A stretch of DNA of 63,793 nt, filler included, from Basidioascus undulatus (Eukaryota): assembly GCA_000826855.1 (NCBI GenBank). It is 3 parts of 3 records of this genome, joined end to end, with 100 filler letters (N's around TTAATTAATTAA, not from the genome) between each part and the next. Parts side by side here need not be neighbours in the genome. Positions count along the whole stretch, not along the records: positions 42,710 to 63,793 come from JTLS01000343.1; 2 more parts are not named here. One strand, 5' to 3'. The first letter of the stretch is position 1, and each line of letters opens with the position of its first letter. The notes beneath the pieces are model-generated. The model did no database searches, was not told where the DNA came from, and saw nothing but the letters and a program-made list of their open reading frames with translations. The position numbers and the translations under genes were made by a program. Below are positions 1 through 63,793 of this stretch, piece after piece.

Positions 1-2085
1 GAGCCCGCCGATGGCAAAGACGTTCCCGGCGGGGACCTCGTTGACAGCGACGAGGTCGCGGCCCATCATCATGTACAGGTGCTGGACCGTCACACTCGCG
101 ACGTGCTTCGCATTCGGTCCGTCTGTCGCGCGCAAGGCGGTGTTGTACTTGGGCTGGAGGACGCGCACTTCTTGGCCAACGCGCAGCGTGCCCGAGTAGA
201 GACGCGCGAAGCCAATGAGCGCTTCGACGGGGCCCGACGGGCGATCTGCCGGCTGCTCCTCCTCCGTCGCAGGCGTCGCGGGCTCCTCCTCGCGCGCGGG
301 AGAGGCTGCTGGGGCAGCCTGGTCGATCGGGACGGACTTGATTCCCGCTGCCTCGTCGTCAGCGGCGGACATGCCGGTGGCCTGCAGCGCGGCGCTGAGG
401 GCAGCGACGCGCTCTCGGGACGCGCGCCCGCGCTCGCGCATGTCCTCGGCCGTGAGCTCCTTGCGCCTGTTCTGCGGGAGGTCCGCGACGGGCACGGCGA
501 ACATCTTGCTCACGTACGCGACGACTGGCTGGTCCGCGCCCGCGGCGCACGCGTACAGCGCGCGCTCTGTGTTTGTGCTCGGCTCCGTCGGCGGCGGGTG
601 GATGGTCGGGTGCAGCATCTTCGGCAGCCGCAGACGCTGCGCGGACGAGGGCGGTGGAATCTGGTCGACTACCGCGGAGAAGGTTGCCGAGGCGAGGGGG
701 AGCCAGGAGGAGAAGATGGAGGAGAGGAGGGTGCGCGGGTCTTTCGACTTGAGGTCGCGAGGAAGGAGCTTCAGGTTGAGCGCGGAGACGATCTTGGTGA
801 TCTTGTCAGGGTTACTACCCAGAAAAGATGTCAGCGGTGTTCGTCGCTGGGGCTGAGAAGAGGAAACACGCAACGGGTTCATGACGACGTTCTCGTAGAC
901 GGCCCACACGTTCTCGAGCACGAACTGGACGAAGAGCGGCTTGAGCGGGCGCTTTCCCAGCGCCTTCTGGCCGATGATGCGCTTAGTCTTGGGGTCGAGG
1001 TAGAAGTCGCCCCAGAGGACGCGGCGGAGATTGGTCTCCTTGATGCCGAGCTTGGCGGCATACAGCTGCGCGAAGCGGCCGACGCGGAACGCCCACCCGT
1101 CGAGCGCGGACGCGAAGAGCACGTTGCCCTTCTCCGGGGAAAAGTACAGGTCCTCGTCGTCCCGCTCCTCGTACGCCGTCTCGTCCTCGTCCACCGGCGG
1201 CGACGCGGACGCCTCGGCCTCCCGCCGCGCGGCCAGCCGCACCTCCCGCGCCTCGCGCCACCGCAGGTTGTCCTCCATTCGGTCGGAGGCGTAGAAGGAC
1301 CCCATCACGGCGTTGACGTTCTCAATCAGGTTCGATAGGTGGTGGTACGCTTCGACCGGCGCGAGCTTGAGCTCGGTGATCAATCGGTCCATCTTGTTGA
1401 TGACGAGGATGGGCCGCAGACGCTCGGCATAGGCTTGATGGAGCACCGCAATGGTCTAGCGGCGGGACATGCGGCGTTCAGCGAGAGTGCGACCTCCTGG
1501 AGGAAAGGGGGGAACGCGAACCTGAGTGCACACGCCCTCCACCACGTCCACCATAATCAAGGCTCCATCACATAACCGCGACGCCGTTGAGACCTCGCTC
1601 GAGAAGTCAACATGTCCAGGCTGCGTCGCTCCCCCATCAGTCTCGCATTCAGCCATCCACCTCCTTGCGGCACATACCGTGTCGATGAGGTTGATCATGA
1701 AGTCCTCCGCCCTGGGTTCTGATGATACCCACGAAATTCAGCGCCCTGCCCAGTCAAATCCCCTACGTCGTTCTCGCACTCACGTTCATCCTCTCCCGGT
1801 CTCAGCAGCTTGAACGACAAGCTGACGGCACTCGACTCCATCGTAATGCCGCGCTCCTGCTCGTCCTCGCGCGAGTCGAGGTACCGAATCTTGCCGGCCA
1901 TGCGGCTTGAGATGATGTTGTTTGCGGCCAGAAGGGAGTCGGTGTAGGCGGTCTGCAAGCGAGCGCGCCGTGAGCTCTGAAAGCCGTGATCAGGAGATGG
2001 GCGTACGTACCTTGCCGTGATCGACATGCCCCATGATGGCGAAGGACCGCACATTGGTGGAGGAGAAGCGCTTGGAGGAGGCCAT
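1..2085 (-). CDS. EFL1: Elongation factor-like GTPase 1 (ribosome biogenesis, eIF6 release); spliced, 3' end runs off the window start
   Basis: ATG at 2085 gives [70 protein letters not shown], then [39 protein letters not shown], which are the EF-2/EFL1 G-domain motifs. Confidence 0.93.
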
Positions 2086-2533
2086 GGTCGTGGTTGACAC
2101 GGGGAATCCGAGAAAACGCTAAGAAAACGGTGCCAGAGCAGCGAGAGAGCGAAGAGTATGCACGACCACCGGCTCCGGCTTTCGAGGAGGGGGCAAGCGT
2201 ACCTGCAATTCCTCCCTATAAAATCAATAATACTTCGTGTGTCCGCACAGGAAAGATATATAGAGCTCGGCAAATGTGTACGGATAAGGGGGAAGCTGGG
2301 TAACGGCGAGGGAGATGACGGTGTTGGAGAGAGAAGACGCTCTGGCCAAATTCCTTGTCGCTTCGGGCCGCATCGCTAGCACGTGACAATTGCCGGACAT
2401 CCACGTCGTCGAGCGTCGGGACTTCTCCTTCCTGTACCACCGCCATCTCGCTCTCTAAACACACTCTCAATCATTACAAGTCCAGGAAAAGTGTCCGGCA
2501 GGCCCGGAACGATCCCCACAATCTCTTAGAACC

Positions 2534-4029
2534 ATGTCCCTCTTCAGGTGAGCTGGCTGGCTGGCATCGGATGTGGCACAGTGTTCGCTGATGTGTTCGT
2601 TGGACTGCAGACTCGCGTGAGTGGCGTTTGGGAAGGTCTACACCGGTGGTTGAAGCGATATTGATGAGGCGGTCTTGACCCTCAGCATCTGCGTATCGGG
2701 CGTGTACGCGTGTTTCCTCCTGTGGGCGCTGGTCCAAGAGAAACGTGCGTCCCGTTTTTCAGTCCACTTCCCCCCACACACCGAAGCTCAACCCACTCCT
2801 GTTCGTCGCCAGTCTCCTCCACTCCCTACCCGGACCCCACCTCCCCCACCGCAGCGCCCCGCTTCTTCCGCTCCGTCCTCTTCCTCAACACCGTCCAGTC
2901 CGCATTCTCCTCCCTCGCAGCACTCGCGTACCTCTTCGCCCGCCGCAAGTCCGGCACGTCCGTGCGCGCGCTTCTCGGGCTCGAGAACAAGGCGGCGGTT
3001 CCAAATGGGGCGCCGGCGGGTCGGGAGAAGGATGGTGGGGCGGGGAAGAAGGCGGGGAGCGGTGACCTGCTGAGGAGCATCGCGAAGGTCGCGGTGTTCC
3101 AGTCGCTCGCGAACCCGTTTGGTTTCGCTAGCCTCCGGCATATCTCCTACCCTACTATGGTGCTTGCGAAGTCCTGCAAGCTTGTTCCCGTACGTCCTGC
3201 GCTCTTATTATACTCTTACGAGATCCACGCTTACCCTCACTTCGTCTCCCCCGCAGGTCATGCTCATGAACGTCGTCCTGTACCGCCGGCGCTTCGCCCC
3301 TCACAAGTACCTCGTCGTCGCGCTCGTCACGCTGGGCATCTCTCTCTTCACTCTCCTGGCGCCCTCTAAGAAAGCCTCCAAGGGCAGCTCCAACTCCTCG
3401 CCCCTCGGGCTCTCCCTGCTGCTCATCAACCTCCTCCTCGATGGGATGACCAACTCGTCGCAAGACGCCATCTTCCGCGCGCACCGCATCTCGGGCACGC
3501 AGATGATGCTCTGGATGAACGCGTTCGCGACCCTCCTCACCGCGTTCACCATCGCCGTCCCCCTCCCCGCCATCCCCGTCCTCCACCCCGCCGGGAGCGG
3601 CGAGTCCACCGAGCTGCTCGCCGCGCTCGACTTCATCCGCCACCACCCTGCTGTGCTGCGCGACATCGGGCTGTACGCCGCGTGCGGCGCCCTCGGCCAG
3701 CTCTTCATCTTCGAGACGTGTGTTCATCTCTACCAGCCGCACCCTTCCATCCATTTATCCACAGTCTGACCCACTCCCTGCATCCCCCGCCCACCTACAG
3801 TCTCGAGCACTTCGGCTCCCTCACGCTCGTGACCATCACCGTGACGCGCAAGCTCTTCACGATGCTCCTCTCCGTCTTCATCTTCCGCCACAGGCTCGCA
3901 CCCGGCCAGTGGTTCGGCGCCGCCGTTGTGTTTGTCGGCATCGGCGTCGAGGCGTGGGTCAAGCGGCAGGAGACTCTCAGCAAGCAGGCGATCCGCGAGG
4001 AGAAGAGGGCAGAGCTAAAAAGCTTATAG
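2534..4029 (+). CDS. HUT1: UDP-galactose/nucleotide-sugar transporter (SLC35B1/UAA family), spliced
   Basis: Spliced start [101 protein letters not shown]; stop at 4029. Confidence 0.93.
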
Positions 4030-4319
4030 AGCGGGGGATGTGTGGGGTGTATCGCATGGATGTAGAAATACGCGCGGGGATGAGCCCCTGACGCGGGTGA
4101 CGCGTGAGCTCTGAAGAACCCTGTCGGAGTCGAGAGCGGAATGTGCGGGAACGTTCGTGGCAAGGACTGCGATCGTCATCTTGATGTAAAATGATAGGCG
4201 GACGGCAGACAATGGATTGGCTCGGCAGCATGGCCTCCTGGAAGCACCCGGCACTCAGACGCGATCACTTCCTTCGAAATGTGATAAAGCATACGTACAA
4301 ATATCCATGGCAGGTACAA

Positions 4320-4721
4320 TCAAACACCCTTACCCAGCTTCTCAACCCTTTGCTTCCTCCACTTCTCGTACCTTTCCGCTCTCGCGAGCCTACCCCTCCC
4401 GCGTTCCACCCTCTCCAGCTCCTCCAGCACGTCCACCTCGACCCGCTCCTCGCCCCTGTCCCTCAGATCGCCCAGCGCAAGCTCCAGCTCTGCCGCAGCC
4501 TCCGCGACGCGCACGCAGGCGAGGTACGCGCGCGCGAGGGCGAGGCGCGTGAGCGCGACGTCGTGCAGGGGCGTCGAGGGCGGGAGGAGGTGCAGCTTCG
4601 CGGCGAGGTAGGGGATGCGCTGCTCGGGCGTGAGGGAAGGCTGGGCGGAGAGCACGCTCTCGACGAGGTCTAGCCGGTAGAAGGGCGAGGACAGGATCGT
4701 GTCATTGCTCTTACTCATCAT
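4320..4721 (-). CDS. Hypothetical small alpha-helical protein
   Basis: Uninterrupted ORF with coding-like GC3 bias (ILSSPFYRLDLVESVL...LARAYLACVRVAEAAAELELAL). No family recognised; start codon uncertain. Confidence 0.55.
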   Translation of the reverse strand: MMSKSNDTILSSPFYRLDLVESVLSAQPSLTPEQRIPYLAAKLHLLPPSTPLHDVALTRLALARAYLACVRVAEAAAELELALGDLRDRGEERVEVDVLEELERVERGRGRLARAERYEKWRKQRVEKLGKGV

Positions 4722-4860
4722 GGAGCATCGTGCGTCGTGGGTGGGTGTCAAGAGGGAAGATGAGCGCGCGAGCAGCAGCGCCGTCGGCTTGACCACGCCC
4801 CACATCTTGTTCACATCTTGTTCGTTCCTTTCGCACGGCAGAGCCCGTACTCACCGTACC

Positions 4861-7302
4861 ATGCGTCCAATCAGTCTAAATCGCATACAAAAATCCATCA
4901 CTCCACTCATCTCATGCACTCGATCGCGGATACCCTTGCGTCCATTTCGACCGCCCTCAGGCTCAATACCCATCGCTCGACGCTATCTCAGCGAGCTGTC
5001 GCCTCTGCAGGCTGCGATCCGGTCACATGTCGGTGCAGAGCCAGGCTTGGACCCGCAACGGGTGGACGGACAGGCCCTCGAGGCCCTGCGGCTCGGCGAG
5101 TCGAGCGTGGACGTCGTCGAGTATGATGAGGACAACTTGACGGTCCAGGAGGCGAACGGGTTCGAGGAGAATCGGAGGCTCCTCGAGCAACCACGGTATG
5201 CTCGCTGCCGCTAGGCCCCCGGTGACTATCTAAAGTTCGTTCTTTTCCAGCGAGATAGAAAAGGGTGTGCGCTGGATAAACGTCGAGGGTATCAGCTGGG
5301 ACACCATCAAGGTACGCTACTTATCGCTCGACGCTGATGGACTGTTTGGCTTACAACGCTCTGTAGCTACTCGCGATAAAATATGGTCCGCAGGGTCTTG
5401 TTCCATTAAAGACTTATGCGTCATGCTGATGAAGGCTCGACGCAGACTTGCATCCGCTGGCGCTCGAAGACTGCTTGCATGGGGGAATCTCGACGCGCCC
5501 CAAGGCCGAATACGTGAGCCGCTACCTTGTAACCCAATCACAACCGTACTAATATCGCTTTCCGAAGTTCTCAAAACACCTCTTCGTAACCCTCCCCTTG
5601 CATATGCTTGCCCCGTCAGAACGTCCCGGTCCGACGAAGATGCGCGAGCTGTACGAACGCTCGCGGCCCCTCGAGCGTTTCCGTGATGGGCGGGCTGAGG
5701 TGAGGCGCCGGAGCCACACTCACTCGTTCGAATTCGGGTACTAAATGGAGTCAAACGCGCATAGGCGTCCAATGCTGTCCAGCAGGAACGCCGTTTCAGT
5801 CCGTCCGGCGTGCAGCTCGACATCCAGCTGTTCTCGATCTTTCTTCTACGCGACGGTATGCTTCCAACCTGCTTATACAGCGGGAGATGTTTATTTGGAG
5901 TGTCTTTCAGGAACAATCATCACCATCTTCGAGCACCCCCAACCGGAAGTCCTGGAGCCCATAATGGCGCGACTGCGCGAGCGAGGCACGGTCTTGCGCT
6001 CGTCCGCTGATGCGAGCATGCTTCTCCAGGCGTTGCTGGACGTGGGTTAGTCTTTCGCAAAACTCATGAGCTATAGCTTAAGCTGCTGGCTGAATCGGTG
6101 AACATAGTCGTCGATCATGCGCTCGCGGTCGTGGAAGCGTTTCGCGAGCAGCTTGGGAATTTGGAGCGACGAGTGTTGGAGAAGCCGAACATGGAGAGTG
6201 TAAAAGCCTGTAAGTTATGGGCAACATCGAGATACCACAATCGGACACTGATGAGCTTGCAGTGCATCGCCTGCGCAGCGACCTCCTCTTGCTCAAGCGT
6301 CAAGTCCTTCTCGTCTCCTCGCTGTCCTCTCGCCTGCTCTGGCCCTAACGCTCTCTGTGCAGCTTTCACCCTTGCACGTGCTTGTGAGCGGGATCAAAGA
6401 CCATGACCTCGAACGCGCAGCAGTCACCTTCAAGCCGGGCGAAACGCCCTCGGGATTCTGCTCCCTTCAAGCTCGGTGCGTTGTTTCATGCTCACGACAA
6501 ACCGCCCACGCTAATGTGTGAACTGGTGCGGACCAGTGTATATCTTTCCGACGTGCAAGATCACGTTGATTCGGTTCTGTCCTCCCTCGACATGTTTTCG
6601 CTCCTCGCGCAGAATCTCGTCGACTGTGAGTTGGCCCATGGATCTCGTCGCAATGCAAAGCATGACCGTCCGTGAGACTCCCGACAGACTCATTCAACCT
6701 GACAACTTTCCGGACCAACGCCTCGATGAAGTCCCTGACGACGTACGTTGGTGGTGCGCTTCGCTACAAGTTCGCGGGCCCTGACCACGTTCTTCGCACA
6801 CAGCATCACCGTCACATTCTTGCCACTGTCGTTCTTGACAGGTAAGCGTCTAATTCTCTGCTCAGCAAGTTGTTAGTGAACCTTTCTCTTTTCAGGCTAT
6901 TTCGGCAGTGCGTGTCTTGCGGCCCCTCGAGCATACTTTTCAAGCTGAAGATCCTCTTCCGCAGTGAACTTCGAAGACTTCCCACAGCTTCATAATCCTG
7001 TCGACTAGTACGCATGCCGTTTCGAATCCCAGTCTCCCTCCTTTCGCACTCAGGCCCACCCCTTTGTTCCGCTGCGCAGCTTCTGGCGTTTGGCAATACC
7101 GGTGACGGCAGCGTTGGCGTTGGGCTTCTCCTGGCCGATGTTGCGATCGAAGGCAACTTTAGCTCGGGGACTGTGGGCTCGGTCGGGCTTTTCGAGGGTG
7201 GGTCATCGTATGGTCGTATCCCCCACGTGGTGCTGTTATGCTGACGACTTCCTATAGATTCAAGATCCTGGCAGCGAGCGCCGCCGAGGTCGCCCTTCAT
7301 GA
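4861..7302 (+). CDS. CorA-family Mg2+ transporter, many short exons
   Basis: Exons give VDVVEYDEDN, RWINVEGISWD, LLAIKYDLHPLALEDC, DASMLLQALLD, YLSDVQDHVD, TNASMKSLT, ITVTFLPLSFLTGYFG|MNFEDF (GMN signature) and a final TM helix FWRLAIPVTAALALGF. Start approximate. Confidence 0.88.
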
Positions 7303-7607
7303 GCGCAGATGAATCTCTGTTCTGCCGCTGCTTGCTGTGTCACTAGACCGGCGTAAATGTCCGTTGATTTTGCGTTGAGACTTCACACAAGCAGGGTGCA
7401 CGTAGCGGCTCAAGAAACCGTTCATGGAGAATAATGGGGTGCGAGTGCTGGCAGTCTCAGAAGTACAGATAGTGACGTGAGAAGCTCGTGAATGCGTGGA
7501 ATGATGAAATTATGTTAACAAAGGACAACATTTGCCAACAACGGTTCGGGTATATCACATGAGTGAGCGGGAGCGAAGAGAAAATGTGGTTCCCGAGCGG
7601 CAGCAGG

Positions 7608-8830
7608 TCAAGTGCGAAGGTTCTGCGTCGGGCGCTCGTCTAGCTCCTCGTCGCTGTCCATCGGGAGAGCAGAATCAGCGACATGTTAAGGAGAGAACAC
7701 TGAACATATCAGAGGCGAAGACTGACCTGTCGTCCCGTTCTCTCCTCTTTGGTTGAGGCGCCGCCCCAGGGGGACGCTGCGCGACGGCCATAGCCGCCCG
7801 GTATATCGGCTCGTACTCCTACAGGGAGGTAAAAGGCGAGTTAGGAACACGTAGACGCTGATACAGCGTGCTGCGGACCTTGATCTGCGCCTGGAAGCCG
7901 ATGTTCGGAGAGATGCAGTAGCGCTGCGGAAGGGAAACCGCCGTGTTAGACCACGACCTGAACACGGACGGCTAGGATGGCCCAGACGCGCGTCCCAGCT
8001 CGTCTCCTCCAAGCCCTCCGCAAACACTGTCCCACCACTGGAGCCACGGCGCGGCGCAGCCGACTTTGTGAGCAAGAGACTCACCCGATTCTGCACGTGC
8101 TGCAAGGCGTCCTCAAACGAAACCTGCGCCGCCTCCATCACATACATGATCGTGACCGCCGGACCCCTGCTGATACCACCTGCCACAGCGAACGTTGTTC
8201 AGCTCGTGTCGCCGCTGCCGCATCGTCGGCCTGGCTTCGCTCACCGTTGCAGACAATCAAGACCCTTCCACCCGCGGACCGCGCAGCGTGGATGAAGTCA
8301 CGTGCCCTGTAGGATGGTGTTCAACATTGTAGCCCTTAAGTGAGGAGAGCGAAAGACGCACTGAGGGAACACCCTGATGAGGTTCTGCTCCTCCGAGTCC
8401 CTCACGTCCAGCACGAGGTACCGAAAGTTGTCGGGGAAGCGAGGGCGGATGAGGTGCGCCTCCATATCGCCGCGTATGCAGATACTGAACGAATGCCCCC
8501 ACTCATACCTAGCATCAGCCCTGTCCGCTGGCAGACCGAGAAACGAAACCCCGACGCACATGTGGGTGACGCCGAGCTGCTGCAGAAGCGGAAGGTCCTT
8601 GCTGGCCTGGTATGGCCCGAGGATGAGTCCGGGAATGATTTCCTGGCACTCGCGGCGCATCTCGTATCTGCGTCGCGTTCAAATGGAAGACATCAGCCCT
8701 CTGCTCCAGCACTTGAGGGGTGCGGCAAGGTGCGAGAGACGCACTTCCACTCCGGCGCGTCCGGGGGCTGTGGCTCGAGCATGATGGGCCCTCCATGCGC
8801 CGCGGGTGCGTTCGGCATGTCCATGTCCAT
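7608..8830 (-). CDS. Dual-specificity phosphatase fold protein, STYX orthologue-like
   Basis: Spliced EWK|YEMRRECQEIIPGLILGPY, GVTH|ICIR, FRYLVLDVRDSEEQNLIRVFP, GGRVLIVCN|GGISRGPAVTIMYVME, RYCISPNIGFQAQIK|EYEPIY; collinear with animal STYX as recalled. Confidence 0.85.
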
Positions 8831-9032
8831 CGTTATGCGCGGTACGGACTCGATGGGTGAAGCGCAGCGCGGTGGACGAGCAGGGTGGTTAAGGGTGGTG
8901 AGGGTGACAGGGTAACCAACTTCAGCGCCCAGCTCCGGGCCGACAAGGGCGCACCGCGGATGTCTGGCTTCGCCTCCGTTCCCTCTTTCTTTTCACCCTC
9001 CACGCGCATTTTTCAGCGTCTTCTCTACTAAC

Positions 9033-10696
9033 ATGGCGGCGCTCGATACTTCGATCAACGAACTTACCCTCGAGAGCCTCGATATCGACTCGGACGATGA
9101 CACTCCGGAGCTGATGTACGTTCACTCGCGGCGACCCGGTCGTCTTCTTTCTTCGACTAATCTTGTCTCGGTGTCAAAGGCCGGCCGCTGCACCTATAGC
9201 ATCAACAGGGGGTGCTGGAAAGAAAGTACCTTTGACTTTGTTGACGGGCTACCTCGGCGCTGGGAAGTCCACGGTGGTCAACTACATCCTGACCGAGAAC
9301 CATGGCCGTCGCATCGCTGTAATGTGTGGCCGCTTCTACCCTTCCATCGTCGGTACTTTGGCTGAAGATCCTTTATCTCACTCAGTCTGAACGAGTTTGG
9401 AGACTCAGCCGACATCGAAAGTAAGCGCTTGTTCCTCTCACCTCCTCAGGCAGCTTCCGCTGACTCATTTCGAGTTGTTCAGACCGAACGGTCTCCGTCT
9501 CCGATGACGCCGATGGCGGGCTCTACGAGGAGATGCTCGAGCTCGACAACGGCTGTTTGTGCTGCTCGATTCGCGACCAAGGCGTCGCCGCTATTTCCAA
9601 GCTCATGGCCAAGAAGGGCCGGTTCGACTACATATTGTTGGAGACGACTGGTCTGGCCGACCCGTGTATGTCAGCTTTTTAGGTATTACCATGCGTCGGG
9701 TGCTGAAGAAGTACTCTAGCGGGTCTCGCAGAGATGTTCTGGGAGAACGAGCTCTTCGCGGACGACATTTACCTCGATGGCGTCGTGACGGTCGTGGATG
9801 CGAAGTACGGTCTGAAGGTACGCTTGGCTAACAGTCGAAAACATGGAGGCGTTCCGCTCATATTGATTCTTCAACAGCAAATGGATGAAGCCAGGGCGGA
9901 AGGCGAAGCCACTGACTGCGTCCGGTATGTGCATGATCGCGCTCGCCAAGAGCATCCTATGCTCATCCGTTTCACAGCCAAATCGCCTGCGCGGACTCAT
10001 TACTGCTGAATAAAACTGACCTCGTTACGGAGGAGCATCTGGTGGCGATCGAGTCCGCTATCCGGTCCGTCGTCTCCTTCCTCTTGCGTTTTGCCGTGCG
10101 GTTCGCTCAAGTCCTCACATAGCACAATCAACGCAACCACGCCGATTCACCGGGCCTCCTACGGCCGCCTCGACCTCTCCAACATCCTTTCTCTGGACGC
10201 CTATGCTTCAGCGCCCTTCACGAAGCCGACCCTGCCCGTCTACTCCCCGCCGTCCTCCTCACCAGCTCTCCAGCAACGGCACGCCCACCCGCACGACTGC
10301 GCCGACCCGACACACGACCACCCTCCTCCCGCGACCTCACATCTCCTGGGCATCTCCACTCTCCTCATCCCCCTCCCGACCGTCACGCCAGCCGCGCTCG
10401 ACCGCCTCGACGCCTGGGTCCGCACGCTTCTCTGGGAAAACGCGCTCCTCCTTCCGTCCGGCGAGCGAGTGCCGCCTCCCGCGCCGCTTGCGAGCGGGAA
10501 GCCCGGGAGGGAAATTCTTAGGACGAAGGGCCTCATTGGGCTGGGCGACGGCAGGACGCTCGTGCTCCAGGGCGTGCGCGACATGTATGAGATGAAGGAG
10601 GCTGCTGGGGACGCTCTCGAGGAGGGGAAGTTGGTGTTCATTGGGCGCGGACTCGAGGAGGACCTGCGGAAGAGTCTGATGGACTACATCGCTTGA
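9033..10696 (+). CDS. ZNG1: COG0523/CobW-family G3E GTPase, zinc chaperone ZNG1-like
   Basis: [16 protein letters not shown] (P-loop), [22 protein letters not shown] (CxCC), [19 protein letters not shown] and C-terminal EILRTKG...LQGVRDMYE...GKLVFIGR. Confidence 0.9.
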
Positions 10697-11299
10697 TGCA
10701 TCTTTGTCTTGGGCCTCAAATGCTGGCATGGTTGTTGGTGCCGCGGCATACGTGGTGGCAGGCCAAGGATTGCGACTCAGCCGTTACCAGCTTTGTTGAT
10801 GACGCGGAGACTTCACTGTGAACTGGCATGTGTAAAGTTTTTCCCGCATTGGCCCGCACGAACGAAACTACTTTGCGGTTGTCATTCACGCATAAGCCGA
10901 GGAAACGCACACCATGGCGACGACGAGACTGCGAGCAGTCCCCAGACCGGCTGCTTTCTAGCTGATTAAACTATCAATACCATCGATTTTTTGTGCACTC
11001 TCTGAGTGTTTGAATGGCTAGAACGAGGATACAGGGGTTGTGAAAGGTTGGTTGTGAACCGATAGCCCCACCTGTAAAGCCGACAATGAAATCACCCCTG
11101 AAGGCCCAGTGAAAATCAAGGCTTCCTCGTTCCTCTTCCTTTCGCCCTCCAGCCCCCTCGCTAGGTGAGCGAGTTGCCGCATGCTCTGTCCTTCGAGATC
11201 CACAACTCATCATGAATCCCGAATGCTTATAGGAACGACGGAACGACGGTTGTTCCCACCTGACCCGACTTAGCGAAACTTCCACGTATCTTTTCAAAC

Positions 11300-12120
11300 A
11301 TGGTTCGTCCTTCCGCTCGAGCTGGACTTCCGATGGTCGACCTGGGAATGATGGAGAACTCATGCTCTAGTCTGACGCTGGTTCCGAGAAGCCTGAGGTT
11401 GTTGAGGAGGTCGAGGTCGCCGAGGCCGCTGCCCCCAAGGGCAAGCTGTACGTGTCCCTTTCAGCGCGTCATCCGTCCGTACGTGAGACTGAACAGCCAA
11501 TGCTTTCACCCGCAGCTCCGTCGAGGAGGCCCTCCAGCAGGTCCTAAAGAACGCCCTCGTTCACGACGGCCTCGCCCGCGGTCTCCGCGAGTGCGCCAAG
11601 GCGCTGGACAAGCGCCAGGCTCACCTCTGTGTCCTCGTCGAGACCTGCACCGAGGCGGAGTACATCAAGCTCATCGAGGCCCTCTGCGCCGAGCACAAGA
11701 TCAACCTGATCAAGGTCTCAGATGCCAAGGTTCTCGGTACCTGGGCCGGTCTCTGCAAGATCGACCGCGAGGGCAACCCCCGCAAGATCGTCGGCACCTC
11801 CTGCGTTGTCGTCAAGGACTACGGCTCGGAGTCCGAGGGCCTTAACGTCCTCCTCGACTACTTCAAGTCTGTGAGTCATGTCTCCTTGTCGTGGTGTAGA
11901 AGGTGCGAAGTTGGGTGGCCACAGTGCTGGCGGCACAATCCTGAGCGTGGATGATTGTTGGTCTCCCTCTACCGATCTTTCTTGACGGACAAGACCTAAA
12001 CGGAATCGAATTATTATTATGTCTGAGCTCTCCTATCGGCTTTCGTGTTCTTCATCATTCCTGATACGTTGGAGCCGAGGCTGACATCTTCTCTCATGCC
12101 ACCTCGTTCAGCGCCAGTAA
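11300..12120 (+). CDS. RPS12: 40S ribosomal protein S12 (eS12); first coding exon is the ATG alone, last exon encodes RQ-stop
   Basis: [67 protein letters not shown]...[26 protein letters not shown]. Confidence 0.97.
11943..12030 (+). ncRNA. Intronic box C/D snoRNA, SNORD100-like (18S rRNA guide)
   Basis: Lies in the 241-nt last RPS12 intron (11871-12111). Terminal stem GAGC/GCTC, box C-like GTGGATGA (11947-11954), guide CTCCCTCT followed by D' CCGA (11972-11975), box D CTGA (12023-12026). Two segments are antisense to conserved 18S UUCGAUUCCGGAGAGGGAG. Confidence 0.8.
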
Positions 12121-12556
12121 GCGACGGCGCTTCCTCGCCGCCGTGGGCCGTCTGCGTTCGTCCTCGCCAGGCTGGTTGTCATATGCATCAAGTTTGGGTG
12201 GGCTGCAAAGACGTTTCGCGGATCATACTTGCTCTCGTGTGCCCGTTCTGCCATCGCGTGACTAGGCTGTCATTGCGATTGTTGAGACGTGGTACCACTC
12301 AGCAGTTTGCGCTTTTTCGAACTTATGTTGCTGTTCACGAAGGCTTTGCTGTCCCGGGTGTGTCCTTTACACGCAAGCACAGCATTGGAAGACACAAGTT
12401 CGCCGACTGCGCCCTTGATAACTTGACGGGACGCCGGGCCGCTCCACGTGACGGACCAACGCAGTCAGCTTGAGGTCCCAGTCGACGGGTTGTTTACTGC
12501 GGTCATAACCTCCAACACTCCGAGCATACTTACCGTTCTTATTCATCGTTACTGAC

Positions 12557-14127
12557 ATGTTCGAACTTTCTTCCACTGCAACACTGCTCGCCGTCGGCGG
12601 CGGGGCATACGCGATATACATCAGCCTCGCCTTGTCGAAGCTCATAGCCGGCAAGCCTCCTTCGAACGCTCCCAAAGTCCACTCTGGACTGCGCGGCTTG
12701 ACCAATCCGCAGAGCATTGCTGAACGCGACGGCGTGTACCCTGAGGACTTGTATGAGGGCGGCGCGGAAGTCAGCCTGCCGAATGGCCGAATCCAGTATT
12801 GGCTGTTCGGGCCGGAGGACGGGAAGAAGGTGAGGTGACTGGTCATAAGATTATTCCACCGTGCTGAACCCGCCTGTTACAGGTCGTGCTTGTGCATGGG
12901 TTTTCTATGCCGAGTCTCATCTGGAAGGAGGTCGCTCAGGGGTTTGCCAAGGTTCGCATGGATGGCAACAGGACCTTCCCGATGTGCACTGACGCGGCCG
13001 TCGCAGTCGGGCTATCGCGTCCTCCTCTTCGGTATGTTGTATGCTGCACGGTGCTTTCGAATAGTCAACGCTAACGAATCGCGTGAACAGACCACTACGG
13101 CCGTGGCTACTCGGAGGCACCCGAAACGCCGTACAACCAGGCGCTGTACACCACGACTCTTGCCCTGCTCTTCCAGCACGTCGGCTGGACGAAGGCGTCT
13201 GTCGTTGGCCTGTCCATGGTCCGCTGACCCTGTTGTGTTGATCGTAATGCAACAGCGTTGACATGATGGATGTTGCAGGGCGGTGCCATCGTCGCGCAGT
13301 TCCACCGCTTCTTCCCTCAGCTTTGCGACAAAGTTGTACTCATTGCCTCGGCTGGCGTAATGGGTACTCCGTACGAGCTATTCATCTAATGTCTTTGATG
13401 CTGATGACAGCTTGAGATACGTTCACAGATCTCAAGGGCACGTTCGCCTACTTCCGTTACCTCTCGCCCCCCGCCATCGCGAAATACGTGCGAATTCCCC
13501 TCGGCAACAATAGCTCGGACCCAAGCTGATTCAGCTTCATTCCTGTCCAGAGCTCGATCCTTCGCAAAAGCACGCCAGCGACGATGCCCACGGGTCCGGA
13601 CGTGCACCATGGGGTGCGCAGCCTCGCGAAGGTGTGTTCTACTTCCTTCACGCCATTTCCTACCGCTGACAGAACTCTCCCTTATCCATACGCCTAAATC
13701 CTATATGTAGGTCGTGCAACTCCAAACACATCTCCCCAACTACTGGTACGCGATCATTAGCACCCTGCGGGAAGGCATCTTCTACGACAGCCTCGACGCG
13801 TTCAAGTCCTTGGCTGGGAAGCAGGTCCTCGCGATTTGGGTAAGATTTTCTGATAGATTTACTCAGCTGTGACATGCACGTTCATCGCTCACTCAACTAT
13901 GCGTTTACCGTAGGGCACCGCCGATTCCACCGTGCCGTACGAGTGCGCCGCGCGTATCAAGCGGTACGCAGTTGACTTTTCGTTGTCCCGCTTGCTCATA
14001 GATCTTACGGGGAAGTGAAGACAGTGTCGTCCCGGACATGGAGCTCGTGACCCTCGAAGATGCTGAGCATGATATCGTCGTGACCCATTCGCAGGAGGTC
14101 CTCGACGCCCTGCGCAACTTCCTTTGA
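12557..14127 (+). CDS. Alpha/beta-hydrolase fold protein with N-terminal membrane anchor
   Basis: IQYWLFGPEDGKK|VVLVHGFSMPS, DHYGRGYSEAP, nucleophile elbow VVGLSM|GGAI, AIW|GTADSTVP, EDAEHDIV (catalytic His); stop at 14127. Confidence 0.85.
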
Positions 14128-14407
14128 AGGGTACAGAATGAAGTGGTGGGATGGAGTAAACGGCACATGTGTTCTGTCCAGTAAGTTGAAGAGCAGGGAA
14201 ATGCAAACGGTATAAGGACTGAAATGCGTGAGGAATATTACCGAAAAGGATGTGATGCCACTCCCACTCCGCTAAGCTTGTTGAGAGTGGGAACGCGCTT
14301 TGCTTGAAAGCTTGTGGTCGAGCCCTTCAAAGCAATCACATCAATTTCACAGTCCTAGCGCACGTATCGTCAGATCGCAGCTCGACGTCGTCAACGAAAC
14401 ACCCAGC

Positions 14408-15514
14408 TCAGCGCCCCCTTTCCACCAGCCGTCTGAAAGTCAAGCTGACCCGTCCCTCCTTCACGGCCTTTTCTTTGGGTATCTCGTGCTTCCAAAACCG
14501 CTGCGTCTCCCCCTGCATCACGACCAAGCTCCCGTTCGCAAGAACCCACCGCTTCGGTGCGCGGCTGCCCTCGGGGTAAACGCTTGTCGAGGCTTTAGAA
14601 GTGTGTGGAGTAAAGACGAACGTGCGCGGCGCGCCGAGAGATACGGAGGCGATGATCTGCGTGTCCTTTAGCACTGATGGGCCAGGACGCGAGTGCACTG
14701 CATCCGACTCGCACCTCATTGCCGAAACTGTCGGCGTGTCGCCCGATGTAAGTATCTCCATCCGGATAGAAGTTCGCCATGCTATCCGTAGTCAAATTGC
14801 CGTTAGTCAAGGTCTAGTAAAGAGACTGACCCGGCGCATACCAATGGTTGAACTCCACCTCGGCGTCGACCACGTCCCTGAGCCGCTCCGCGACGCGCTG
14901 CAGCAGCGGTGGGAAGGGCGCGTGCATCTGCACCGTCTGGCCAGAATACGTGAGAGATATGGAGGAGTCCGTTGCATATGCTATGACCGGAGCGTAAGCG
15001 ATACACATATGTTCTCTGCGGGACGGGGAGTTGTGCGGACGCACCGGCGATCTGGCGGGACTGCGTCACGTCTTTGCCGTAGACGCGAAGGGTAGGGCGA
15101 TACCCTGGGGGACGTTCCACATGACATTTGTTCCTTGAGCAGGATACTGAAGCTCAGAACGCACATGTATCCCAGCCGACTGCCTCATCGTACCACTCCT
15201 TCGCCGTCTGCTCATCCACGAACTGCCCGTCCATCCCTTCATCAATACATCTTGCATGGGGAAGTGTGCAAATTTGGACTCACATCAGCTATATAATAAG
15301 CTTCTCCGCCCTCCAACCCTTCCACCCTATATCGCCTAACAAAGTCAGGCCGGGTGATTTGCTGACAATCCATCTCTGCCTTCGGCGGCGCGTCCACCGC
15401 CGCCGCCGCCGCCGCCGCGCGCTTCGCCTTCTTTTTCGAGCTCGGGGGCGCCAGAGAAAGGGAGGGCAATGGCGGTCGCTTGCTTGAAGAGGAGCGCAGG
15501 GTGCGGGTGGACAT
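14408..15514 (-). CDS. AlkB-family 2OG-Fe(II) dioxygenase, ALKBH2/3-like DNA repair demethylase
   Basis: YRPTLRVYGKDVTQSRQIA, LTYSGQ, EFNH, NFYPDGDTYIGRHAD (HxD), IIASVSLGAPRTF, LANGSLVVMQGETQRFWKHEIPKE...RVSLTFR. Confidence 0.9.
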
Positions 15515-15892
15515 GTCGCAGGCGAAAAGCGAGGTGAGTTTGAGAGCAAGAGGTGTTCGCCGTGAGCGCGCGGACGTGATGACGTTCGGAAACTTCCCGT
15601 GTAGATAGATCGGTAGACGCGTCGAGCACGCGTCTGGCCTTAACTGCCTTCCTTCTACAGACTGGTGGATGCTCGGACCGGCATGATATCGTGCAGAACC
15701 AGGACAGACGTAGAGCACTTTGTCGAGCCGTGAGCCCTGCGTAAGTACCAACCTGAGGCTCCGCACGCATCATCTTCACTGAAATTGATGGCACGCCAGC
15801 CGCGCAGCTTTTACTGTTGCAATCGGTACATTGTAGATATACAACGCGCATAAATCACGTAGTTTCACCCCGCGCCGAAGAAAACAGCTCGC

Positions 15893-17780
<1,888 letters not shown>

Positions 17781-18469
17781 ATTTGGGAGAAAGAAGACGT
17801 GAATGCAGGGGAGACGCGTTCAAGTTCCAAGAGAAGGCCAGGTCCGGCGAGACTTTCGGCTGACGTGGTAGTTCTTAGCAAGGGCTGTATAGCCGATAAG
17901 AGGGCGGCAGGTGAGGTCACTTCCCTTCCTCGCTTTTTTTTCCTCGTTTCTACAAAGCCACCCCCAACAAAGGAGCAAAGCAGACTAGTACTTGGTCGGA
18001 GCATCATTTCCATTCCCGGAAGCCCAGCTGGGACTGAATGAACTACCGTACCTCATCACTCCTCCTGGAGATCTGGAACTGTAACTTGGCTACAGTGTTC
18101 CATGGAGAAAGCCAGACGTCTCCTGCCCCTTTCATATGAAATAAATGTGAATAGTTCTTATATTATCACTCATTTCTTGAGGAAATGAAAGTCTGGCCGA
18201 GGGAGTCGTCAACGGTCAACAGCTGTGCTCACCGAGGCCCGAGGCGCAGAAGCACAGCAGATAAACATTCGTCCACAATAGTAGTGCTCTGCCCCAGTTA
18301 GTTCTTGTTCCGTTACATACACCGGGATTGCTGTTTCCTGCACTCGTGCTGCTTCCAGTTTTGTTTCTCCCTGCAGGATTGCTCTGCCCTTATCATAACC
18401 AGACTACTGAAGCCTACTACTCACCCATACTGGTGTGATCTGCGTGAATGGGTCCAGGACCAAGTACTG

Positions 18470-20400
18470 AGGCCTTCGACTTGCCGCAGACTGCAAGTGT
18501 GAGATGCAGCGTTGCGTGGACTATATTTCAACATGAACAAAGCTGTCTTTGCAATAATGACTTGCATTTGTGCCAGGCTTACATGGTGCGCACAGGAATA
18601 CGGCCACCGGCATACCGCAAAAGTGTAACAAGGGACAAAGCACAGAGCAGCGGCCGATATCGAGTGAGAGTGAAACGCTATGTATTTGGCGCCATTCTAC
18701 CCGGGATGGTCAACGGGGATCCTGTGAAACTGTTGGAACTGCAATGGTGGGGTACCAAGGTAGCTGTGCCACAGGAATGCCTCCGCTCTGGGAGAGATTA
18801 GACCGCTGATACGTTCTGCAGCTTTGACATCCTCTTTTCGCGCGTCTACATCTACAGTCTTCTGGACCCGATCTCTACGTCGCCCTCGATCTGCCTGGAG
18901 ACCATCCCGGTCGACCACATCAGTCCCTCTTCTTTGCCATCTACGCGCTCCCCGCCGGTCTCTCACCCGAGCGCAGCATTCGAGACCTCGAAAGCACTTT
19001 CCTGGCAAGAGCCTCAGATCTCGCTCGGCAGTCTCTCGAACTCTGCGACAAGCTCTTCTCCAACCTGCAGGCGCTCGATGTTCTTACCGTTCGTTGTCCA
19101 CCTGAATCCTCTGGCACGGACTATACTGACAGTGCAATTACAGAGGCTTATCTCGGACGACTGAACGTCACTAGCGCTCTTAAGTACGCCGGCGCATGTA
19201 CGGTTTTGCACCTGCGGCTTTCGGCTGCCGCAGACTGCGGACTCCCTGTGCTATTCCACAGCTCTGAACCTCGCCGTTTGTATCGGTCTACATCTCCTTA
19301 TCAAGTCCAGGCTGCATGCCGCAGCGGAGGGGCGGCAGCGTTGCGCGAACACATGGTCGAATGGCCTCAGCATGCCCGGCATCCGATCTGAGCCATGGCA
19401 GACGCCGTCGAGGCCTTCCGAGCAGGCCATAGCCTTGACGCTTTTCTGGAATGCCTTCCTCGCTGAGTAAGTACTCAATCCGATAGCGTGTCACTCGCCC
19501 GGGACGGACTCTGATGAGTGGACATAGCCGCGCTACCGCAGCGTTGTACTCGTTGCCGCTGTCCATCGCCGAGGAAGATGTCACGACGTGCTTGAGCGTG
19601 CCGTAGACGTACCCCGAGGTGAGCCGCTCATATCGTCCAAAATTATGCGCTCTTCTGAAAGCCCTGGGTCATGCCCATTTGCAAAGAGTCGCCCGCAGAC
19701 GCTTCACGACTCTGACCTTTACACGCACCACCCTTCGACCTGGCCCGTTTGGCCGCTTGCAGTCCTCATCAAATCGGCTACCCTCACGGGCCGTGCAGCC
19801 CAGCTGAACAACTCGATCGAGCTGGGCTATCGAATCTGTGTCTGCGGACGACGAGGCCGGCCGTGTTCGCGCTGTGCGTGAAAGCCCGCAGTTCGCCGAA
19901 CTCGACGGGCTCATGGACGCTTTCCGGGCGAGCCTCCCGCCGTGGTACCTCCAGCTCCCGGACGGCTGGTCAGGGATCGACCAGTACTAGGAGGTGGTAA
20001 AAACCTCGGCGCTATTCGATGTACTAGTGAGGCTTGCTGCCGCTACACAGTCGACACGACGGACCCGGACTAACGAACAACGCCCTTACCATGCAATGCT
20101 AGTTCTGCACGACGCGCACACTCTTCACTACCCAGAATCCGCCAAGGCATGCGCCAATGCCCTCACCGATATACTTGCGCTCGTCGCTCATCTCTCCTCG
20201 TCGACGTTGAACCTGGGAAGGCTCGAGCTCAAAGCCAGGTGCGTAAGATGTGTGCTTCCTAGCTGCGCCGATGGCTTCTCACCCTGTTTCTATTCCTTCA
20301 GCTTCTGCCTCATGCGCCCAGGCGAATATGCCGTCTGGGCGTTGCGACGGGATCTGGGGTCGGAGACGGCCGCGCAGTGGCAGGCTGCAGCGTAGCTGCT
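18470..20400 (+). pseudogene. Probable decayed fungal transcription factor (Zn2Cys6/Fungal_trans type)
   Basis: Broken-frame fragments resemble fungal TF segments: STCRRLQV..RCS, LAVLIKSATLTGRAAQLN, PQFAELDGLMDAFRASLPPWY, YHAMLVLHDAH...SAKACANALTDILALV. No continuous model could be built. Confidence 0.35.
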
Positions 20401-21212
20401 GATCGAAGCACTGCGACGCTACGGCACGACCTGGCCTTCCGCATGTGCGCCCCCCGGCCTCCCCCTACCTCCCTCCATTGAATGTGAAGCTGGATTGTGA
20501 TCCTGAACTTTCTTCGCCGACAGATCTTCAAGCGGACATGCTTGAGAGGGACGTTTCTCAGGTAGTAACTTCCTTTAGTTGCTGCTTCCCTCTCCACTGC
20601 ACCGTCCATCGCGCTGCTTTTTGGAAAGCTGGTGCTGTTCGAGCTTCCACACCGCCTGAAAGACTTACCTTGATCGTGCTTTCCTCCTTGGATGCAACTG
20701 CACTTGCCCGTGCGGGTTCTCCTGCTTCTTGTGAAAACGTTGGGGCCGTAGCCCCCCACCCCTTCGTCTGCATTCGCTGAAAGTTTGAATACTTTTCCAA
20801 CATTTGTGCAACTTTTACGGAAAATTGCTGCAGCTCCTGCCTATGGATTGGCAGTCCCGCAAGCTACGGCGGGTGACAGTGTGTCGACAGCTGCGCCGAC
20901 GGGTGACGAACGAATGCCGGCAACGCCCGAAAATGCGAACGACAAGTCCTTGCAGCCCAACTTCTATGGCCGAGGAAGGGAGAAAAAAAAAGCGCGCGAT
21001 GGCATAAAACAGTTTGCGTTGCAAAAAGCCAAGTAAGGGGGTGTAGGCAGCTATGAAGGGTAAAAGTACAACAGGACTCGTCATCCGCCGTCCTCTGCTC
21101 ACCGCCTCTCCTCCTGCGGACTCAACTTCTCTCTCTTCCCTCCTCCCGCTCCTCCATCGGCTCCCCCACCACTACCACCACCACCACCGCCGCCGCCGGG
21201 CTCCTCCCCCCC

Positions 21213-21271
21213 TTTGAGAGTCTCCCGGTCGAGCTTCACCGCGAGATCGCCGGCTATCTGCGCGTCCTGGA
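21213..21271 (+). CDS. F-box-like motif, cut by the assembly gap
   Basis: FESLPVELHREIAGYLRVL matches the L-P-x-E-[IL]-x-x-x-I-x-x-Y-L F-box consensus; no start codon identified. Confidence 0.4.
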
Positions 21272-21371
21272 NNNNNNNNNNNNNNNNNNNNNNNNNNNNN
21301 NNNNNNNNNNNNNNNTTAATTAATTAANNNNNNNNNNNNNNNNNNNNNNNNNNNNNNNNNNNNNNNNNNNN
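21272..21371. other. Artificial assembly gap linker
   Basis: 44 N + TTAATTAATTAA (stops in all six frames) + 44 N = exactly 100 nt. Confidence 0.98.
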
Positions 21372-23000
21372 AGGGCCTCATCGACGCCGGCGAGCGACAA
21401 TCTCGCGGCGTGAGCACCGCGTCTGACGGCTATGCCTACCTCCGGAATCCCATCTGGTGGGCGGGGATGATCACCAGTGCGTCCCTCTCCGCGTCTTCCC
21501 CTTGTCCCTTTCTTGCGTTGCTCACAAGCTGCGGCGTGGTGGGGTACAGTGGTCGTGGGTGAAGGTGCGGTCAGGGGACCGAGGGGGCGAGCGGGGAAGG
21601 AAAGCAGCTGATCCGCCGGGGTTGGGCACCAAACAGTCGCGAACTTCGCAGCCTACACCTTCGCGCCGCCCGTGCTCGTCACGCCCCTCGGCGCGCTCTC
21701 CGTCATCATCGGCGCGATCCTCGCGTCCTTCCTGCTCGATGAGAAGCTCGGGCGGATCGGGATCGTGGGATGCACGCTGTGCCTCGTAGGGAGCGTGATC
21801 ATCATCCTGCATGCGCCCGAAGACAAGGAGATCAGCACGGTGGACGAGATCCTGCACTACGCGATCCAGCCTGCGTTCCTCGCGTACTGCCTCACCGTTG
21901 CTGTCTTCTCGCTGTTCATGATCTACCGCGTCGTCCCCACCCACGGGAAGCGCACGCCCCTCGTGTATATTTCGATCTGCTCCCTCGTGGGCAGCGTCAG
22001 CGTCATGAGCATCAAGGGCTTTGGCATCGCGCTCAAGCTCACGCTCGGCGGGAACAACCAGCTGGGACACCCCAGCACGTACGTGTTTGCGATCGTCGTC
22101 GTGGGGTGCATCATGGTGCGTTCCGCTTCCTCCTCCTTCTCCCCTTCCTCCCCTTTCCTACCATTCCCCTCGGCCCACTCCACGATCTCTTACCTCCGCC
22201 TCCCCGATGCTCAGGTGCAAATGAACTGTGAGTCGCCTTCCTCCTCAACTCGGAGCGCGTCAGAAAGAGGGGAGAAGGTGAAGTAAGGAGGTGAAGAAGG
22301 AACCCCAGCTGAGTGTACGGCGGTTGCCGCTTCCTCCCCCGCTCGCCCCATGCAGACTTCAACAAGGCGCTCGACACGTTCTCGACCAACGTCGTCAACC
22401 CGATCTACTACGTCTTCTTCTCGACGGCGACCATCGTCGCCTCCCTCATCCTCTTCCAGGGCTTCTACAACACGTCGACGCGCGACTCGGTCTCCCTCGT
22501 CGCCGGCTTCCTCACCATCTTCGTGCGTCGCCCTCCGTCCCTCATACTTCCCCCTCCTACCTCCTACCCCCTACTCCCTTCTCCCTTTCCCGTCACCCCT
22601 TCTTTCTCACCCCTTTTAGAGTTTCCTTTCCGACCGCTTACCTTTCCCCCACCCCCACCCCCACCCGCAGCTTGGTGTCTACCTCCTCAACATCTCCCGC
22701 TCCGTCGACGGGAGGCACGCCTCCGCGCACGGCACGGCCTCCGGCGACCCGCGCGTCTCCCTCTCCGGTATGGACGCCGCCCTGCGCGGGGCGGTCCCTC
22801 CCACGAGCCCGATGAGCGCGCGCCGTATGCACGAGCAGCAGGACCGCGCGCTCTTTTCCGCGTTCGGCGGGCGCGACGCCGAGGAGAGCGTCCCGCTTAC
22901 GAGCGTGAAAGAGGGGCGGGCTAGCGAGGAGTGGGAGGAGGAGCGGGAGCGGGATCTGGAGAGCGGGCGAGGGAGCGCGGGACGAGGAGGGAGGAGGTAA
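21372..23000 (+). CDS. NIPA/DUF803 Mg2+ transporter, 5' end lost in the gap
   Basis: YAYLRNPIWWAGMIT|MVVGE|VANFAAYTFAPPVLVTPLGALSVIIGAILASFLLDEKLG, PLVYISICSLVGSVSVMSIKGFGIALKLT, QMN|YFNKALDTFSTNVVNPIYYVFF; includes 15-nt and 13-nt exons. Confidence 0.93.
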
Positions 23001-25530
23001 GAGAGGGTGAGGGTAGAGGGAGGAGAAGGAGACCGGAACGGAACTTTGGCTTTGGCAGCCACCACATTCACGCCCACACCCACCCACACGCACGCGTTGC
23101 ATCCTTCACCTTTCTTTCCCCTTGCCTTGTTTTTGTTTTTGTATCGTTTATCCCCTTTTGTGGGTTGGGGAAGGGGAAGGGGCAGGGAGGCACGCATGTA
23201 TGTTAGACAGATGCCTGAGCGAGGCGGAGGTGACGCGCATGCGCTGGGCGCGTGCGTTTGTGCGTTGTACTTCGTGCTGTGGATGCTGGGCTGGGCTGCT
23301 GCGATGCTGGGCATAGGTAGGCAGGGGAAAGGCGCGACAGGACGGACGTGAGTCGCTTAGCCTGGTTGCTTGCTAGTGCTGTAGGAGTCGGTCATGCCTC
23401 TCATGGAAGTGGGACGCTGCAGGGCTGGGTTGGCGGATGGGCAAGTATGGCATGGGCTTGCGCAATGGGATGGGGATGCGAAGGCGTGATGCATGATGTG
23501 CTTCGCTGGAAGAAGGAGCAGGCAATCTATGAGGGCGCGTTGGTATAATGCGCACCTTCTCAAATACTGCGCTATGCTCTCGCTCAACAGTAGTATTGTG
23601 GGATGGTCCTACAGAGCGTGGAGCGCGGGCGCTTCTATAGGTAGGTAGCTGCACTAGAGAGCAAGGCCGACAAGCGGCAGTTCACTCTATTCCCTTTTAT
23701 TGCTAATGAAGTGCTTATGCAGGTCTGCTTACCGCCTTTCCTCGTCCATCCAGTGCCTAAAAGGTGCCTGGAAGAGCTGATTTTTGAGAGATGAGCCGTA
23801 ACACTGATTGTCTGCGAGTGCGGTCCTTTTCAGCGCCACAACACAGACAGCACATGCATGTGCCCTAATCACTACACGGACGCTACCCAGAAACATCATT
23901 TCTACACATCCAAGATACCCATAAGGCAGACCCTTGATGACCGTCTGCATCTCAGCATCTCACAACTGAAATAGTCGCCATCAAGATGATCTTCATACAG
24001 AATTGTATGGCTTCGCCTAGGATACTCTTTACGAGGCCCAATTGCAAACATGTATAAGATAATTCTCTGAGGTGCTGCCGGCCTTCAGGAAAGTCTGTGT
24101 GATGTAAGTCCCTTTCAAATCCTGGCCCGCAGAACACATCCATATCAAAGGACAGCGCACAAAGCAACGTCTTGTACTGAAGTTGTAATAAAGTATAAGC
24201 ATGTTATCGAGTACATAAAAATATCCTGAAGAGCTGCTGCCACTGGGTGTAACCGGGTCAAGCCGGCCACGGTTCATGCACAGTATCAGACATGCGCAGT
24301 ATCATATTCACCCATGTTCATGAGGATTCAGGGGATTGGATTTACCTTCAAATACAACTTTGAGCATTTGCTGAAGGCCTTTCAGTAGCTTCGAGAGTGA
24401 GAGCACCCAAGAGCAGCAGCACAGTTAGCACAGGCTTGTACATAAACCAGGAAGCACCATTAGCACAGTTGGGCTACAATCACCTCAAATTAGGACTATT
24501 GCTCTGCAGGACAGAACCTAGAGCACCTGTGTTGCAGCACCGCACCAACTTCAACGGGCGGCAGCGGGACGCGTGCGCGCCAGTTGAGCCCTGGGCAGCT
24601 GTCAAGGCAGCGCTACACAAATGTGCTGCAGTGTATACCTCAGTTTAGTGGTTGCATTAATCCGATATTGTAGGTGTTCATATATGGTGTCAGGGTGCAA
24701 CTCTGATTGACGGCCCTGCCAAAGCAGGGAGTTTGAGTTGGGTGGCAAGTGCTCATGCCAAAATTGTCGCTCATTCAGAACAGAATCACGTCCTCTTGGT
24801 GCCGTGAATTTTCTTGGGAACGATGATGAAATAACCTTGGTTTCCCTACAGCCATTGCCACCCTGTAGTGTAGCCATTGAGTTGGGGCCGAGTCGGGTGT
24901 TTGACCGACAGACAGGCTGAAACTTGGACACACAGGCGGACCCCAGTCCGAAGAGATTCTCGTACAAAGCCGAAGATTAACAGTCAGTTTCCGAATGTTC
25001 CGAAGGATCCTATGCAAGGTCCTGTCTCCCTTTCATATATACCTTTTCACGGGGCGCTCTCACAGTCGAGCGAAAGGAAGCCCGCCAGGCCCGCGGACAG
25101 GCTGCGCCTGCGGCCACTTCGCAGCAGTCGCAACGGTAGGTATCGACGTTGCCTCGTACATACGCTTCACCCTCACCAAAAGAATACGTGCCAGGTATGA
25201 TTGTATGATATGGTAAAGTAACCGGTGGGTCGTGATGAAGAACAACAGAATCGTCAACAAGGCGGGCACGGCCGGCGTGTCGCTGCGTCAGAGAACTTCC
25301 TCCTTCCTCCCAATCCCGTCCTGACCCTTCCCTCCCGTCAGCCAACGCCGAGAGGTAATGCGCTGCAAGCGCCGGCCGCTGGCCTGATGCGTAACCCCCT
25401 GCACCCTCTCTCTACCTCCCAAACCCCCCTCAACCCGGTAATAAAGTCGTAAATGCGTGAAAGCAACGGAAGCGCGGCTTGAAGAGAAAGGGGAGAGAAG
25501 CGCGTTCCGAGATGGACGGATGAATGGAGG

Positions 25531-26029
25531 TTATGATGGAGGCGCCTTCACGGCGGGGATGGTGAGTTTTGGGGAGCTTGAGAGCACGACGAGGTCGGGA
25601 TCCGTCCCCTCCACCTGGCCGCTTTCTCGAGGGGAGGGGTTGGAGTTGATCTGATAACCTCCGCCCAAGCAAGCGTTCAGTTGGAACCGTCCTCGACGAG
25701 CCATAAATTAGACTCACCCATCGACCCAAAGCGTCGCCCAGCTCCTGCTCCTCCTCCCCAGACAGGTGCATCGACCCCGCGGGGTTCTTTTCCCCGCTCC
25801 CACGGCGCAGACGCTCGCCCAGCCCGCCGGCGGGCGGGACGTGGCGCGGGGAGAGCCGCCGGAGCTCGGCCATTTCAGGGTCGTCCTCGTCGTCTGGGAG
25901 CGGCGAGGGCGGGGACGCGGACGCGCTCGTGGAGGCGGAGAGGGAGTAGGTCGAGAGCGAGACGGAGACGGAGGGACAGGGCCCGGAGGAGGTGGTCGGC
26001 GTGGAGGGCGCGGCGGCAGCGGTGGACAT
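25531..26029 (-). CDS. Hypothetical small Ser/Pro-rich disordered protein, two exons
   Basis: ATG at 26029; coding-like composition; a GTGAGT...TATCAG intron joins ...ELGDALGRW|INSNPSP... in frame to TAA at 25531. Confidence 0.5.
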
Positions 26030-28325
26030 GATGGCGGTGGTGGGTGGGTGGAAGTACCAGAGAATACAGAGCTGGAACTGAGGAGGATGAGGGAGATGCA
26101 CGAAATGCGAAAGGGAGATCGTCGAAAGTTTCGTGTCTGTTCGTTTCAGGCCGCCGAGATGGGCGCCGCTTTTGTCGTGGGTGTGAGTGTGTGTACACGT
26201 GTGGGTGTGGTGAGGTCGCAAGTCCAGATCAAGCTGGAATGGAGGATAAAGAAGAGCCGGGGAGAGGAGGTGAAGGACAAAGGGGGCCGAGGAGGAGAAA
26301 AGGAGAAGGAAGAACCGCCGTCGAGGACTATACACGGGGTGGGATGGGCTCAGGCCAACATGGAAGGAGGTCAAAAGGCAAGTTCGGGAGGTGCGGATGG
26401 CCCGCTGCGGAGGCCGCGAACCAGACTAAGGCGCTTGACGTTAGCCTATCATGAGGAGGAGGAGGTCTGAGCACCTTGACATCGCCCTCCGGGGAAGTAT
26501 AACCTCGCACGTGCGGCACATGCTGCAGAAAGTGAAGAGTTTTGCTTTTTTTTGTAACATGTGTGTATAAGTTCATGAGTGAACAGAAAGAAAAAGGATG
26601 CGGGCAGGACGCAGTTTGTCTTTCAGATGTCGCAACACTGCTAACTGCTACCTACTAGCGACGGAGCCAGCGGGCCGGCCGAAAAGACGCTCAGACGGAT
26701 TGCAAGCCTCTGGTGTCCTCTGGAAGCTCCTTTCGGCCCTTGTGGCCAGCTATTTGGCACTTAAGACTCCGAGTCCATATGGCAGTGGCTTGGACCAAGT
26801 TGGTCGTGTGCCGAAACCTGATAGCCTGAGTGCGAAACCTTGGGGATGGTCGGACAAGTCTGCGCAGACCGGGGCGACGGCCTTTTGACGGCCTTCTCCT
26901 CAATCAGTTGGACAAGTGAGATTCCTCGTGTAATGGATCATGCTGAGGGCGCTGGGTCTGGCCTGCGAGGAAAGTGTCGCCGTGGCCGTCTTCCTCGATG
27001 TTATCCAATTTACTCTTTGGCATGCCTGAGTGACCGGCCGCTGTCTTGAGAAGTGGATTCCTATCGGAGCAATATGATTTATTGTGGATGTTAACAGCCC
27101 TCAGTATCAAGCAAGGATTCACACTCAGGCTACTGGAACACAATCACACCACATGCTGCCCCGCGGAAGCTACAGGACTTCGCTCGAACCCAACGCCGTA
27201 ATGCCCCAGACGCCTGTGCGACATAGGATCCAGCCTTTTTATTCTATCTGTAAAAGTGAGAACCTCTGATAAAAGCCTACTTTTCCCGCTTCGCCATTCA
27301 GCTCAAACTTGGCATCCGGGGTCAGCGATGGTACTGTGAGCAGAGTCCCTGCCCGCATCGCGGAGCACAAGGATAGCAGCCAGAGAATGAAAATCATCTG
27401 CAGGGAAAAATTCCAAGGGATATCATATTTAAGCAAGAACATGACCCAAATATCTTAAGTTCTGCTGCGGGTCCAATGATCGACGAGGACGCTGCACACT
27501 TTGTTTCAACAGGACAACCGCGGCTGAACTACTCTAAGCGTACTACACTCCTAAATTTTGCCAACAAGTACTCCTTCTCGACTTTCGAAAAGGCGCTCTG
27601 GGTGCATCAAACTGCGGTTTGAAACGCGGCCTGCCGACCTCGCATTCCCCCGTAGCAACCCCGCGCACTGGACCGAGATGCTGCATGCCACCTCGACGAT
27701 GGGACTCGAGAATTCAGAATGGTGGTGCTCTGGGATTGCAATCTCTTGTTGATAAGCTGATGGCTTCAGGGCTGACCATTCTTTTAATTCACGGTGGTGG
27801 GCAGCATCGGCACAGCGGATGATCCTCCCATTTTCTCGAAGTAGTGGGTAATGCGGCGTTTGGATGTCTCATTTTGTAAACGCCAAAACTACACCGATGA
27901 CAAGATCACTTTCGTCTTTGAGGCGGTTGTACGTGAAGAGTTGACACGCAAGACGCGCGTCGGACGCGTCTTCTCCCGGTGGCTGTCTCGATTAACTTGA
28001 TGGGGATCACGTTCCGTCCGGCAAGACATGTCGTCCGTGCCTGACATGAGGCGCTCTCAGTTTCGCGTTTCACAACTCTCAACAATAATACTGTTTGTAT
28101 GAGGGACTATTCTTGACCTTGAAGCCTCGGCATTTTCACCCTTGTTCTGCCCAATTCCCGCCTGTTGTCCGTAACGCTGCGTGCCTTTCTCCGGACTGAT
28201 CATGTCTTAAATCAACAAGAACCGAGCAGTGTAGCGATCCACCGCGTCGAATCGATTCGCTTGCATCTTGACCCCCTTCCCTCGTTCGTCCTCGCCCTTC
28301 CGTTCTTCAACTAATACTCACTGAA

Positions 28326-30119
28326 ATGCTGCCCGCGATCCTGCTGGCCACCGCCGCCGGTGCCTCGACGGCGACGGCGTATACTCTCACGCTCAAGAAC
28401 GCGTACGAGGGTCAGATCTTTTTTGACGGGTGGTATTACAAGTGCGCAATCCGCTCGGTCTCTGCCGTTTGCTTTGCTCATATTTCTTTCGTGCAGCTTC
28501 TTTACATCAGGCTGGATGACGCGGAGGTGGACGAGGAGCACCCGACCCGGGCTTCTAGCACGCTTGATCGCTTCCTTGTTGATTTAGTCTCACCTTTTTT
28601 GTTCCCTTCACAGCTGGGTCGGCGCCGAGACGGCACAGTCACAGCATCTGACGTACGTCAACGTGCAGGCAACGCGATCGTGAAGGTCGACAATGCAACC
28701 GATGGTAACAACTGGTCCGAGTACGGTCGCAACTCGGTTTTGATCATGACCAACCACACTATCGGCATCGGGACGCTCGTGGTTTTCGATGCGCTGCACC
28801 TTCCTTATGGGGTACGCGAGAGCTTCTTTTCATCCGCTCGAGGGGCAGCAAACGGCAGAGCTTGCTTGGCTGACTCCCTGGAGACAGTGCTCTGTCTGGC
28901 CAGCATTCTGGACGTTGGCCGAGTCTGAAAAAGACAGGAATGGTGACGTTGACATATACGTTGATGTACCTGATAAGCAGTCACCTGCCCGGCGCAGCTT
29001 CTGACCGTCACGCACAGCGTCGAGAACGTGAACGTGAAGACCAGGAACCAGTACACTCTGCACACGACCTCTGGATGCAGACGGTCCGACTCAACCGACA
29101 TGTCGTACACCGGCGAGCTCCTTAACACCAACTGCGACTTGGAGGTCAACGGCAACCAGGTGCGTTGCACTCCAATTTCTCCCTGCTATTCCAACAGACT
29201 TATAGACGTATGGGCGACGTTTTCTGCAGGCTGTGCATACCGCGGCAACCGCACGTCTTCTTACTGCGCCGAATTTGCCGCCGACGGCTGTGGGGTGTTC
29301 GCAATGCTGTGGTCGGGCGAGGGCATCCAGCAGTGGTACTTCCCCATTCGTCATTCATCTCATTCACCCTCTCGCCATCCAATTTACTCATCCTGTTTCA
29401 CTATGTCTTCAGATTTGACCTCACTTCCATTTTTTGTTGCATTAGCGCTCCGAGGTTTCGTCCGACTTCGCCTCGTCTTCGTCTCCCCCGACCCCACCTC
29501 TTGGGGGCCAGCAGTGGCGTCGTGTCGTGGCCGGCGACGACGTGCAACCCCGACACGCACTTCGACCCGTAGGGCTTGATTCTGTACATCAACACCTGTG
29601 GTGCGTACGGTTTCCTGAAACTTCAAGCGAGCAAAGCTGAAGGGGTCTCATTCGCATGAAAGGCAAATGGTGCGTTGAACATGGGGTTGTACTTGAGCTT
29701 TCTGTCGATCCGGCACTGACGCTTTTTTATTCGCACAATAGGGCTGGCGAGGCCTCCGTCTTCGCGGAAACGTGCCAAGGTCTTGCACCGACTACGTCTC
29801 CAACCCCGGCAACCTTGACAACGCCTACTTCGAGGATCAAGTCGATCAGGACTTACACCGGCGCACCGTGCGTCCTCTGCACCTTCCCTTTCTCTTTCGC
29901 CCGTCGCCTATGCCGCCTGTAGCCTCACCCCTGTTGTATGGCAGAATTACCGTCTCGTCCTTGTCTTCTACCGGTCCAAATCTACCTCGTCTCCCAGCGG
30001 GACAGGTCGACGTCGTCGGCGCTACTACCGACAACGCCGGCAACGGGGCGTCGGCAATTCGTGGTGGTGCTGCCGCTGCGGCGATGGCTCTGGGGCTCGT
30101 TGCCATCATGCTTGCGTAG
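28326..30119 (+). pseudogene. GH16 (fungal Lam16A-like beta-1,3-glucanase) gene with multiple lesions
   Basis: Signal peptide, YEGQIFFDGW, GRNSV, DALHLPYG|CSVWPAFWT, NQYTLHT, GVFAMLW, PDPTSWGPAVA, AYFE. Contains an in-frame TAG at 29570-29572 and several frameshifts. Confidence 0.8.
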
Positions 30120-30889
30120 AGCGTCTTCCGATTGAGGACCGCTCCACTGTCTTTCCTTCGCTACCTATCTTGGACCGCAAATGTCATCTTCATGCGGAAA
30201 TTCTCATGGACCTATTGCACCCGTTTGTGCTCTTCCATGTTTCACCTTTGATACATTATCGAGATACCCGTCCACGCGCATAGAAAAATGTCTGGAAAAT
30301 ATTATTCCATTGGTGTTTTTCGTAAAATGATTCAAGAGAAGTACCGACAAGGCCGACGACGTGCTGGCTGCGGAATGTGATGCGAAGGGATACTGTCCTC
30401 TGAGCAGTCTCCCGTGATCTCACCAACTTCATTTGCACCTCATGCAAAGCCACAGAGCTACCACCAAGATAGCTATTTGTTTCTCTGCCTTGCCGGTGGA
30501 CGTGAAGCTTAAGGTGGACAGCAACCCGAGCGCTCTGTGTGAAAACGCAAGACCAGATCGACAGTACCGCTTGCCTTCTGATGTGGACTCCCCACTGTAT
30601 TTGAGGAAAATCAATCAAACAATCTGAAAGCTATGCTTTGCTATCTTCTACCTTTTCAAAACTGAACCATCAGTTGTGCAGCTGTCGAGAATTGCCGAAG
30701 ACGAAGCTGCGGGCGCTGCTTTTCTGCCCAGTCAAACGCCGTGACAGACGGCCTACGGAAGGAGTAACGACATAGGGTGTAACAACATGGAGTGAAAACA
30801 TTCAGATTCATTTCCGATCATGAGGAATCAGCCACAACCTGTCATGCCGTTACATACTTTGATCACTTTGTCCAGTTTCTGCACCTCGG

Positions 30890-32265
30890 CTACATCTTCG
30901 ATCTGACCCACCCCTTAATACCCTCGACGGTTTCCCCAACCTTTTCCTTGGCGACCTCCACAGCCTCCTTTGACCCTTCAACAGCCTCCCCAGCCTTCTC
31001 CTTGACGCCCTCCTTGGCTCCCTCCGCCTTCTCCCACACCATGCGCAACCTGTCCTGGCCAGGGAGCCACGCCGGTAGCTCCCCAAGTCCCATCTCGAAG
31101 CGTGGCTCCCGCTTCTGCACAAACGCCCGTACCCCCTCTTTCCCGTCATTTCCGTTTCCGAGGACGAACATCGCTCGCGAATCCAGGAGGTGCTGCGCAT
31201 CGGCGCTGTCCGTGCCGTGCAGGACGAGTGCCTTGGTGAATGCTACGGAGCGCGGCGAAGTGTTGTATGCGAGATCGTGTGCTACGCGCAGAGCGGTAGG
31301 AAAGACGTCCTCGCGGGTCGGAAGGAGATCTGCGAAAAGTCCGGAGAGGAGTGGCGAGCATGCGGGCAGGGAGTTGGAGGAGAGAAGGAAGACTGCGAGC
31401 GCCCTGGAGCGACCGATGAGGCGCGGAAGCAGGTAGGACGATGTCGCCTCTATTCCATGTAGTTTTGTAGAGCAATCAGTAAGCAGTATTCCTGCGGGTG
31501 CACTGCACAGGTAACACACCCGGTAGGATGCCCCTTCGAACGAACGGGAAGATGATCTTGGCTTCTTGCCAGGCGAAACGCTGAGGAATGAATGCACCAC
31601 GAAAGTAAGCCTCAGAGCAATTTTTCGGAGGAAGCCAAGTCAGACGAACGATGTCCATTCCAAGCGTCTGCGTGATGCCGACCCCAGCTGCGTGGCCGTT
31701 GATAGCGGCGATGGTGATCTTGCGCGAACGAAGAGTAGTCAAGACGAAACGCCCCCCACCATCGCGGTGTTCTGTCGAACATGTCCCCCACTGATATGTA
31801 GGCTAACACATCTGCAATGGACTTCAGAGGGACAAGCGACGAACCCGTCTCAGCCTGTCCGGGCGTTGCGTCCACGCCAGAGCGGGAGAAGTCGCCCAAG
31901 CTGAGATCCGCCTACAAAGTGCCCGTAATGGGTAAGGTTGTGGGCACCTTGAAGTGCAAAAGAACGTACGCCAGCGCAGAACGCCTTGGACTTCGCAGGG
32001 TCCGCGGTGAGAATGATGACCCTCACGCGGTCGTCCTTCTCCATCTTCTCGTACACGTCGATGAGCTCAGAACGCATCTCTTCAGTCCAAGCATTCATCC
32101 TGAGGGTGGCCAATCCGAAGACTCTCAGGCATCAGTACGAATGAATTGATCGGATCAGAGTGCGTTGGCAACGGACGCTTGGGGACGATTGAGCGTAACG
32201 ATCCCCACCCGGTCATCCACCCTCACATCGATCGTCTTGTAACCGAGCGACCCATAGTTAATCAT
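30890..32265 (-). CDS. Enoyl-CoA hydratase/isomerase (crotonase fold), probably peroxisomal
   Basis: [18 protein letters not shown]...[68 protein letters not shown]; ends -SKM (PTS1-like). Confidence 0.9.
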
Positions 32266-34476
32266 GATAGCAGATTTTTGAAAGGGTTTAAGAATCGCAG
32301 GCTGGTAAAGAGGTGATGGTGGTGAGGAGGCAAGCGAACGATGGGCGGATGTGTAGTTGCCGGAGGCCGGCGATACAGGCTCGGACGGCAGATGAGGTCA
32401 GAAGGTCGCTGCAGCGCGAAGCAGATGCCGTCCACGAACGGCATGCGCAATCCCTTTCATCTAACGAATTTTCAAAGAAAAGTCCTGGGATCTGCTCTTG
32501 GTGCCTTGAGATTGTGAATTGATCCAATTCAGAGCTGCGAGCCTTCGCTCCTGATTGGGGTCGAAGTTGTCTAGGACCTGGAATGTCGACTTTCGCACAA
32601 GAATCTCAGGACGAGGAACCGTCAAAGTCGAAAGGCTTGAAGGGGAAAAAGGAAGCACAGCAAAGTGCTATAAGATGTTGTATGAAGCGACCGTTCCAGT
32701 ACGTTCGGCTTACCACCAGTTCATGCAGTTCAACAGCCAAGAGCCAGCACAAGCAGCACAAGCAGCGCATAAAACACCCGTTCGATCGCGTTTGCGTAAA
32801 GGTTTATTTTCAGTGTAAAGAGTCTCTCATGTACTTGCGTCGGGTCCGTGCCCTTAAAGTGGCAGACTACGAAGCTACAAAGCTACAAAGCTGCCGGAGA
32901 TCTGGCACCGCTGCATTGGTGACATTGCGTGGGGCTAGTGAAGCCGGCCCCCTACCTTCTGGAATTCCGGTTTTGCTCCATCCATTCTTTATCATATAAA
33001 CATGCATCATTCCCGATTACCTTTTACAACGTAGCTAAAAGCCCACAGGCTGGCCGCCCGGCCGCTGTGCTGTCTCCGCGAGGCGATCGCGGGAGGAGAC
33101 ACCGGCGCGGTCATGGTTGCCGTGACTTGTTGAAGCAGCAATTTGTTGATAAGCATGCTGGCAGGAGGCCTCTCTTCATCAGGCCATCTCTCTATTAAAG
33201 TTTCACTCATCCTATCCTCCCTCGGACAAAGCTCGACCAGATCTGTCGCATCAGCTGAGTTACCATTCGCCGCTTCACGCACTTGCTCAGTCTCACTCTC
33301 CGCCACAGGTTCAGATCCGTTGGCTCAGGGTCCTATCAAACGTCCCGTTCTCTGTAAGTAGTCGTACTCACACAAACAGAGCTTAGGTAGGCGGCTAATG
33401 GGCAGCAAGGGGCTCATTAATTCTCTTCTTCTTTCAAGATCGTCTCGACATGAATGTCTCGAACTCCTCCTCATATTCCTCGTCTAGATCCATCTCTACC
33501 GGGCGCTATTGTCGTGGTTGTGATCGGGTACGGTGAGTCTAGCTTACATCCAACAGTCCCAACGGTGACCTCCTTGCTTTAACAATCGCAGGCATTGTTC
33601 TGCCCGCCCCGCACTGATCGCCTTCCTGATATTTCTTTTTGACATTGTGGTCTGGCGGCGGCCTCATAGCCAGAAAGCGCCATCTGCGGGAATGTGGGAC
33701 GAGGAGGATGACTTCGTGCGCGAGGAAGACGATCGGGCGCATCGCTTCAGCTTGTACCCGCTCAGGACATCCGATCCTCCTCAAATAGTGGTCTTAAGCT
33801 CCGGACATGGCAGCGAGGCAGAAGTGAGGAGCCAGCTGCTCGAGGGAGAGAACATGCCGAGGTCGCCGGACCCCTGGTTACTAGCAGTGGCTGGAGAGGA
33901 GCTGGATGAACTTGATCGAGTCCGAATACACATATCCACACCTGGTAATTTCCGTAGGCCTGGAAAACTTGACAAATTGAGGTTACTGTGAGAGTAGAAA
34001 TACCTCAACAACGTAGTAGGGAGGTATGGACGGCGGCGTTCGCAGCGGTCTTTTCTGTTCTTGCATGTGTGGGTTCCGAATTCTGACAGGGCAAGGCCTA
34101 TTTCATAGGGCGCCAAGCCGACAGTATGATTAAATTTATGGGTACCAGAATATTGATATGCACCAGCTTTCAACAGAACTGCGTCGACTGCGGCGTTAGG
34201 CCGGTAAACCAGTTATCCAGCTGGACTCCGCGGTTCCGCTAGACTTTCACGCAGTATTCCATTCTTTGCAAGACAACTTCCCCTGAAACACATCCCGTAA
34301 GCGCACGGGATAGGCGCAGCCGCATGGAAGGCACAGCCAGACCGCCACGCAGCGTCCAACGCAGTGCGCAGGCGCGCAGTGAAAGGGTGCTCTCAGCAAC
34401 TTCAGATATAAAAGACAGCCTTTCTCCGCCATCATCCTCACTTATCCACAACCCACTCTAACCCAAAGCCTCACCA

Positions 34477-35491
34477 ATGCGCACCTCCACAATCCTCACC
34501 ATCCTCTCTCTTTCGGCGACCACATTAGCTGCTGTAGCAGGCGGCGCCGCTGCCGTGTCGGGCAACGATCTCGCGAAGCGAAGCCCTCAGGAGGAGGTAG
34601 ACGTCGGCGAAAACGGGGCAGAAAACGACTTCCAGAAGCGGGACGGTCGCGGTCGAGGCGGGCGTGGAGGGCGGAGCCGCGGGAGGGGGGGTGGCCGCGG
34701 TCGCGGTGGGCATGGAGGTGGCTCGAGGAAGGGAGGGCACCGCAAGGCGTATCATCAAAAGGTAAGTAGTTTGTGGGGATCTGAAACGCATGAAAGTACT
34801 CCTTTCCTAACGTCTTACTCTAGCCGCAAAAGCACCACTATCGGCCGAAGAAGGAGTACCACGTCCGCGTCCGTCTCTCCTTCCCCACCCTCCATTTCTT
34901 CACTCTGACCAGCTTCCTATGCAGCCGAAGAAAGTCTACAAAGTGGAGAAGCCCAAGAAAATCTATTACAAGCCCGCCCCCCGGCCGAAGAAAGAAATAA
35001 AATACGTGGAAAAGCCTGTCTACAAAATCGTCGAAAAGCCGGTGATCGTGGAGAAGGTCGTGGAGAAGCCCGTGGAGAGAATCGTGGAGAAGCCGGTGCA
35101 GGTCGTGAAGTATGTGGAAAAGCCGAAGAAGAAGGAGCACAAGTGGGGAGCGGGCTTCTTCGGCGACGACGGGTCCGACGATGGGTTCGGGAACGGGAAC
35201 GGCAATGGCAATGGCAACGGGAATGGGAACGGTGGGAACGGAGGAGATAACGGGAATGGGAATGGAGGCGGGAATGGGAATGGGAACGGCGGAGGGAATG
35301 GGAATGGAGGTGTGAATGGGAATGGGAACGGCGGAGGGAATGGGAATGGAGGTGGGAATGGGAATGGGAACGGCGGAGGGAACGGGAATGGAGGTGGGAA
35401 TGGAAATGGGAACGGTGGGAACGGTGGCGGTTTCGGCAATGGCGGCGGGGGTGGGGGCTCCGGTGGTGGGCAGGACGATGGGTCTAACTGA
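34477..35491 (+). CDS. Secreted low-complexity repeat protein (signal peptide, two KR sites, RGG, VEKP and Gly-Asn repeats), three exons
   Basis: TATAAAA at about 34407; MRTSTILTILSLSATTLAA signal; introns 34762-34822 and 34863-34924 keep the frame to TAA at 35491. Confidence 0.8.
35186..35440 (+). repeat. Coding GGGAAY/GGN tandem repeat encoding (GN)n/GGGN
   Basis: Long imperfect array of gggaat/gggaac/ggcaat hexamers inside the secreted protein's last exon. Confidence 0.9.
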
Positions 35492-35740
35492 GAGTCTTCT
35501 TGATATGTCGAGGGTTATCGGAATCGCAATCTGTTATTGTCTGTTATTGTATTATTTTACGTTTGTGCTCGGGCCCGTGCGATGGTAGGCTGTCGTTTGG
35601 CGGGTGAGAACGTCGGACTACCAGTGCCCCGCCGGCATCACGCCTGAGCAGTCAGTCCTCAAGCTTTCGAGGAAACGCGAGAGCCGCAAGATCCTTTATG
35701 CGGTCCGTTGGATATACGCGAAACCACTGTTGCGCCGCCT

Positions 35741-36948
35741 CTACTCCTCCCCCCTCAGCACCCTCTCCCTCTCCTCCCTCTCCCTCCGCACCCTCTCTCT
35801 AACCTCTCTGACCTCCCCATCCCTCTCCACCGCCTCCCTCCTTTCCTCCTCCTCCCTCCAGAACGTGTCCGCGCGCTTGCGGAGCGCGCCCGACCGCACG
35901 GAGGCGCGCTGGGCGTGCGAGGCGTGGGTGAGCGTCGCGTGCGTTCGTGCGGAGGCGGAGAGGAGCGGGGCGAGGATGGATTGAGGGGTGGCGGGTGGGG
36001 GGGGGGCGGAGAGGAGAGCGGTTAGGAGCAGGATGAAGGAGAGGAGGAGGTGGGAGGCGTGGAGGAGGGCGTTGTGCAGCTGCGTGTGGAGGGAAAGGAT
36101 GGCGTGAGCGGGAGAAAGGGCCAGGGAGAAGAGAGAAGGTGGAAGGTGGAATGGTGGAGGGGCAGGGGAAAGGGATGGGGCGTACGATAGGCTGGGAGGG
36201 CCTGCGGGAGGGCGTGAGTTCAAGGGTGGGAAGGAGGGCGAGATGGAGGAGCGCAAGGGCGACGGTGCAGAGGAGGAGGGTCCGGCGGTAGGGCCTTTTG
36301 GTTGGCTGGGAGTGCGTGATGAGTCCCAGGGACAGGAGGGTGAGCGTGTAGGGCAGGAGGAGGGCTGGGAGGAGGTAGAGCCTGTGGAGAGGAGAGGGAT
36401 TAGAGGTCAACACCGGGGAGAGGAGAGAAAGAAAGAAGAGAGCAAGGGAAAGGGAGGAAACGCACAGATGGTCGCTCCGCGAACTCGGCGCACACCACCC
36501 GCACGCCCTCACCGCGTCCTCGCCCCAGCGTGCATATGCCAGCCTCACATCAAACGAGTTCAGCCTCCGCAAAAACCCTGCCTCCTCCTCGCTCAGCTGC
36601 CCTCCCCCTTTCTTCCCTACCAACACCTCCGCCAGGACCGGCGCGGATGCGTTCAGAGGCAGCCGCACAAAGAGGTTCGGGAGCGTGAGGGAGGAGTAGA
36701 GGAATGCGAGGAGGCTGGGGAGGAGCGCGAGGAGCGCGAGGAGGGGAGGACGGGAGGGGCGCAGGCGCAGGAGCTTAGGGATGGAAGGGTAGAAGAGCGA
36801 GAGGAGGAGGAGGAGCACTAGGGGGGGGGAGGGTTAGTTGGGTGGGATGAATTGGGGGAAGGGGAAGGGGAGACGGACAGGTGGGGGTCTGGATGAGGGA
36901 CAGGGAGGGGAGCGCAATGCGCTGCCCGAGGATTGAGAGGATCACCAT
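35741..36948 (-). CDS. Fungal multi-pass membrane protein of unknown function
   Basis: Hydrophobic segments plus FLRRLNSFDVRLAYARWGEDAVRACGWC...LYLLPALLLPY and a charged C-terminal helix; start position uncertain. Confidence 0.65.
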
Positions 36949-37122
36949 GCCGCGTGGGGTGGAACACCAGATTTGCGCTTAGATCGTGCGCGTTGAGAGT
37001 TTCCAAATGAGATACGATTCAGCGAGAGGAGAAGAGGCAGCAAGGTCATGGTCCTGAGCCATCCTTGACCCTGGCCAAATGACGCGCCCGCGATCGCTCA
37101 CGTCTCTCCTTGCTCCCCCCAA

Positions 37123-37595
37123 ATGCCCTCCCCCAAGCTCACCTGCCCCGCCACCGCCGACGCCCGAACATTACCAAGCGCCAAGGGGGGCAAGGGTGAT
37201 GCTGCTATGAAGGACGGTGGCGACTGCTATTTATCCTCGATCACACAGTATGACTGCCACCTCACGCGGACGTCCATCCAGTGCTACCCCATCGACCGCG
37301 TCTTCCGGGTGTCCGTCTGTCTTTCGCTCTCTTTCTCTTTCTCGCTCGACAGTTGATTGTGGGTGGGTGTTGGTGGTGCGGGGAACAGATGTGCGGGTGG
37401 GAGGGCGACGGAGGTGACGGGCTTGGTGGAAAGGGATGGGAAGGGCGGGTGGAGAGTGGGCGTGGAGGAGAGGTGCGTCTGGCCGTTCGTTGCGAGGGGA
37501 AGGAGTAAGAGTAGCGCTGATTGGAGAGGAGGCTGGTTTCCGGATGTAGGGATCTGCCTAGAGGGAGTTTATGGAGGGATCTGGAGGGGCGGTAA
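37123..37595 (+). CDS. SOM1: Som1-like mitochondrial inner-membrane peptidase subunit, three exons
   Basis: CYLSSITQYDC...IQCYPIDRVFRV|CAGGRATEVT fits the recalled Som1 pattern (C-x-L-x3-TQY-x-C...C-x-P-x2-R-x-F-R-x-C...EVT). Confidence 0.65.
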
Positions 37596-39126
37596 CAGAT
37601 GGGTTCACGATGCTGCATCGCTGTGTCTGGGCTGCTTGAAACGCCTGATGGCTAGGGAGAGTACTGAACCACGGGCGAATAAGAGGCCTTGCGGCCCTAG
37701 CAGGGCTTTCCACCTGGCTTTCGAGTATCATGCACTGTTGTTCAGTTCCAATTCCCCTGAGGAACGAAGAGGGAATCGGTCTCTCCATCTTTCTGTAACG
37801 CTTTTGACTCGCAAGTTTCTGAATAAGCAAGTCTTCCGTGGCTGATCGGCGGCTGAGCAGTGCCTTGCCCGCGTTAACGTTCAACCGCGTTTGCCTGCTT
37901 CCAACGGCATCATTCCACCTCAACAGTGCTTTCATTAATCATTATTTTAATAAAGTTCCCAGGCCTTTCTTGAAAGGCTTGTAGCAGTGTCTGATCAAGG
38001 CATTTCATGATGGGGCTGCTTACGAAAGGAGTGGGTGGAAGCTTCAGCTGTGCTGTCCCGGTGCGGTTCTGCACGAAAGCTAAGACTCTACTTTTGGGCA
38101 TAAGTTTGTTTCCAAGAGATGAGAATAAGTTTTCATCGCCCGTGTAACATAAGAGCAACCTGAATAGAACAGACATCGACACCAGCAGCTTGTCTACGGC
38201 TTGTACGTCTGCCCGACTGTTGGGATGGCCAGAGCTTCCTTTCATTGTTTCTGCTATCTAAGGGTGAGGAACTGCCAAGAAGCGGAACTGCCCAGAACCT
38301 ATCAGGAAAGCTAAAGTCCTTTTGTTCTCCTGCGCATGGAGTCAGGTCAGCAGCCTTTAGCAGCTAACCTGACGAAGTGCCAAAACTGTTGAGGTATGAG
38401 CATGGTACCCCTTGGTTGCCTCTATTACCAAGTGGACATCAAGTTGAAAATCTTGATAATTACAAGGTCCAGACCCATGTAGCATAGCGACTACGGTAGA
38501 ACACGTACCAAGCTGAGCCGAGGGCGGGGTATAACGGTCCTTGTTGGTATGTAACGGAGCTGTTTACTTTCTTAATACGTCTATAAAGCTTCATTTTAAA
38601 CTACCCAAACCTGTAGCTTGGCTTATGACGAGCAATCGGTCATGCCGGGCTTGCGTCGGCCTTACTTCAACAAGTGTAGCTCAAAGAACATGACACACCT
38701 TTCTTCTTTGAGCCTCAATACAGGCCTTGATGGAGGAGGAAGACCATTGCAAGGCAGCGCGCGACTTTCTGACGTGCAACAAGCGACGACAGCAGGTTGT
38801 TTCCTTGGATTGAATAGCATTGACCTCCGCAATCAGACACAATTAATCCTGCAATCAGCGTCAATCTGTTCGCAACCGGATCTGCAGGAAAGTAACATTA
38901 CAGCTTGGTTGAAGGCAGCGAGCTGTCAAGTGTGGACGTGTCCTACAGCTGGCGAACGGGAGGTGACGTGCCCCGCCTTCGCGCCAGCCAGCGCACCGCT
39001 CCTTGTCCTCTCACCCTTCCATCCATCGCCGCCTCGCGCCCTTCCCCTCTCCCACTCCCAAACCTACACACCCATATTTCTTTCTCTTTTCACCCGGGGC
39101 CATAAACGAAACCGAATCCCGAACCG

Positions 39127-42100
39127 ATGCCCACGCCCCGGCTGATCCCGCGCACCGCGACGTTCGCGTGGTCGCCCGCGCCGACGACGCCCTCGCCCCT
39201 CCTCGCAACGGGCACCGTCTCCGGCGCGCTCGACGAGAACTTTACCAACGACGCGCAGCTCGAGGTCTGGGACGTCCTTGCCGACGAGGGGCCCGTCGTC
39301 AAGGGCTCTGCGACCACTTCCGCTCGGTGCGTGGACGCAGCGCTCCGGATGCGGATGCGGAGAGCGTGAGGGATGAGGGCTTATGAAGGGTTGGGGCTCG
39401 GGATGGGGACACAGATTCAATCGTCTTGGATGGGGGAGCGTCAGCGCGTCCAAGCCCCAGGGCGTCATCGCCGCGGGCATGGAGAACGGCGAGCTCGGGA
39501 TCTGGGACCCGGAGAAGATCGTCGCTGGCGCTGGATCGTAAGTCTCGCTCTTGCTCTAGGCAAGAAGTAGGGAATCTGAGATGAGCCGCACCTGGTGGAA
39601 GCAGCGAGGCGCTCGTGTACAACAACACGACGCATACGGGCCCCGTGCGCGGACTCGACTTTAATCAGAAGCAGGCGAACCTGATCGCCTCGGGCGCATC
39701 AAACGGCGAGGTGCGTTTCTCTCACTCTGCTATTTCTCACTTTTAACAACCCCCTACAGCAGCTGATGGCGCACACGCAACCCACAGATCTACGTCTGGG
39801 ACCTGACAAACCCGTCTAAGCCGTACACGCCCGGCCCGCGCTCAACCAAGCTCGAGGACATCACCGCGCTCGCGTGGAACGCGCAGGTCGCGCACGTGCT
39901 CGGCACGTCCTCCGCGACGGGCTACACCGTCGTGTGGGACCTTCGCGCGAAGAAGGAGGTCTCGGCGATCGCGTACGGCGGCGGCGCGGGGACGATGGGC
40001 GGCGGGCTCGCCCAGGGCCCCGCCGGCGCGGCGCTCGCCCAGGGCGGGAGGAGGGGCGTCGGTGCTGTTGCTTGGCATCCGGGTGTGGTAAGTGGAGAGG
40101 GAAGCGGAAAATGGGAAGGGGAGGGAGAAGCTGATTAGGGGTGTGGGACGCAGGCGACGAGGCTTGTCACCGCGAGCGAGGATGACTCGAGCCCGGTCGT
40201 ACTCCTCTGGGATCTGCGTAATGCGCGTGCACCAGAAAAGGTGCGTCCGGTCGATGTTCAATGGGTGGGGGGCAGAACAGCGGTTGACTTGCGGGTGCAC
40301 TGGGCCCCAGATCCTCACCGGCCACGAGAAGGGCATACTGTCGCTCTCGTGGTGCAAGCAGGACCCGAACCTCCTCCTCTCGAGCGGCAAGGACAATAAG
40401 ACGATCGCGTGGAACCCCAACACGGGCGAGAGCATCGGCGAGGTGAGTCTACCTTTGATTTGCGGAAGGAAGGAGGGTGGATTGCTGATGGGAGACTGCG
40501 CCATGCCAGCTCCCCTGCTCCCGCAACTGGTCGTTCGAGGTCCAATGGAACCACCGCAACCCGGACCTATTCGCGACCGCCTCCTTCGACGGGACGATCG
40601 GGATCCACTCGATCCAGACGACGCGGGTGGATGAGCCGCTCCCGGCGGCGGCACCCGCCGTCGTGGACCCGGACGACATCTTCGCCTCGCTGCCGCAGCA
40701 GACGGACGCGTCGCTCGCCGCGCCTGCGTTCTCGCTCAAGCAGGCACCCAAGTGGCTCCGCCGCCCCGTGAGCGCGAGCTTCGGCTTCGGCGGCAAGCTC
40801 GTCTCGACGAACAACCTCCTCGCCGCGACGGGCGTGGTCCAGAGCGCCAACGTCCACATCCGCAACGTCGTCACCGAGCCGGGCATCGTCGAGCGCGCGC
40901 AGCGCCTCGAGGAGGCCGCTGCGGACGAAGCGAAGCTTGTCGAGCTCTGCGAGGAGCGTAGCCGCTCGGGCGCTTTCAGCGAGGACGCTGCAGCGGGCTG
41001 GAGGGCGCTCCATAGCTTGTTCAAGGCCGACTCACGCGACGAGTTGATCACCCTCCTTGGGTTCTCGAAGGACGAGGTCGCCAAGCAGGTCGCGGCCGCC
41101 GTCGCTGCGTTCAAGGCGGCTGCGCCCGCGCCCGTCACGCCCGCTAGCGAGGAGTCGCCGAAGATCAAGGCGGACGATAACGAAGCGGCTGCGGCGGAGG
41201 GGGAGGAGGAGAAGGCGCGCGAGCCGGCGGTTACGTTCGCCGAGACGGTCGCCGAGTCTACGGTCGCGACCGAGTCGGGCGAAGACGAGGCCACCCCGTC
41301 TGCGTCGGTGACCGAGACCGAGACGACCGAGGCGACGACTGAGCCGTCGCTGTTTGGGCCCGAGGATCCCGCTGCCGACGGCCCGGGCAGGCCCACGGAC
41401 GACTTCTTCCGCTCCGTGACCGTCTCGACGCGGTCCGCGATCCCGGAGCACGTCCTCATACCGCACCTCTCGCACCCTTCCGACTCGTCGGTCGCCGCGA
41501 CGATCGGCTCCCCCGGCCCGTCGAGCATCGCGTCTGAGGCGCTCAAGCCGACGACGTTCCGGATTTACCCCTCGGACGAGAGCGACGCGGACCGGCTCAT
41601 CACCAAGGCGCTCGTGCTCGGCGACTTTGCGAGCGCGGTCGAGCTTTGTCTCTCGAGCGACCGCTTCGCGGACGCCATTCTCCTCGCCGTCAAGGGCGGG
41701 GCGGACCTGCTCGCGCGCGCGCAGAAGGCGTACTTCGAGCGCCGTACCACCGCCCTGCCCTACCTCCGCCTCTTCCAGTCCATCGTCTCGGACGACCTCT
41801 CGGACGTCGTCCAGAACGCGGACCTCGCAGAGTGGCAGGAGATCTTTGTCGTGCTTTGCACGTTTGCGAAGGCGGACGAGTTCGCCGCGCTCGCGGAGCA
41901 GCTCGGCCAGCGCCTCGACTTTCAGTACCGCGTCGCGCTCCAGGCGGACACGGCCGAGAGCCGCACGCTCGGGCGCAAGCACCGCACGAACGCGACGCTC
42001 TGCTACCTCGCCGCGGGGCGGCTCGAGAAGGTCGTGGGGATCTGGCTGGACGAGCTGAAGGAGGAGGAGGAGGGCACGGCGGCGAGCGATGACGCGAGCC

Positions 42101-42609
42101 TCTCGCGCCAGTCGAGCCACGCCCTCGCGCTCCAGAGCTTCGTAGAGAAGGTCGCCATCTTCGAGCGCGCGACGGGCTACGTCGACGCCGACCTCGCACA
42201 GCCCACGGCGTCCGAGGCCGTCGCGCAGACGGGCGCGAGGCTCTACAAGCTCGCGCCCCTGTACGACAAGTACCACGAGTACGCGGACCTCCTCGCCACG
42301 CAGGGCCTTGTAGCTATTGCCCTCAAGTACATCAGCTTGACGCCCAGTGACTACCAGGGCGCGCGCGGCGGCCTGTCGGACGTCCGGAACGCGAGGGAGA
42401 GACTCCACATCGCCGCGGGCGAGAAGCTCAAGGCCGCGGCGGCGTTCCAGCAGCAGCAGCAGCAGCAGCAGAAGGCGCCGACCGCCTACACGCCTTACGT
42501 CCCCCCTGCGCCGGCACCCGCGCCGGTGCCCGTGCCCGCTCCCACGGCTGCCCCCGCCGCCCCCCAGCAGCCGTCCCCCTACGACTCGTACGGCCCCTAC
42601 ACGCCCGCG
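39127..42609 (+). CDS. SEC31: COPII outer coat protein Sec31, 3' end lost in the gap
   Basis: [11 protein letters not shown]...[17 protein letters not shown]40 repeats ([26 protein letters not shown]), [20 protein letters not shown], alpha-solenoid region and start of the Pro-rich region. Confidence 0.96.
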
Positions 42610-42709
42610 NNNNNNNNNNNNNNNNNNNNNNNNNNNNNNNNNNNNNNNNNNNNTTAATTAATTAANNNNNNNNNNNNNNNNNNNNNNNNNNNNNNNNNNN
42701 NNNNNNNNN
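42610..42709. other. Artificial assembly gap linker
   Basis: 44 N + TTAATTAATTAA + 44 N, identical to the first linker. Confidence 0.98.
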
Positions 42710-42750
42710 GGGGGGGGGGGGTCTTCTAACTGACCCTGTTTCGTCTGGCA

Positions 42751-43651
42751 GGGCGACGGGAAGCCGCAATGGGACGACGACATCGATATCACCGATCTCG
42801 TCGGGCCCGAGGAAGCCTCGGAGGACGACGCGGAGGCGGGCCCGTCCACCTCGCGCATCGAGATGGACGCGGACTTCTTGGACAGCGGGGAGGTGCGGCT
42901 GTCCAAGAAGGACCGCAAGAAGGCGAAGAAGAAGGCCAAGCTCGCTGCGGAGCGGGGCGAGAGCGAGCAAACAGACGAGATGGACGCGGACGCGCTGCCT
43001 GAACCTGCGGCGGCGGGGTGGACGGAGGAGGACGCGCCGAAGACGGAGGCGGAGCGGAAGGCGAAGCTCGAGGAGTGGATGGAGGAGTACTATAAGCTGC
43101 ATTATGAGGACATGGTGCGTCGCGACCCCCTTTCTGTTCTCCCCGCCTCCATCTTCCGTTCGAAACCACATCGTGACATTGGCTCGCTTTGCTTCGTCTC
43201 ACAGATCGGCGACATGCCCACCCGCTTCAAGTACACAAAAGTCGCGTCGGACGACTACGGCCTGACGACGGAGGAGATCCTGCGCGCGGACGACGCGGAG
43301 CTGAACGCGCTCGTGGGGCTCAAGAAGATCGCGCCCTACCGACGCGACCGGCTCGCCGCGAGCGGCAAGGGCCGCTACCAGCCGGGGATGAGCGGCAAGC
43401 TGCGCGACTTTCAGAAGCACGTGCAGGCGACGCCGAGGTGGGGCGACGAGGACGCCGTGCTGCGCCAGCAAGCGCAGAAGAAGAAGGGCAAGGGCGTGGC
43501 GTGGGGAGCGGGGGAGATTGCGGGGGCACAGCAGCCGAAGAAGAGGTTGGGGAAGAAGGAGAGGTTGAGGTTGAGGGAGGCTGCGGGCGAGGGTGCGGAG
43601 GCGCATGAGGACGGCCCGTCGAGGAAGAAGAGGAAAGGCGAGTCGCCATAG
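42751..43651 (+). CDS. KRI1: KRI1 40S biogenesis factor, C-terminal part only (5' end lost in the gap)
   Basis: KPQWDDDIDITDL and EEYYKLHYEDM|IGDMPTRFKYTKV...YGLTTEEILRADDAELNALVGLKKIAPYR (Kri1_C motif). Confidence 0.92.
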
Positions 43652-43859
43652 GGGACTCGGACTTTGGTTTCTTGTCTCTCGCATCGCATGATTCCCGTCG
43701 CATCATTATTGTCATCCCCTTGTTGGTCTCTTTCAGAGGACGGTCCGCTTTGTGGGATTTGAGTGACGGGAGGTGCGCGGGTGACAGTCGCACGAGAATA
43801 CGAGCACCTCCGCTTCATCGTATGCCTTGCGTAAGTGCGAATCGTCCAGTCTAAACCCT

Positions 43860-44770
43860 TACCGCCACGTACAACTCATCCACCAATTGCGCGATAACTA
43901 CTGGGCGGCGATGAAAGCAAGGAAAGATGTAACCAGCGAGAGTTTCCTGTGGGCATTCCACAGTCCCTCGGAGATCACCGACCACCGCCTCTGTCTTGAG
44001 AGTCGCTTGCTTTCTTCCCTGCTCGATGTCGGTGTCGCAATCGAGCGCATGGAGACGAGCAGACTCATCCGCGATTCAATCGAGCAGGTCAGGGAAGCCC
44101 TCAAGAAGTTTGGGACGTTCTTGGACCTGCTTCGAAGTCCGCTCGTGACTGCTTGTATTGTTGGATCATCTTGGCCGACACAGTCATAATTTTCAGGTGA
44201 ACTACCGGACGGCACGCCTCGCCTACAGCTTGACCTGCTCCACTTCGACTCGTACCTCTCCCACTTCCTCCTGTGCCTTCGTTTCACGTTCAGCATGCCG
44301 TACCTCCCCTTCCCTCTCCATCCCTCCTTGCGCGAGCGGTCGTACTAGTTCGCCGGCGGAACGCTCGTCAAGCGCAAAGAGGCAGTCTTGCACGCAGCCC
44401 GAGCACTTGACCTTTTGCGTATGCCGAACCATACCTATTCAGCCATCATGCTCGTGCTTGGCACGCTGCTTCGTACGCGCGCGTGGGCGAGACACGCGAG
44501 CGTCCAGCTCCCGCTGAAAGAGAGCTACGCCGCCGACGTCGAGCGGCTGTTCGTGAGCCTGAACGATCTTGGCGGCTGGCCCGCCTGGTGCGCAGGAAAG
44601 CTTCGGGCGGTGCGGGCCTGGTGCGATGACGAGGCGGGCTTCGACAATCCTCCGGCGGTCGTCGAGCCGGAGCAGCCGTCCGCGCTGGCTCAACCCGCGG
44701 AGCAGACTTTCGACCCCCTCTCCTTGTTTGACTTTAGTTTGTTCTCTGTCTTTGGTAGGGATTGGATGAC
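43860..44770 (+). pseudogene. Possible 5'-truncated remnant of a fungal transcription factor C-terminus
   Basis: Coding-like fragments (LLRMPNHTYSAIMLVLGTLL...VERLFVSLNDLGGWPAWCAGKLRAV, acidic/aromatic tail FDPLSLFDFSLF) begin right after KRI1, leaving no room for a promoter or DNA-binding domain. Confidence 0.3.
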
Positions 44771-46682
44771 TTCGGCCGGTGGACGGGAGATGGGGATGTT
44801 GCGTCCTATGGTTTTCGCTCTTGGGAGGGGATGCTGCGGCGCAAGGCGGTGTTGATCAAAGCGGCGGAATGTGAAAGCACGTCTGGACATCATGCAGTAT
44901 TGTTGGTAGCTTATAGACGACAAGTGTAAAATCCAGTGTGCGACTTGTGTTGTCTATCCTGAAAGAACGATAGGGCGTGTGCACGACACTGCGGTCGAGA
45001 TTCAACGTGCCTGGTTTGCAGCAACGCACACTTACAGCATATATCCACCGTAGCGCATTAGGTATGAAATCCTCAAGGAAAAAGTTGTTTTAAGTCGCAT
45101 AGAATGTAGGTGTACTGGTCCGGTAGCGAACTGGATAACGCTCACGCTTTACCGGTTCTCCGCGCGCTGAAGTGTTGGAACAATGTCCGCCCTTCATACA
45201 TATTTGCCTGGGCGCATACATTACATGAAAGCACGTTTGATGCTTGCAGATCAGAGATTTCGGTGCGTGCATGCCGTTCTGATATCATATCTACTTATGT
45301 TTTTTTTTGTCCAATGCTTTTCAAAAGAAATGGATGGGGTTGACCAGACCTCAGCGTTGGCTTTGCCGAGTAGTCCGCCTGTCGCCCTCAGACACCTCGT
45401 TTAAGCTGTCTACTTCCTGGTCCTCTTGAGGTATCCCTTAGGGTGGCAGTAATAGGGGTAATGAAAAGATTGTATCACCGCCCGCACGGCAAAAGTAGAG
45501 TCCCTTTTGATGGACGGGCGTGACTATCCGAACGTTCACGTGCGGCTTAAGGTAGCATCGTATTCCTTCAATGTCCCCAACACAAGCGGCTCAAAGGTAC
45601 CTCCCTGCCGTGCCTATCCAAAAGAAACCCGCTCCGTGGGGACCAACACTCTCGAACACCGCCAAAAGAAGAGCCTTCTTTAGAGAAGTAATAGTGCTCG
45701 GGAGACTGTAAAGAAGAGGAGCGTTCTCGGCGGGTCCGTGGTCTACAAAAGGATTCGCCCTGATCAGTCAAAACGGTGAGGACTCCCATAGCTGCAAGGT
45801 GAAGGCTCACGGCACCTGGAGCTGTGCCGCAGGTTCGGGAGTCGGAGGGGCTCGGTCAAGCGGCGGATCAGAGAACGGATTACCAAGACAGGCAGGGGCT
45901 CGGACGGTGCCGCGTAGGGATGGTGGAGCGACAAGTCGTCGGACGGGACAGCCCCTTGCCAACTTTCTCCACGCTGTGAATTTGAATGTATCTAATCGAA
46001 GTGGTGTTTTAATAATCGGAAGAATGGGCGGCGGAAGAAGAGCGCAGTCGCGTCTCCGAAGCGATCCATAATTTCGTCGGGCAATCCGTCGGTGGAAATC
46101 TTGGGGTCGAAGTCGGTCGAACACAAGCCTGTGGTGGCCCTTGAAAGGACGCTTCCTGCCTCACCCAATGCTACATCACTCTCACACTGTCCCCCGGAAG
46201 TCAATTCCGGGGGTGCTGGCTCTGGTCGTTCTTGTGCTCATTGGTTGTTGCGGCGGGGGCGCCATTCTGTTGGTAAGCCGCGAGGCTTCCTTTTCTACGT
46301 AGCTTTGCTGGAGACATCCGAGAGAAACTCGATGATGAATTGATAAATGTACCAGGCTCTTTCGTATACCTTGCGTCGCCGGGTCTTGACGCTGTCGACC
46401 GCGTCGACCTCTGGCGCACCGCTTCCCCGTGTCGAACATCCTCGCCGGCCTCCCCCATCCCTACGCAGCCCCATTAGATCCTCCGCCCGCTCTGGCGGTT
46501 ACATAGACATTCCAACGCTCGACGAGCATCCCGAGAATGGCGACCTCCGCGCCCAGTGTGTAGAGTAGCTGAAATGTACTGACAGCAGTGTCGTGAGTGT
46601 ATTCATGTCTACAGAACATTGATACCTTCAGCTTCACAATACCACGCTTCACCAGGCGCATTCTTTGCACCCCACGCGCCAG

Positions 46683-47594
46683 TTAGTTGCTCCCCAGCTC
46701 CCAGAGCGTCCCGTTCCTGGAAATGCAATGATCGCTGAAGATGACATCTTTGTCAATCAAAGCCTTGCAAATCTTTCCGAACTGCAAAGGGGTTAAGCGT
46801 TCGCGGCAGCGTCGTGTGAAAGCAACTAGGTCGCTCTGGGCGCTTTGTCTGTTTCTCTCGTGCTGATCGCTCTCAGGATCCAAGAGGTCGACGCCAAAGA
46901 GCAGGATGATCCTCTCGAGAGACTCGACTGCTTCGATAAGCTTTTGAAGGCCTCGGTAATAGTCGCCGCTCAAAGCCCATCCGGGATATGCGCAGAGGAA
47001 ACAGACAGATTCGTGCATCGGAAGAAAGGGCGCACGAGCAGGAGAGAGTCGAAGTCTATTGTTCCGATAGCTAGGTGGGTAAGGCCTATTTGGAGCATAA
47101 GAAGACAAAGAGGTATTCAGCTCATCGAGGCCACACTCTCCGAAGAAGCAGGCTTAGACGACGTTCGGCATGGGGATATCCGAGGGGAATCTGTAGGTCG
47201 CAAATCGCTCGAGATTTGGAGTATAAGTACCGATGTCCTCCAAGAATGGGCGCCTCCCCGTGTTGAGGTTCTGAAACCCCGAGTCTACATAGCCTATAAT
47301 CCTGAATCCCGAATCCGCTTAGGAAGACCGACCGCACGAGCAGAGTAAGGCGAGGCCACGCCTCGAAGGTGGCAAGAAAGCTGAGGAAGCGACGCCCGTC
47401 GGCGGCTGGCGTCAGCGGCAGAAAGTCCACGCATGCCTATAGAAGCGGAGTCGCATGACGGTTAGGTCCCTCGAGACGAGGCACAGCAAAGCCAGTGTGG
47501 CCGAGTCCGAAGTGTATGCACGAGGATACGGCGGTGCCGCCACCTCATCGACAATGAGCTTCAGAACGTCAAGCGGAAGCGTTGGAGCGGGCAT
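46683..47594 (-). pseudogene. F-box-like/RNI-like gene, frame-disrupted
   Basis: MPAPTLPLDVLKLIVDEV...ATLALLCLVSR, then FLSFLATFEAWPRLTLLVRSVFL in another frame. Confidence 0.45.
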
Positions 47595-48369
47595 TGCGAG
47601 TAACATGGTGCCCTTAACGTGTAAACGCGAGGTTAATGAAATTAGGTTTGAGGCTTTGAATGAGGTGACTCGAGCGGACTCTGGCGGCGGGATGTGGCGG
47701 TTTGAACAGATAGTCGTGGTGCGGTGGCAAGAAGCCTCGAAGGGGCCCAGCGCCACCCCAATCCGTAGCTCCAGCCCGGTTGAAATCAATTGGAACCAGG
47801 CTGAATTTCAACATGATCCAACCTGTTTCAACCGAACTCCAACCTGTTGGGGCTCTTGTCGATAGGAGCCGCGTTCAGCTCACACCTCCAATGCGCTGCG
47901 TAAACAGAACCATAGAGTTTCAGAATGCAGGCTAGAATCATATGTAGTTACGGGGCTCGAAGACGCGAGAGGATGCTCACCACCTTCCCATGAAATTCGG
48001 TATTCACATAACATCTGTGGCCTGAAAACCAGGAAAACTAGTGGCTCGAGAAGCAGGGCACAAAAAGTAATGCAGACCAGAGCACGCAGCTCGTCCGGCA
48101 TCACCAGACTCTTTCAAAATCAACTCAAACCGCTGCGACTCTGTCCTGTTTCATTTCTTTTTGTAGTGCTGAATGGGCGGCACGGCCTAGTTACCTTCAA
48201 CCATCTTCTCCCGCGTCGCGGATCTTGTTTTGATTCTCTCTGGCATGCACTGGCTTGCTTTGGCTTGCTGTGGTCTCCTTTCCTTTCGACCATCACGGCA
48301 TTCGCCTTCTTGTGTTCCTCCTCCTACCCCCTCTCACTTCATACAAAGTCTACTCATAACTCGGCAGCT

Positions 48370-49500
48370 ATGCGCGCTTTCGATCGTTTCCCAAATCTCA
48401 TTTCTGAGCCAATCATTCGCGACGAAGGATCTCGTTCATCTTTCTCGTTTCGCGCCGACTGCACGTCCTCGTCGAACAGTTCCTTTACAGCACAGTGGGG
48501 GATAAAGACTCCCTGTCCCTCTTCCTGCGAACGGTCTCCGAGCGGCCGACGCTCGCCACTCACGTAGGTGAGATTCGCGCGGCTTTGAACGACCCAGACG
48601 AGCTCGACGCAGACTCTGGGTTCATGCACAGACGCCCATGTCATCGACCTTCTGCGACTCGTTCCCAATCTTTGGGTCCTCGTCTGCGCCGTCGCCCTCC
48701 CGTCCAAGCCCCTACAAGAGGGCATCGCTGCTCCGCCTGCATCGCTCGCGCAGGGCCTATGCTCCTTACACGAGCTTCACCTGTCCTGCTCCGACCGCGG
48801 CCATGTTTTCATAGTTGATGACAGCTTTCCGTGCTTTGCGTTACCTTCGTTGCGCAAGCTGCCGATTCACCGACTCGCGCTTCTCTTTGGAAGCCCGCAT
48901 ATCAAGGACATGCGCTTTCTCAGCGGTACCTCCACAGTCGAGGCAGCTCACTGTGATATGCTGCGATGAAGTCAGCCCCACCTTCCTAAGCCGCATCCTC
49001 CGCTGCTCTTGCGCACTGTCTCATGTCACGCTCTGCATGTTGAACGAGCCAGACGACATCAATGCGGTGGTGCACGACGGCCTGCTCCCGTACTCGCGCG
49101 AGACGATCCAGCAGCTCGAGTGATGGGGATCAAAAACCCGGCTCGGGGACTGCCCTACGATTTCCCATCTCTCTGACACTTTCACCTGTCTATTAGACAA
49201 CTCTTCGGCCTGGACAGCCGTTATCTTCCGCCTCGTCGCTCACCCGCTCCCCCCTCGGCCTATCCTTGCTGAAGCTCTCGCCCGACCTACGTCTCACAAG
49301 AGGGCGGGAGTCCGTCCAAGGTATTTTGGACTTCCTGGGAAGTAAGCGCACGCTCGCGCCTGGGCTCTTACAACTAACCATCGAACATCGGCTTTGGATA
49401 GACAGAGAAGCCCGTATTTGTGACCCTCCTGCGCAATGCTTGCGCCACAGCGGGCGTAAGGGATGTGGAACTGCATTGGATTGCGAAGGCGATCTTGAGA
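48370..49500 (+). pseudogene. F-box-like/RNI-like (LRR) gene, frame-disrupted
   Basis: Fragments in different frames: FDRFPNLISE, SLSLFLRTVSERPTLATHVGEI, VIDLLRLVPNL, FRALRYLRC, LLQLTIEH. Confidence 0.4.
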
Positions 49501-51739
49501 GTGCATGACAATCAGTGTACGGTATGACTGGCAGGGCTGGACCGCGAAGGCGGTTTTTCTGATGCATCAACTCTCCAGTGTGACTGACTCGTCCATGCGA
49601 GGCTGCAGTGTGCCTCGATCACCGCCGTGTATATGCTTGTGCAGGGGCGTATCAAAAGGACTGTTTTACATGATTCCCCCCTTCTGTCTATTTCAGTCAC
49701 GGCTCGCCGATGGCGAGGCCCACCCTCTCGTTTTCCGCAGACTCCAGCGGCCTGGCCTTGTGCAACGGGATCTGGCAACACCTTTGTTGAATTGCTGCCG
49801 CGGGACTTCCGTGGGTGCATTTAGAGCCGTCCACGCCCATACGGCCTTCGTAGTCAGAAGGCAGGATGAAATGTAGGCCGCGTCCACAAACGCCCGGCGG
49901 TGTCGATGTCCAAGGTTGCTTGCTGGGAACAGCGTCGCTGAGCGCCAGTGAAACTTGTGGACTGTCCAGTCCAGTCGCCGCGCAGACATATCCCGCAACA
50001 GTACCAAACTTACCAAACTGTGTATGAAACCTCCAGACCTCTTCCCCTGAGGGGTGACAAGAGGCTGAGAAACGCACCGTACTCCCAGCCGTGTGTACTG
50101 TGGGCACCCACCGGCATCGTCGCCCGCTGGGCTTGCAAACGGGGTGTGGGGAGATGCGCGCATGAATGTCACTGGTGTCCGAATGGGCACAGATGAAGGG
50201 TGGTTTAGAGAAAGACAACGAGAGGCCGACGGCACAGACGCGGAGTTTTCGACAATCCTGTGCCTCTTTCGCAGGGCACAGGTGTTCGTGCCAGACTGCC
50301 TTGGCGGAGGCTCATCCGCCTTTCTCAATCGGTTCGGAGATCTCCAGTATCTTAAACAGCGTTGAGTCCGACTTTTTCCCAGGCCCAATTAACACCCTGG
50401 TCAGTAAGGCCTGAGCGGGGAGCCACCCGCACCCGCCCGCAAGTGAGCCCGGCAGCTGTCAGGTCCCATGCGCATCAAGGAAATTCAACAGAAAGGGCTG
50501 CGCCAGAGCAAACGCAGAAAGAAGTGGGAAAGCCCCTACCGATTTCATCAGCTGAGCATTGGATGCATGCGATGCAGCTGCACTGCAGCGAACTCCGTCT
50601 GTTGGGCGTCGTCTGACCTGGGCCATTACACTCGGAATGCTGTATGCTGCATTCCCCTGCCCAGAACTCCGAACGGTCGAGGATCAAGGCGTCGCCTAGC
50701 GAAGATTGGCGGCGCTGCGGCTGTGTCGATCTGCCGTCTGCCGTCGCCGCGCCGTCGCCCCGAGTTCGTTGCGGGGGAATTTTTGGGCACAAAGAGAGGA
50801 TGTTTAGAACATGCGTTCCGAAAAAAATTACCATCCACATGTAATGAGACGAGAATGATGGAGCTGCTCTGTGGATCGACTGGAAGCTGCTGCACTGAAG
50901 TACGACGTTATCCCCCCACGCTCATCAACTATTACGCTTCGGACGATGTTCATTCGGTCTAATAAAAAGTGGAGGTTTGGTCCATCCATATTCAAGCATC
51001 TTGCGATGGGCTTGAAAGAGGTGGTGTGGCAACCAGCCCGTGAGGGGCCAGGCTGGCCGCTGGGTCAGAGGCTGGACGAATTCAGAGCTCCCAATACCAC
51101 TGCGCAGTGCAGCAGATCACTTTAGGACTTCAGGCATTGTATCTCACTACCCTTATAAGTGGGGAGTTTGCCCATTTGGGCCATAAGAGTGTTCACAATG
51201 TCCCTGAACGAGAGTGGGCCGTCGAAGGATGTCGCCAAAGTAAGCGCGCTGCAGGACCGTATGGAAACACCCGCGATGTGAGGTCAATTTAATGAAATGA
51301 AATTTTGTACAAAATTCTTCAAATTGACATCCTATCTCATGTTCCACCAGCCTCGATATACGCCGGATGGGGGGCACATGAAGGACGTTGCGGAACTCTC
51401 GTCCAGGCTAGGCCCTCTTTGCATGGGTTCACAAAGTAGCATTTGTTGTGTGTGACATCTTCATAATTTAGAAAATGAGTGAGGGCATGCAGTGCGCTCA
51501 GAAAATGCCCAACGGTGTTTGGCGCTTTGGTGGGGCGGTGGCTGGGATTCAGCTTACGGTTCGTGCGTCTTCCTGCGAAAGAAATAGCCGCTCGCCCCAG
51601 CGCCCCTCTTCTTCTCCTCGAACAAATTCACGCGTACGTCCCGCCCCTAATAACTATGGCAAAGTTTGCTATGATTCCAATGCTCACCATGCCTCCTCCT
51701 CCAGGGACTTAAAAGTTGTCGCCATGGCCTTACACCGTG

Positions 51740-52039
51740 CCAGGTGTACCGTTCCCGTCCAGCCAGAGCGAACCCGTCTATTCCGGCCCCGGCTGTGTCA
51801 CGCCAGCAGCCGCGGTGCTTTGACTTGGTCCGCCCTTCCTATGCCCGCTTGTTCATGTGGGAGCTCAGCCCCGCCGCTGGAGGCGCGACCGCGCAAGCGG
51901 ATGCGCCCAGGATCGCGACGGGGTTCCTTCGTGGGCGTTTGGCGGGTGGGGAGGGGGACCGATATTCCTTTGTGTGCGTTCTTTGTTGTATGCAGATAGA
52001 GGCCGAGGGTGCGGTTGTTGCATGGGAGATTTCGCCTGG
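51740..52039 (+). ncRNA. Candidate structured RNA element of unknown class
   Basis: Nested helices close a multi-way junction; the central hairpin 51825-51962 is capped by CCGC-GCAA-GCGG; many G-U pairs that form only on the + strand. Confidence 0.4.
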
Positions 52040-52269
52040 ATCACGCTTTGAATTGCTTGCGAGATGCCCCACCACCGATATGTGTGGAAAGATCTGAGGC
52101 CAGGCAACTCCTCATGTTTGGATTTGCTCTTTGCCTCTGAGTCATTGTAAGATGCTATTCCACAACGCTCTCAGGAATTGAGGGGCATGTGCCGACCGTC
52201 TCCTGGCTTATCCAAGGCTGAGGAGAAGGCAGGTTGTACAGCTCCGAGGGAGGCGTTGCAGAGATGCCT

Positions 52270-53460
52270 TCGTTCGAGCATGGCGCTCGACCGCGGCAAT
52301 AAACTGAACTATCCGACATTTGTTGCGGATACCGACCCTCATACTTGGAATTCGTTGTTGGCTCCCGACGTTTGTACTGCAGACGGTGTCACGCCGTTGC
52401 AACTCCAGCGCCGACGTCTTCCGCCGGGTATCCTTTCCCGCAGCCGCGTTGCCCAAGGCGAGTTGAAACCCGACATTGCGTGCGCGGCAGGCATTGACGA
52501 GATCTGGTGCGGGGGTCCAGGTACTTCGACGCAAATTGGGCATATGGGCGCGGTCATTTGGTTTGCCTGAGTTGTCGATAGTGATTTCTGCCTCATGCTC
52601 ATGGTATGATACCTGCCGTTCCAGGAGCCTGGCCATCGCCTTTCAGACCTTTATGATCCTCGTCCGCCGCCGCCGCCCCCGCAGACGCCTCGCCTTAGCC
52701 ATACTGGAGTTCGGGTAGACCGTCGTAATCATCCTACCAATTATCGTCCCCCTCGCTATCGCGCGAAACAAGGAGTTCTACGGGCCATGGAGCGCGATTG
52801 GGTGCTGGGTCAACCCCGAAAGAGACGTGTCGCAGCTGCTGTACTTCCACGTGTGTAACATCGAGCCACTTAAAAATAGGACCAGCGCGCTGACCATCCA
52901 AGCCGCTTCAGGTGTGGGCCCTTGGCTACATGATCGCAACATCTACGGTATGCGTCTTCTCTGGCTGGACAGAATAAGAGTCCACCTCAACGAGTCAACG
53001 CAGTCAAAACAGTGCGAACATTTCACCAACAGAGACGACCGCAGACGTTTAGAGAGCGCGTTTCCAACTTCATGGTGCGCTTCTCCCTCATCTCGCCTTG
53101 CCATAATAAGGAAATTGTCGAGGAGATGGCGCAGGGCTCAATGAACGGGTCGACGCCTGGCACAGACGAGTCGGTTGGCATCCATACTCGCATTGGGCGG
53201 CACGTTCTGAACAGGGCAAGAAAGCTTCTGCTATGTGAGTGCGATATCATATTCTCCCTGAGGTACGGCAATGCAGAAGCTGATGCACGCTGCGTTCAGA
53301 GATCGTCTCGTCTGGGCCCCCTGCCTCATTCCGCTCTGGATCGTAGAATTCGGATCAAAGTCCCGGATTGGAATCCACCCTTCGGCCTCATCAGCGCTGT
53401 CGGGTTTCTATTCGCTCTTTCAGGTGTGTCACATGGCATCCTCTTACCACGATCTCGCTG
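52270..53460 (+). pseudogene. Decayed Git3/cAMP-receptor-like GPCR
   Basis: WCGGPGTSTQIGHMGAVIW, AIAFQTFMILV, FG*TVVIILPIIVP, FYGPWSAIGCWVNP, ARKLLL, VGFLFALSGV occur in the TM3-TM7 order of fungal Git3-like receptors; in-frame TAG at 52716-52718. Confidence 0.5.
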
Positions 53461-54876
53461 TTAAGGATGGGGTCGGCCCTTTAGCTTCTCGGACGTTGTG
53501 CTTTTCGTAGTGACACGTGAACGAGCTGTGAGTGCTTGCCGCCGCGGACTGTAGTCAGTGGTGTCTGACGTGTCGATGCTGGCCTGCGCGATGGGAACGG
53601 AGTTGCCTTAGGCTGACTTGCTGTCAGTACGGTCAGTCAGTCACGGTGCTAAATCTGTTTCGGATTTCTGCTTGCTTTGCTCGTTCGCGCTCACTCTGCA
53701 GTGCCTGGCCGCGGGCGCGGTCCAGTCAGCTGCTTCGTTCGCTTTCCGTATTCAGTTTTGTTTTTCCATTTTTTTACGCTTCAGTCGTACATCTGACCGG
53801 CTGCCGCTGCGCGACAGCGCCGGTCAGCTGCTCCCCACTCGACTCGTCGCCGAGCCGCCCATTTGAAGTTGATTGTGAAGCCAGTTCCGTGACAGACGTC
53901 CACAGTGAAAAGGCTGAGAAGGTACAGTCCCGGCGGGCTTTTCACGAATCCGGGAAACGTATACACTGTCGGTGGGGCGGAAGCGGATGATATGCGGCGA
54001 GCGGCAGAAGACCAAAATCCCTCCCACTGCCGCCAACAACGCAACCAGAATCAGCAGGAGAGTATTGGGCAAAATAGGGACGATGAGCCAGTATAAAAAG
54101 CAGCAATATTGCGTAGGACACGGCAGGCAAAAATGCGCGGTGACCTCGTTAAGGAAAGGGAAGACTTGAAAAGGGCTGTTTACAGCGGCCCCGACCACTT
54201 GACGTGGGTACGGGAATATCGCTTGCCATTCCCTGTCCTCCTTCGCCAAATCAACCATGACTCGCAATGGGACTCCGACGAGAAGGCGACACTCGAGCGA
54301 CGCTCGAGCAAGCTGCGGGCGTTACCGGCGAAGATGAGGTGGTCGCGGTGATGCTAACGGAGCAGAGACCAGTTTCAGGTGGATGGGACAGCCAGCCGCC
54401 AATGGTTGACGACAAGCAACCTAGCTCGCTCGAGATGAAGCTTGTCTGCCCCTTCATCGGGTACCTGAGATCGCGGATCGATTTCTGGTCAGCTAAGGCG
54501 TCAAAGAACGTCCAATCGAAAGGAAAAAAAAAAGGCTTTCGATCGTGGCACTGTGCGAGAGTTCAAATGAGCACCGGCTTGCGCGCGAGGCCGGACACCA
54601 CGATGCAGTCAACAGGCGAAAATCGAGGTAGTGAATGAATGTCAAGATGCAGGGAAGGGTGAAATGCAGAGCAATGACAGTGAAAGATGCGAGACGAATG
54701 AACCATGGCGAAGGACGAGGCAGATAAGGTATAAAACGATGCAAGCGAGCTGCCGGGCATCGGGTGGAGAATGGGAGAGCGATAGACAAGGGGGCGGGAA
54801 GTTTGGCGTGCAAGCGAAGGAACGCGAACGGCCTGTACGGCGCGTTATTTACTTCGTCCCACGAAGAAAGCGCCAG

Positions 54877-57800
54877 TCAACCGAGAAAAAAAGGCGAGTT
54901 GAACTGTCGTGAGGTGCGCTTGGAGAGGGTGCGTGGGTCCAGCGTCGGTGACGTTGGACGACCGCTATAAGATAAGCTGTAAAGGTCAGCATCACCTGGC
55001 GTGTTCCTAAATGGTGAGGATCAACGTGAACGCACTGCGCAAGCGAGGTAGTTCTTTCGGGGAGCTTTGGTGCTGGACCGCTGCGTAGCCAAGGCTTTAT
55101 CAGCTTCATTGCTCAGAAGAAAACTACTCGGACAGCAGCGTACCGATGCCGAGTGGATCGAGCCGAAGGTGGTCGAGCGAGGGACGACGGGGGCGCTGGC
55201 CCGCTGCGCGATGGTGACGATGTGCTCTGCGGCCGCGCCAGCGACGAGGGCAGCGGCGGGGAGGCTTGCGACTGCAACGACGCCCTCGCGGCATGTCTGC
55301 GCGCCTCTTCCCGCTCCTTCTCCCTCCCCCTTTCCCGCTGCTTGCGCTCCTCCCTCGCCCGGTTTTCCTTCTCCGCCATTTCCCTCTCGCGCACCCTCGT
55401 CGCCTCTGCCTCCTTCCTCTCAGCCGCATACCTCCTACGCGCGACGATCCCCCGCGCAGCCGCTTGCACGCGCGTCCAACGTGCGCGCTCTTCGGAAGCG
55501 CGTTGTCGCTCCACAACCATCGCGCGGCGGACGATCTTGGCGCGAGCGCGCGCTTGGATCGCAGTGATGAGCGTAATGAGCGCCGCGCGAAGCTTCTCGA
55601 GGTGCGCGAGAACGCCGGCGCGGAGAAAGACTTTCGTGTGCCCCAGCGCGTACAGCTCCGGGTTCGTCACCGTGCCGGACAGGATGCGGGTGCACGCCGC
55701 GACCAGATTAGGCGTTGGCGTGCCGGGCGCCTCGACGAGGATGGCGAATCTGTCCATCCGCAAGCCGTAGTCAGCTCATCTGCGAAGCGGCGAACGAGAA
55801 CTAGCCGCATAAACGGCAGCAAGAGAAAACGCACCGCTCGACGAAGTCAGCGAATACCATTTTCGAAGGGTACCCCGCCCGACTGATCCGGATCGTCTCG
55901 AGCACGCCGCACGCGCGGAGCTGCCCGAGCACCTTCTGCGCGTCGAACTCCCACGGGCGCTTCGAGTCTGCGGGCTTGATGCAGCGAATGTAGTGCGTCT
56001 CCGTTGCGTTGATGGATGCCATGAGGCTGGCGAGCGAGCCCTTGAACGTCGACGCGAGCGTGGGCTGCTTCCTCGCGGCGCCACCGCGGCGGGCCGGACC
56101 GCCAGACGCTGGACGGCTGTCGGGCGCGGACTCGCCTCCGCCGCGAGCGCGCTCACACACCTCGCGAAGAAAGTCGTTCGTCGAGCCCGCCAAGAGCGCC
56201 AGGTGTTCATCCGGCACGGCGTCGCGGTTCTTCTCGAGGAAACCATCGACGTCGTACGAGACTTCGAGCGCGTAGTGCGCGATGGTGAAGCCCGCGCTGC
56301 CGAAGAGCGCCTTCTTGTAGCTCGGCGGCTTGAGCTGCTCGTCCAGCTTGCGGAGGAGGCCGGCGTCGGAGCCGGAGGGGAGGCGGGATTGCTCGTCGAT
56401 GAGGGAGAGAAGACCGAGGCGGCCTTCGATCATGTCGATGCAGGGTTGGTTGTCCTGGGAGGGCTCAAGATCGTTAGCTCTTGTTAGTCCGGCTGCAGTC
56501 GGAGTATGGACGCACAGGGAAGTCAATGAAAGCCACGTTGATGCCTTCGCGTGCGTACTCCTCCTGCGACAGCTTGAACGTGTGCACGTTGAACTGCTCC
56601 GACCTCTGGTCAGCCTCTACCCAGCCTAAACTGAGTTTTGAACGAAAGGCGCACCTCCTGTTGAAGCTTCTCATTCGCATAGTTGATGCAAAACTGCTCG
56701 AACGAGTTTCGCTACAAGCGAAACACGTCAGTTCACACCCCACTGCCCAAACCACCCGCAGGCACAAGTGTGCGCTCACCTCCATATCCTCAAACCCGTA
56801 AATATCCAGCACGCCAATGAAGCTGCTCGCCCTCGCACGCGCCTCCTCGCCAAGCAGCTTCTCATTGAGCACCGCGACGAGCCAGTCGAACAAGCACGTG
56901 TAAATATGCCTCGCGACCGAGTCGCGCGCGACGACCGCCTGATCGCGGCTGAGGGCGGTGACGATCTTCTCTCCGCGCGCGACGTCGATCTGCTTCTTCA
57001 CGATGCCCTTCTGGAATGCGGGTGCGGGGACGCCGAGGAGCGCGGCGGCGCGGAGGAGCGCCGGATCGTCGGACGACACGATCGCATCTGACGAGCGCGA
57101 GGTCGAGGTGCTAATGGAGATGTTGCCGAGGTGGAGGAGCGCGGCGAGGAGGCGGAAGATGGACAGCTGCTGTGAGCGCGGGATGTTGAGTGCTGTGAGC
57201 GCCTTTTGCGTCGCCCGGAAGGACGCGGCGTCGTCTACGCCGGGTATGGTCGACGAGCCGCCTTGGTTGAGGTAGTGATACTGTGCAACGCGCGCCCAGT
57301 CAGCCTTGACAGCGGAAACTCGCTGCTTGGTAGCAGGACCCACTTCATTTGCTGATCCGATCCCGAGTTCTCGTCGCAGCTCTGGAGAAGCGCCGGCACA
57401 GAGTTGATAGAAGATGTGGGTGTTGCGCTCGTGCTTGGGCTGGTAGACTAGTCGCGAGCGCTCGAGGAGGTATATGCGGATCCGCGCGCCGACAATGTTC
57501 TGGTTCGCGTCGAATAGGATCTGCAAAGCAAGAACATTGATCAGCAAAGAATCTCCCTGAAGATCAACTAATGCGCCAGCGCACCTCCAGATATCTTCCG
57601 AATCGCGAGGAGTTGTCGTTCCTGATGGTCTTCGCGTTCCCGAACGCCTCCATAACCGGGTTGGCTGTCCATCACCGCCTCATCAGCCCTCCTCCTTCTC
57701 GAGCAGTCCCTCCCAGCCCAGTCACCAACACTCACTAGCCAAGATCTGCTCTTCCGTGCCCGTGACCGACTCGCCCGCCTGCCCCAGCGCGGCGAAGTAG

Positions 57801-58578
57801 CGCATGACGTGCCGCGCCGAGACGGTCTTGCCCGCGCCGCTCTCGCCGCTGACGATGATCGTCTGGTCGCGGCGGCGCAGGCTGATGCCGTCGTGCGCAG
57901 CCTGGGCGACCGAGAAGAGGTGAGGGGACGACGGCGGGGTGACGGAGGAGTAGGCGCGGATGTGGGCGGGCGAGTAGAGCGTGGTGGAGGCGTAGGGGTT
58001 CAGGGCGATCAGGACTAGGCCGGAGAGGGTGTAGATGCGCTGTTTGAAGGATCCAGAGGTTAGCTCCTGACGTAGGCCCGTAGAGGTGTCATCACGCACT
58101 TGGGAGGCGAAGCGTGTCCGGACGGCGTGTAACACTGCCGCGGGAAGGGCATCAGCAAAGCCAAAGGACAAGAACGTGTGCCCGAATTGAAGACGTACTG
58201 CTCCCTTCGTTTAAATGGGGCAGGTACTTGAGGTCGTCGACAGCCTCGGACTCGGGAACGTTTCGGACGGGAGGCAGTGCTGCACTTCCCGCCTTGACGG
58301 TGATGGTTGTCTCCTGCACCGCCCAACCGCCATAAGTCCAGGGCCCTGCTCCCAGATATGACCCAGGCAACTCAAACTACTCACCGTGCCATTCTCCGCG
58401 ACCACCCCGAGCACAAGCGACCCGTCCTTGCCCTCACTCCGGCTCCGAATCTCGCCGCCTATCCAGCCCTCCGCATCGTCCCTCAACCAGCTGTCCCACC
58501 CTCCAAAATTAGCCTCCCGACAGCTACGTCGACCAGAAGCATCACCCACATGCGCGTCCCAACCTCGTAAAGACTCAT
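54877..58578 (-). CDS. Class V-like myosin heavy chain with complete motor, two IQ motifs and a very short tail
   Basis: [131 protein letters not shown]. The stop is at 55113 unspliced, or at 54877 using two further canonical introns. Confidence 0.93.
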
Positions 58579-59581
58579 CGTCCGCGGTCCTGTGTCCGCG
58601 AAGATCGATCGAGCTCAGAAGCTGCGAGGGTGCGCTGTTGCTGCCCCTGTGCAGCTCGAATCGCCAGTACGCGGTCGAGCGGGTATGATCGCTCGAGTCT
58701 AGCTGTGATCTATGCCGAAATGCGGGTAACGCTGGATGTATAGAGTGAAAGATGCGGGTTTGTGATGCAGGTTGCTGGGCAAGTCGGCCGGGGACGTTGG
58801 AACGACAACCCTGGGCGGCGATGGCGGCTCTGTAGCTGCGAGCGTCCGTCAGCAGCTCCCGCGTCGAGTTCGTGTTTTGCTTTTTTTGCCCCTTCACCCT
58901 GTTTACCCTCTTTCGTCGGCTCGCTCGCTCGTCCATCCGGCGACTCTGTCGGTAATGGAATGCCTTAGATTCTCAAGAGACTTACAGACTGTTTTTGAAA
59001 GTTTTATCAAAGTTTTTGCGCTGTATTCTCACAGCCTGTGGACGCGCGCCGTCTTGTCACCGCACAGCCAGTGTAAAAGTACAGAATCTAGGGACGGACC
59101 ACCCCCCGTTAGGTTGCTTTTCGGTGCCCGACAACCAACGACAACACGATCCTTCCAGAAGGAACCAAGTTTGTACCTTTTTTTTAACTGTTTGAACTGA
59201 ATTCCACGGATCAAGGCCCGCCCTCATCCCTATCCGTTGTTGGCATATTCAACGGCAGTAAATTGCTCTGCCCAAAACTTAACAGCATGTACAATATGCG
59301 CAACGCAGACATTGCCTTCCCGATGCATTGAACTGACCTTCTTTCCCCCGTATGTTTCTTGTTGAGTCTTGAATTATTTCCGGAAACCCATGTCGAAATA
59401 CTTCGTTGATCACTACTTCATCACTGGTTGCGGCAGAGCTCGACTGTTCACCCTCGATTCTCCTACTCGCCATCTCGCTGTCCCTACAGCCTTTCCTTTT
59501 ATATCTAAGCATCTGAACCGTTTGGCACTAGGGGGTACTATAAATCATACGGTCGCTGTTCCCTCTATCTTGCAGCTGCGT

Positions 59582-59609
59582 AAGACTGCTCAAGACTGCT
59601 CAAGACTGC
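59582..59609 (+). repeat. Short tandem repeat, 10-nt unit AAGACTGCTC, about 2.8 copies
   Basis: aagactgctc aagactgctc aagactgc read directly. Confidence 0.85.
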
Positions 59610-60474
59610 ACATCCTCGAGGATGTCTTTCCTAGTTGGAACGGATGTGGTCCGGTCCTCAGTGCCTTGCAGCCAAGACATTTCCAAGGAGAGGAGCTGTT
59701 ATACACCGATAAATGACCAACAACGTCGCTTCGACGACCAGTTACAAGAGCTGCGGGACGAGCTCCGCCCTTGCGGCCCGCGTGCAGTCGGCCCTTCTTT
59801 GCTGCCCAAGCAGCGAGCCACCAGACCCACCACAGTAATGAAAAGCAGTATCAAAGTGTTGAAGAAAAATATGCGCTGTCCATACCGGGCTGTCACAGCG
59901 TCTTGGAACACTTGGCCTGTCGATCACTCGCTGACAGGTACGCACGACCTCTGCGGGGTGGCAACGCCCGACGCCCGTGCGGTGAGCGATCCTGTCATGA
60001 AACGGTAGTCCCGCGGGCGGGGAAGCGCCCCTGGACTGACCTTGTACTCCCGCAGCATTTGTAGAATCAAATCATACGGCTGATCGCTGTTATCCCACCG
60101 TAGCAACGGGCTTGATCCTCAACTGCATCTTCCATCTCCCATCCACCTCTTCTCCTCCACTTTACTAGCTGCACCTGCACCGTGCCGGACGCGCTGTGCG
60201 CTGCGCTCTCGAGAACTCCACCTCCATCCGTCCTGAGGTGCTCAGGCTATTCTTGCAGTCCTAGATCTATCTCGCTCCTCCGCAGCCGATACGGCGCCCG
60301 ACACTCTTTCCTCCAACTGGATCCACGCCCGCACGGCAACTCGCTCATCTCATCGTCACTCCAATCCTCCCCATCCATCCACCACTACTCTCCATCTGAT
60401 CCATCAATATATACATTGGCATCCAGACCCATCATCGACGACGGCGAGCGAGACGCAAGGGACGCGCTCGCACG

Positions 60475-62360
60475 ATGCCGTCCTCCTTCGGCCTTCTACC
60501 TCTCCTCGCGTCCGCGCTGCTCGGCCTCCCCTCCCCAGCGCGCGCATACCTCTATGTGCGCCAAATCCAACGCAGCCCAACGTCCCCCCCCTAATAGAGT
60601 TATCCCTTCCAGATCCACACCACTATCCTTAATGAGACGTTCGTGCTCGACTCGAAGACGGACAACGTCGTCGTGCAGGGCTCGGGCTCGGACGGCGCCT
60701 CCGCCCCCGCCAACACCATCTTTGCTATATTCGCACTCGTCATCGGGGTCGTCGTTGCGACCGTCGGGACGCGAACGCGGTGGAGGGTTGGGTGCGGGTG
60801 CGCGGTCGGGCTCTTGGCGTCGCTCTGTGAGTACTCGCTACGTCAGTGCCACTGCGTCTCGCTTTTGCGTCCTTCCCATCGTCTACGCTGGCATCCTTGG
60901 ACGACTCGGGGCTCCCGCTGTTCTCTTCGTCCCCATCGCAATCGAGCCATCTGCTCGCGCTCCCGCTTCCATTCTTGGTCGAGTCTTCTATGGCAGGCGC
61001 CGAGTGCGGGGAAACGGGGTCGTTCGACGGACCGAGCGCGCAGCGCAGTCTCGTTTCACTGCGGCCGCCTTATCCACACTTTCCAAATATCTCGCTCGCT
61101 CGAAAACAAACTGACCGATATCTTTTTGGTGACTTTCAGTTATGTGGCTCGCGCTTGTGAATGTCATGCACGAGGGCAACCTCGCGAGCACTGTCCAGAA
61201 TTCTGACCTCGTCATCTTCGGGTGTACAGGGGTGCGTGCCTATATTATCTCAGGCCTTCATCATGACTAATGATGCATTAATTTTGGGGTTAAACAGGCC
61301 ATCTTCCTCGTCGCTCTCCTCGTCGTCGTGCTCTTCGGGGGACAGCTCCTGGGATGGTTCCTGTTCGCCCCTCTCGGCGGTGAGCAGCCCTCTTGCTCCC
61401 ATCCGCGAGATCATTGAGCTCACCTATAATTCACCCCACCAAAGGCGGGGGGTTTGGCCTCCTCGCAATGCTGATGATGCCGACGGACGTCGTGCCCAAA
61501 CCCGCTCGCATCGTCGTCAGCGCCGTCTTCGCGGGTCTCGCGGTCTTCGGGCTGCCGTTCCCGAAGACTCGGCCGTGGGCCGGCGTGAGTCTTCCCTCGT
61601 GTGCATTTCCGAAAGATGAATGTACTGAACGATCATGCGCAGTCCTTCGGCGCAGGCGGGACAGCCAGCTTCCTCCTCGCTCTCGGGATCGACCTCCTGC
61701 TCAACAAGGACGCCGCGATGAGCTACGGCCTTCGACGCTTCATGGACAACAACATCCATCACTTCTTCGTACGTCCTCTCAACCCATCCCGTCCTTTCCC
61801 TTTGCGTCGCTGACATAAGCGCTGCCTGGAACCTGCAGGACCTTCACGACCCTTACGTCCCCAAAACCAGTACCTACATCATCTCCGGCGTCTTCCTCTT
61901 CTTCACCTTCCCCATCGCCTACTTGCAACACCGCTTCCACCCCTCCCCGTTCCCCTCCTCCGCCTCCACCTCATCCCTCCCCGGGCCAGGGCACTGGGAG
62001 CGCCCCAGCGGGACGCACAAGCACCGTCCGTCGCTGTACAACCTCCTCCTGCGCGACCCGTCCGTCGTCGCCCTGCACAAGCAGACCGGCCCAGCGCCCG
62101 GCTCGCTCCTCGCACCGCCTACGCCGGGAGGGTACAGCTCGGAACCGGACTCGCCGGAGAAGGAGAAGCTGCGGGAGCATGCGCGCGTGTCGATGGCGGG
62201 CTCGTCGCCTTATGGGAGCGAGGAGGGCGGGCTGGCGTACATGACGCCGCTGCCCCAGGAGCAGGCGCCCTTTGTAGCGCCGACGGGTACTGCGCTCGAG
62301 CCCGTTAGGCAGGAGAGGGTCGTCTGGAACGAGGGGCAGTGGAAGCCTGCTGAACCATGA
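60475..62360 (+). CDS. Multi-pass membrane protein with signal peptide, DUF4203-like
   Basis: MPSSFGLLPLLASALLGLP signal; TM exons IFAIFALVIGVVVATVG, FMWLALVNVM, IFLVALLVVVLFGG, GTASFLLALGIDLLLN...SYGLRRFMDNNIHH; Pro-rich tail to TGA at 62360. Confidence 0.75.
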
Positions 62361-63793
62361 TACTCTCTTGTTTTCTTTCGTCTCATGTTTCACACCCTTA
62401 TCACCCCGGATCCTCTCCGAAGATACCCAGGCACACTACCGCATCGTACGTTGATACCCAGCAACCATCTAGACTCACATCAGCCCTTCACGTCCGTTAC
62501 CCCATCTCTCCATAGCATCTTTAGTCACACCGCCGCCGCACATTCCATTGCAGGACACTTTCGCAATATCCATATCAGTTTCACTTGCATCGCTTCTTGT
62601 ACAGCCACTGTAACCGTTCCACCTGAGTAGCACACGCATTTACTGTGCTCTTTTGTTTCCTCTGTCATGTTCCGCAGAATGCGCCAAATTCTAGTTGCGT
62701 AAGGTCTGGAGAACCTATCAACTGTGAGTGGTAGGCGGTAAGGTAGCGGGGGGTACCGAAGAACGGTCCGGACAGTCAGTGGGCGCGGGTTGGTGGGCAG
62801 ACAGTACAAGGAAGGGGATTGGTCAGTGGAAACCCTCGAATCGCCGAGGCGTATGCGGCGCCTTTTTTGAGTGGCGGGTGAAAGGATAGCGAGATCTGGG
62901 AGAGAAATTAGGTTGACGTCGCTGTGGTGTGCACTGCGAGAGCACGACGTGCGTGTGATCCGGGGAACACACGGCACGGACAAACGGGTAGGAGGAAAAT
63001 GCCAGAATCCCGCAATTTAAAGGTCTTTTACAGCTCCGAAGAGCGTCTTGAGCGAGGTGAGTTGCTGGAATTGCTTGGCTGGACTTGCGGAACTTGAATA
63101 GTCAACCTGTCTATGGAGGAGGGTGAGGCTTCCGGAGAGGGTGCTACACGAAGGCACGTGTTAGTTATCACCGCAAGAGCCGAGGGTCGCTGGATACAGA
63201 GGGGAGGCTAGGGGTGGAAGAGAGGAGACGCCTCCAGAGAGGAGGGAGGAAGCTCGCGGATGTGTCAGTGGGACGACAAGATGTCTGAATTCAACACATC
63301 ATAGATCTTCTCGCCTCTGCAGGTTTTCCGTGGGTGCCGTACGGGCAAGCGAACGAGGCGACGGCCATGGATGCATGGCCAGCGGTCGGCCTTCAGCCTG
63401 CAGCTGCTGTCGCCCTGCTCCACCGCTCGACACGCATCCCGTCTCTTGTGCAATAGGATTGCGTAAGAACAAGTTTACTTTGTGGAGCGATGGGCGAACC
63501 CCTCCACCCTTTAGAGGGCTGCAGCAGTCCGCACGCCCGCCCGAAACTCTCGAACGTAAATTAGGCTATATGTGAATTCTTCCTCCTACTCCTCCTCTCT
63601 CCTCCTACAGCTGGAACGGGGGTACGAAATGCATAAATACAGTCCGCCATCTTCCTCCTCCCAGCCTAAGCCGTGCACCCCTCCTGCTGCCCCTGCCCCT
63701 GCCCACTCAAAAACCCATTCAACGCCTCCAGCTCGCTCTCGCTCAACCCCACCTCTCCTCCTCCCCCTCCCCCCAGCCCCACCTCCTGTCCAG

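Follow-up and report, generated by a model that had tools for sequence, protein, structure and literature searches.

A predicted SNORD100/snoR30-clan box C/D snoRNA encoded within the last RPS12 intron of the basidiomycete Basidioascus undulatus

The box C/D snoRNAs SNORD100 (HBII-429) of animals and snoR30 (Z108) of plants are grouped in one clan (CL00073), which has been traced to the last eukaryotic ancestor with no stable intronic location (PMC3511168). Human SNORD100 is published as targeting 18S G436 and as residing in RPS12, a host reported from sponges to vertebrates (PMC3412847), and mouse Snord100 is placed in Rps12 intron 4 (PMC10287158). Arabidopsis 18S Gm392, guided by snoR30, is listed as the equivalent of human Gm436 and has no yeast counterpart in the tables (PMC8583080), and Drosophila Gm393 is listed as shared with human, Arabidopsis and Xenopus and as lacking in yeast and Dictyostelium (PMC11014333). 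The original prediction for the locus described here made a comparison with the human RNA that agrees with these sources: the SNORD100 guide given there corresponds to the Rfam consensus, target and host are those published (PMC3412847), and the claim that S. cerevisiae has no guide for the site is in line with the published tables, which give no yeast counterpart (PMC8583080, PMC11014333).

For fungi, our literature search found no report of SNORD100 or of its pairing with RPS12; the family supplements of PMC5824354 may bear on this. The accessible text of "The fungal snoRNAome", which describes itself as seed-limited and takes its seeds from 231 validated genes in five ascomycete data sets, has no occurrence of SNORD100 or HBII (PMC5824354). 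The available part of the N. crassa snoRNA table has no guide for the G436-equivalent site (PMC2780460), RPS12 does not occur in the accessible portion of PMC8476143, and the snOPY paper mentions neither SNORD100 nor RPS12. The predicted RNA described here is a new fungal member of the clan, and is very probably an intron-encoded box C/D methylation guide orthologous to animal SNORD100 and plant snoR30.

The RPS12 gene and its intronic RNA

The window (the whole stretch of B. undulatus DNA analysed, 63,793 nt with filler) contains the host gene and the predicted snoRNA, composed of the following parts.

11300..12120, + strand: RPS12 (eS12) host gene, four coding exons, 147 aa
11300-11302, 11371-11447, 11516-11870 and 12112-12120, + strand: RPS12 coding exons
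11300-11302 and 12118-12120, + strand: ATG start codon and stop codon
11303-11370 and 11448-11515, + strand: introns 1 and 2, 68 nt each
11871..12111, + strand: last intron, 241 nt, phase 0, between S145 and R146
Within the last intron, + strand: GTGAGT donor, branch-like GCTGAC at 12080-12085, CAG acceptor
11943..12030, + strand: predicted box C/D snoRNA of the SNORD100/snoR30 clan (CL00073), ~88 nt
11943-11946 with 12027-12030, + strand: terminal stem GAGC/GCTC, 4 bp
11948-11954, + strand: C box variant TGGATGA; kink-turn made by its GATGA core and box D
11959-11971 (11960-11970 in the 18S duplex), + strand: D' guide, antisense to 18S and ending at D'
11972-11975, + strand: D' box CCGA
About 11982-11988, + strand: C' box variant TTGACGG, aligned to TGAGGA in relatives
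12001-12010 (to 12012 including two G-U pairs), + strand: extra base-pairing element CGGAATCGAA
12023-12026, + strand: D box CTGA

The encoded protein is eS12 (Pfam PF01248; E 5e-54 against solved eS12 chains). In a tree of 72 RPS12 proteins with zero ascomycete and zero unicellular holozoan rows it falls within Basidiomycota (100/96), at the base of the clade without resolution; the nearest proteins by tree path are those of Naganishia, Filobasidium and Mrakia, and the best named matches are Agaricomycetes (93-95%). Intron 2 is exactly absent from a contig of a public run that is also consistent with intron 1 being spliced, and the contig of a relative (8 differences in 217 nt) omits a 241-nt GT..AG intron exactly. 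A contig from run X3, spliced at introns 1 and 2, extends 7 nt into intron 3 (11871-11877) and then ends, a weak hint that intron 3 is spliced late. None of the contigs from the four runs compared reaches the snoRNA, which has no bearing on its expression either way because assembled contigs do not represent small RNAs.

The long last intron holding a C/D box RNA with a terminal stem had been predicted, and every feature lies where it was placed. The terminal C and D boxes are brought together by the short stem and are capable of forming a kink-turn, the C box being one change off the consensus, and the internal D' and C' boxes are accompanied by an antisense element that runs up to D'. The folding energy of the RNA is ordinary (z 0.14), as is normal for C/D RNAs, and its 3' end is placed ~54 nt upstream of the branch A, a spacing typical of splicing-coupled snoRNP assembly. 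Following the established C/D pathway, the snoRNA would be co-transcribed with RPS12, assembled with Snu13, Nop56, Nop58 and Nop1 during splicing and trimmed exonucleolytically out of the spliced intron.

At the gathering threshold, Rfam has no match in the whole window. The Rfam search proposed in the original prediction does find SNORD100, at a score below threshold (RF00609, 16.3 bits against 58, E 5.6), which leaves the RNA outside RF00609 as defined. Other RPS12-hosted non-vertebrate copies also score under this threshold (23.6-34.9 bits), and only the vertebrate-type locus L149 passes it (78 and 70.7 bits). The snoR30 model (RF00046) was not reported for the window in a search that drops overlapping matches of one clan, and four other weak Rfam matches (two microRNA families, COG3860 and PVT1_3) are due to chance. 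A profile built from eight non-basidiomycete loci ranks 11950-12017 first in the window with 33.8 bits (E 1.6e-9), so that the likeness to the clan extends over the length of the RNA beyond the guide; the next-best match in the window reaches 6.6 bits, and guide-only matches give 19-26 bits. A further model, R1, applied to 100 loci, recovered only close kin of its own training set and is given no weight.

Relatives in RPS12 and in other hosts

Metagenomes were scanned with a pattern containing the C-box core, guide and D' only, with the second antisense element not required; copies with deviating boxes escape this pattern, which is also blind to RPS12 genes that lack the snoRNA. The scan gave 114 loci, most of them chance matches, and 20 are hosted by RPS12 (16 identified by tblastn and 4 more on re-searching 38 chosen loci with the full protein). 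Of these 20, 16 carry the 7-nt core of the second element, as do 3 of the 94 others, and once identical rows are removed the figures are 12 of 14 against 3 of 85; the Fisher p of 4e-11 overstates independence because the rows are kin. The three loci outside RPS12 that carry the core (L044, L106 and L140) appear to be genuine members placed elsewhere. The RPS12-hosted loci add to B. undulatus three further lineages of basidiomycetes, three of animals and a single non-Dikarya fungus.

L049, L072, L103 and L127: Serendipita-like fungal RPS12 hosts, L049 and L072 grouping with Serendipita in the tree
L112 and L156: Ustilaginomycotina-like fungal RPS12 hosts, L112 grouping with Ustilaginomycotina in the tree
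L137: fungal RPS12 host, 97.7% over 43 aa to Ustilaginomycotina proteins
L052: non-Dikarya fungal RPS12 host, a single contig, outside the basidiomycete clade in the tree
L149 (two copies), L045/L121/L157, and eight loci of one invertebrate group: animal RPS12 hosts

Conservation of boxes and guide in relatives, named beforehand as a check, is seen in RPS12 of other fungi and of animals. In the four Serendipita-like loci the snoRNA is 92-95% identical, against 59-73% in the intron flanks, and the pair adjacent to the kink-turn is C-G, U-G, A-U or U-A among relatives, representing compensating changes. The C-box position that departs from the consensus in B. undulatus (11949, G in place of a conserved U) is also G in L112 and in three Serendipita-like loci, and A in L072 and L137. 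Among 120 matches of the L052 protein no named ascomycete appears, the best named ones (68-75%) belonging to chytrids, Mucoromycota and Zoopagomycota, and an ascomycete character was not apparent in any of the 20 RPS12 loci. The gene immediately upstream of RPS12 in L052 (349-1137) codes for a Reeler-domain protein whose start resembles a signal peptide. P0179 and P0206, both unspliced read-through proteins, have end residues compatible with the C box, guide and second element, and from the peptide we infer that they may represent two more basidiomycete RPS12 genes carrying the snoRNA. Neither RPS12 nor the 18S motif was found in viral contigs, and the guide-pattern matches in viral contigs (4 and 13), none of them near RPS12, are chance. 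L113 and L085, placed among bacterial-looking genes, were rejected together with the near-copies L061, L097, L114, L123 and L130.

Outside RPS12 there are nine probable copies, which form seven groups (L044; L125; L106; L140; L054/L148; L083; L074/L133), and the following have a recognisable setting.

L044: predicted intron 8 nt after an APRT-like stop (E 0.003)
L125: predicted intron 8 nt after the stop of an ORF, which has no Pfam match
L106, 669-895: last intron of a protist uL13/RPL13A gene, second element present
L140: snoR30-like, 31.6 bits

L044 and L125 are probably of fungal origin, we infer. The hosts of L054/L148 and L083 are eukaryotic and apparently non-coding, with several introns and several snoRNAs: on the minus strand, L054 (462-1501) has the SNORD100-like RNA beside short U14-like and H/ACA-like RNAs, and L083 (329-720) has it beside a SNORA73/snR30-like RNA.

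The guide, the second element and their predicted 18S target

Positions on 18S were taken from two full-length eukaryotic 18S genes (L018 and L040), not from B. undulatus. These came from prokaryote assemblies, with SSU_rRNA_eukarya confirmed in 10 of 12 tested loci, and the target motif was the basis for choosing them; they are informative on position and not on conservation. Eukaryotic 18S context surrounds the motif in ~31 of the 39 prokaryote-assembly matches (L005-L043), and those matches are contamination.

The guide core forms 8 bp with 18S 389-396, after which T11962 is bulged and GG pairs with CC 397-398, giving a duplex of 8 + 2 bp with a calculated -18.3 kcal/mol. Fibrillarin methylates the base paired with the +5 position. 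On both L018 and L040 the +5 base C11967 faces 18S G392, in plant-type 18S numbering, and the site selected is the G436/G392 site of clan CL00073. The predicted target of the D' guide is G392, corresponding to human Gm436, on which the guide would set a 2'-O-methyl group.

The variant C, D' and C' boxes, the Rfam score far under threshold and the folding z of 0.14 are what a chance match, or a decayed copy without function, would also give. Set against this, dinucleotide shuffles of the intron reproduce the two-element layout in only 8 of 5000 cases (scored as an 8-nt guide with a D'-like box and a 10-nt antisense match no more than 25 nt away, anywhere on 18S), the profile that leaves out basidiomycetes reaches E 1.6e-9 with this RNA as the sole match within the window, and the same elements are found in RPS12 of distant fungi, making chance or decay very improbable.

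The second element forms 10 Watson-Crick pairs with 18S 378-387 in addition to the two G-U pairs, and the stretch that it pairs lies just upstream (5') of the guide target. It had been predicted as perfectly antisense to the adjacent 18S sequence, which it is, and it is conserved in relatives even though it was absent from the search pattern. The element ends 12 nt before box D, with a spacing of 11-15 nt among relatives, and is therefore not a D+5 guide. The Rfam snoR30 consensus has GAAUCGAAC after box C', matching the fungal element. Extra base-pairing is reported to raise methylation up to five-fold in yeast and to occur in RNAs with the shortest guides; extra pairing is also listed for human HBII-429, the supplement placing it ~22 nt further upstream (PMC3116282). 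The proposal of an extra-pairing enhancer is upheld in that a conserved element complementary to rRNA stands beside the target; it is refined in that extra pairing, at another site, was already listed for human HBII-429/SNORD100 (PMC3116282). In B. undulatus the element would bind 10-12 nt just 5' of the guide site and, together with the guide, would cover ~20 nt of 18S, offsetting a guide that is broken by a bulge after 8 bp.

The element might instead have a role of its own, for example as a looped-out guide for a neighbouring site or as an 18S-folding chaperone. It is kept in L140, where the guide has no obvious bulge, and it overlaps the stretch listed for the human HBII-202 guide for 18S position 428 (PMC3116282). 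This role is nevertheless rather improbable: the distance of 11-15 nt to box D misfits the +5 rule, the element abuts the D' target, and in the vertebrate-type and insect-like copies, where the guide runs through 10 bp without a break, it is missing (4 of 4 loci). The labels "fish-like" and "insect-like" for animal RPS12-hosted copies are our assumption. The match of the fungal element to the plant snoR30 consensus makes the adjacent position probably the older form, and the sequences suggest that an ancestral adjacent element was probably replaced in vertebrates. In L149 the second element reads GTTACCC, against 3'-CCCACUGU-5' as printed for human; the fetched 18S genes have GGGTAAC or GGGTGAC at the site matching the L149 element, a possible covariation.

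Host history and comparison with known pairs

The animal copies follow K59, K93 or K127 (B. undulatus RPS12 numbering) and occupy three different introns. In fungal RPS12 the snoRNA intron falls close to where the reading frame ends: after S145 in B. undulatus, inside K144 in L137, or past the stop by 3 nt (L052), about 8 nt (Serendipita-like loci) or 15 nt (L112). The fungal position differs from that of all three animal introns observed to carry the snoRNA, so that fungi and animals share the gene and not the intron. The original prediction had named RPS12 as the same host gene as in human, and this agrees with the published sponge-to-vertebrate record (PMC3412847), the shared unit being the gene. 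Wallemia RPS12 has an intron at the position of the B. undulatus last intron. The fungal snoRNA intron lies within about 30 nt of a stop codon even in the two non-RPS12 hosts L044 and L125 (seen at 11871, L049, L072, L103, L127, L112, L052, L137, L044, L125 and the loose ends of the X8/X6 contigs), and the intron may move between hosts together with the last exon, as a 3' cassette. In L149 two SNORD100 copies (252-335 and 642-726, minus strand) occupy neighbouring RPS12 introns; this doublet and the three RPS12 introns used in animals show hopping within the gene directly.

The original prediction left a choice between a pairing that predates the animal-fungal split and one that arose twice. 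The data favour the first without settling the choice, and descent of the shared host from the animal-fungal ancestor is probable in our judgement, which is not a computed value. The RNA would already have resided in RPS12 in that ancestor, would then have hopped between RPS12 introns by local duplication and loss, and would have moved to other hosts or been lost in some fungi. The fungal copies occur in basidiomycetes and in a non-Dikarya fungus, for which one origin with intron hops is simpler than two origins.

Independent placement of a real RNA in RPS12 by animals and by fungi, which we consider unlikely, draws on several observations. Intronic snoRNAs shift over time from one widely expressed host gene to another, often one that codes for a ribosomal protein, and given dozens of families common to animals and fungi, a single coincidence of hosts is plausible. 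The introns differ, and other hosts exist, including a ribosomal-protein gene (L106) and two probable fungi (L044 and L125). The plant snoR30 gene lies presumably in a snoRNA cluster and not in RPS12, and AtsnoR29-1/AtsnoR30/AtsnoR31 we take to be this non-RPS12 cluster. AtsnoR30 is listed between AtsnoR29-1 and AtsnoR31 (PMC8583080), and a survey that proposed constrained drift reports that, across supergroups, no conserved intron holds an orthologous snoRNA (PMC3511168). That survey, as far as its accessible text describes it, compared across supergroups and excluded UTR introns, and so does not test the animal-fungal RPS12 case (PMC3511168). Against two separate placements, the pair is reported from sponges to vertebrates (PMC3412847) and is also held across basidiomycetes and a non-Dikarya fungus, so that only two stem branches are left to bridge, and a change of intron within RPS12 is seen inside animals alone.

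The distribution suggests that the fungal-animal pairing is older than the animal-fungal split despite the different intron, and the host pairing probably reaches back to the common ancestor. The fuller reading, held with moderate confidence, is that SNORD100 has been inside RPS12 since the animal-fungal ancestor, with introns changed and the gene kept, forming a snoRNA-host pair that spans both kingdoms, and, jointly with this, that the fungal RNA keeps an ancestral split guide common to plants for which vertebrates substituted a different extra pairing. On this reading the pair would have been missed because fungal catalogues were seeded from ascomycetes without it and because most of the fungal copies described here lie in 3'-UTR introns, which the earlier survey excluded.

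The set of fungal methylation guides would thereby gain one that is already described in animals and plants and is missing from the catalogues for yeast and Neurospora, and a snoRNA-host pair described from sponges to human would be extended to basidiomycetes and an early-diverging fungus. The locus offers a direct test of whether intronic snoRNAs move without constraint between expressed genes or whether selection preserves certain hosts; retention in RPS12 since the common ancestor, if true, would suggest that the pairing itself is selected for. The relatives also form a natural series for the trade-off between guide and extra pairing, with a bulged guide and adjacent element in fungi and one invertebrate and an unbroken guide with a shifted element in vertebrates.

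Compared with SNORD100/HBII-429 (RF00609), the fungal RNA has the same D' guide core, 18S G436-equivalent target, box order, size and RPS12 host (PMC3412847, PMC10287158). It differs in the intron, at or after the stop codon in fungi and intron 4 as described for mouse (PMC10287158), in a guide interrupted by one bulged base with the score of 16.3 against 58 bits, and in extra pairing beside the target where the human pairing is listed ~22 nt further upstream (PMC3116282). With plant snoR30/Z108 (RF00046) it shares the target (Arabidopsis 18S Gm392), the D' guide and the second element (PMC8583080), although RF00046 was not reported for the B. undulatus window. In common with the extra base-pairing C/D snoRNAs of van Nues et al. 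2011 it has a conserved rRNA-complementary stretch beside the methylation site and a short guide, whereas the stimulation is described as measured for yeast snR75, snR76 and a snR70 construct and not for the SNORD100/snoR30 family (PMC3116282). The fungus-wide pairs RPL7/snR39-snR59 and NOG2/snR191 likewise join a long-lived snoRNA to a ribosome-related host; in those pairs the intron position is kept and the description covers fungi only (PMC8476143), whereas the RPS12/SNORD100-type pair also occurs in animals and has an intron whose position shifts in the neighbourhood of the stop codon.

Follow-up and report, generated by a model that had tools for sequence, protein, structure and literature searches.

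A short class V myosin gene of Basidioascus undulatus with two IQ motifs, a charged helix and a short basic tail

The window analyzed here, a 63,793-nt stretch of Basidioascus undulatus DNA, contains a gene for a short myosin that we are moderately inclined to interpret as a working, expressed second class V copy, single-headed, unbraked and non-processive, which would serve to tether or tension actin. Judged from its sequence, the motor is intact and of class V, and both motor and tail appear to be under constraint, as shown by column conservation in the former and by the synonymous-only divergence of a repeat in the latter.

Gene model, transcript and motor domain

The coding sequence is interrupted by 13 GT-AG introns of 59-85 nt each, the removal of which yields a single open frame with no internal stops (Table 1). 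A spliced contig (record 17 of run X3) of 3315 nt equals the predicted transcript length, and its six aligned pieces have no differing letters from the locus; this contig comes from one public run of one sample, with the run type labelled 'DNA?'. The gaps between its pieces are equal in length to the summed exons 2-4 (256 nt) and exons 6-7 (257 nt). A last-exon acceptor 12 nt earlier, corresponding to a 950-residue model, was ruled out by the spliced contig, which begins the last exon at 54964. Because the spliced contig continues past the stop into 3' UTR, the message joins no coiled-coil or DIL exons. Contigs of two runs cover positions 53718-63793, also with no differing letters and no gaps. 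The gene is adjoined by a stretch of ~10 kb that is poor in genes and bears repeats.

Table 1. Features of the B. undulatus short myosin gene, in window coordinates
Feature	Position	Strand	Details
Gene	ATG at 58578, stop at 54879-54877	-	14 exons, 946 residues
Transcript, to ends of spliced contig	54629..58804	-	226-nt 5' UTR, 2841-nt coding sequence including stop, 248-nt 3' UTR
Exon 1, coding part	58550..58578	-	starts at ATG (58578); gene model and spliced contig
Exons 2-4	58100..58490	-	58490-58385, 58313-58199, 58134-58100; N-terminal SH3-like region and motor start
Exon 5	57736..58039	-	purine loop, D134/D136-equivalent site, P-loop (57847-57824); spliced contig
Exons 6-7	57344..57664	-	57664-57585, 57520-57344; switch I (57620-57597)
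Exon 8	56780..57280	-	upper 50-kDa region, Glu386 (56971-56969), switch II (56806-56789); spliced contig
Exons 9-10	56516..56711	-	56711-56655, 56593-56516; relay helix and loop; lengths fit spliced-contig gap
Exon 11	55835..56454	-	lower 50-kDa region, loop 2 (56157-56065), SH1 helix (55893-55867); spliced contig
Exon 12	55144..55749	-	from the converter through two IQ motifs and the charged helix to the first half of the tail; spliced contig
IQ motif a	55524..55559	-	residues 765-776; degenerate, nearest to Myo5 IQ1
IQ motif b	55434..55469	-	residues 795-806; full consensus
E/R/K-rich helix	55284..55430	-	residues 808-856; candidate single alpha-helix lever extension
PSSLARP tail repeat	55170..55250	-	7 residues, two copies (55250-55230, 55190-55170) differing at third codon positions only
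Exon 13	55036..55080	-	45 nt, tail; equals 45-nt spliced-contig gap
Exon 14, coding part	54877..54964	-	basic Ser/Pro tail end and stop; spliced contig

The sequence-only reading had described an intact class V-like motor, and the motifs it named are all present: the N-terminal Y..GTR.W..D...GW, the P-loop (residues 160-167), switch I (212-219), switch II (441-446), the SH1 helix (682-690), the converter and a class V-like end of loop 2. The best database matches are basidiomycete Myo5 proteins with 43-61% identity, while the best PDB matches of the motor are myosin Va and Vc, with myosin X and VIIa scoring lower. The consensus is retained at 226 of 257 near-invariant columns (88%) versus 17 of 78 variable columns (22%), with all catalytic motifs kept. 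Near-invariant columns are altered at 31 sites here versus 16 in Mycena, 27 in Lentinula and 22 in S. pombe Myo51, the most among the proteins compared; the alterations include Y257T, F448M just behind switch II, W488V within the relay loop, N656A and a lost Pro-Arg at 543-544. Changes at columns that are at least 90% conserved number 55. Loop 2 has a net charge of +4, compared to a span of +1 to +7 in seven comparison proteins, and Glu386 sits at what we take to be the TEDS position. In myosin Va, D134 and D136 are acidic motor residues that dock the globular tail in the autoinhibited off-state. All 134 canonical proteins have acidic residues at both equivalent positions, whereas these are occupied here by Pro131 and Ser133.

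Neck and tail

The two IQ-like motifs start 30 residues apart (residues 765 and 795), just as first read, and both are weak for Pfam, which sees the second only, with a match (E 0.97) that falls short of its cut-off. Gln occupies all six expected IQ places in 16-17 of 17 canonical Myo5 rows, whereas the IQ3-6 array is absent from the B. undulatus protein, which has two motifs rather than six at 23/25 spacing. The link from the converter to the first IQ motif is 22 residues here and in all 18 measurable Mycenaceae proteins, but 23 in all 132 measurable canonical ones.

The E/R/K run and subsequent Pro/Ser tail were also correctly located by the sequence-only reading (residues 808-853, then 90 residues), whereas its assignment of the run as a single alpha-helix (SAH) stood for composition, but less so for charge pattern. 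The 46-residue stretch is 67% charged and 6.5% hydrophobic (3/46), beside 76% and 9.6%, respectively, for published SAH domains in an excerpt of PMC5378345. Its charge spacing is equalled by 479 of 5000 shuffles and thus not clearly above them, and the helix holds a glycine. An in-house SAH-like score of 0.32 falls between those of canonical coils (0.12-0.22) and Lentinula (0.39-0.49), while AlphaFold2 run on the single sequence predicts an unbroken helix over residues 739-862, which is the default outcome for such a composition. The stretch has a single alpha-helix's make-up, with an only moderate single-helix charge pattern. Since just three of its 46 residues are hydrophobic, the stretch lacks a heptad seam, and no heptad coil or match to canonical tails was found after the neck.

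The tail is basic, rich in Ser/Pro and of low complexity. All six differences between its PSSLARP copies are synonymous, and a repeat of such length occurs in 9 of 20000 shuffles. The final two exons show weak codon bias, and the tail has an alternative open reading frame with a codon score of 0.35, versus -0.04 for the frame in use. An old tail frameshift was considered and judged unlikely, since every difference between the repeat copies falls at a third codon position as read in the current frame. The basic-hydrophobic score of the tail is 0.52, against a usual mark of 0.6. As the earlier reading had maintained, no DIL-like coding sequence follows downstream, and this extends to the entire window: tblastn with 17 canonical tails produced only five weak matches (E 0.04-0.55), three of them within the IQ/charged stretch of the gene itself, and none of 2032 segments of the six-frame translation matched a profile built from these tails at E≤1. 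No Pfam tail domain was found in exon 12, and the neck-and-tail exon used as a query retrieved only six weak animal myosin II matches. The Atlas returned IQ and myosin clusters under 0.9, which serve as leads only. A by-eye likeness of the tail end to two Mycena tail motifs was dropped after the profile test.

Relatives and origin

The sequence-only reading held that the gene does not fit the usual fungal classes I, II, V or XVII, which needs qualifying: motor phylogeny and intron positions indicate a derivative inside class V. In trees that held mostly class V rows, the motor lies inside the basidiomycete Myo5 clade (support 98; 91/87 in the mixture-model tree). By eye, and with one locus compared in full, five of its 11 motor introns are at positions of a canonical Myo5 locus (L002), while a sixth is one codon off that locus and matches P0111. 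The check for a canonical Myo5 elsewhere in the genome identified another class V gene with canonical motifs, known from fragments in which no DIL tail was seen. It lies on a 54-kb contig (record 15 of run X2), and its spliced form occurs in run X3.

Database, exon and metagenome searches found no close orthologue of the short myosin, and none of 53 loci from the metagenome scan exceeded 62% over a long stretch. When relatives were searched for the same architecture, it was present in both Mycenaceae and Omphalotaceae. Among the matches listed, at least 17 full-length Mycenaceae proteins (Mycena, Roridomyces and Favolaschia; 951-1012 residues; e.g. KAJ7116423.1) have a short Myo5 layout without DIL, and several Lentinula species carry Omphalotaceae counterparts of 1222-1243 residues (e.g. 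KAJ3710358.1). This survey comprised the best 120 matches, full-length Myo5 included, such that short proteins of other lineages could rank lower. In the layout shared with B. undulatus, a class V motor is followed by either one or two IQ motifs, a short charged helix and a basic Ser/Pro tail; DIL is absent from all ten of the Mycenaceae and Omphalotaceae short proteins scanned, and a canonical Myo5 accompanies the short copy in at least eight species among the matches listed. These proteins carry generic database names only, and many annotated models end at the intron that follows the motor. We found no paper describing this short-tailed design, while the partial text of PMC5583752 lists Gymnopus luxurians and Lentinula edodes in its species set, and its per-species myosin inventory may annotate their short copies.

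The short proteins also differ, as IQ spacing is 30 in B. undulatus and 23 in Mycena, while Lentinula has a single IQ. A C-terminal tail motif is common to Mycenaceae and Lentinula, but not to the B. undulatus protein. Likewise, the Lentinula tail matches the Mycenaceae tail profile (0 of 500 shuffles as high), whereas the B. undulatus tail scores 3.5, which is equalled by 1157 of 2000 shuffles. The B. undulatus motor forms the longest branch, with 1.3 changes per column, and the mixture-model tree places it outside an Agaricomycetes clade (100/99) containing both short groups. With long branches involved, AU tests gave p 0.042 for grouping it with all short proteins and p 0.024 for Mycenaceae; grouping with the Omphalotaceae type or with P0111 was not rejected (p 0.08 for each). 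Under plain LG, the gene grouped with other long branches (the short groups, support 29), and that tree was not relied on. The 28-row tree omitted the S. pombe Myo51, Saccharomyces, Tortispora, Calcarisporiella, Rhizopus, Fimicolochytrium and Tulasnella rows as well as near-duplicates of the 47-row set, with P0189 and P0144 added. Overall, the trees lean toward an origin separate from the Mycenaceae/Omphalotaceae short type, which we regard as the more likely history.

The competing history, itself compatible with the proposed mechanism, is a single ancient duplication, early in the history of Basidiomycota, whose product was lost from most lineages. We hold this to be doubtful, even with the similar layout, the 22-residue link common to B. 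undulatus and Mycenaceae, six uncommon residues common to B. undulatus and the Omphalotaceae type, the unrejected Omphalotaceae grouping and the LG tree with its long-branch warning. Set against these are the mixture-model placement, both lower AU values and the failure of the B. undulatus tail on a profile that Lentinula passes. Moreover, the residues in common with the short groups are no more numerous than those in common with unrelated divergent myosins, and P0111, rather than Agaricomycetes Myo5, is matched at one intron and in the length of one loop. Basidiomycetes have been described as having four myosin classes with a single member in each (PMC2375034). An overlooked fifth type is a similarly tentative idea: an unbraked, single-headed, tail-free derivative of class V whose lever is a charged helix, which would go back to one early duplication, survive in B. 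undulatus, Mycenaceae and Omphalotaceae and do a tether or tension job that is not known to have been described for any fungal myosin V. If origins were separate, the same design, in which the converter-lever link is shifted and the tail-docking site eroded, would have evolved at least twice.

Proposed function and its rivals

In the mechanism that we propose, a fungal class V myosin gene would have been duplicated at the DNA level and then rebuilt behind the motor. Its two IQ motifs would bind two calmodulin-type light chains, and the charged helix would lengthen the lever from ~9 nm to ~16 nm (canonical ~22 nm). Since it has no coil, the protein would be single-headed, in line with the monomeric state originally suggested, and a lone molecule could not walk. 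Having neither a globular tail nor the acidic docking site, it should also be incapable of the folding that switches myosin V off and of carrying Rab/adaptor cargo. The basic, phosphorylatable tail most likely anchors the motor, whether at a membrane, on actin or through an adaptor that recognises the PSSLARP repeat; several such molecules together would presumably tether actin or put it under tension, with vesicle transport left to the other Myo5.

It is rather unlikely that the protein is still a transporter, its heads paired or clustered by an adaptor on the helix or tail, or by self-pairing of the helix, possibly for a special cargo such as mRNA. Myo4p provides a precedent, being paired via She3p/She2p in yeast, and excerpts of two studies describe it as monomeric and non-processive alone, but processive in multi-motor complexes (PMC2064653; PMC3257522). 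The constrained tail repeat could be an adaptor site and the lever remains fairly long. However, She3p binds the globular tail of Myo4p (PMC2867299, in the portion available), whereas the B. undulatus protein has no folded tail domain, and its helix lacks the seam for self-pairing. Less probable again is a decaying duplicate, transcribed and spliced, that lost its tail by truncation or frameshift and whose motor is drifting to inactivity. The long branch, the 55 changes at conserved columns, the lack of a close relative, the weak codon bias and open alternative frame toward the 3' end and the adjoining repeat-bearing DNA would all suit such decay. It is opposed by 946 codons without a stop or frameshift despite heavy divergence, by changes that avoid conserved columns and spare the catalytic motifs, by a motor codon bias (0.42) matching that of the neighbouring gene (0.37; both genes in the training set), by the synonymous-only tail repeat and by the parallel genes maintained across Mycenaceae. 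We attach almost no weight to an assembly or annotation artefact in which the true gene runs on to coiled-coil and DIL exons elsewhere. The spliced contig does come from one run of guessed kind, and contigs may drop minor isoforms, but the contigs of two runs agree throughout, 248 nt of 3' UTR follow the stop and the window holds no tail-like coding sequence. The sequence-only reading had named splicing to distant tail exons and neutral evolution as grounds against it; instead, the message ends after a short tail and both motor and tail appear constrained.

An expressed second class V gene, together with its Mycena and Lentinula (shiitake) look-alikes, would add a motor design hidden under generic names. 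It offers natural tests of whether IQ repeats in a class V lever can be substituted by a charged helix, of how myosin V behaves without its cargo tail and autoinhibition and of which motor surfaces relax after tail loss, all of which have so far been addressed mainly with engineered constructs. Lentinula edodes is a cultivable system carrying such a look-alike.

Among known systems, the Myo5 of Cyathus striatus (P0113, 1605 residues) aligns through motor and converter with residues 2-821 at ~50-53% identity. Basidiomycete Myo5 has the same N-terminal SH3-like start, but it alone has six IQ motifs at 23/25 spacing, a coiled coil and DIL, whereas the short myosin has two IQ motifs at 30, a charged helix and a 90-residue disordered tail, with the acidic brake site lost and the converter link one residue shorter. 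The same lever design, two IQ motifs plus an SAH, was reportedly engineered into myosin 5a by Baboolal et al. in 2009 with the dimerising coiled coil kept, unlike in this natural protein. S. cerevisiae Myo4p and S. pombe Myo51 are likewise second class V copies in fungi, but these ascomycete proteins have ~1470 residues rather than 946, and Myo4p has an adaptor-binding globular tail according to the same excerpt (PMC2867299). The Mucoromycota provide Mucor lusitanicus myo5D (ID 138262), a class V paralogue reported in passing, in part of PMC11286281, to be without a coiled-coil tail. In SAH-lever myosins (classes 6, 10 and 45; Acanthamoeba Myo5A/5C), a charged single helix after the IQ motifs extends the lever (PMC5378345, in excerpt). 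These belong to other motor classes or kingdoms, with helices that are longer and higher-scoring than in B. undulatus, and the motor and tail domains of classes 6, 7, 10 and 45 are not those of the short myosin. Of the 56 basidiomycete entries in the S1 Table of that source, only three are Myo5, and in each case the helix occupies residues 1040-1056 in a full-length protein (PMC5378345).

Gene structure and transcript

The gene model, built from donor and branch-site scans of the minus strand, comprises 14 exons and 13 GT-AG introns (59-85 nt), with zero internal stops and a GC3 of 0.80. Three public sequencing runs (X1, X2 and X3), none recorded as RNA, cover the stretch, and their contigs were compared over window 44000-63793. 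Because X1 and X2 contigs span 53718-63793 with 0 gaps and 0 other letters, the myosin locus is correctly assembled, an agreement to be read knowing that neither run is independent of the window, as either may be its source. X3 was obtained from the same sample as X2, holds 15.7 million letters with depth in 15 of 30 bins, and is labelled 'DNA?', a label that is itself a guess. In its 3315-nt contig, the ends of six listed pieces coincide with predicted exon borders, while the unlisted gaps (45, 136, 257 and 256 nt) equal the intervening small exons in size. This spliced contig places the last acceptor 12 nt from that of the initial model, and after this correction the model encodes a protein of 946 residues, with a predicted distance of 3315 nt from one contig end to the other. 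Since all introns are removed, the stretch is only partly covered and there is no trace of a processed extra copy (X1 and X2 depth over the gene ends equals the flank level), we infer from this one sample that X3 is RNA-derived. The message extends past the stop by 248 nt of 3' UTR and so is not continued by DIL exons; such exons occur nowhere in the window either, which bears out the sequence-only reading that no DIL coding sequence lies downstream. The gene is a real, expressed and constrained class V derivative whose neck and tail are not those of canonical myosin V.

Motor, neck and tail

The top matches of an exon 11 search were basidiomycete Myo5 proteins, the full-length ones being 1430-1650 aa with a DIL domain and 43-61% identity, and no close orthologue was found among the 120 matches listed. 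In the whole model, residues 2-821 align with basidiomycete Myo5 at ~50% identity. The P-loop, switch I, switch II and SH1 helix are intact and myosins Va and Vc are the best solved relatives, in agreement with the earlier description of an intact class V-like motor; the TEDS position is acidic. Compared with 32 reference class V motors, the window protein retains 226/257 near-invariant columns (conserved at least 95%) and 99/148, 57/120, 40/144 and 17/78 in successively lower bins, a pattern of constraint, with more change than in other divergent rows. Altered conserved sites include K220R, Y257T, F448M, W488V, P543A/R544L, N656A and R692K, and the kinetics may therefore differ. Five of 11 motor introns coincide in position with those of a canonical Myo5 locus (L002), indicating that the gene arose by duplication of DNA and is no retrocopy. 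In the myosin Va off-state, the globular tail docks on D134 and D136, and mutating these two residues lifts the ATPase to the level of a two-IQ-motif motor (PMC9733927). These residues align with Pro131 and Ser133 of the window gene; both equivalents are acidic in 134/134 canonical proteins, 18/19 short Mycenaceae proteins and only 1/10 of the Omphalotaceae type. Because acidic side chains here could serve other functions as well, loss of this site can be linked to loss of the tail only tentatively.

Of the two IQ motifs, the one at 765 is degenerate and closest to IQ1, and the one at 795 has the full consensus and could correspond to IQ2, 3 or 5. The converter-to-IQ1 link is 22 residues long versus 23 in 132/132 measurable canonical proteins, a difference that would rotate the lever by roughly one helical step. 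Of residues 808-853, 67% are charged and 6.5% hydrophobic, and their favourable minus unfavourable i+3/i+4 pairs number 9 (shuffle mean 0.7; at least 9 in 479/5000 shuffles). Set against published averages for myosin SAH domains (76% charged, 9.6% hydrophobic; available text of PMC5378345), this composition and pairing suggest a plausible, moderate candidate SAH and a poor coiled coil. The composition fits the SAH proposed from the sequence; the charge pattern does not clearly exceed that of shuffles. Single-sequence AlphaFold2 predicts one helix spanning 739-862 and no fold beyond. At 0.15 nm per residue, the lever is estimated at ~16 nm, or 9 nm without the charged helix, compared with 22 nm for canonical Myo5. 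The 90-residue tail contains 13 Lys/Arg, 2 Asp/Glu and 44 Ser/Thr/Pro. PSSLARP is present twice, the copies differing at six sites, all synonymous; a repeat of such length arose in 9/20000 shuffles, although it had been spotted before testing. Counting against constraint on this tail is a second open frame whose codon score is the better of the two.

IQ3-6, the coil, the DIL domain and the acidic docking site are all absent from the window protein. We lean modestly toward a mechanism in which two light chains would be bound, the charged helix would extend the lever of a single head free of fold-back inhibition, and the basic tail would serve as an anchor, such that molecules would work in groups as a tether or tension generator. 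The main rival, clearly less probable, is transport by adaptor-paired heads, as in yeast Myo4p (PMC2064653). That the gene is a decaying duplicate is unlikely. An active yet non-motile actin binder, or other uses, takes up the small remaining probability.

Relatives and origin

In a sequence search among 1.84 billion representatives, two short class V-like proteins came up, one of Mycena epipterygia (987 aa) and one of Lentinula guzmanii (1225 aa). Together with three window exons these two seeded a profile, which therefore favours proteins like them; among 120 listed matches it gave 17 full-length Mycenaceae proteins (951-1012 aa), 3 Lentinula clusters (1225-1243 aa), 5 models that break off where the motor ends or close to it and 1 fused model. 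All full-length short relatives have a motor followed by one or two IQ motifs, then a charged helix and finally a Ser/Pro tail of basic character; DIL was found in 0/10 scanned, and short and full-length Myo5 occur together in 8 species among the matches listed. The Mycenaceae tail profile picks up the Lentinula tail (0/500 shuffles) and does not recognise the window tail (1157/2000 shuffles as high). The DIL-less Myo5 paralogues of Mycenaceae and Omphalotaceae (P0133, P0328-P0349, P0353, P0182, P0309 and P0310) form an unnamed family whose tail motifs are conserved and which merits separate study. Many Omphalotaceae gene models end at the intron after the motor, and P0354 (Mycena kentingensis, 1332 aa), a short Myo5 fused with a PF01974 domain, probably reflects an annotation that ran two genes together. 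The Rhizopus arrhizus protein P0137 (1079 aa) is a class V protein with several IQ motifs, a short coil and no Pfam DIL, constant in length across many strains; Chytriomyces P0143 (1147 aa) resembles it by eye.

In a 128-row FastTree, the window gene stands alone within basidiomycete Myo5 (98). The class assignment made from the sequence is accordingly altered: the motor falls inside a usual fungal class, and the neck and tail are not canonical. A 28-row mixture-model tree puts the window gene on a long branch (1.3) that falls outside the clade of Agaricomycetes (100/99) holding both short groups; the tree set is without any named Pucciniomycotina Myo5. Intron signals and the P0111 match hint that this basidiomycete may belong to Pucciniomycotina, a tentative placement. 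AU tests joining the window gene with all short proteins, Mycenaceae, the Omphalotaceae type or database protein P0111 gave p values of 0.042, 0.024, 0.08 and 0.08, and joining the two Agaricales short groups gave 0.31; as five tests were run, these results are marginal. One intron position and one loop length of the window gene recur in P0111, its 22-residue link recurs in Mycenaceae, and six uncommon residues recur in the Omphalotaceae type, but overall residue sharing is not above that with unrelated divergent myosins. We consider it quite probable that the window gene arose separately from the short groups.

A full-text literature search, covering subscription journals sparsely, found no paper on DIL-less basidiomycete Myo5. 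Basidiomycetes kept a single member in each of four myosin classes, according to PMC2375034, and the per-species inventory of PMC5583752 may include such copies. In the S1 Table of PMC5378345, taken as all 56 basidiomycete rows and 20/292 'Myo5' rows, Acanthamoeba Myo5 carries SAH domains, and none of the 56 has a SAH behind two IQ motifs in Myo5. A fungal Myo5 copy that has lost its tail is not entirely new to the literature, since PMC11286281 mentions a Mucor paralogue lacking the coiled-coil tail.

Second class V gene and the rest of the window

A second Myo5 in this genome, a point raised by the sequence-only reading, is present: another contig in all three runs (54 kb in X2) matches short motor blocks at 80% or more. 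Read from contig ends and insert letters reverse-complemented by hand, it shows the canonical Myo5 forms: HFKK following switch II, in place of the DMER of the window gene, and SCAGYPSRWT following the SH1 helix, in place of [10 protein letters not shown]. These short motor stretches make it likely that the second gene is canonical; contig depth does not rank expression between the two.

Features of the window and their coordinates
Feature	Window position	Strand	Observation
Blocks matched by second class V gene	55885-55995, 56201-56289, 56371-56439, 56650-56708, 56789-56824, 57580-57749		X1 record 8, X2 record 15, X3
Second frame of spliced tail	55300-54838	minus	Open across exons 12-14; better codon score than used frame
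Adjoining gene	60477-62360	+	Multi-exon membrane protein, Pro/Ser-rich end, transcribed away from myosin; no Pfam match in one piece tested
Likely mobile-element remains (~10 kb)	44000-53700		No Pfam match in 4/4 long frames tested
Short repeats	47.3-47.7 kb, 48.4-48.5 kb		Common to other contigs
Single-letter difference	48696		C in window, T in X1 and X2 contigs
88-N runs (two)	near 20-22 kb, 42.6 kb		
Repeat-bearing frame	34811-35491	+	Lys/Pro/Val/Glu repeats, then long Gly-Asn run; no Pfam match
Presumably Sec31-like, by eye	40489-42657		0 Pfam matches
Ordinary neighbours (Pfam)	1698-43651		EF-Tu-type GTPase, UAA transporter, CobW_C, TIP49, NIPA Mg transporter, enoyl-CoA hydratase, KRI1
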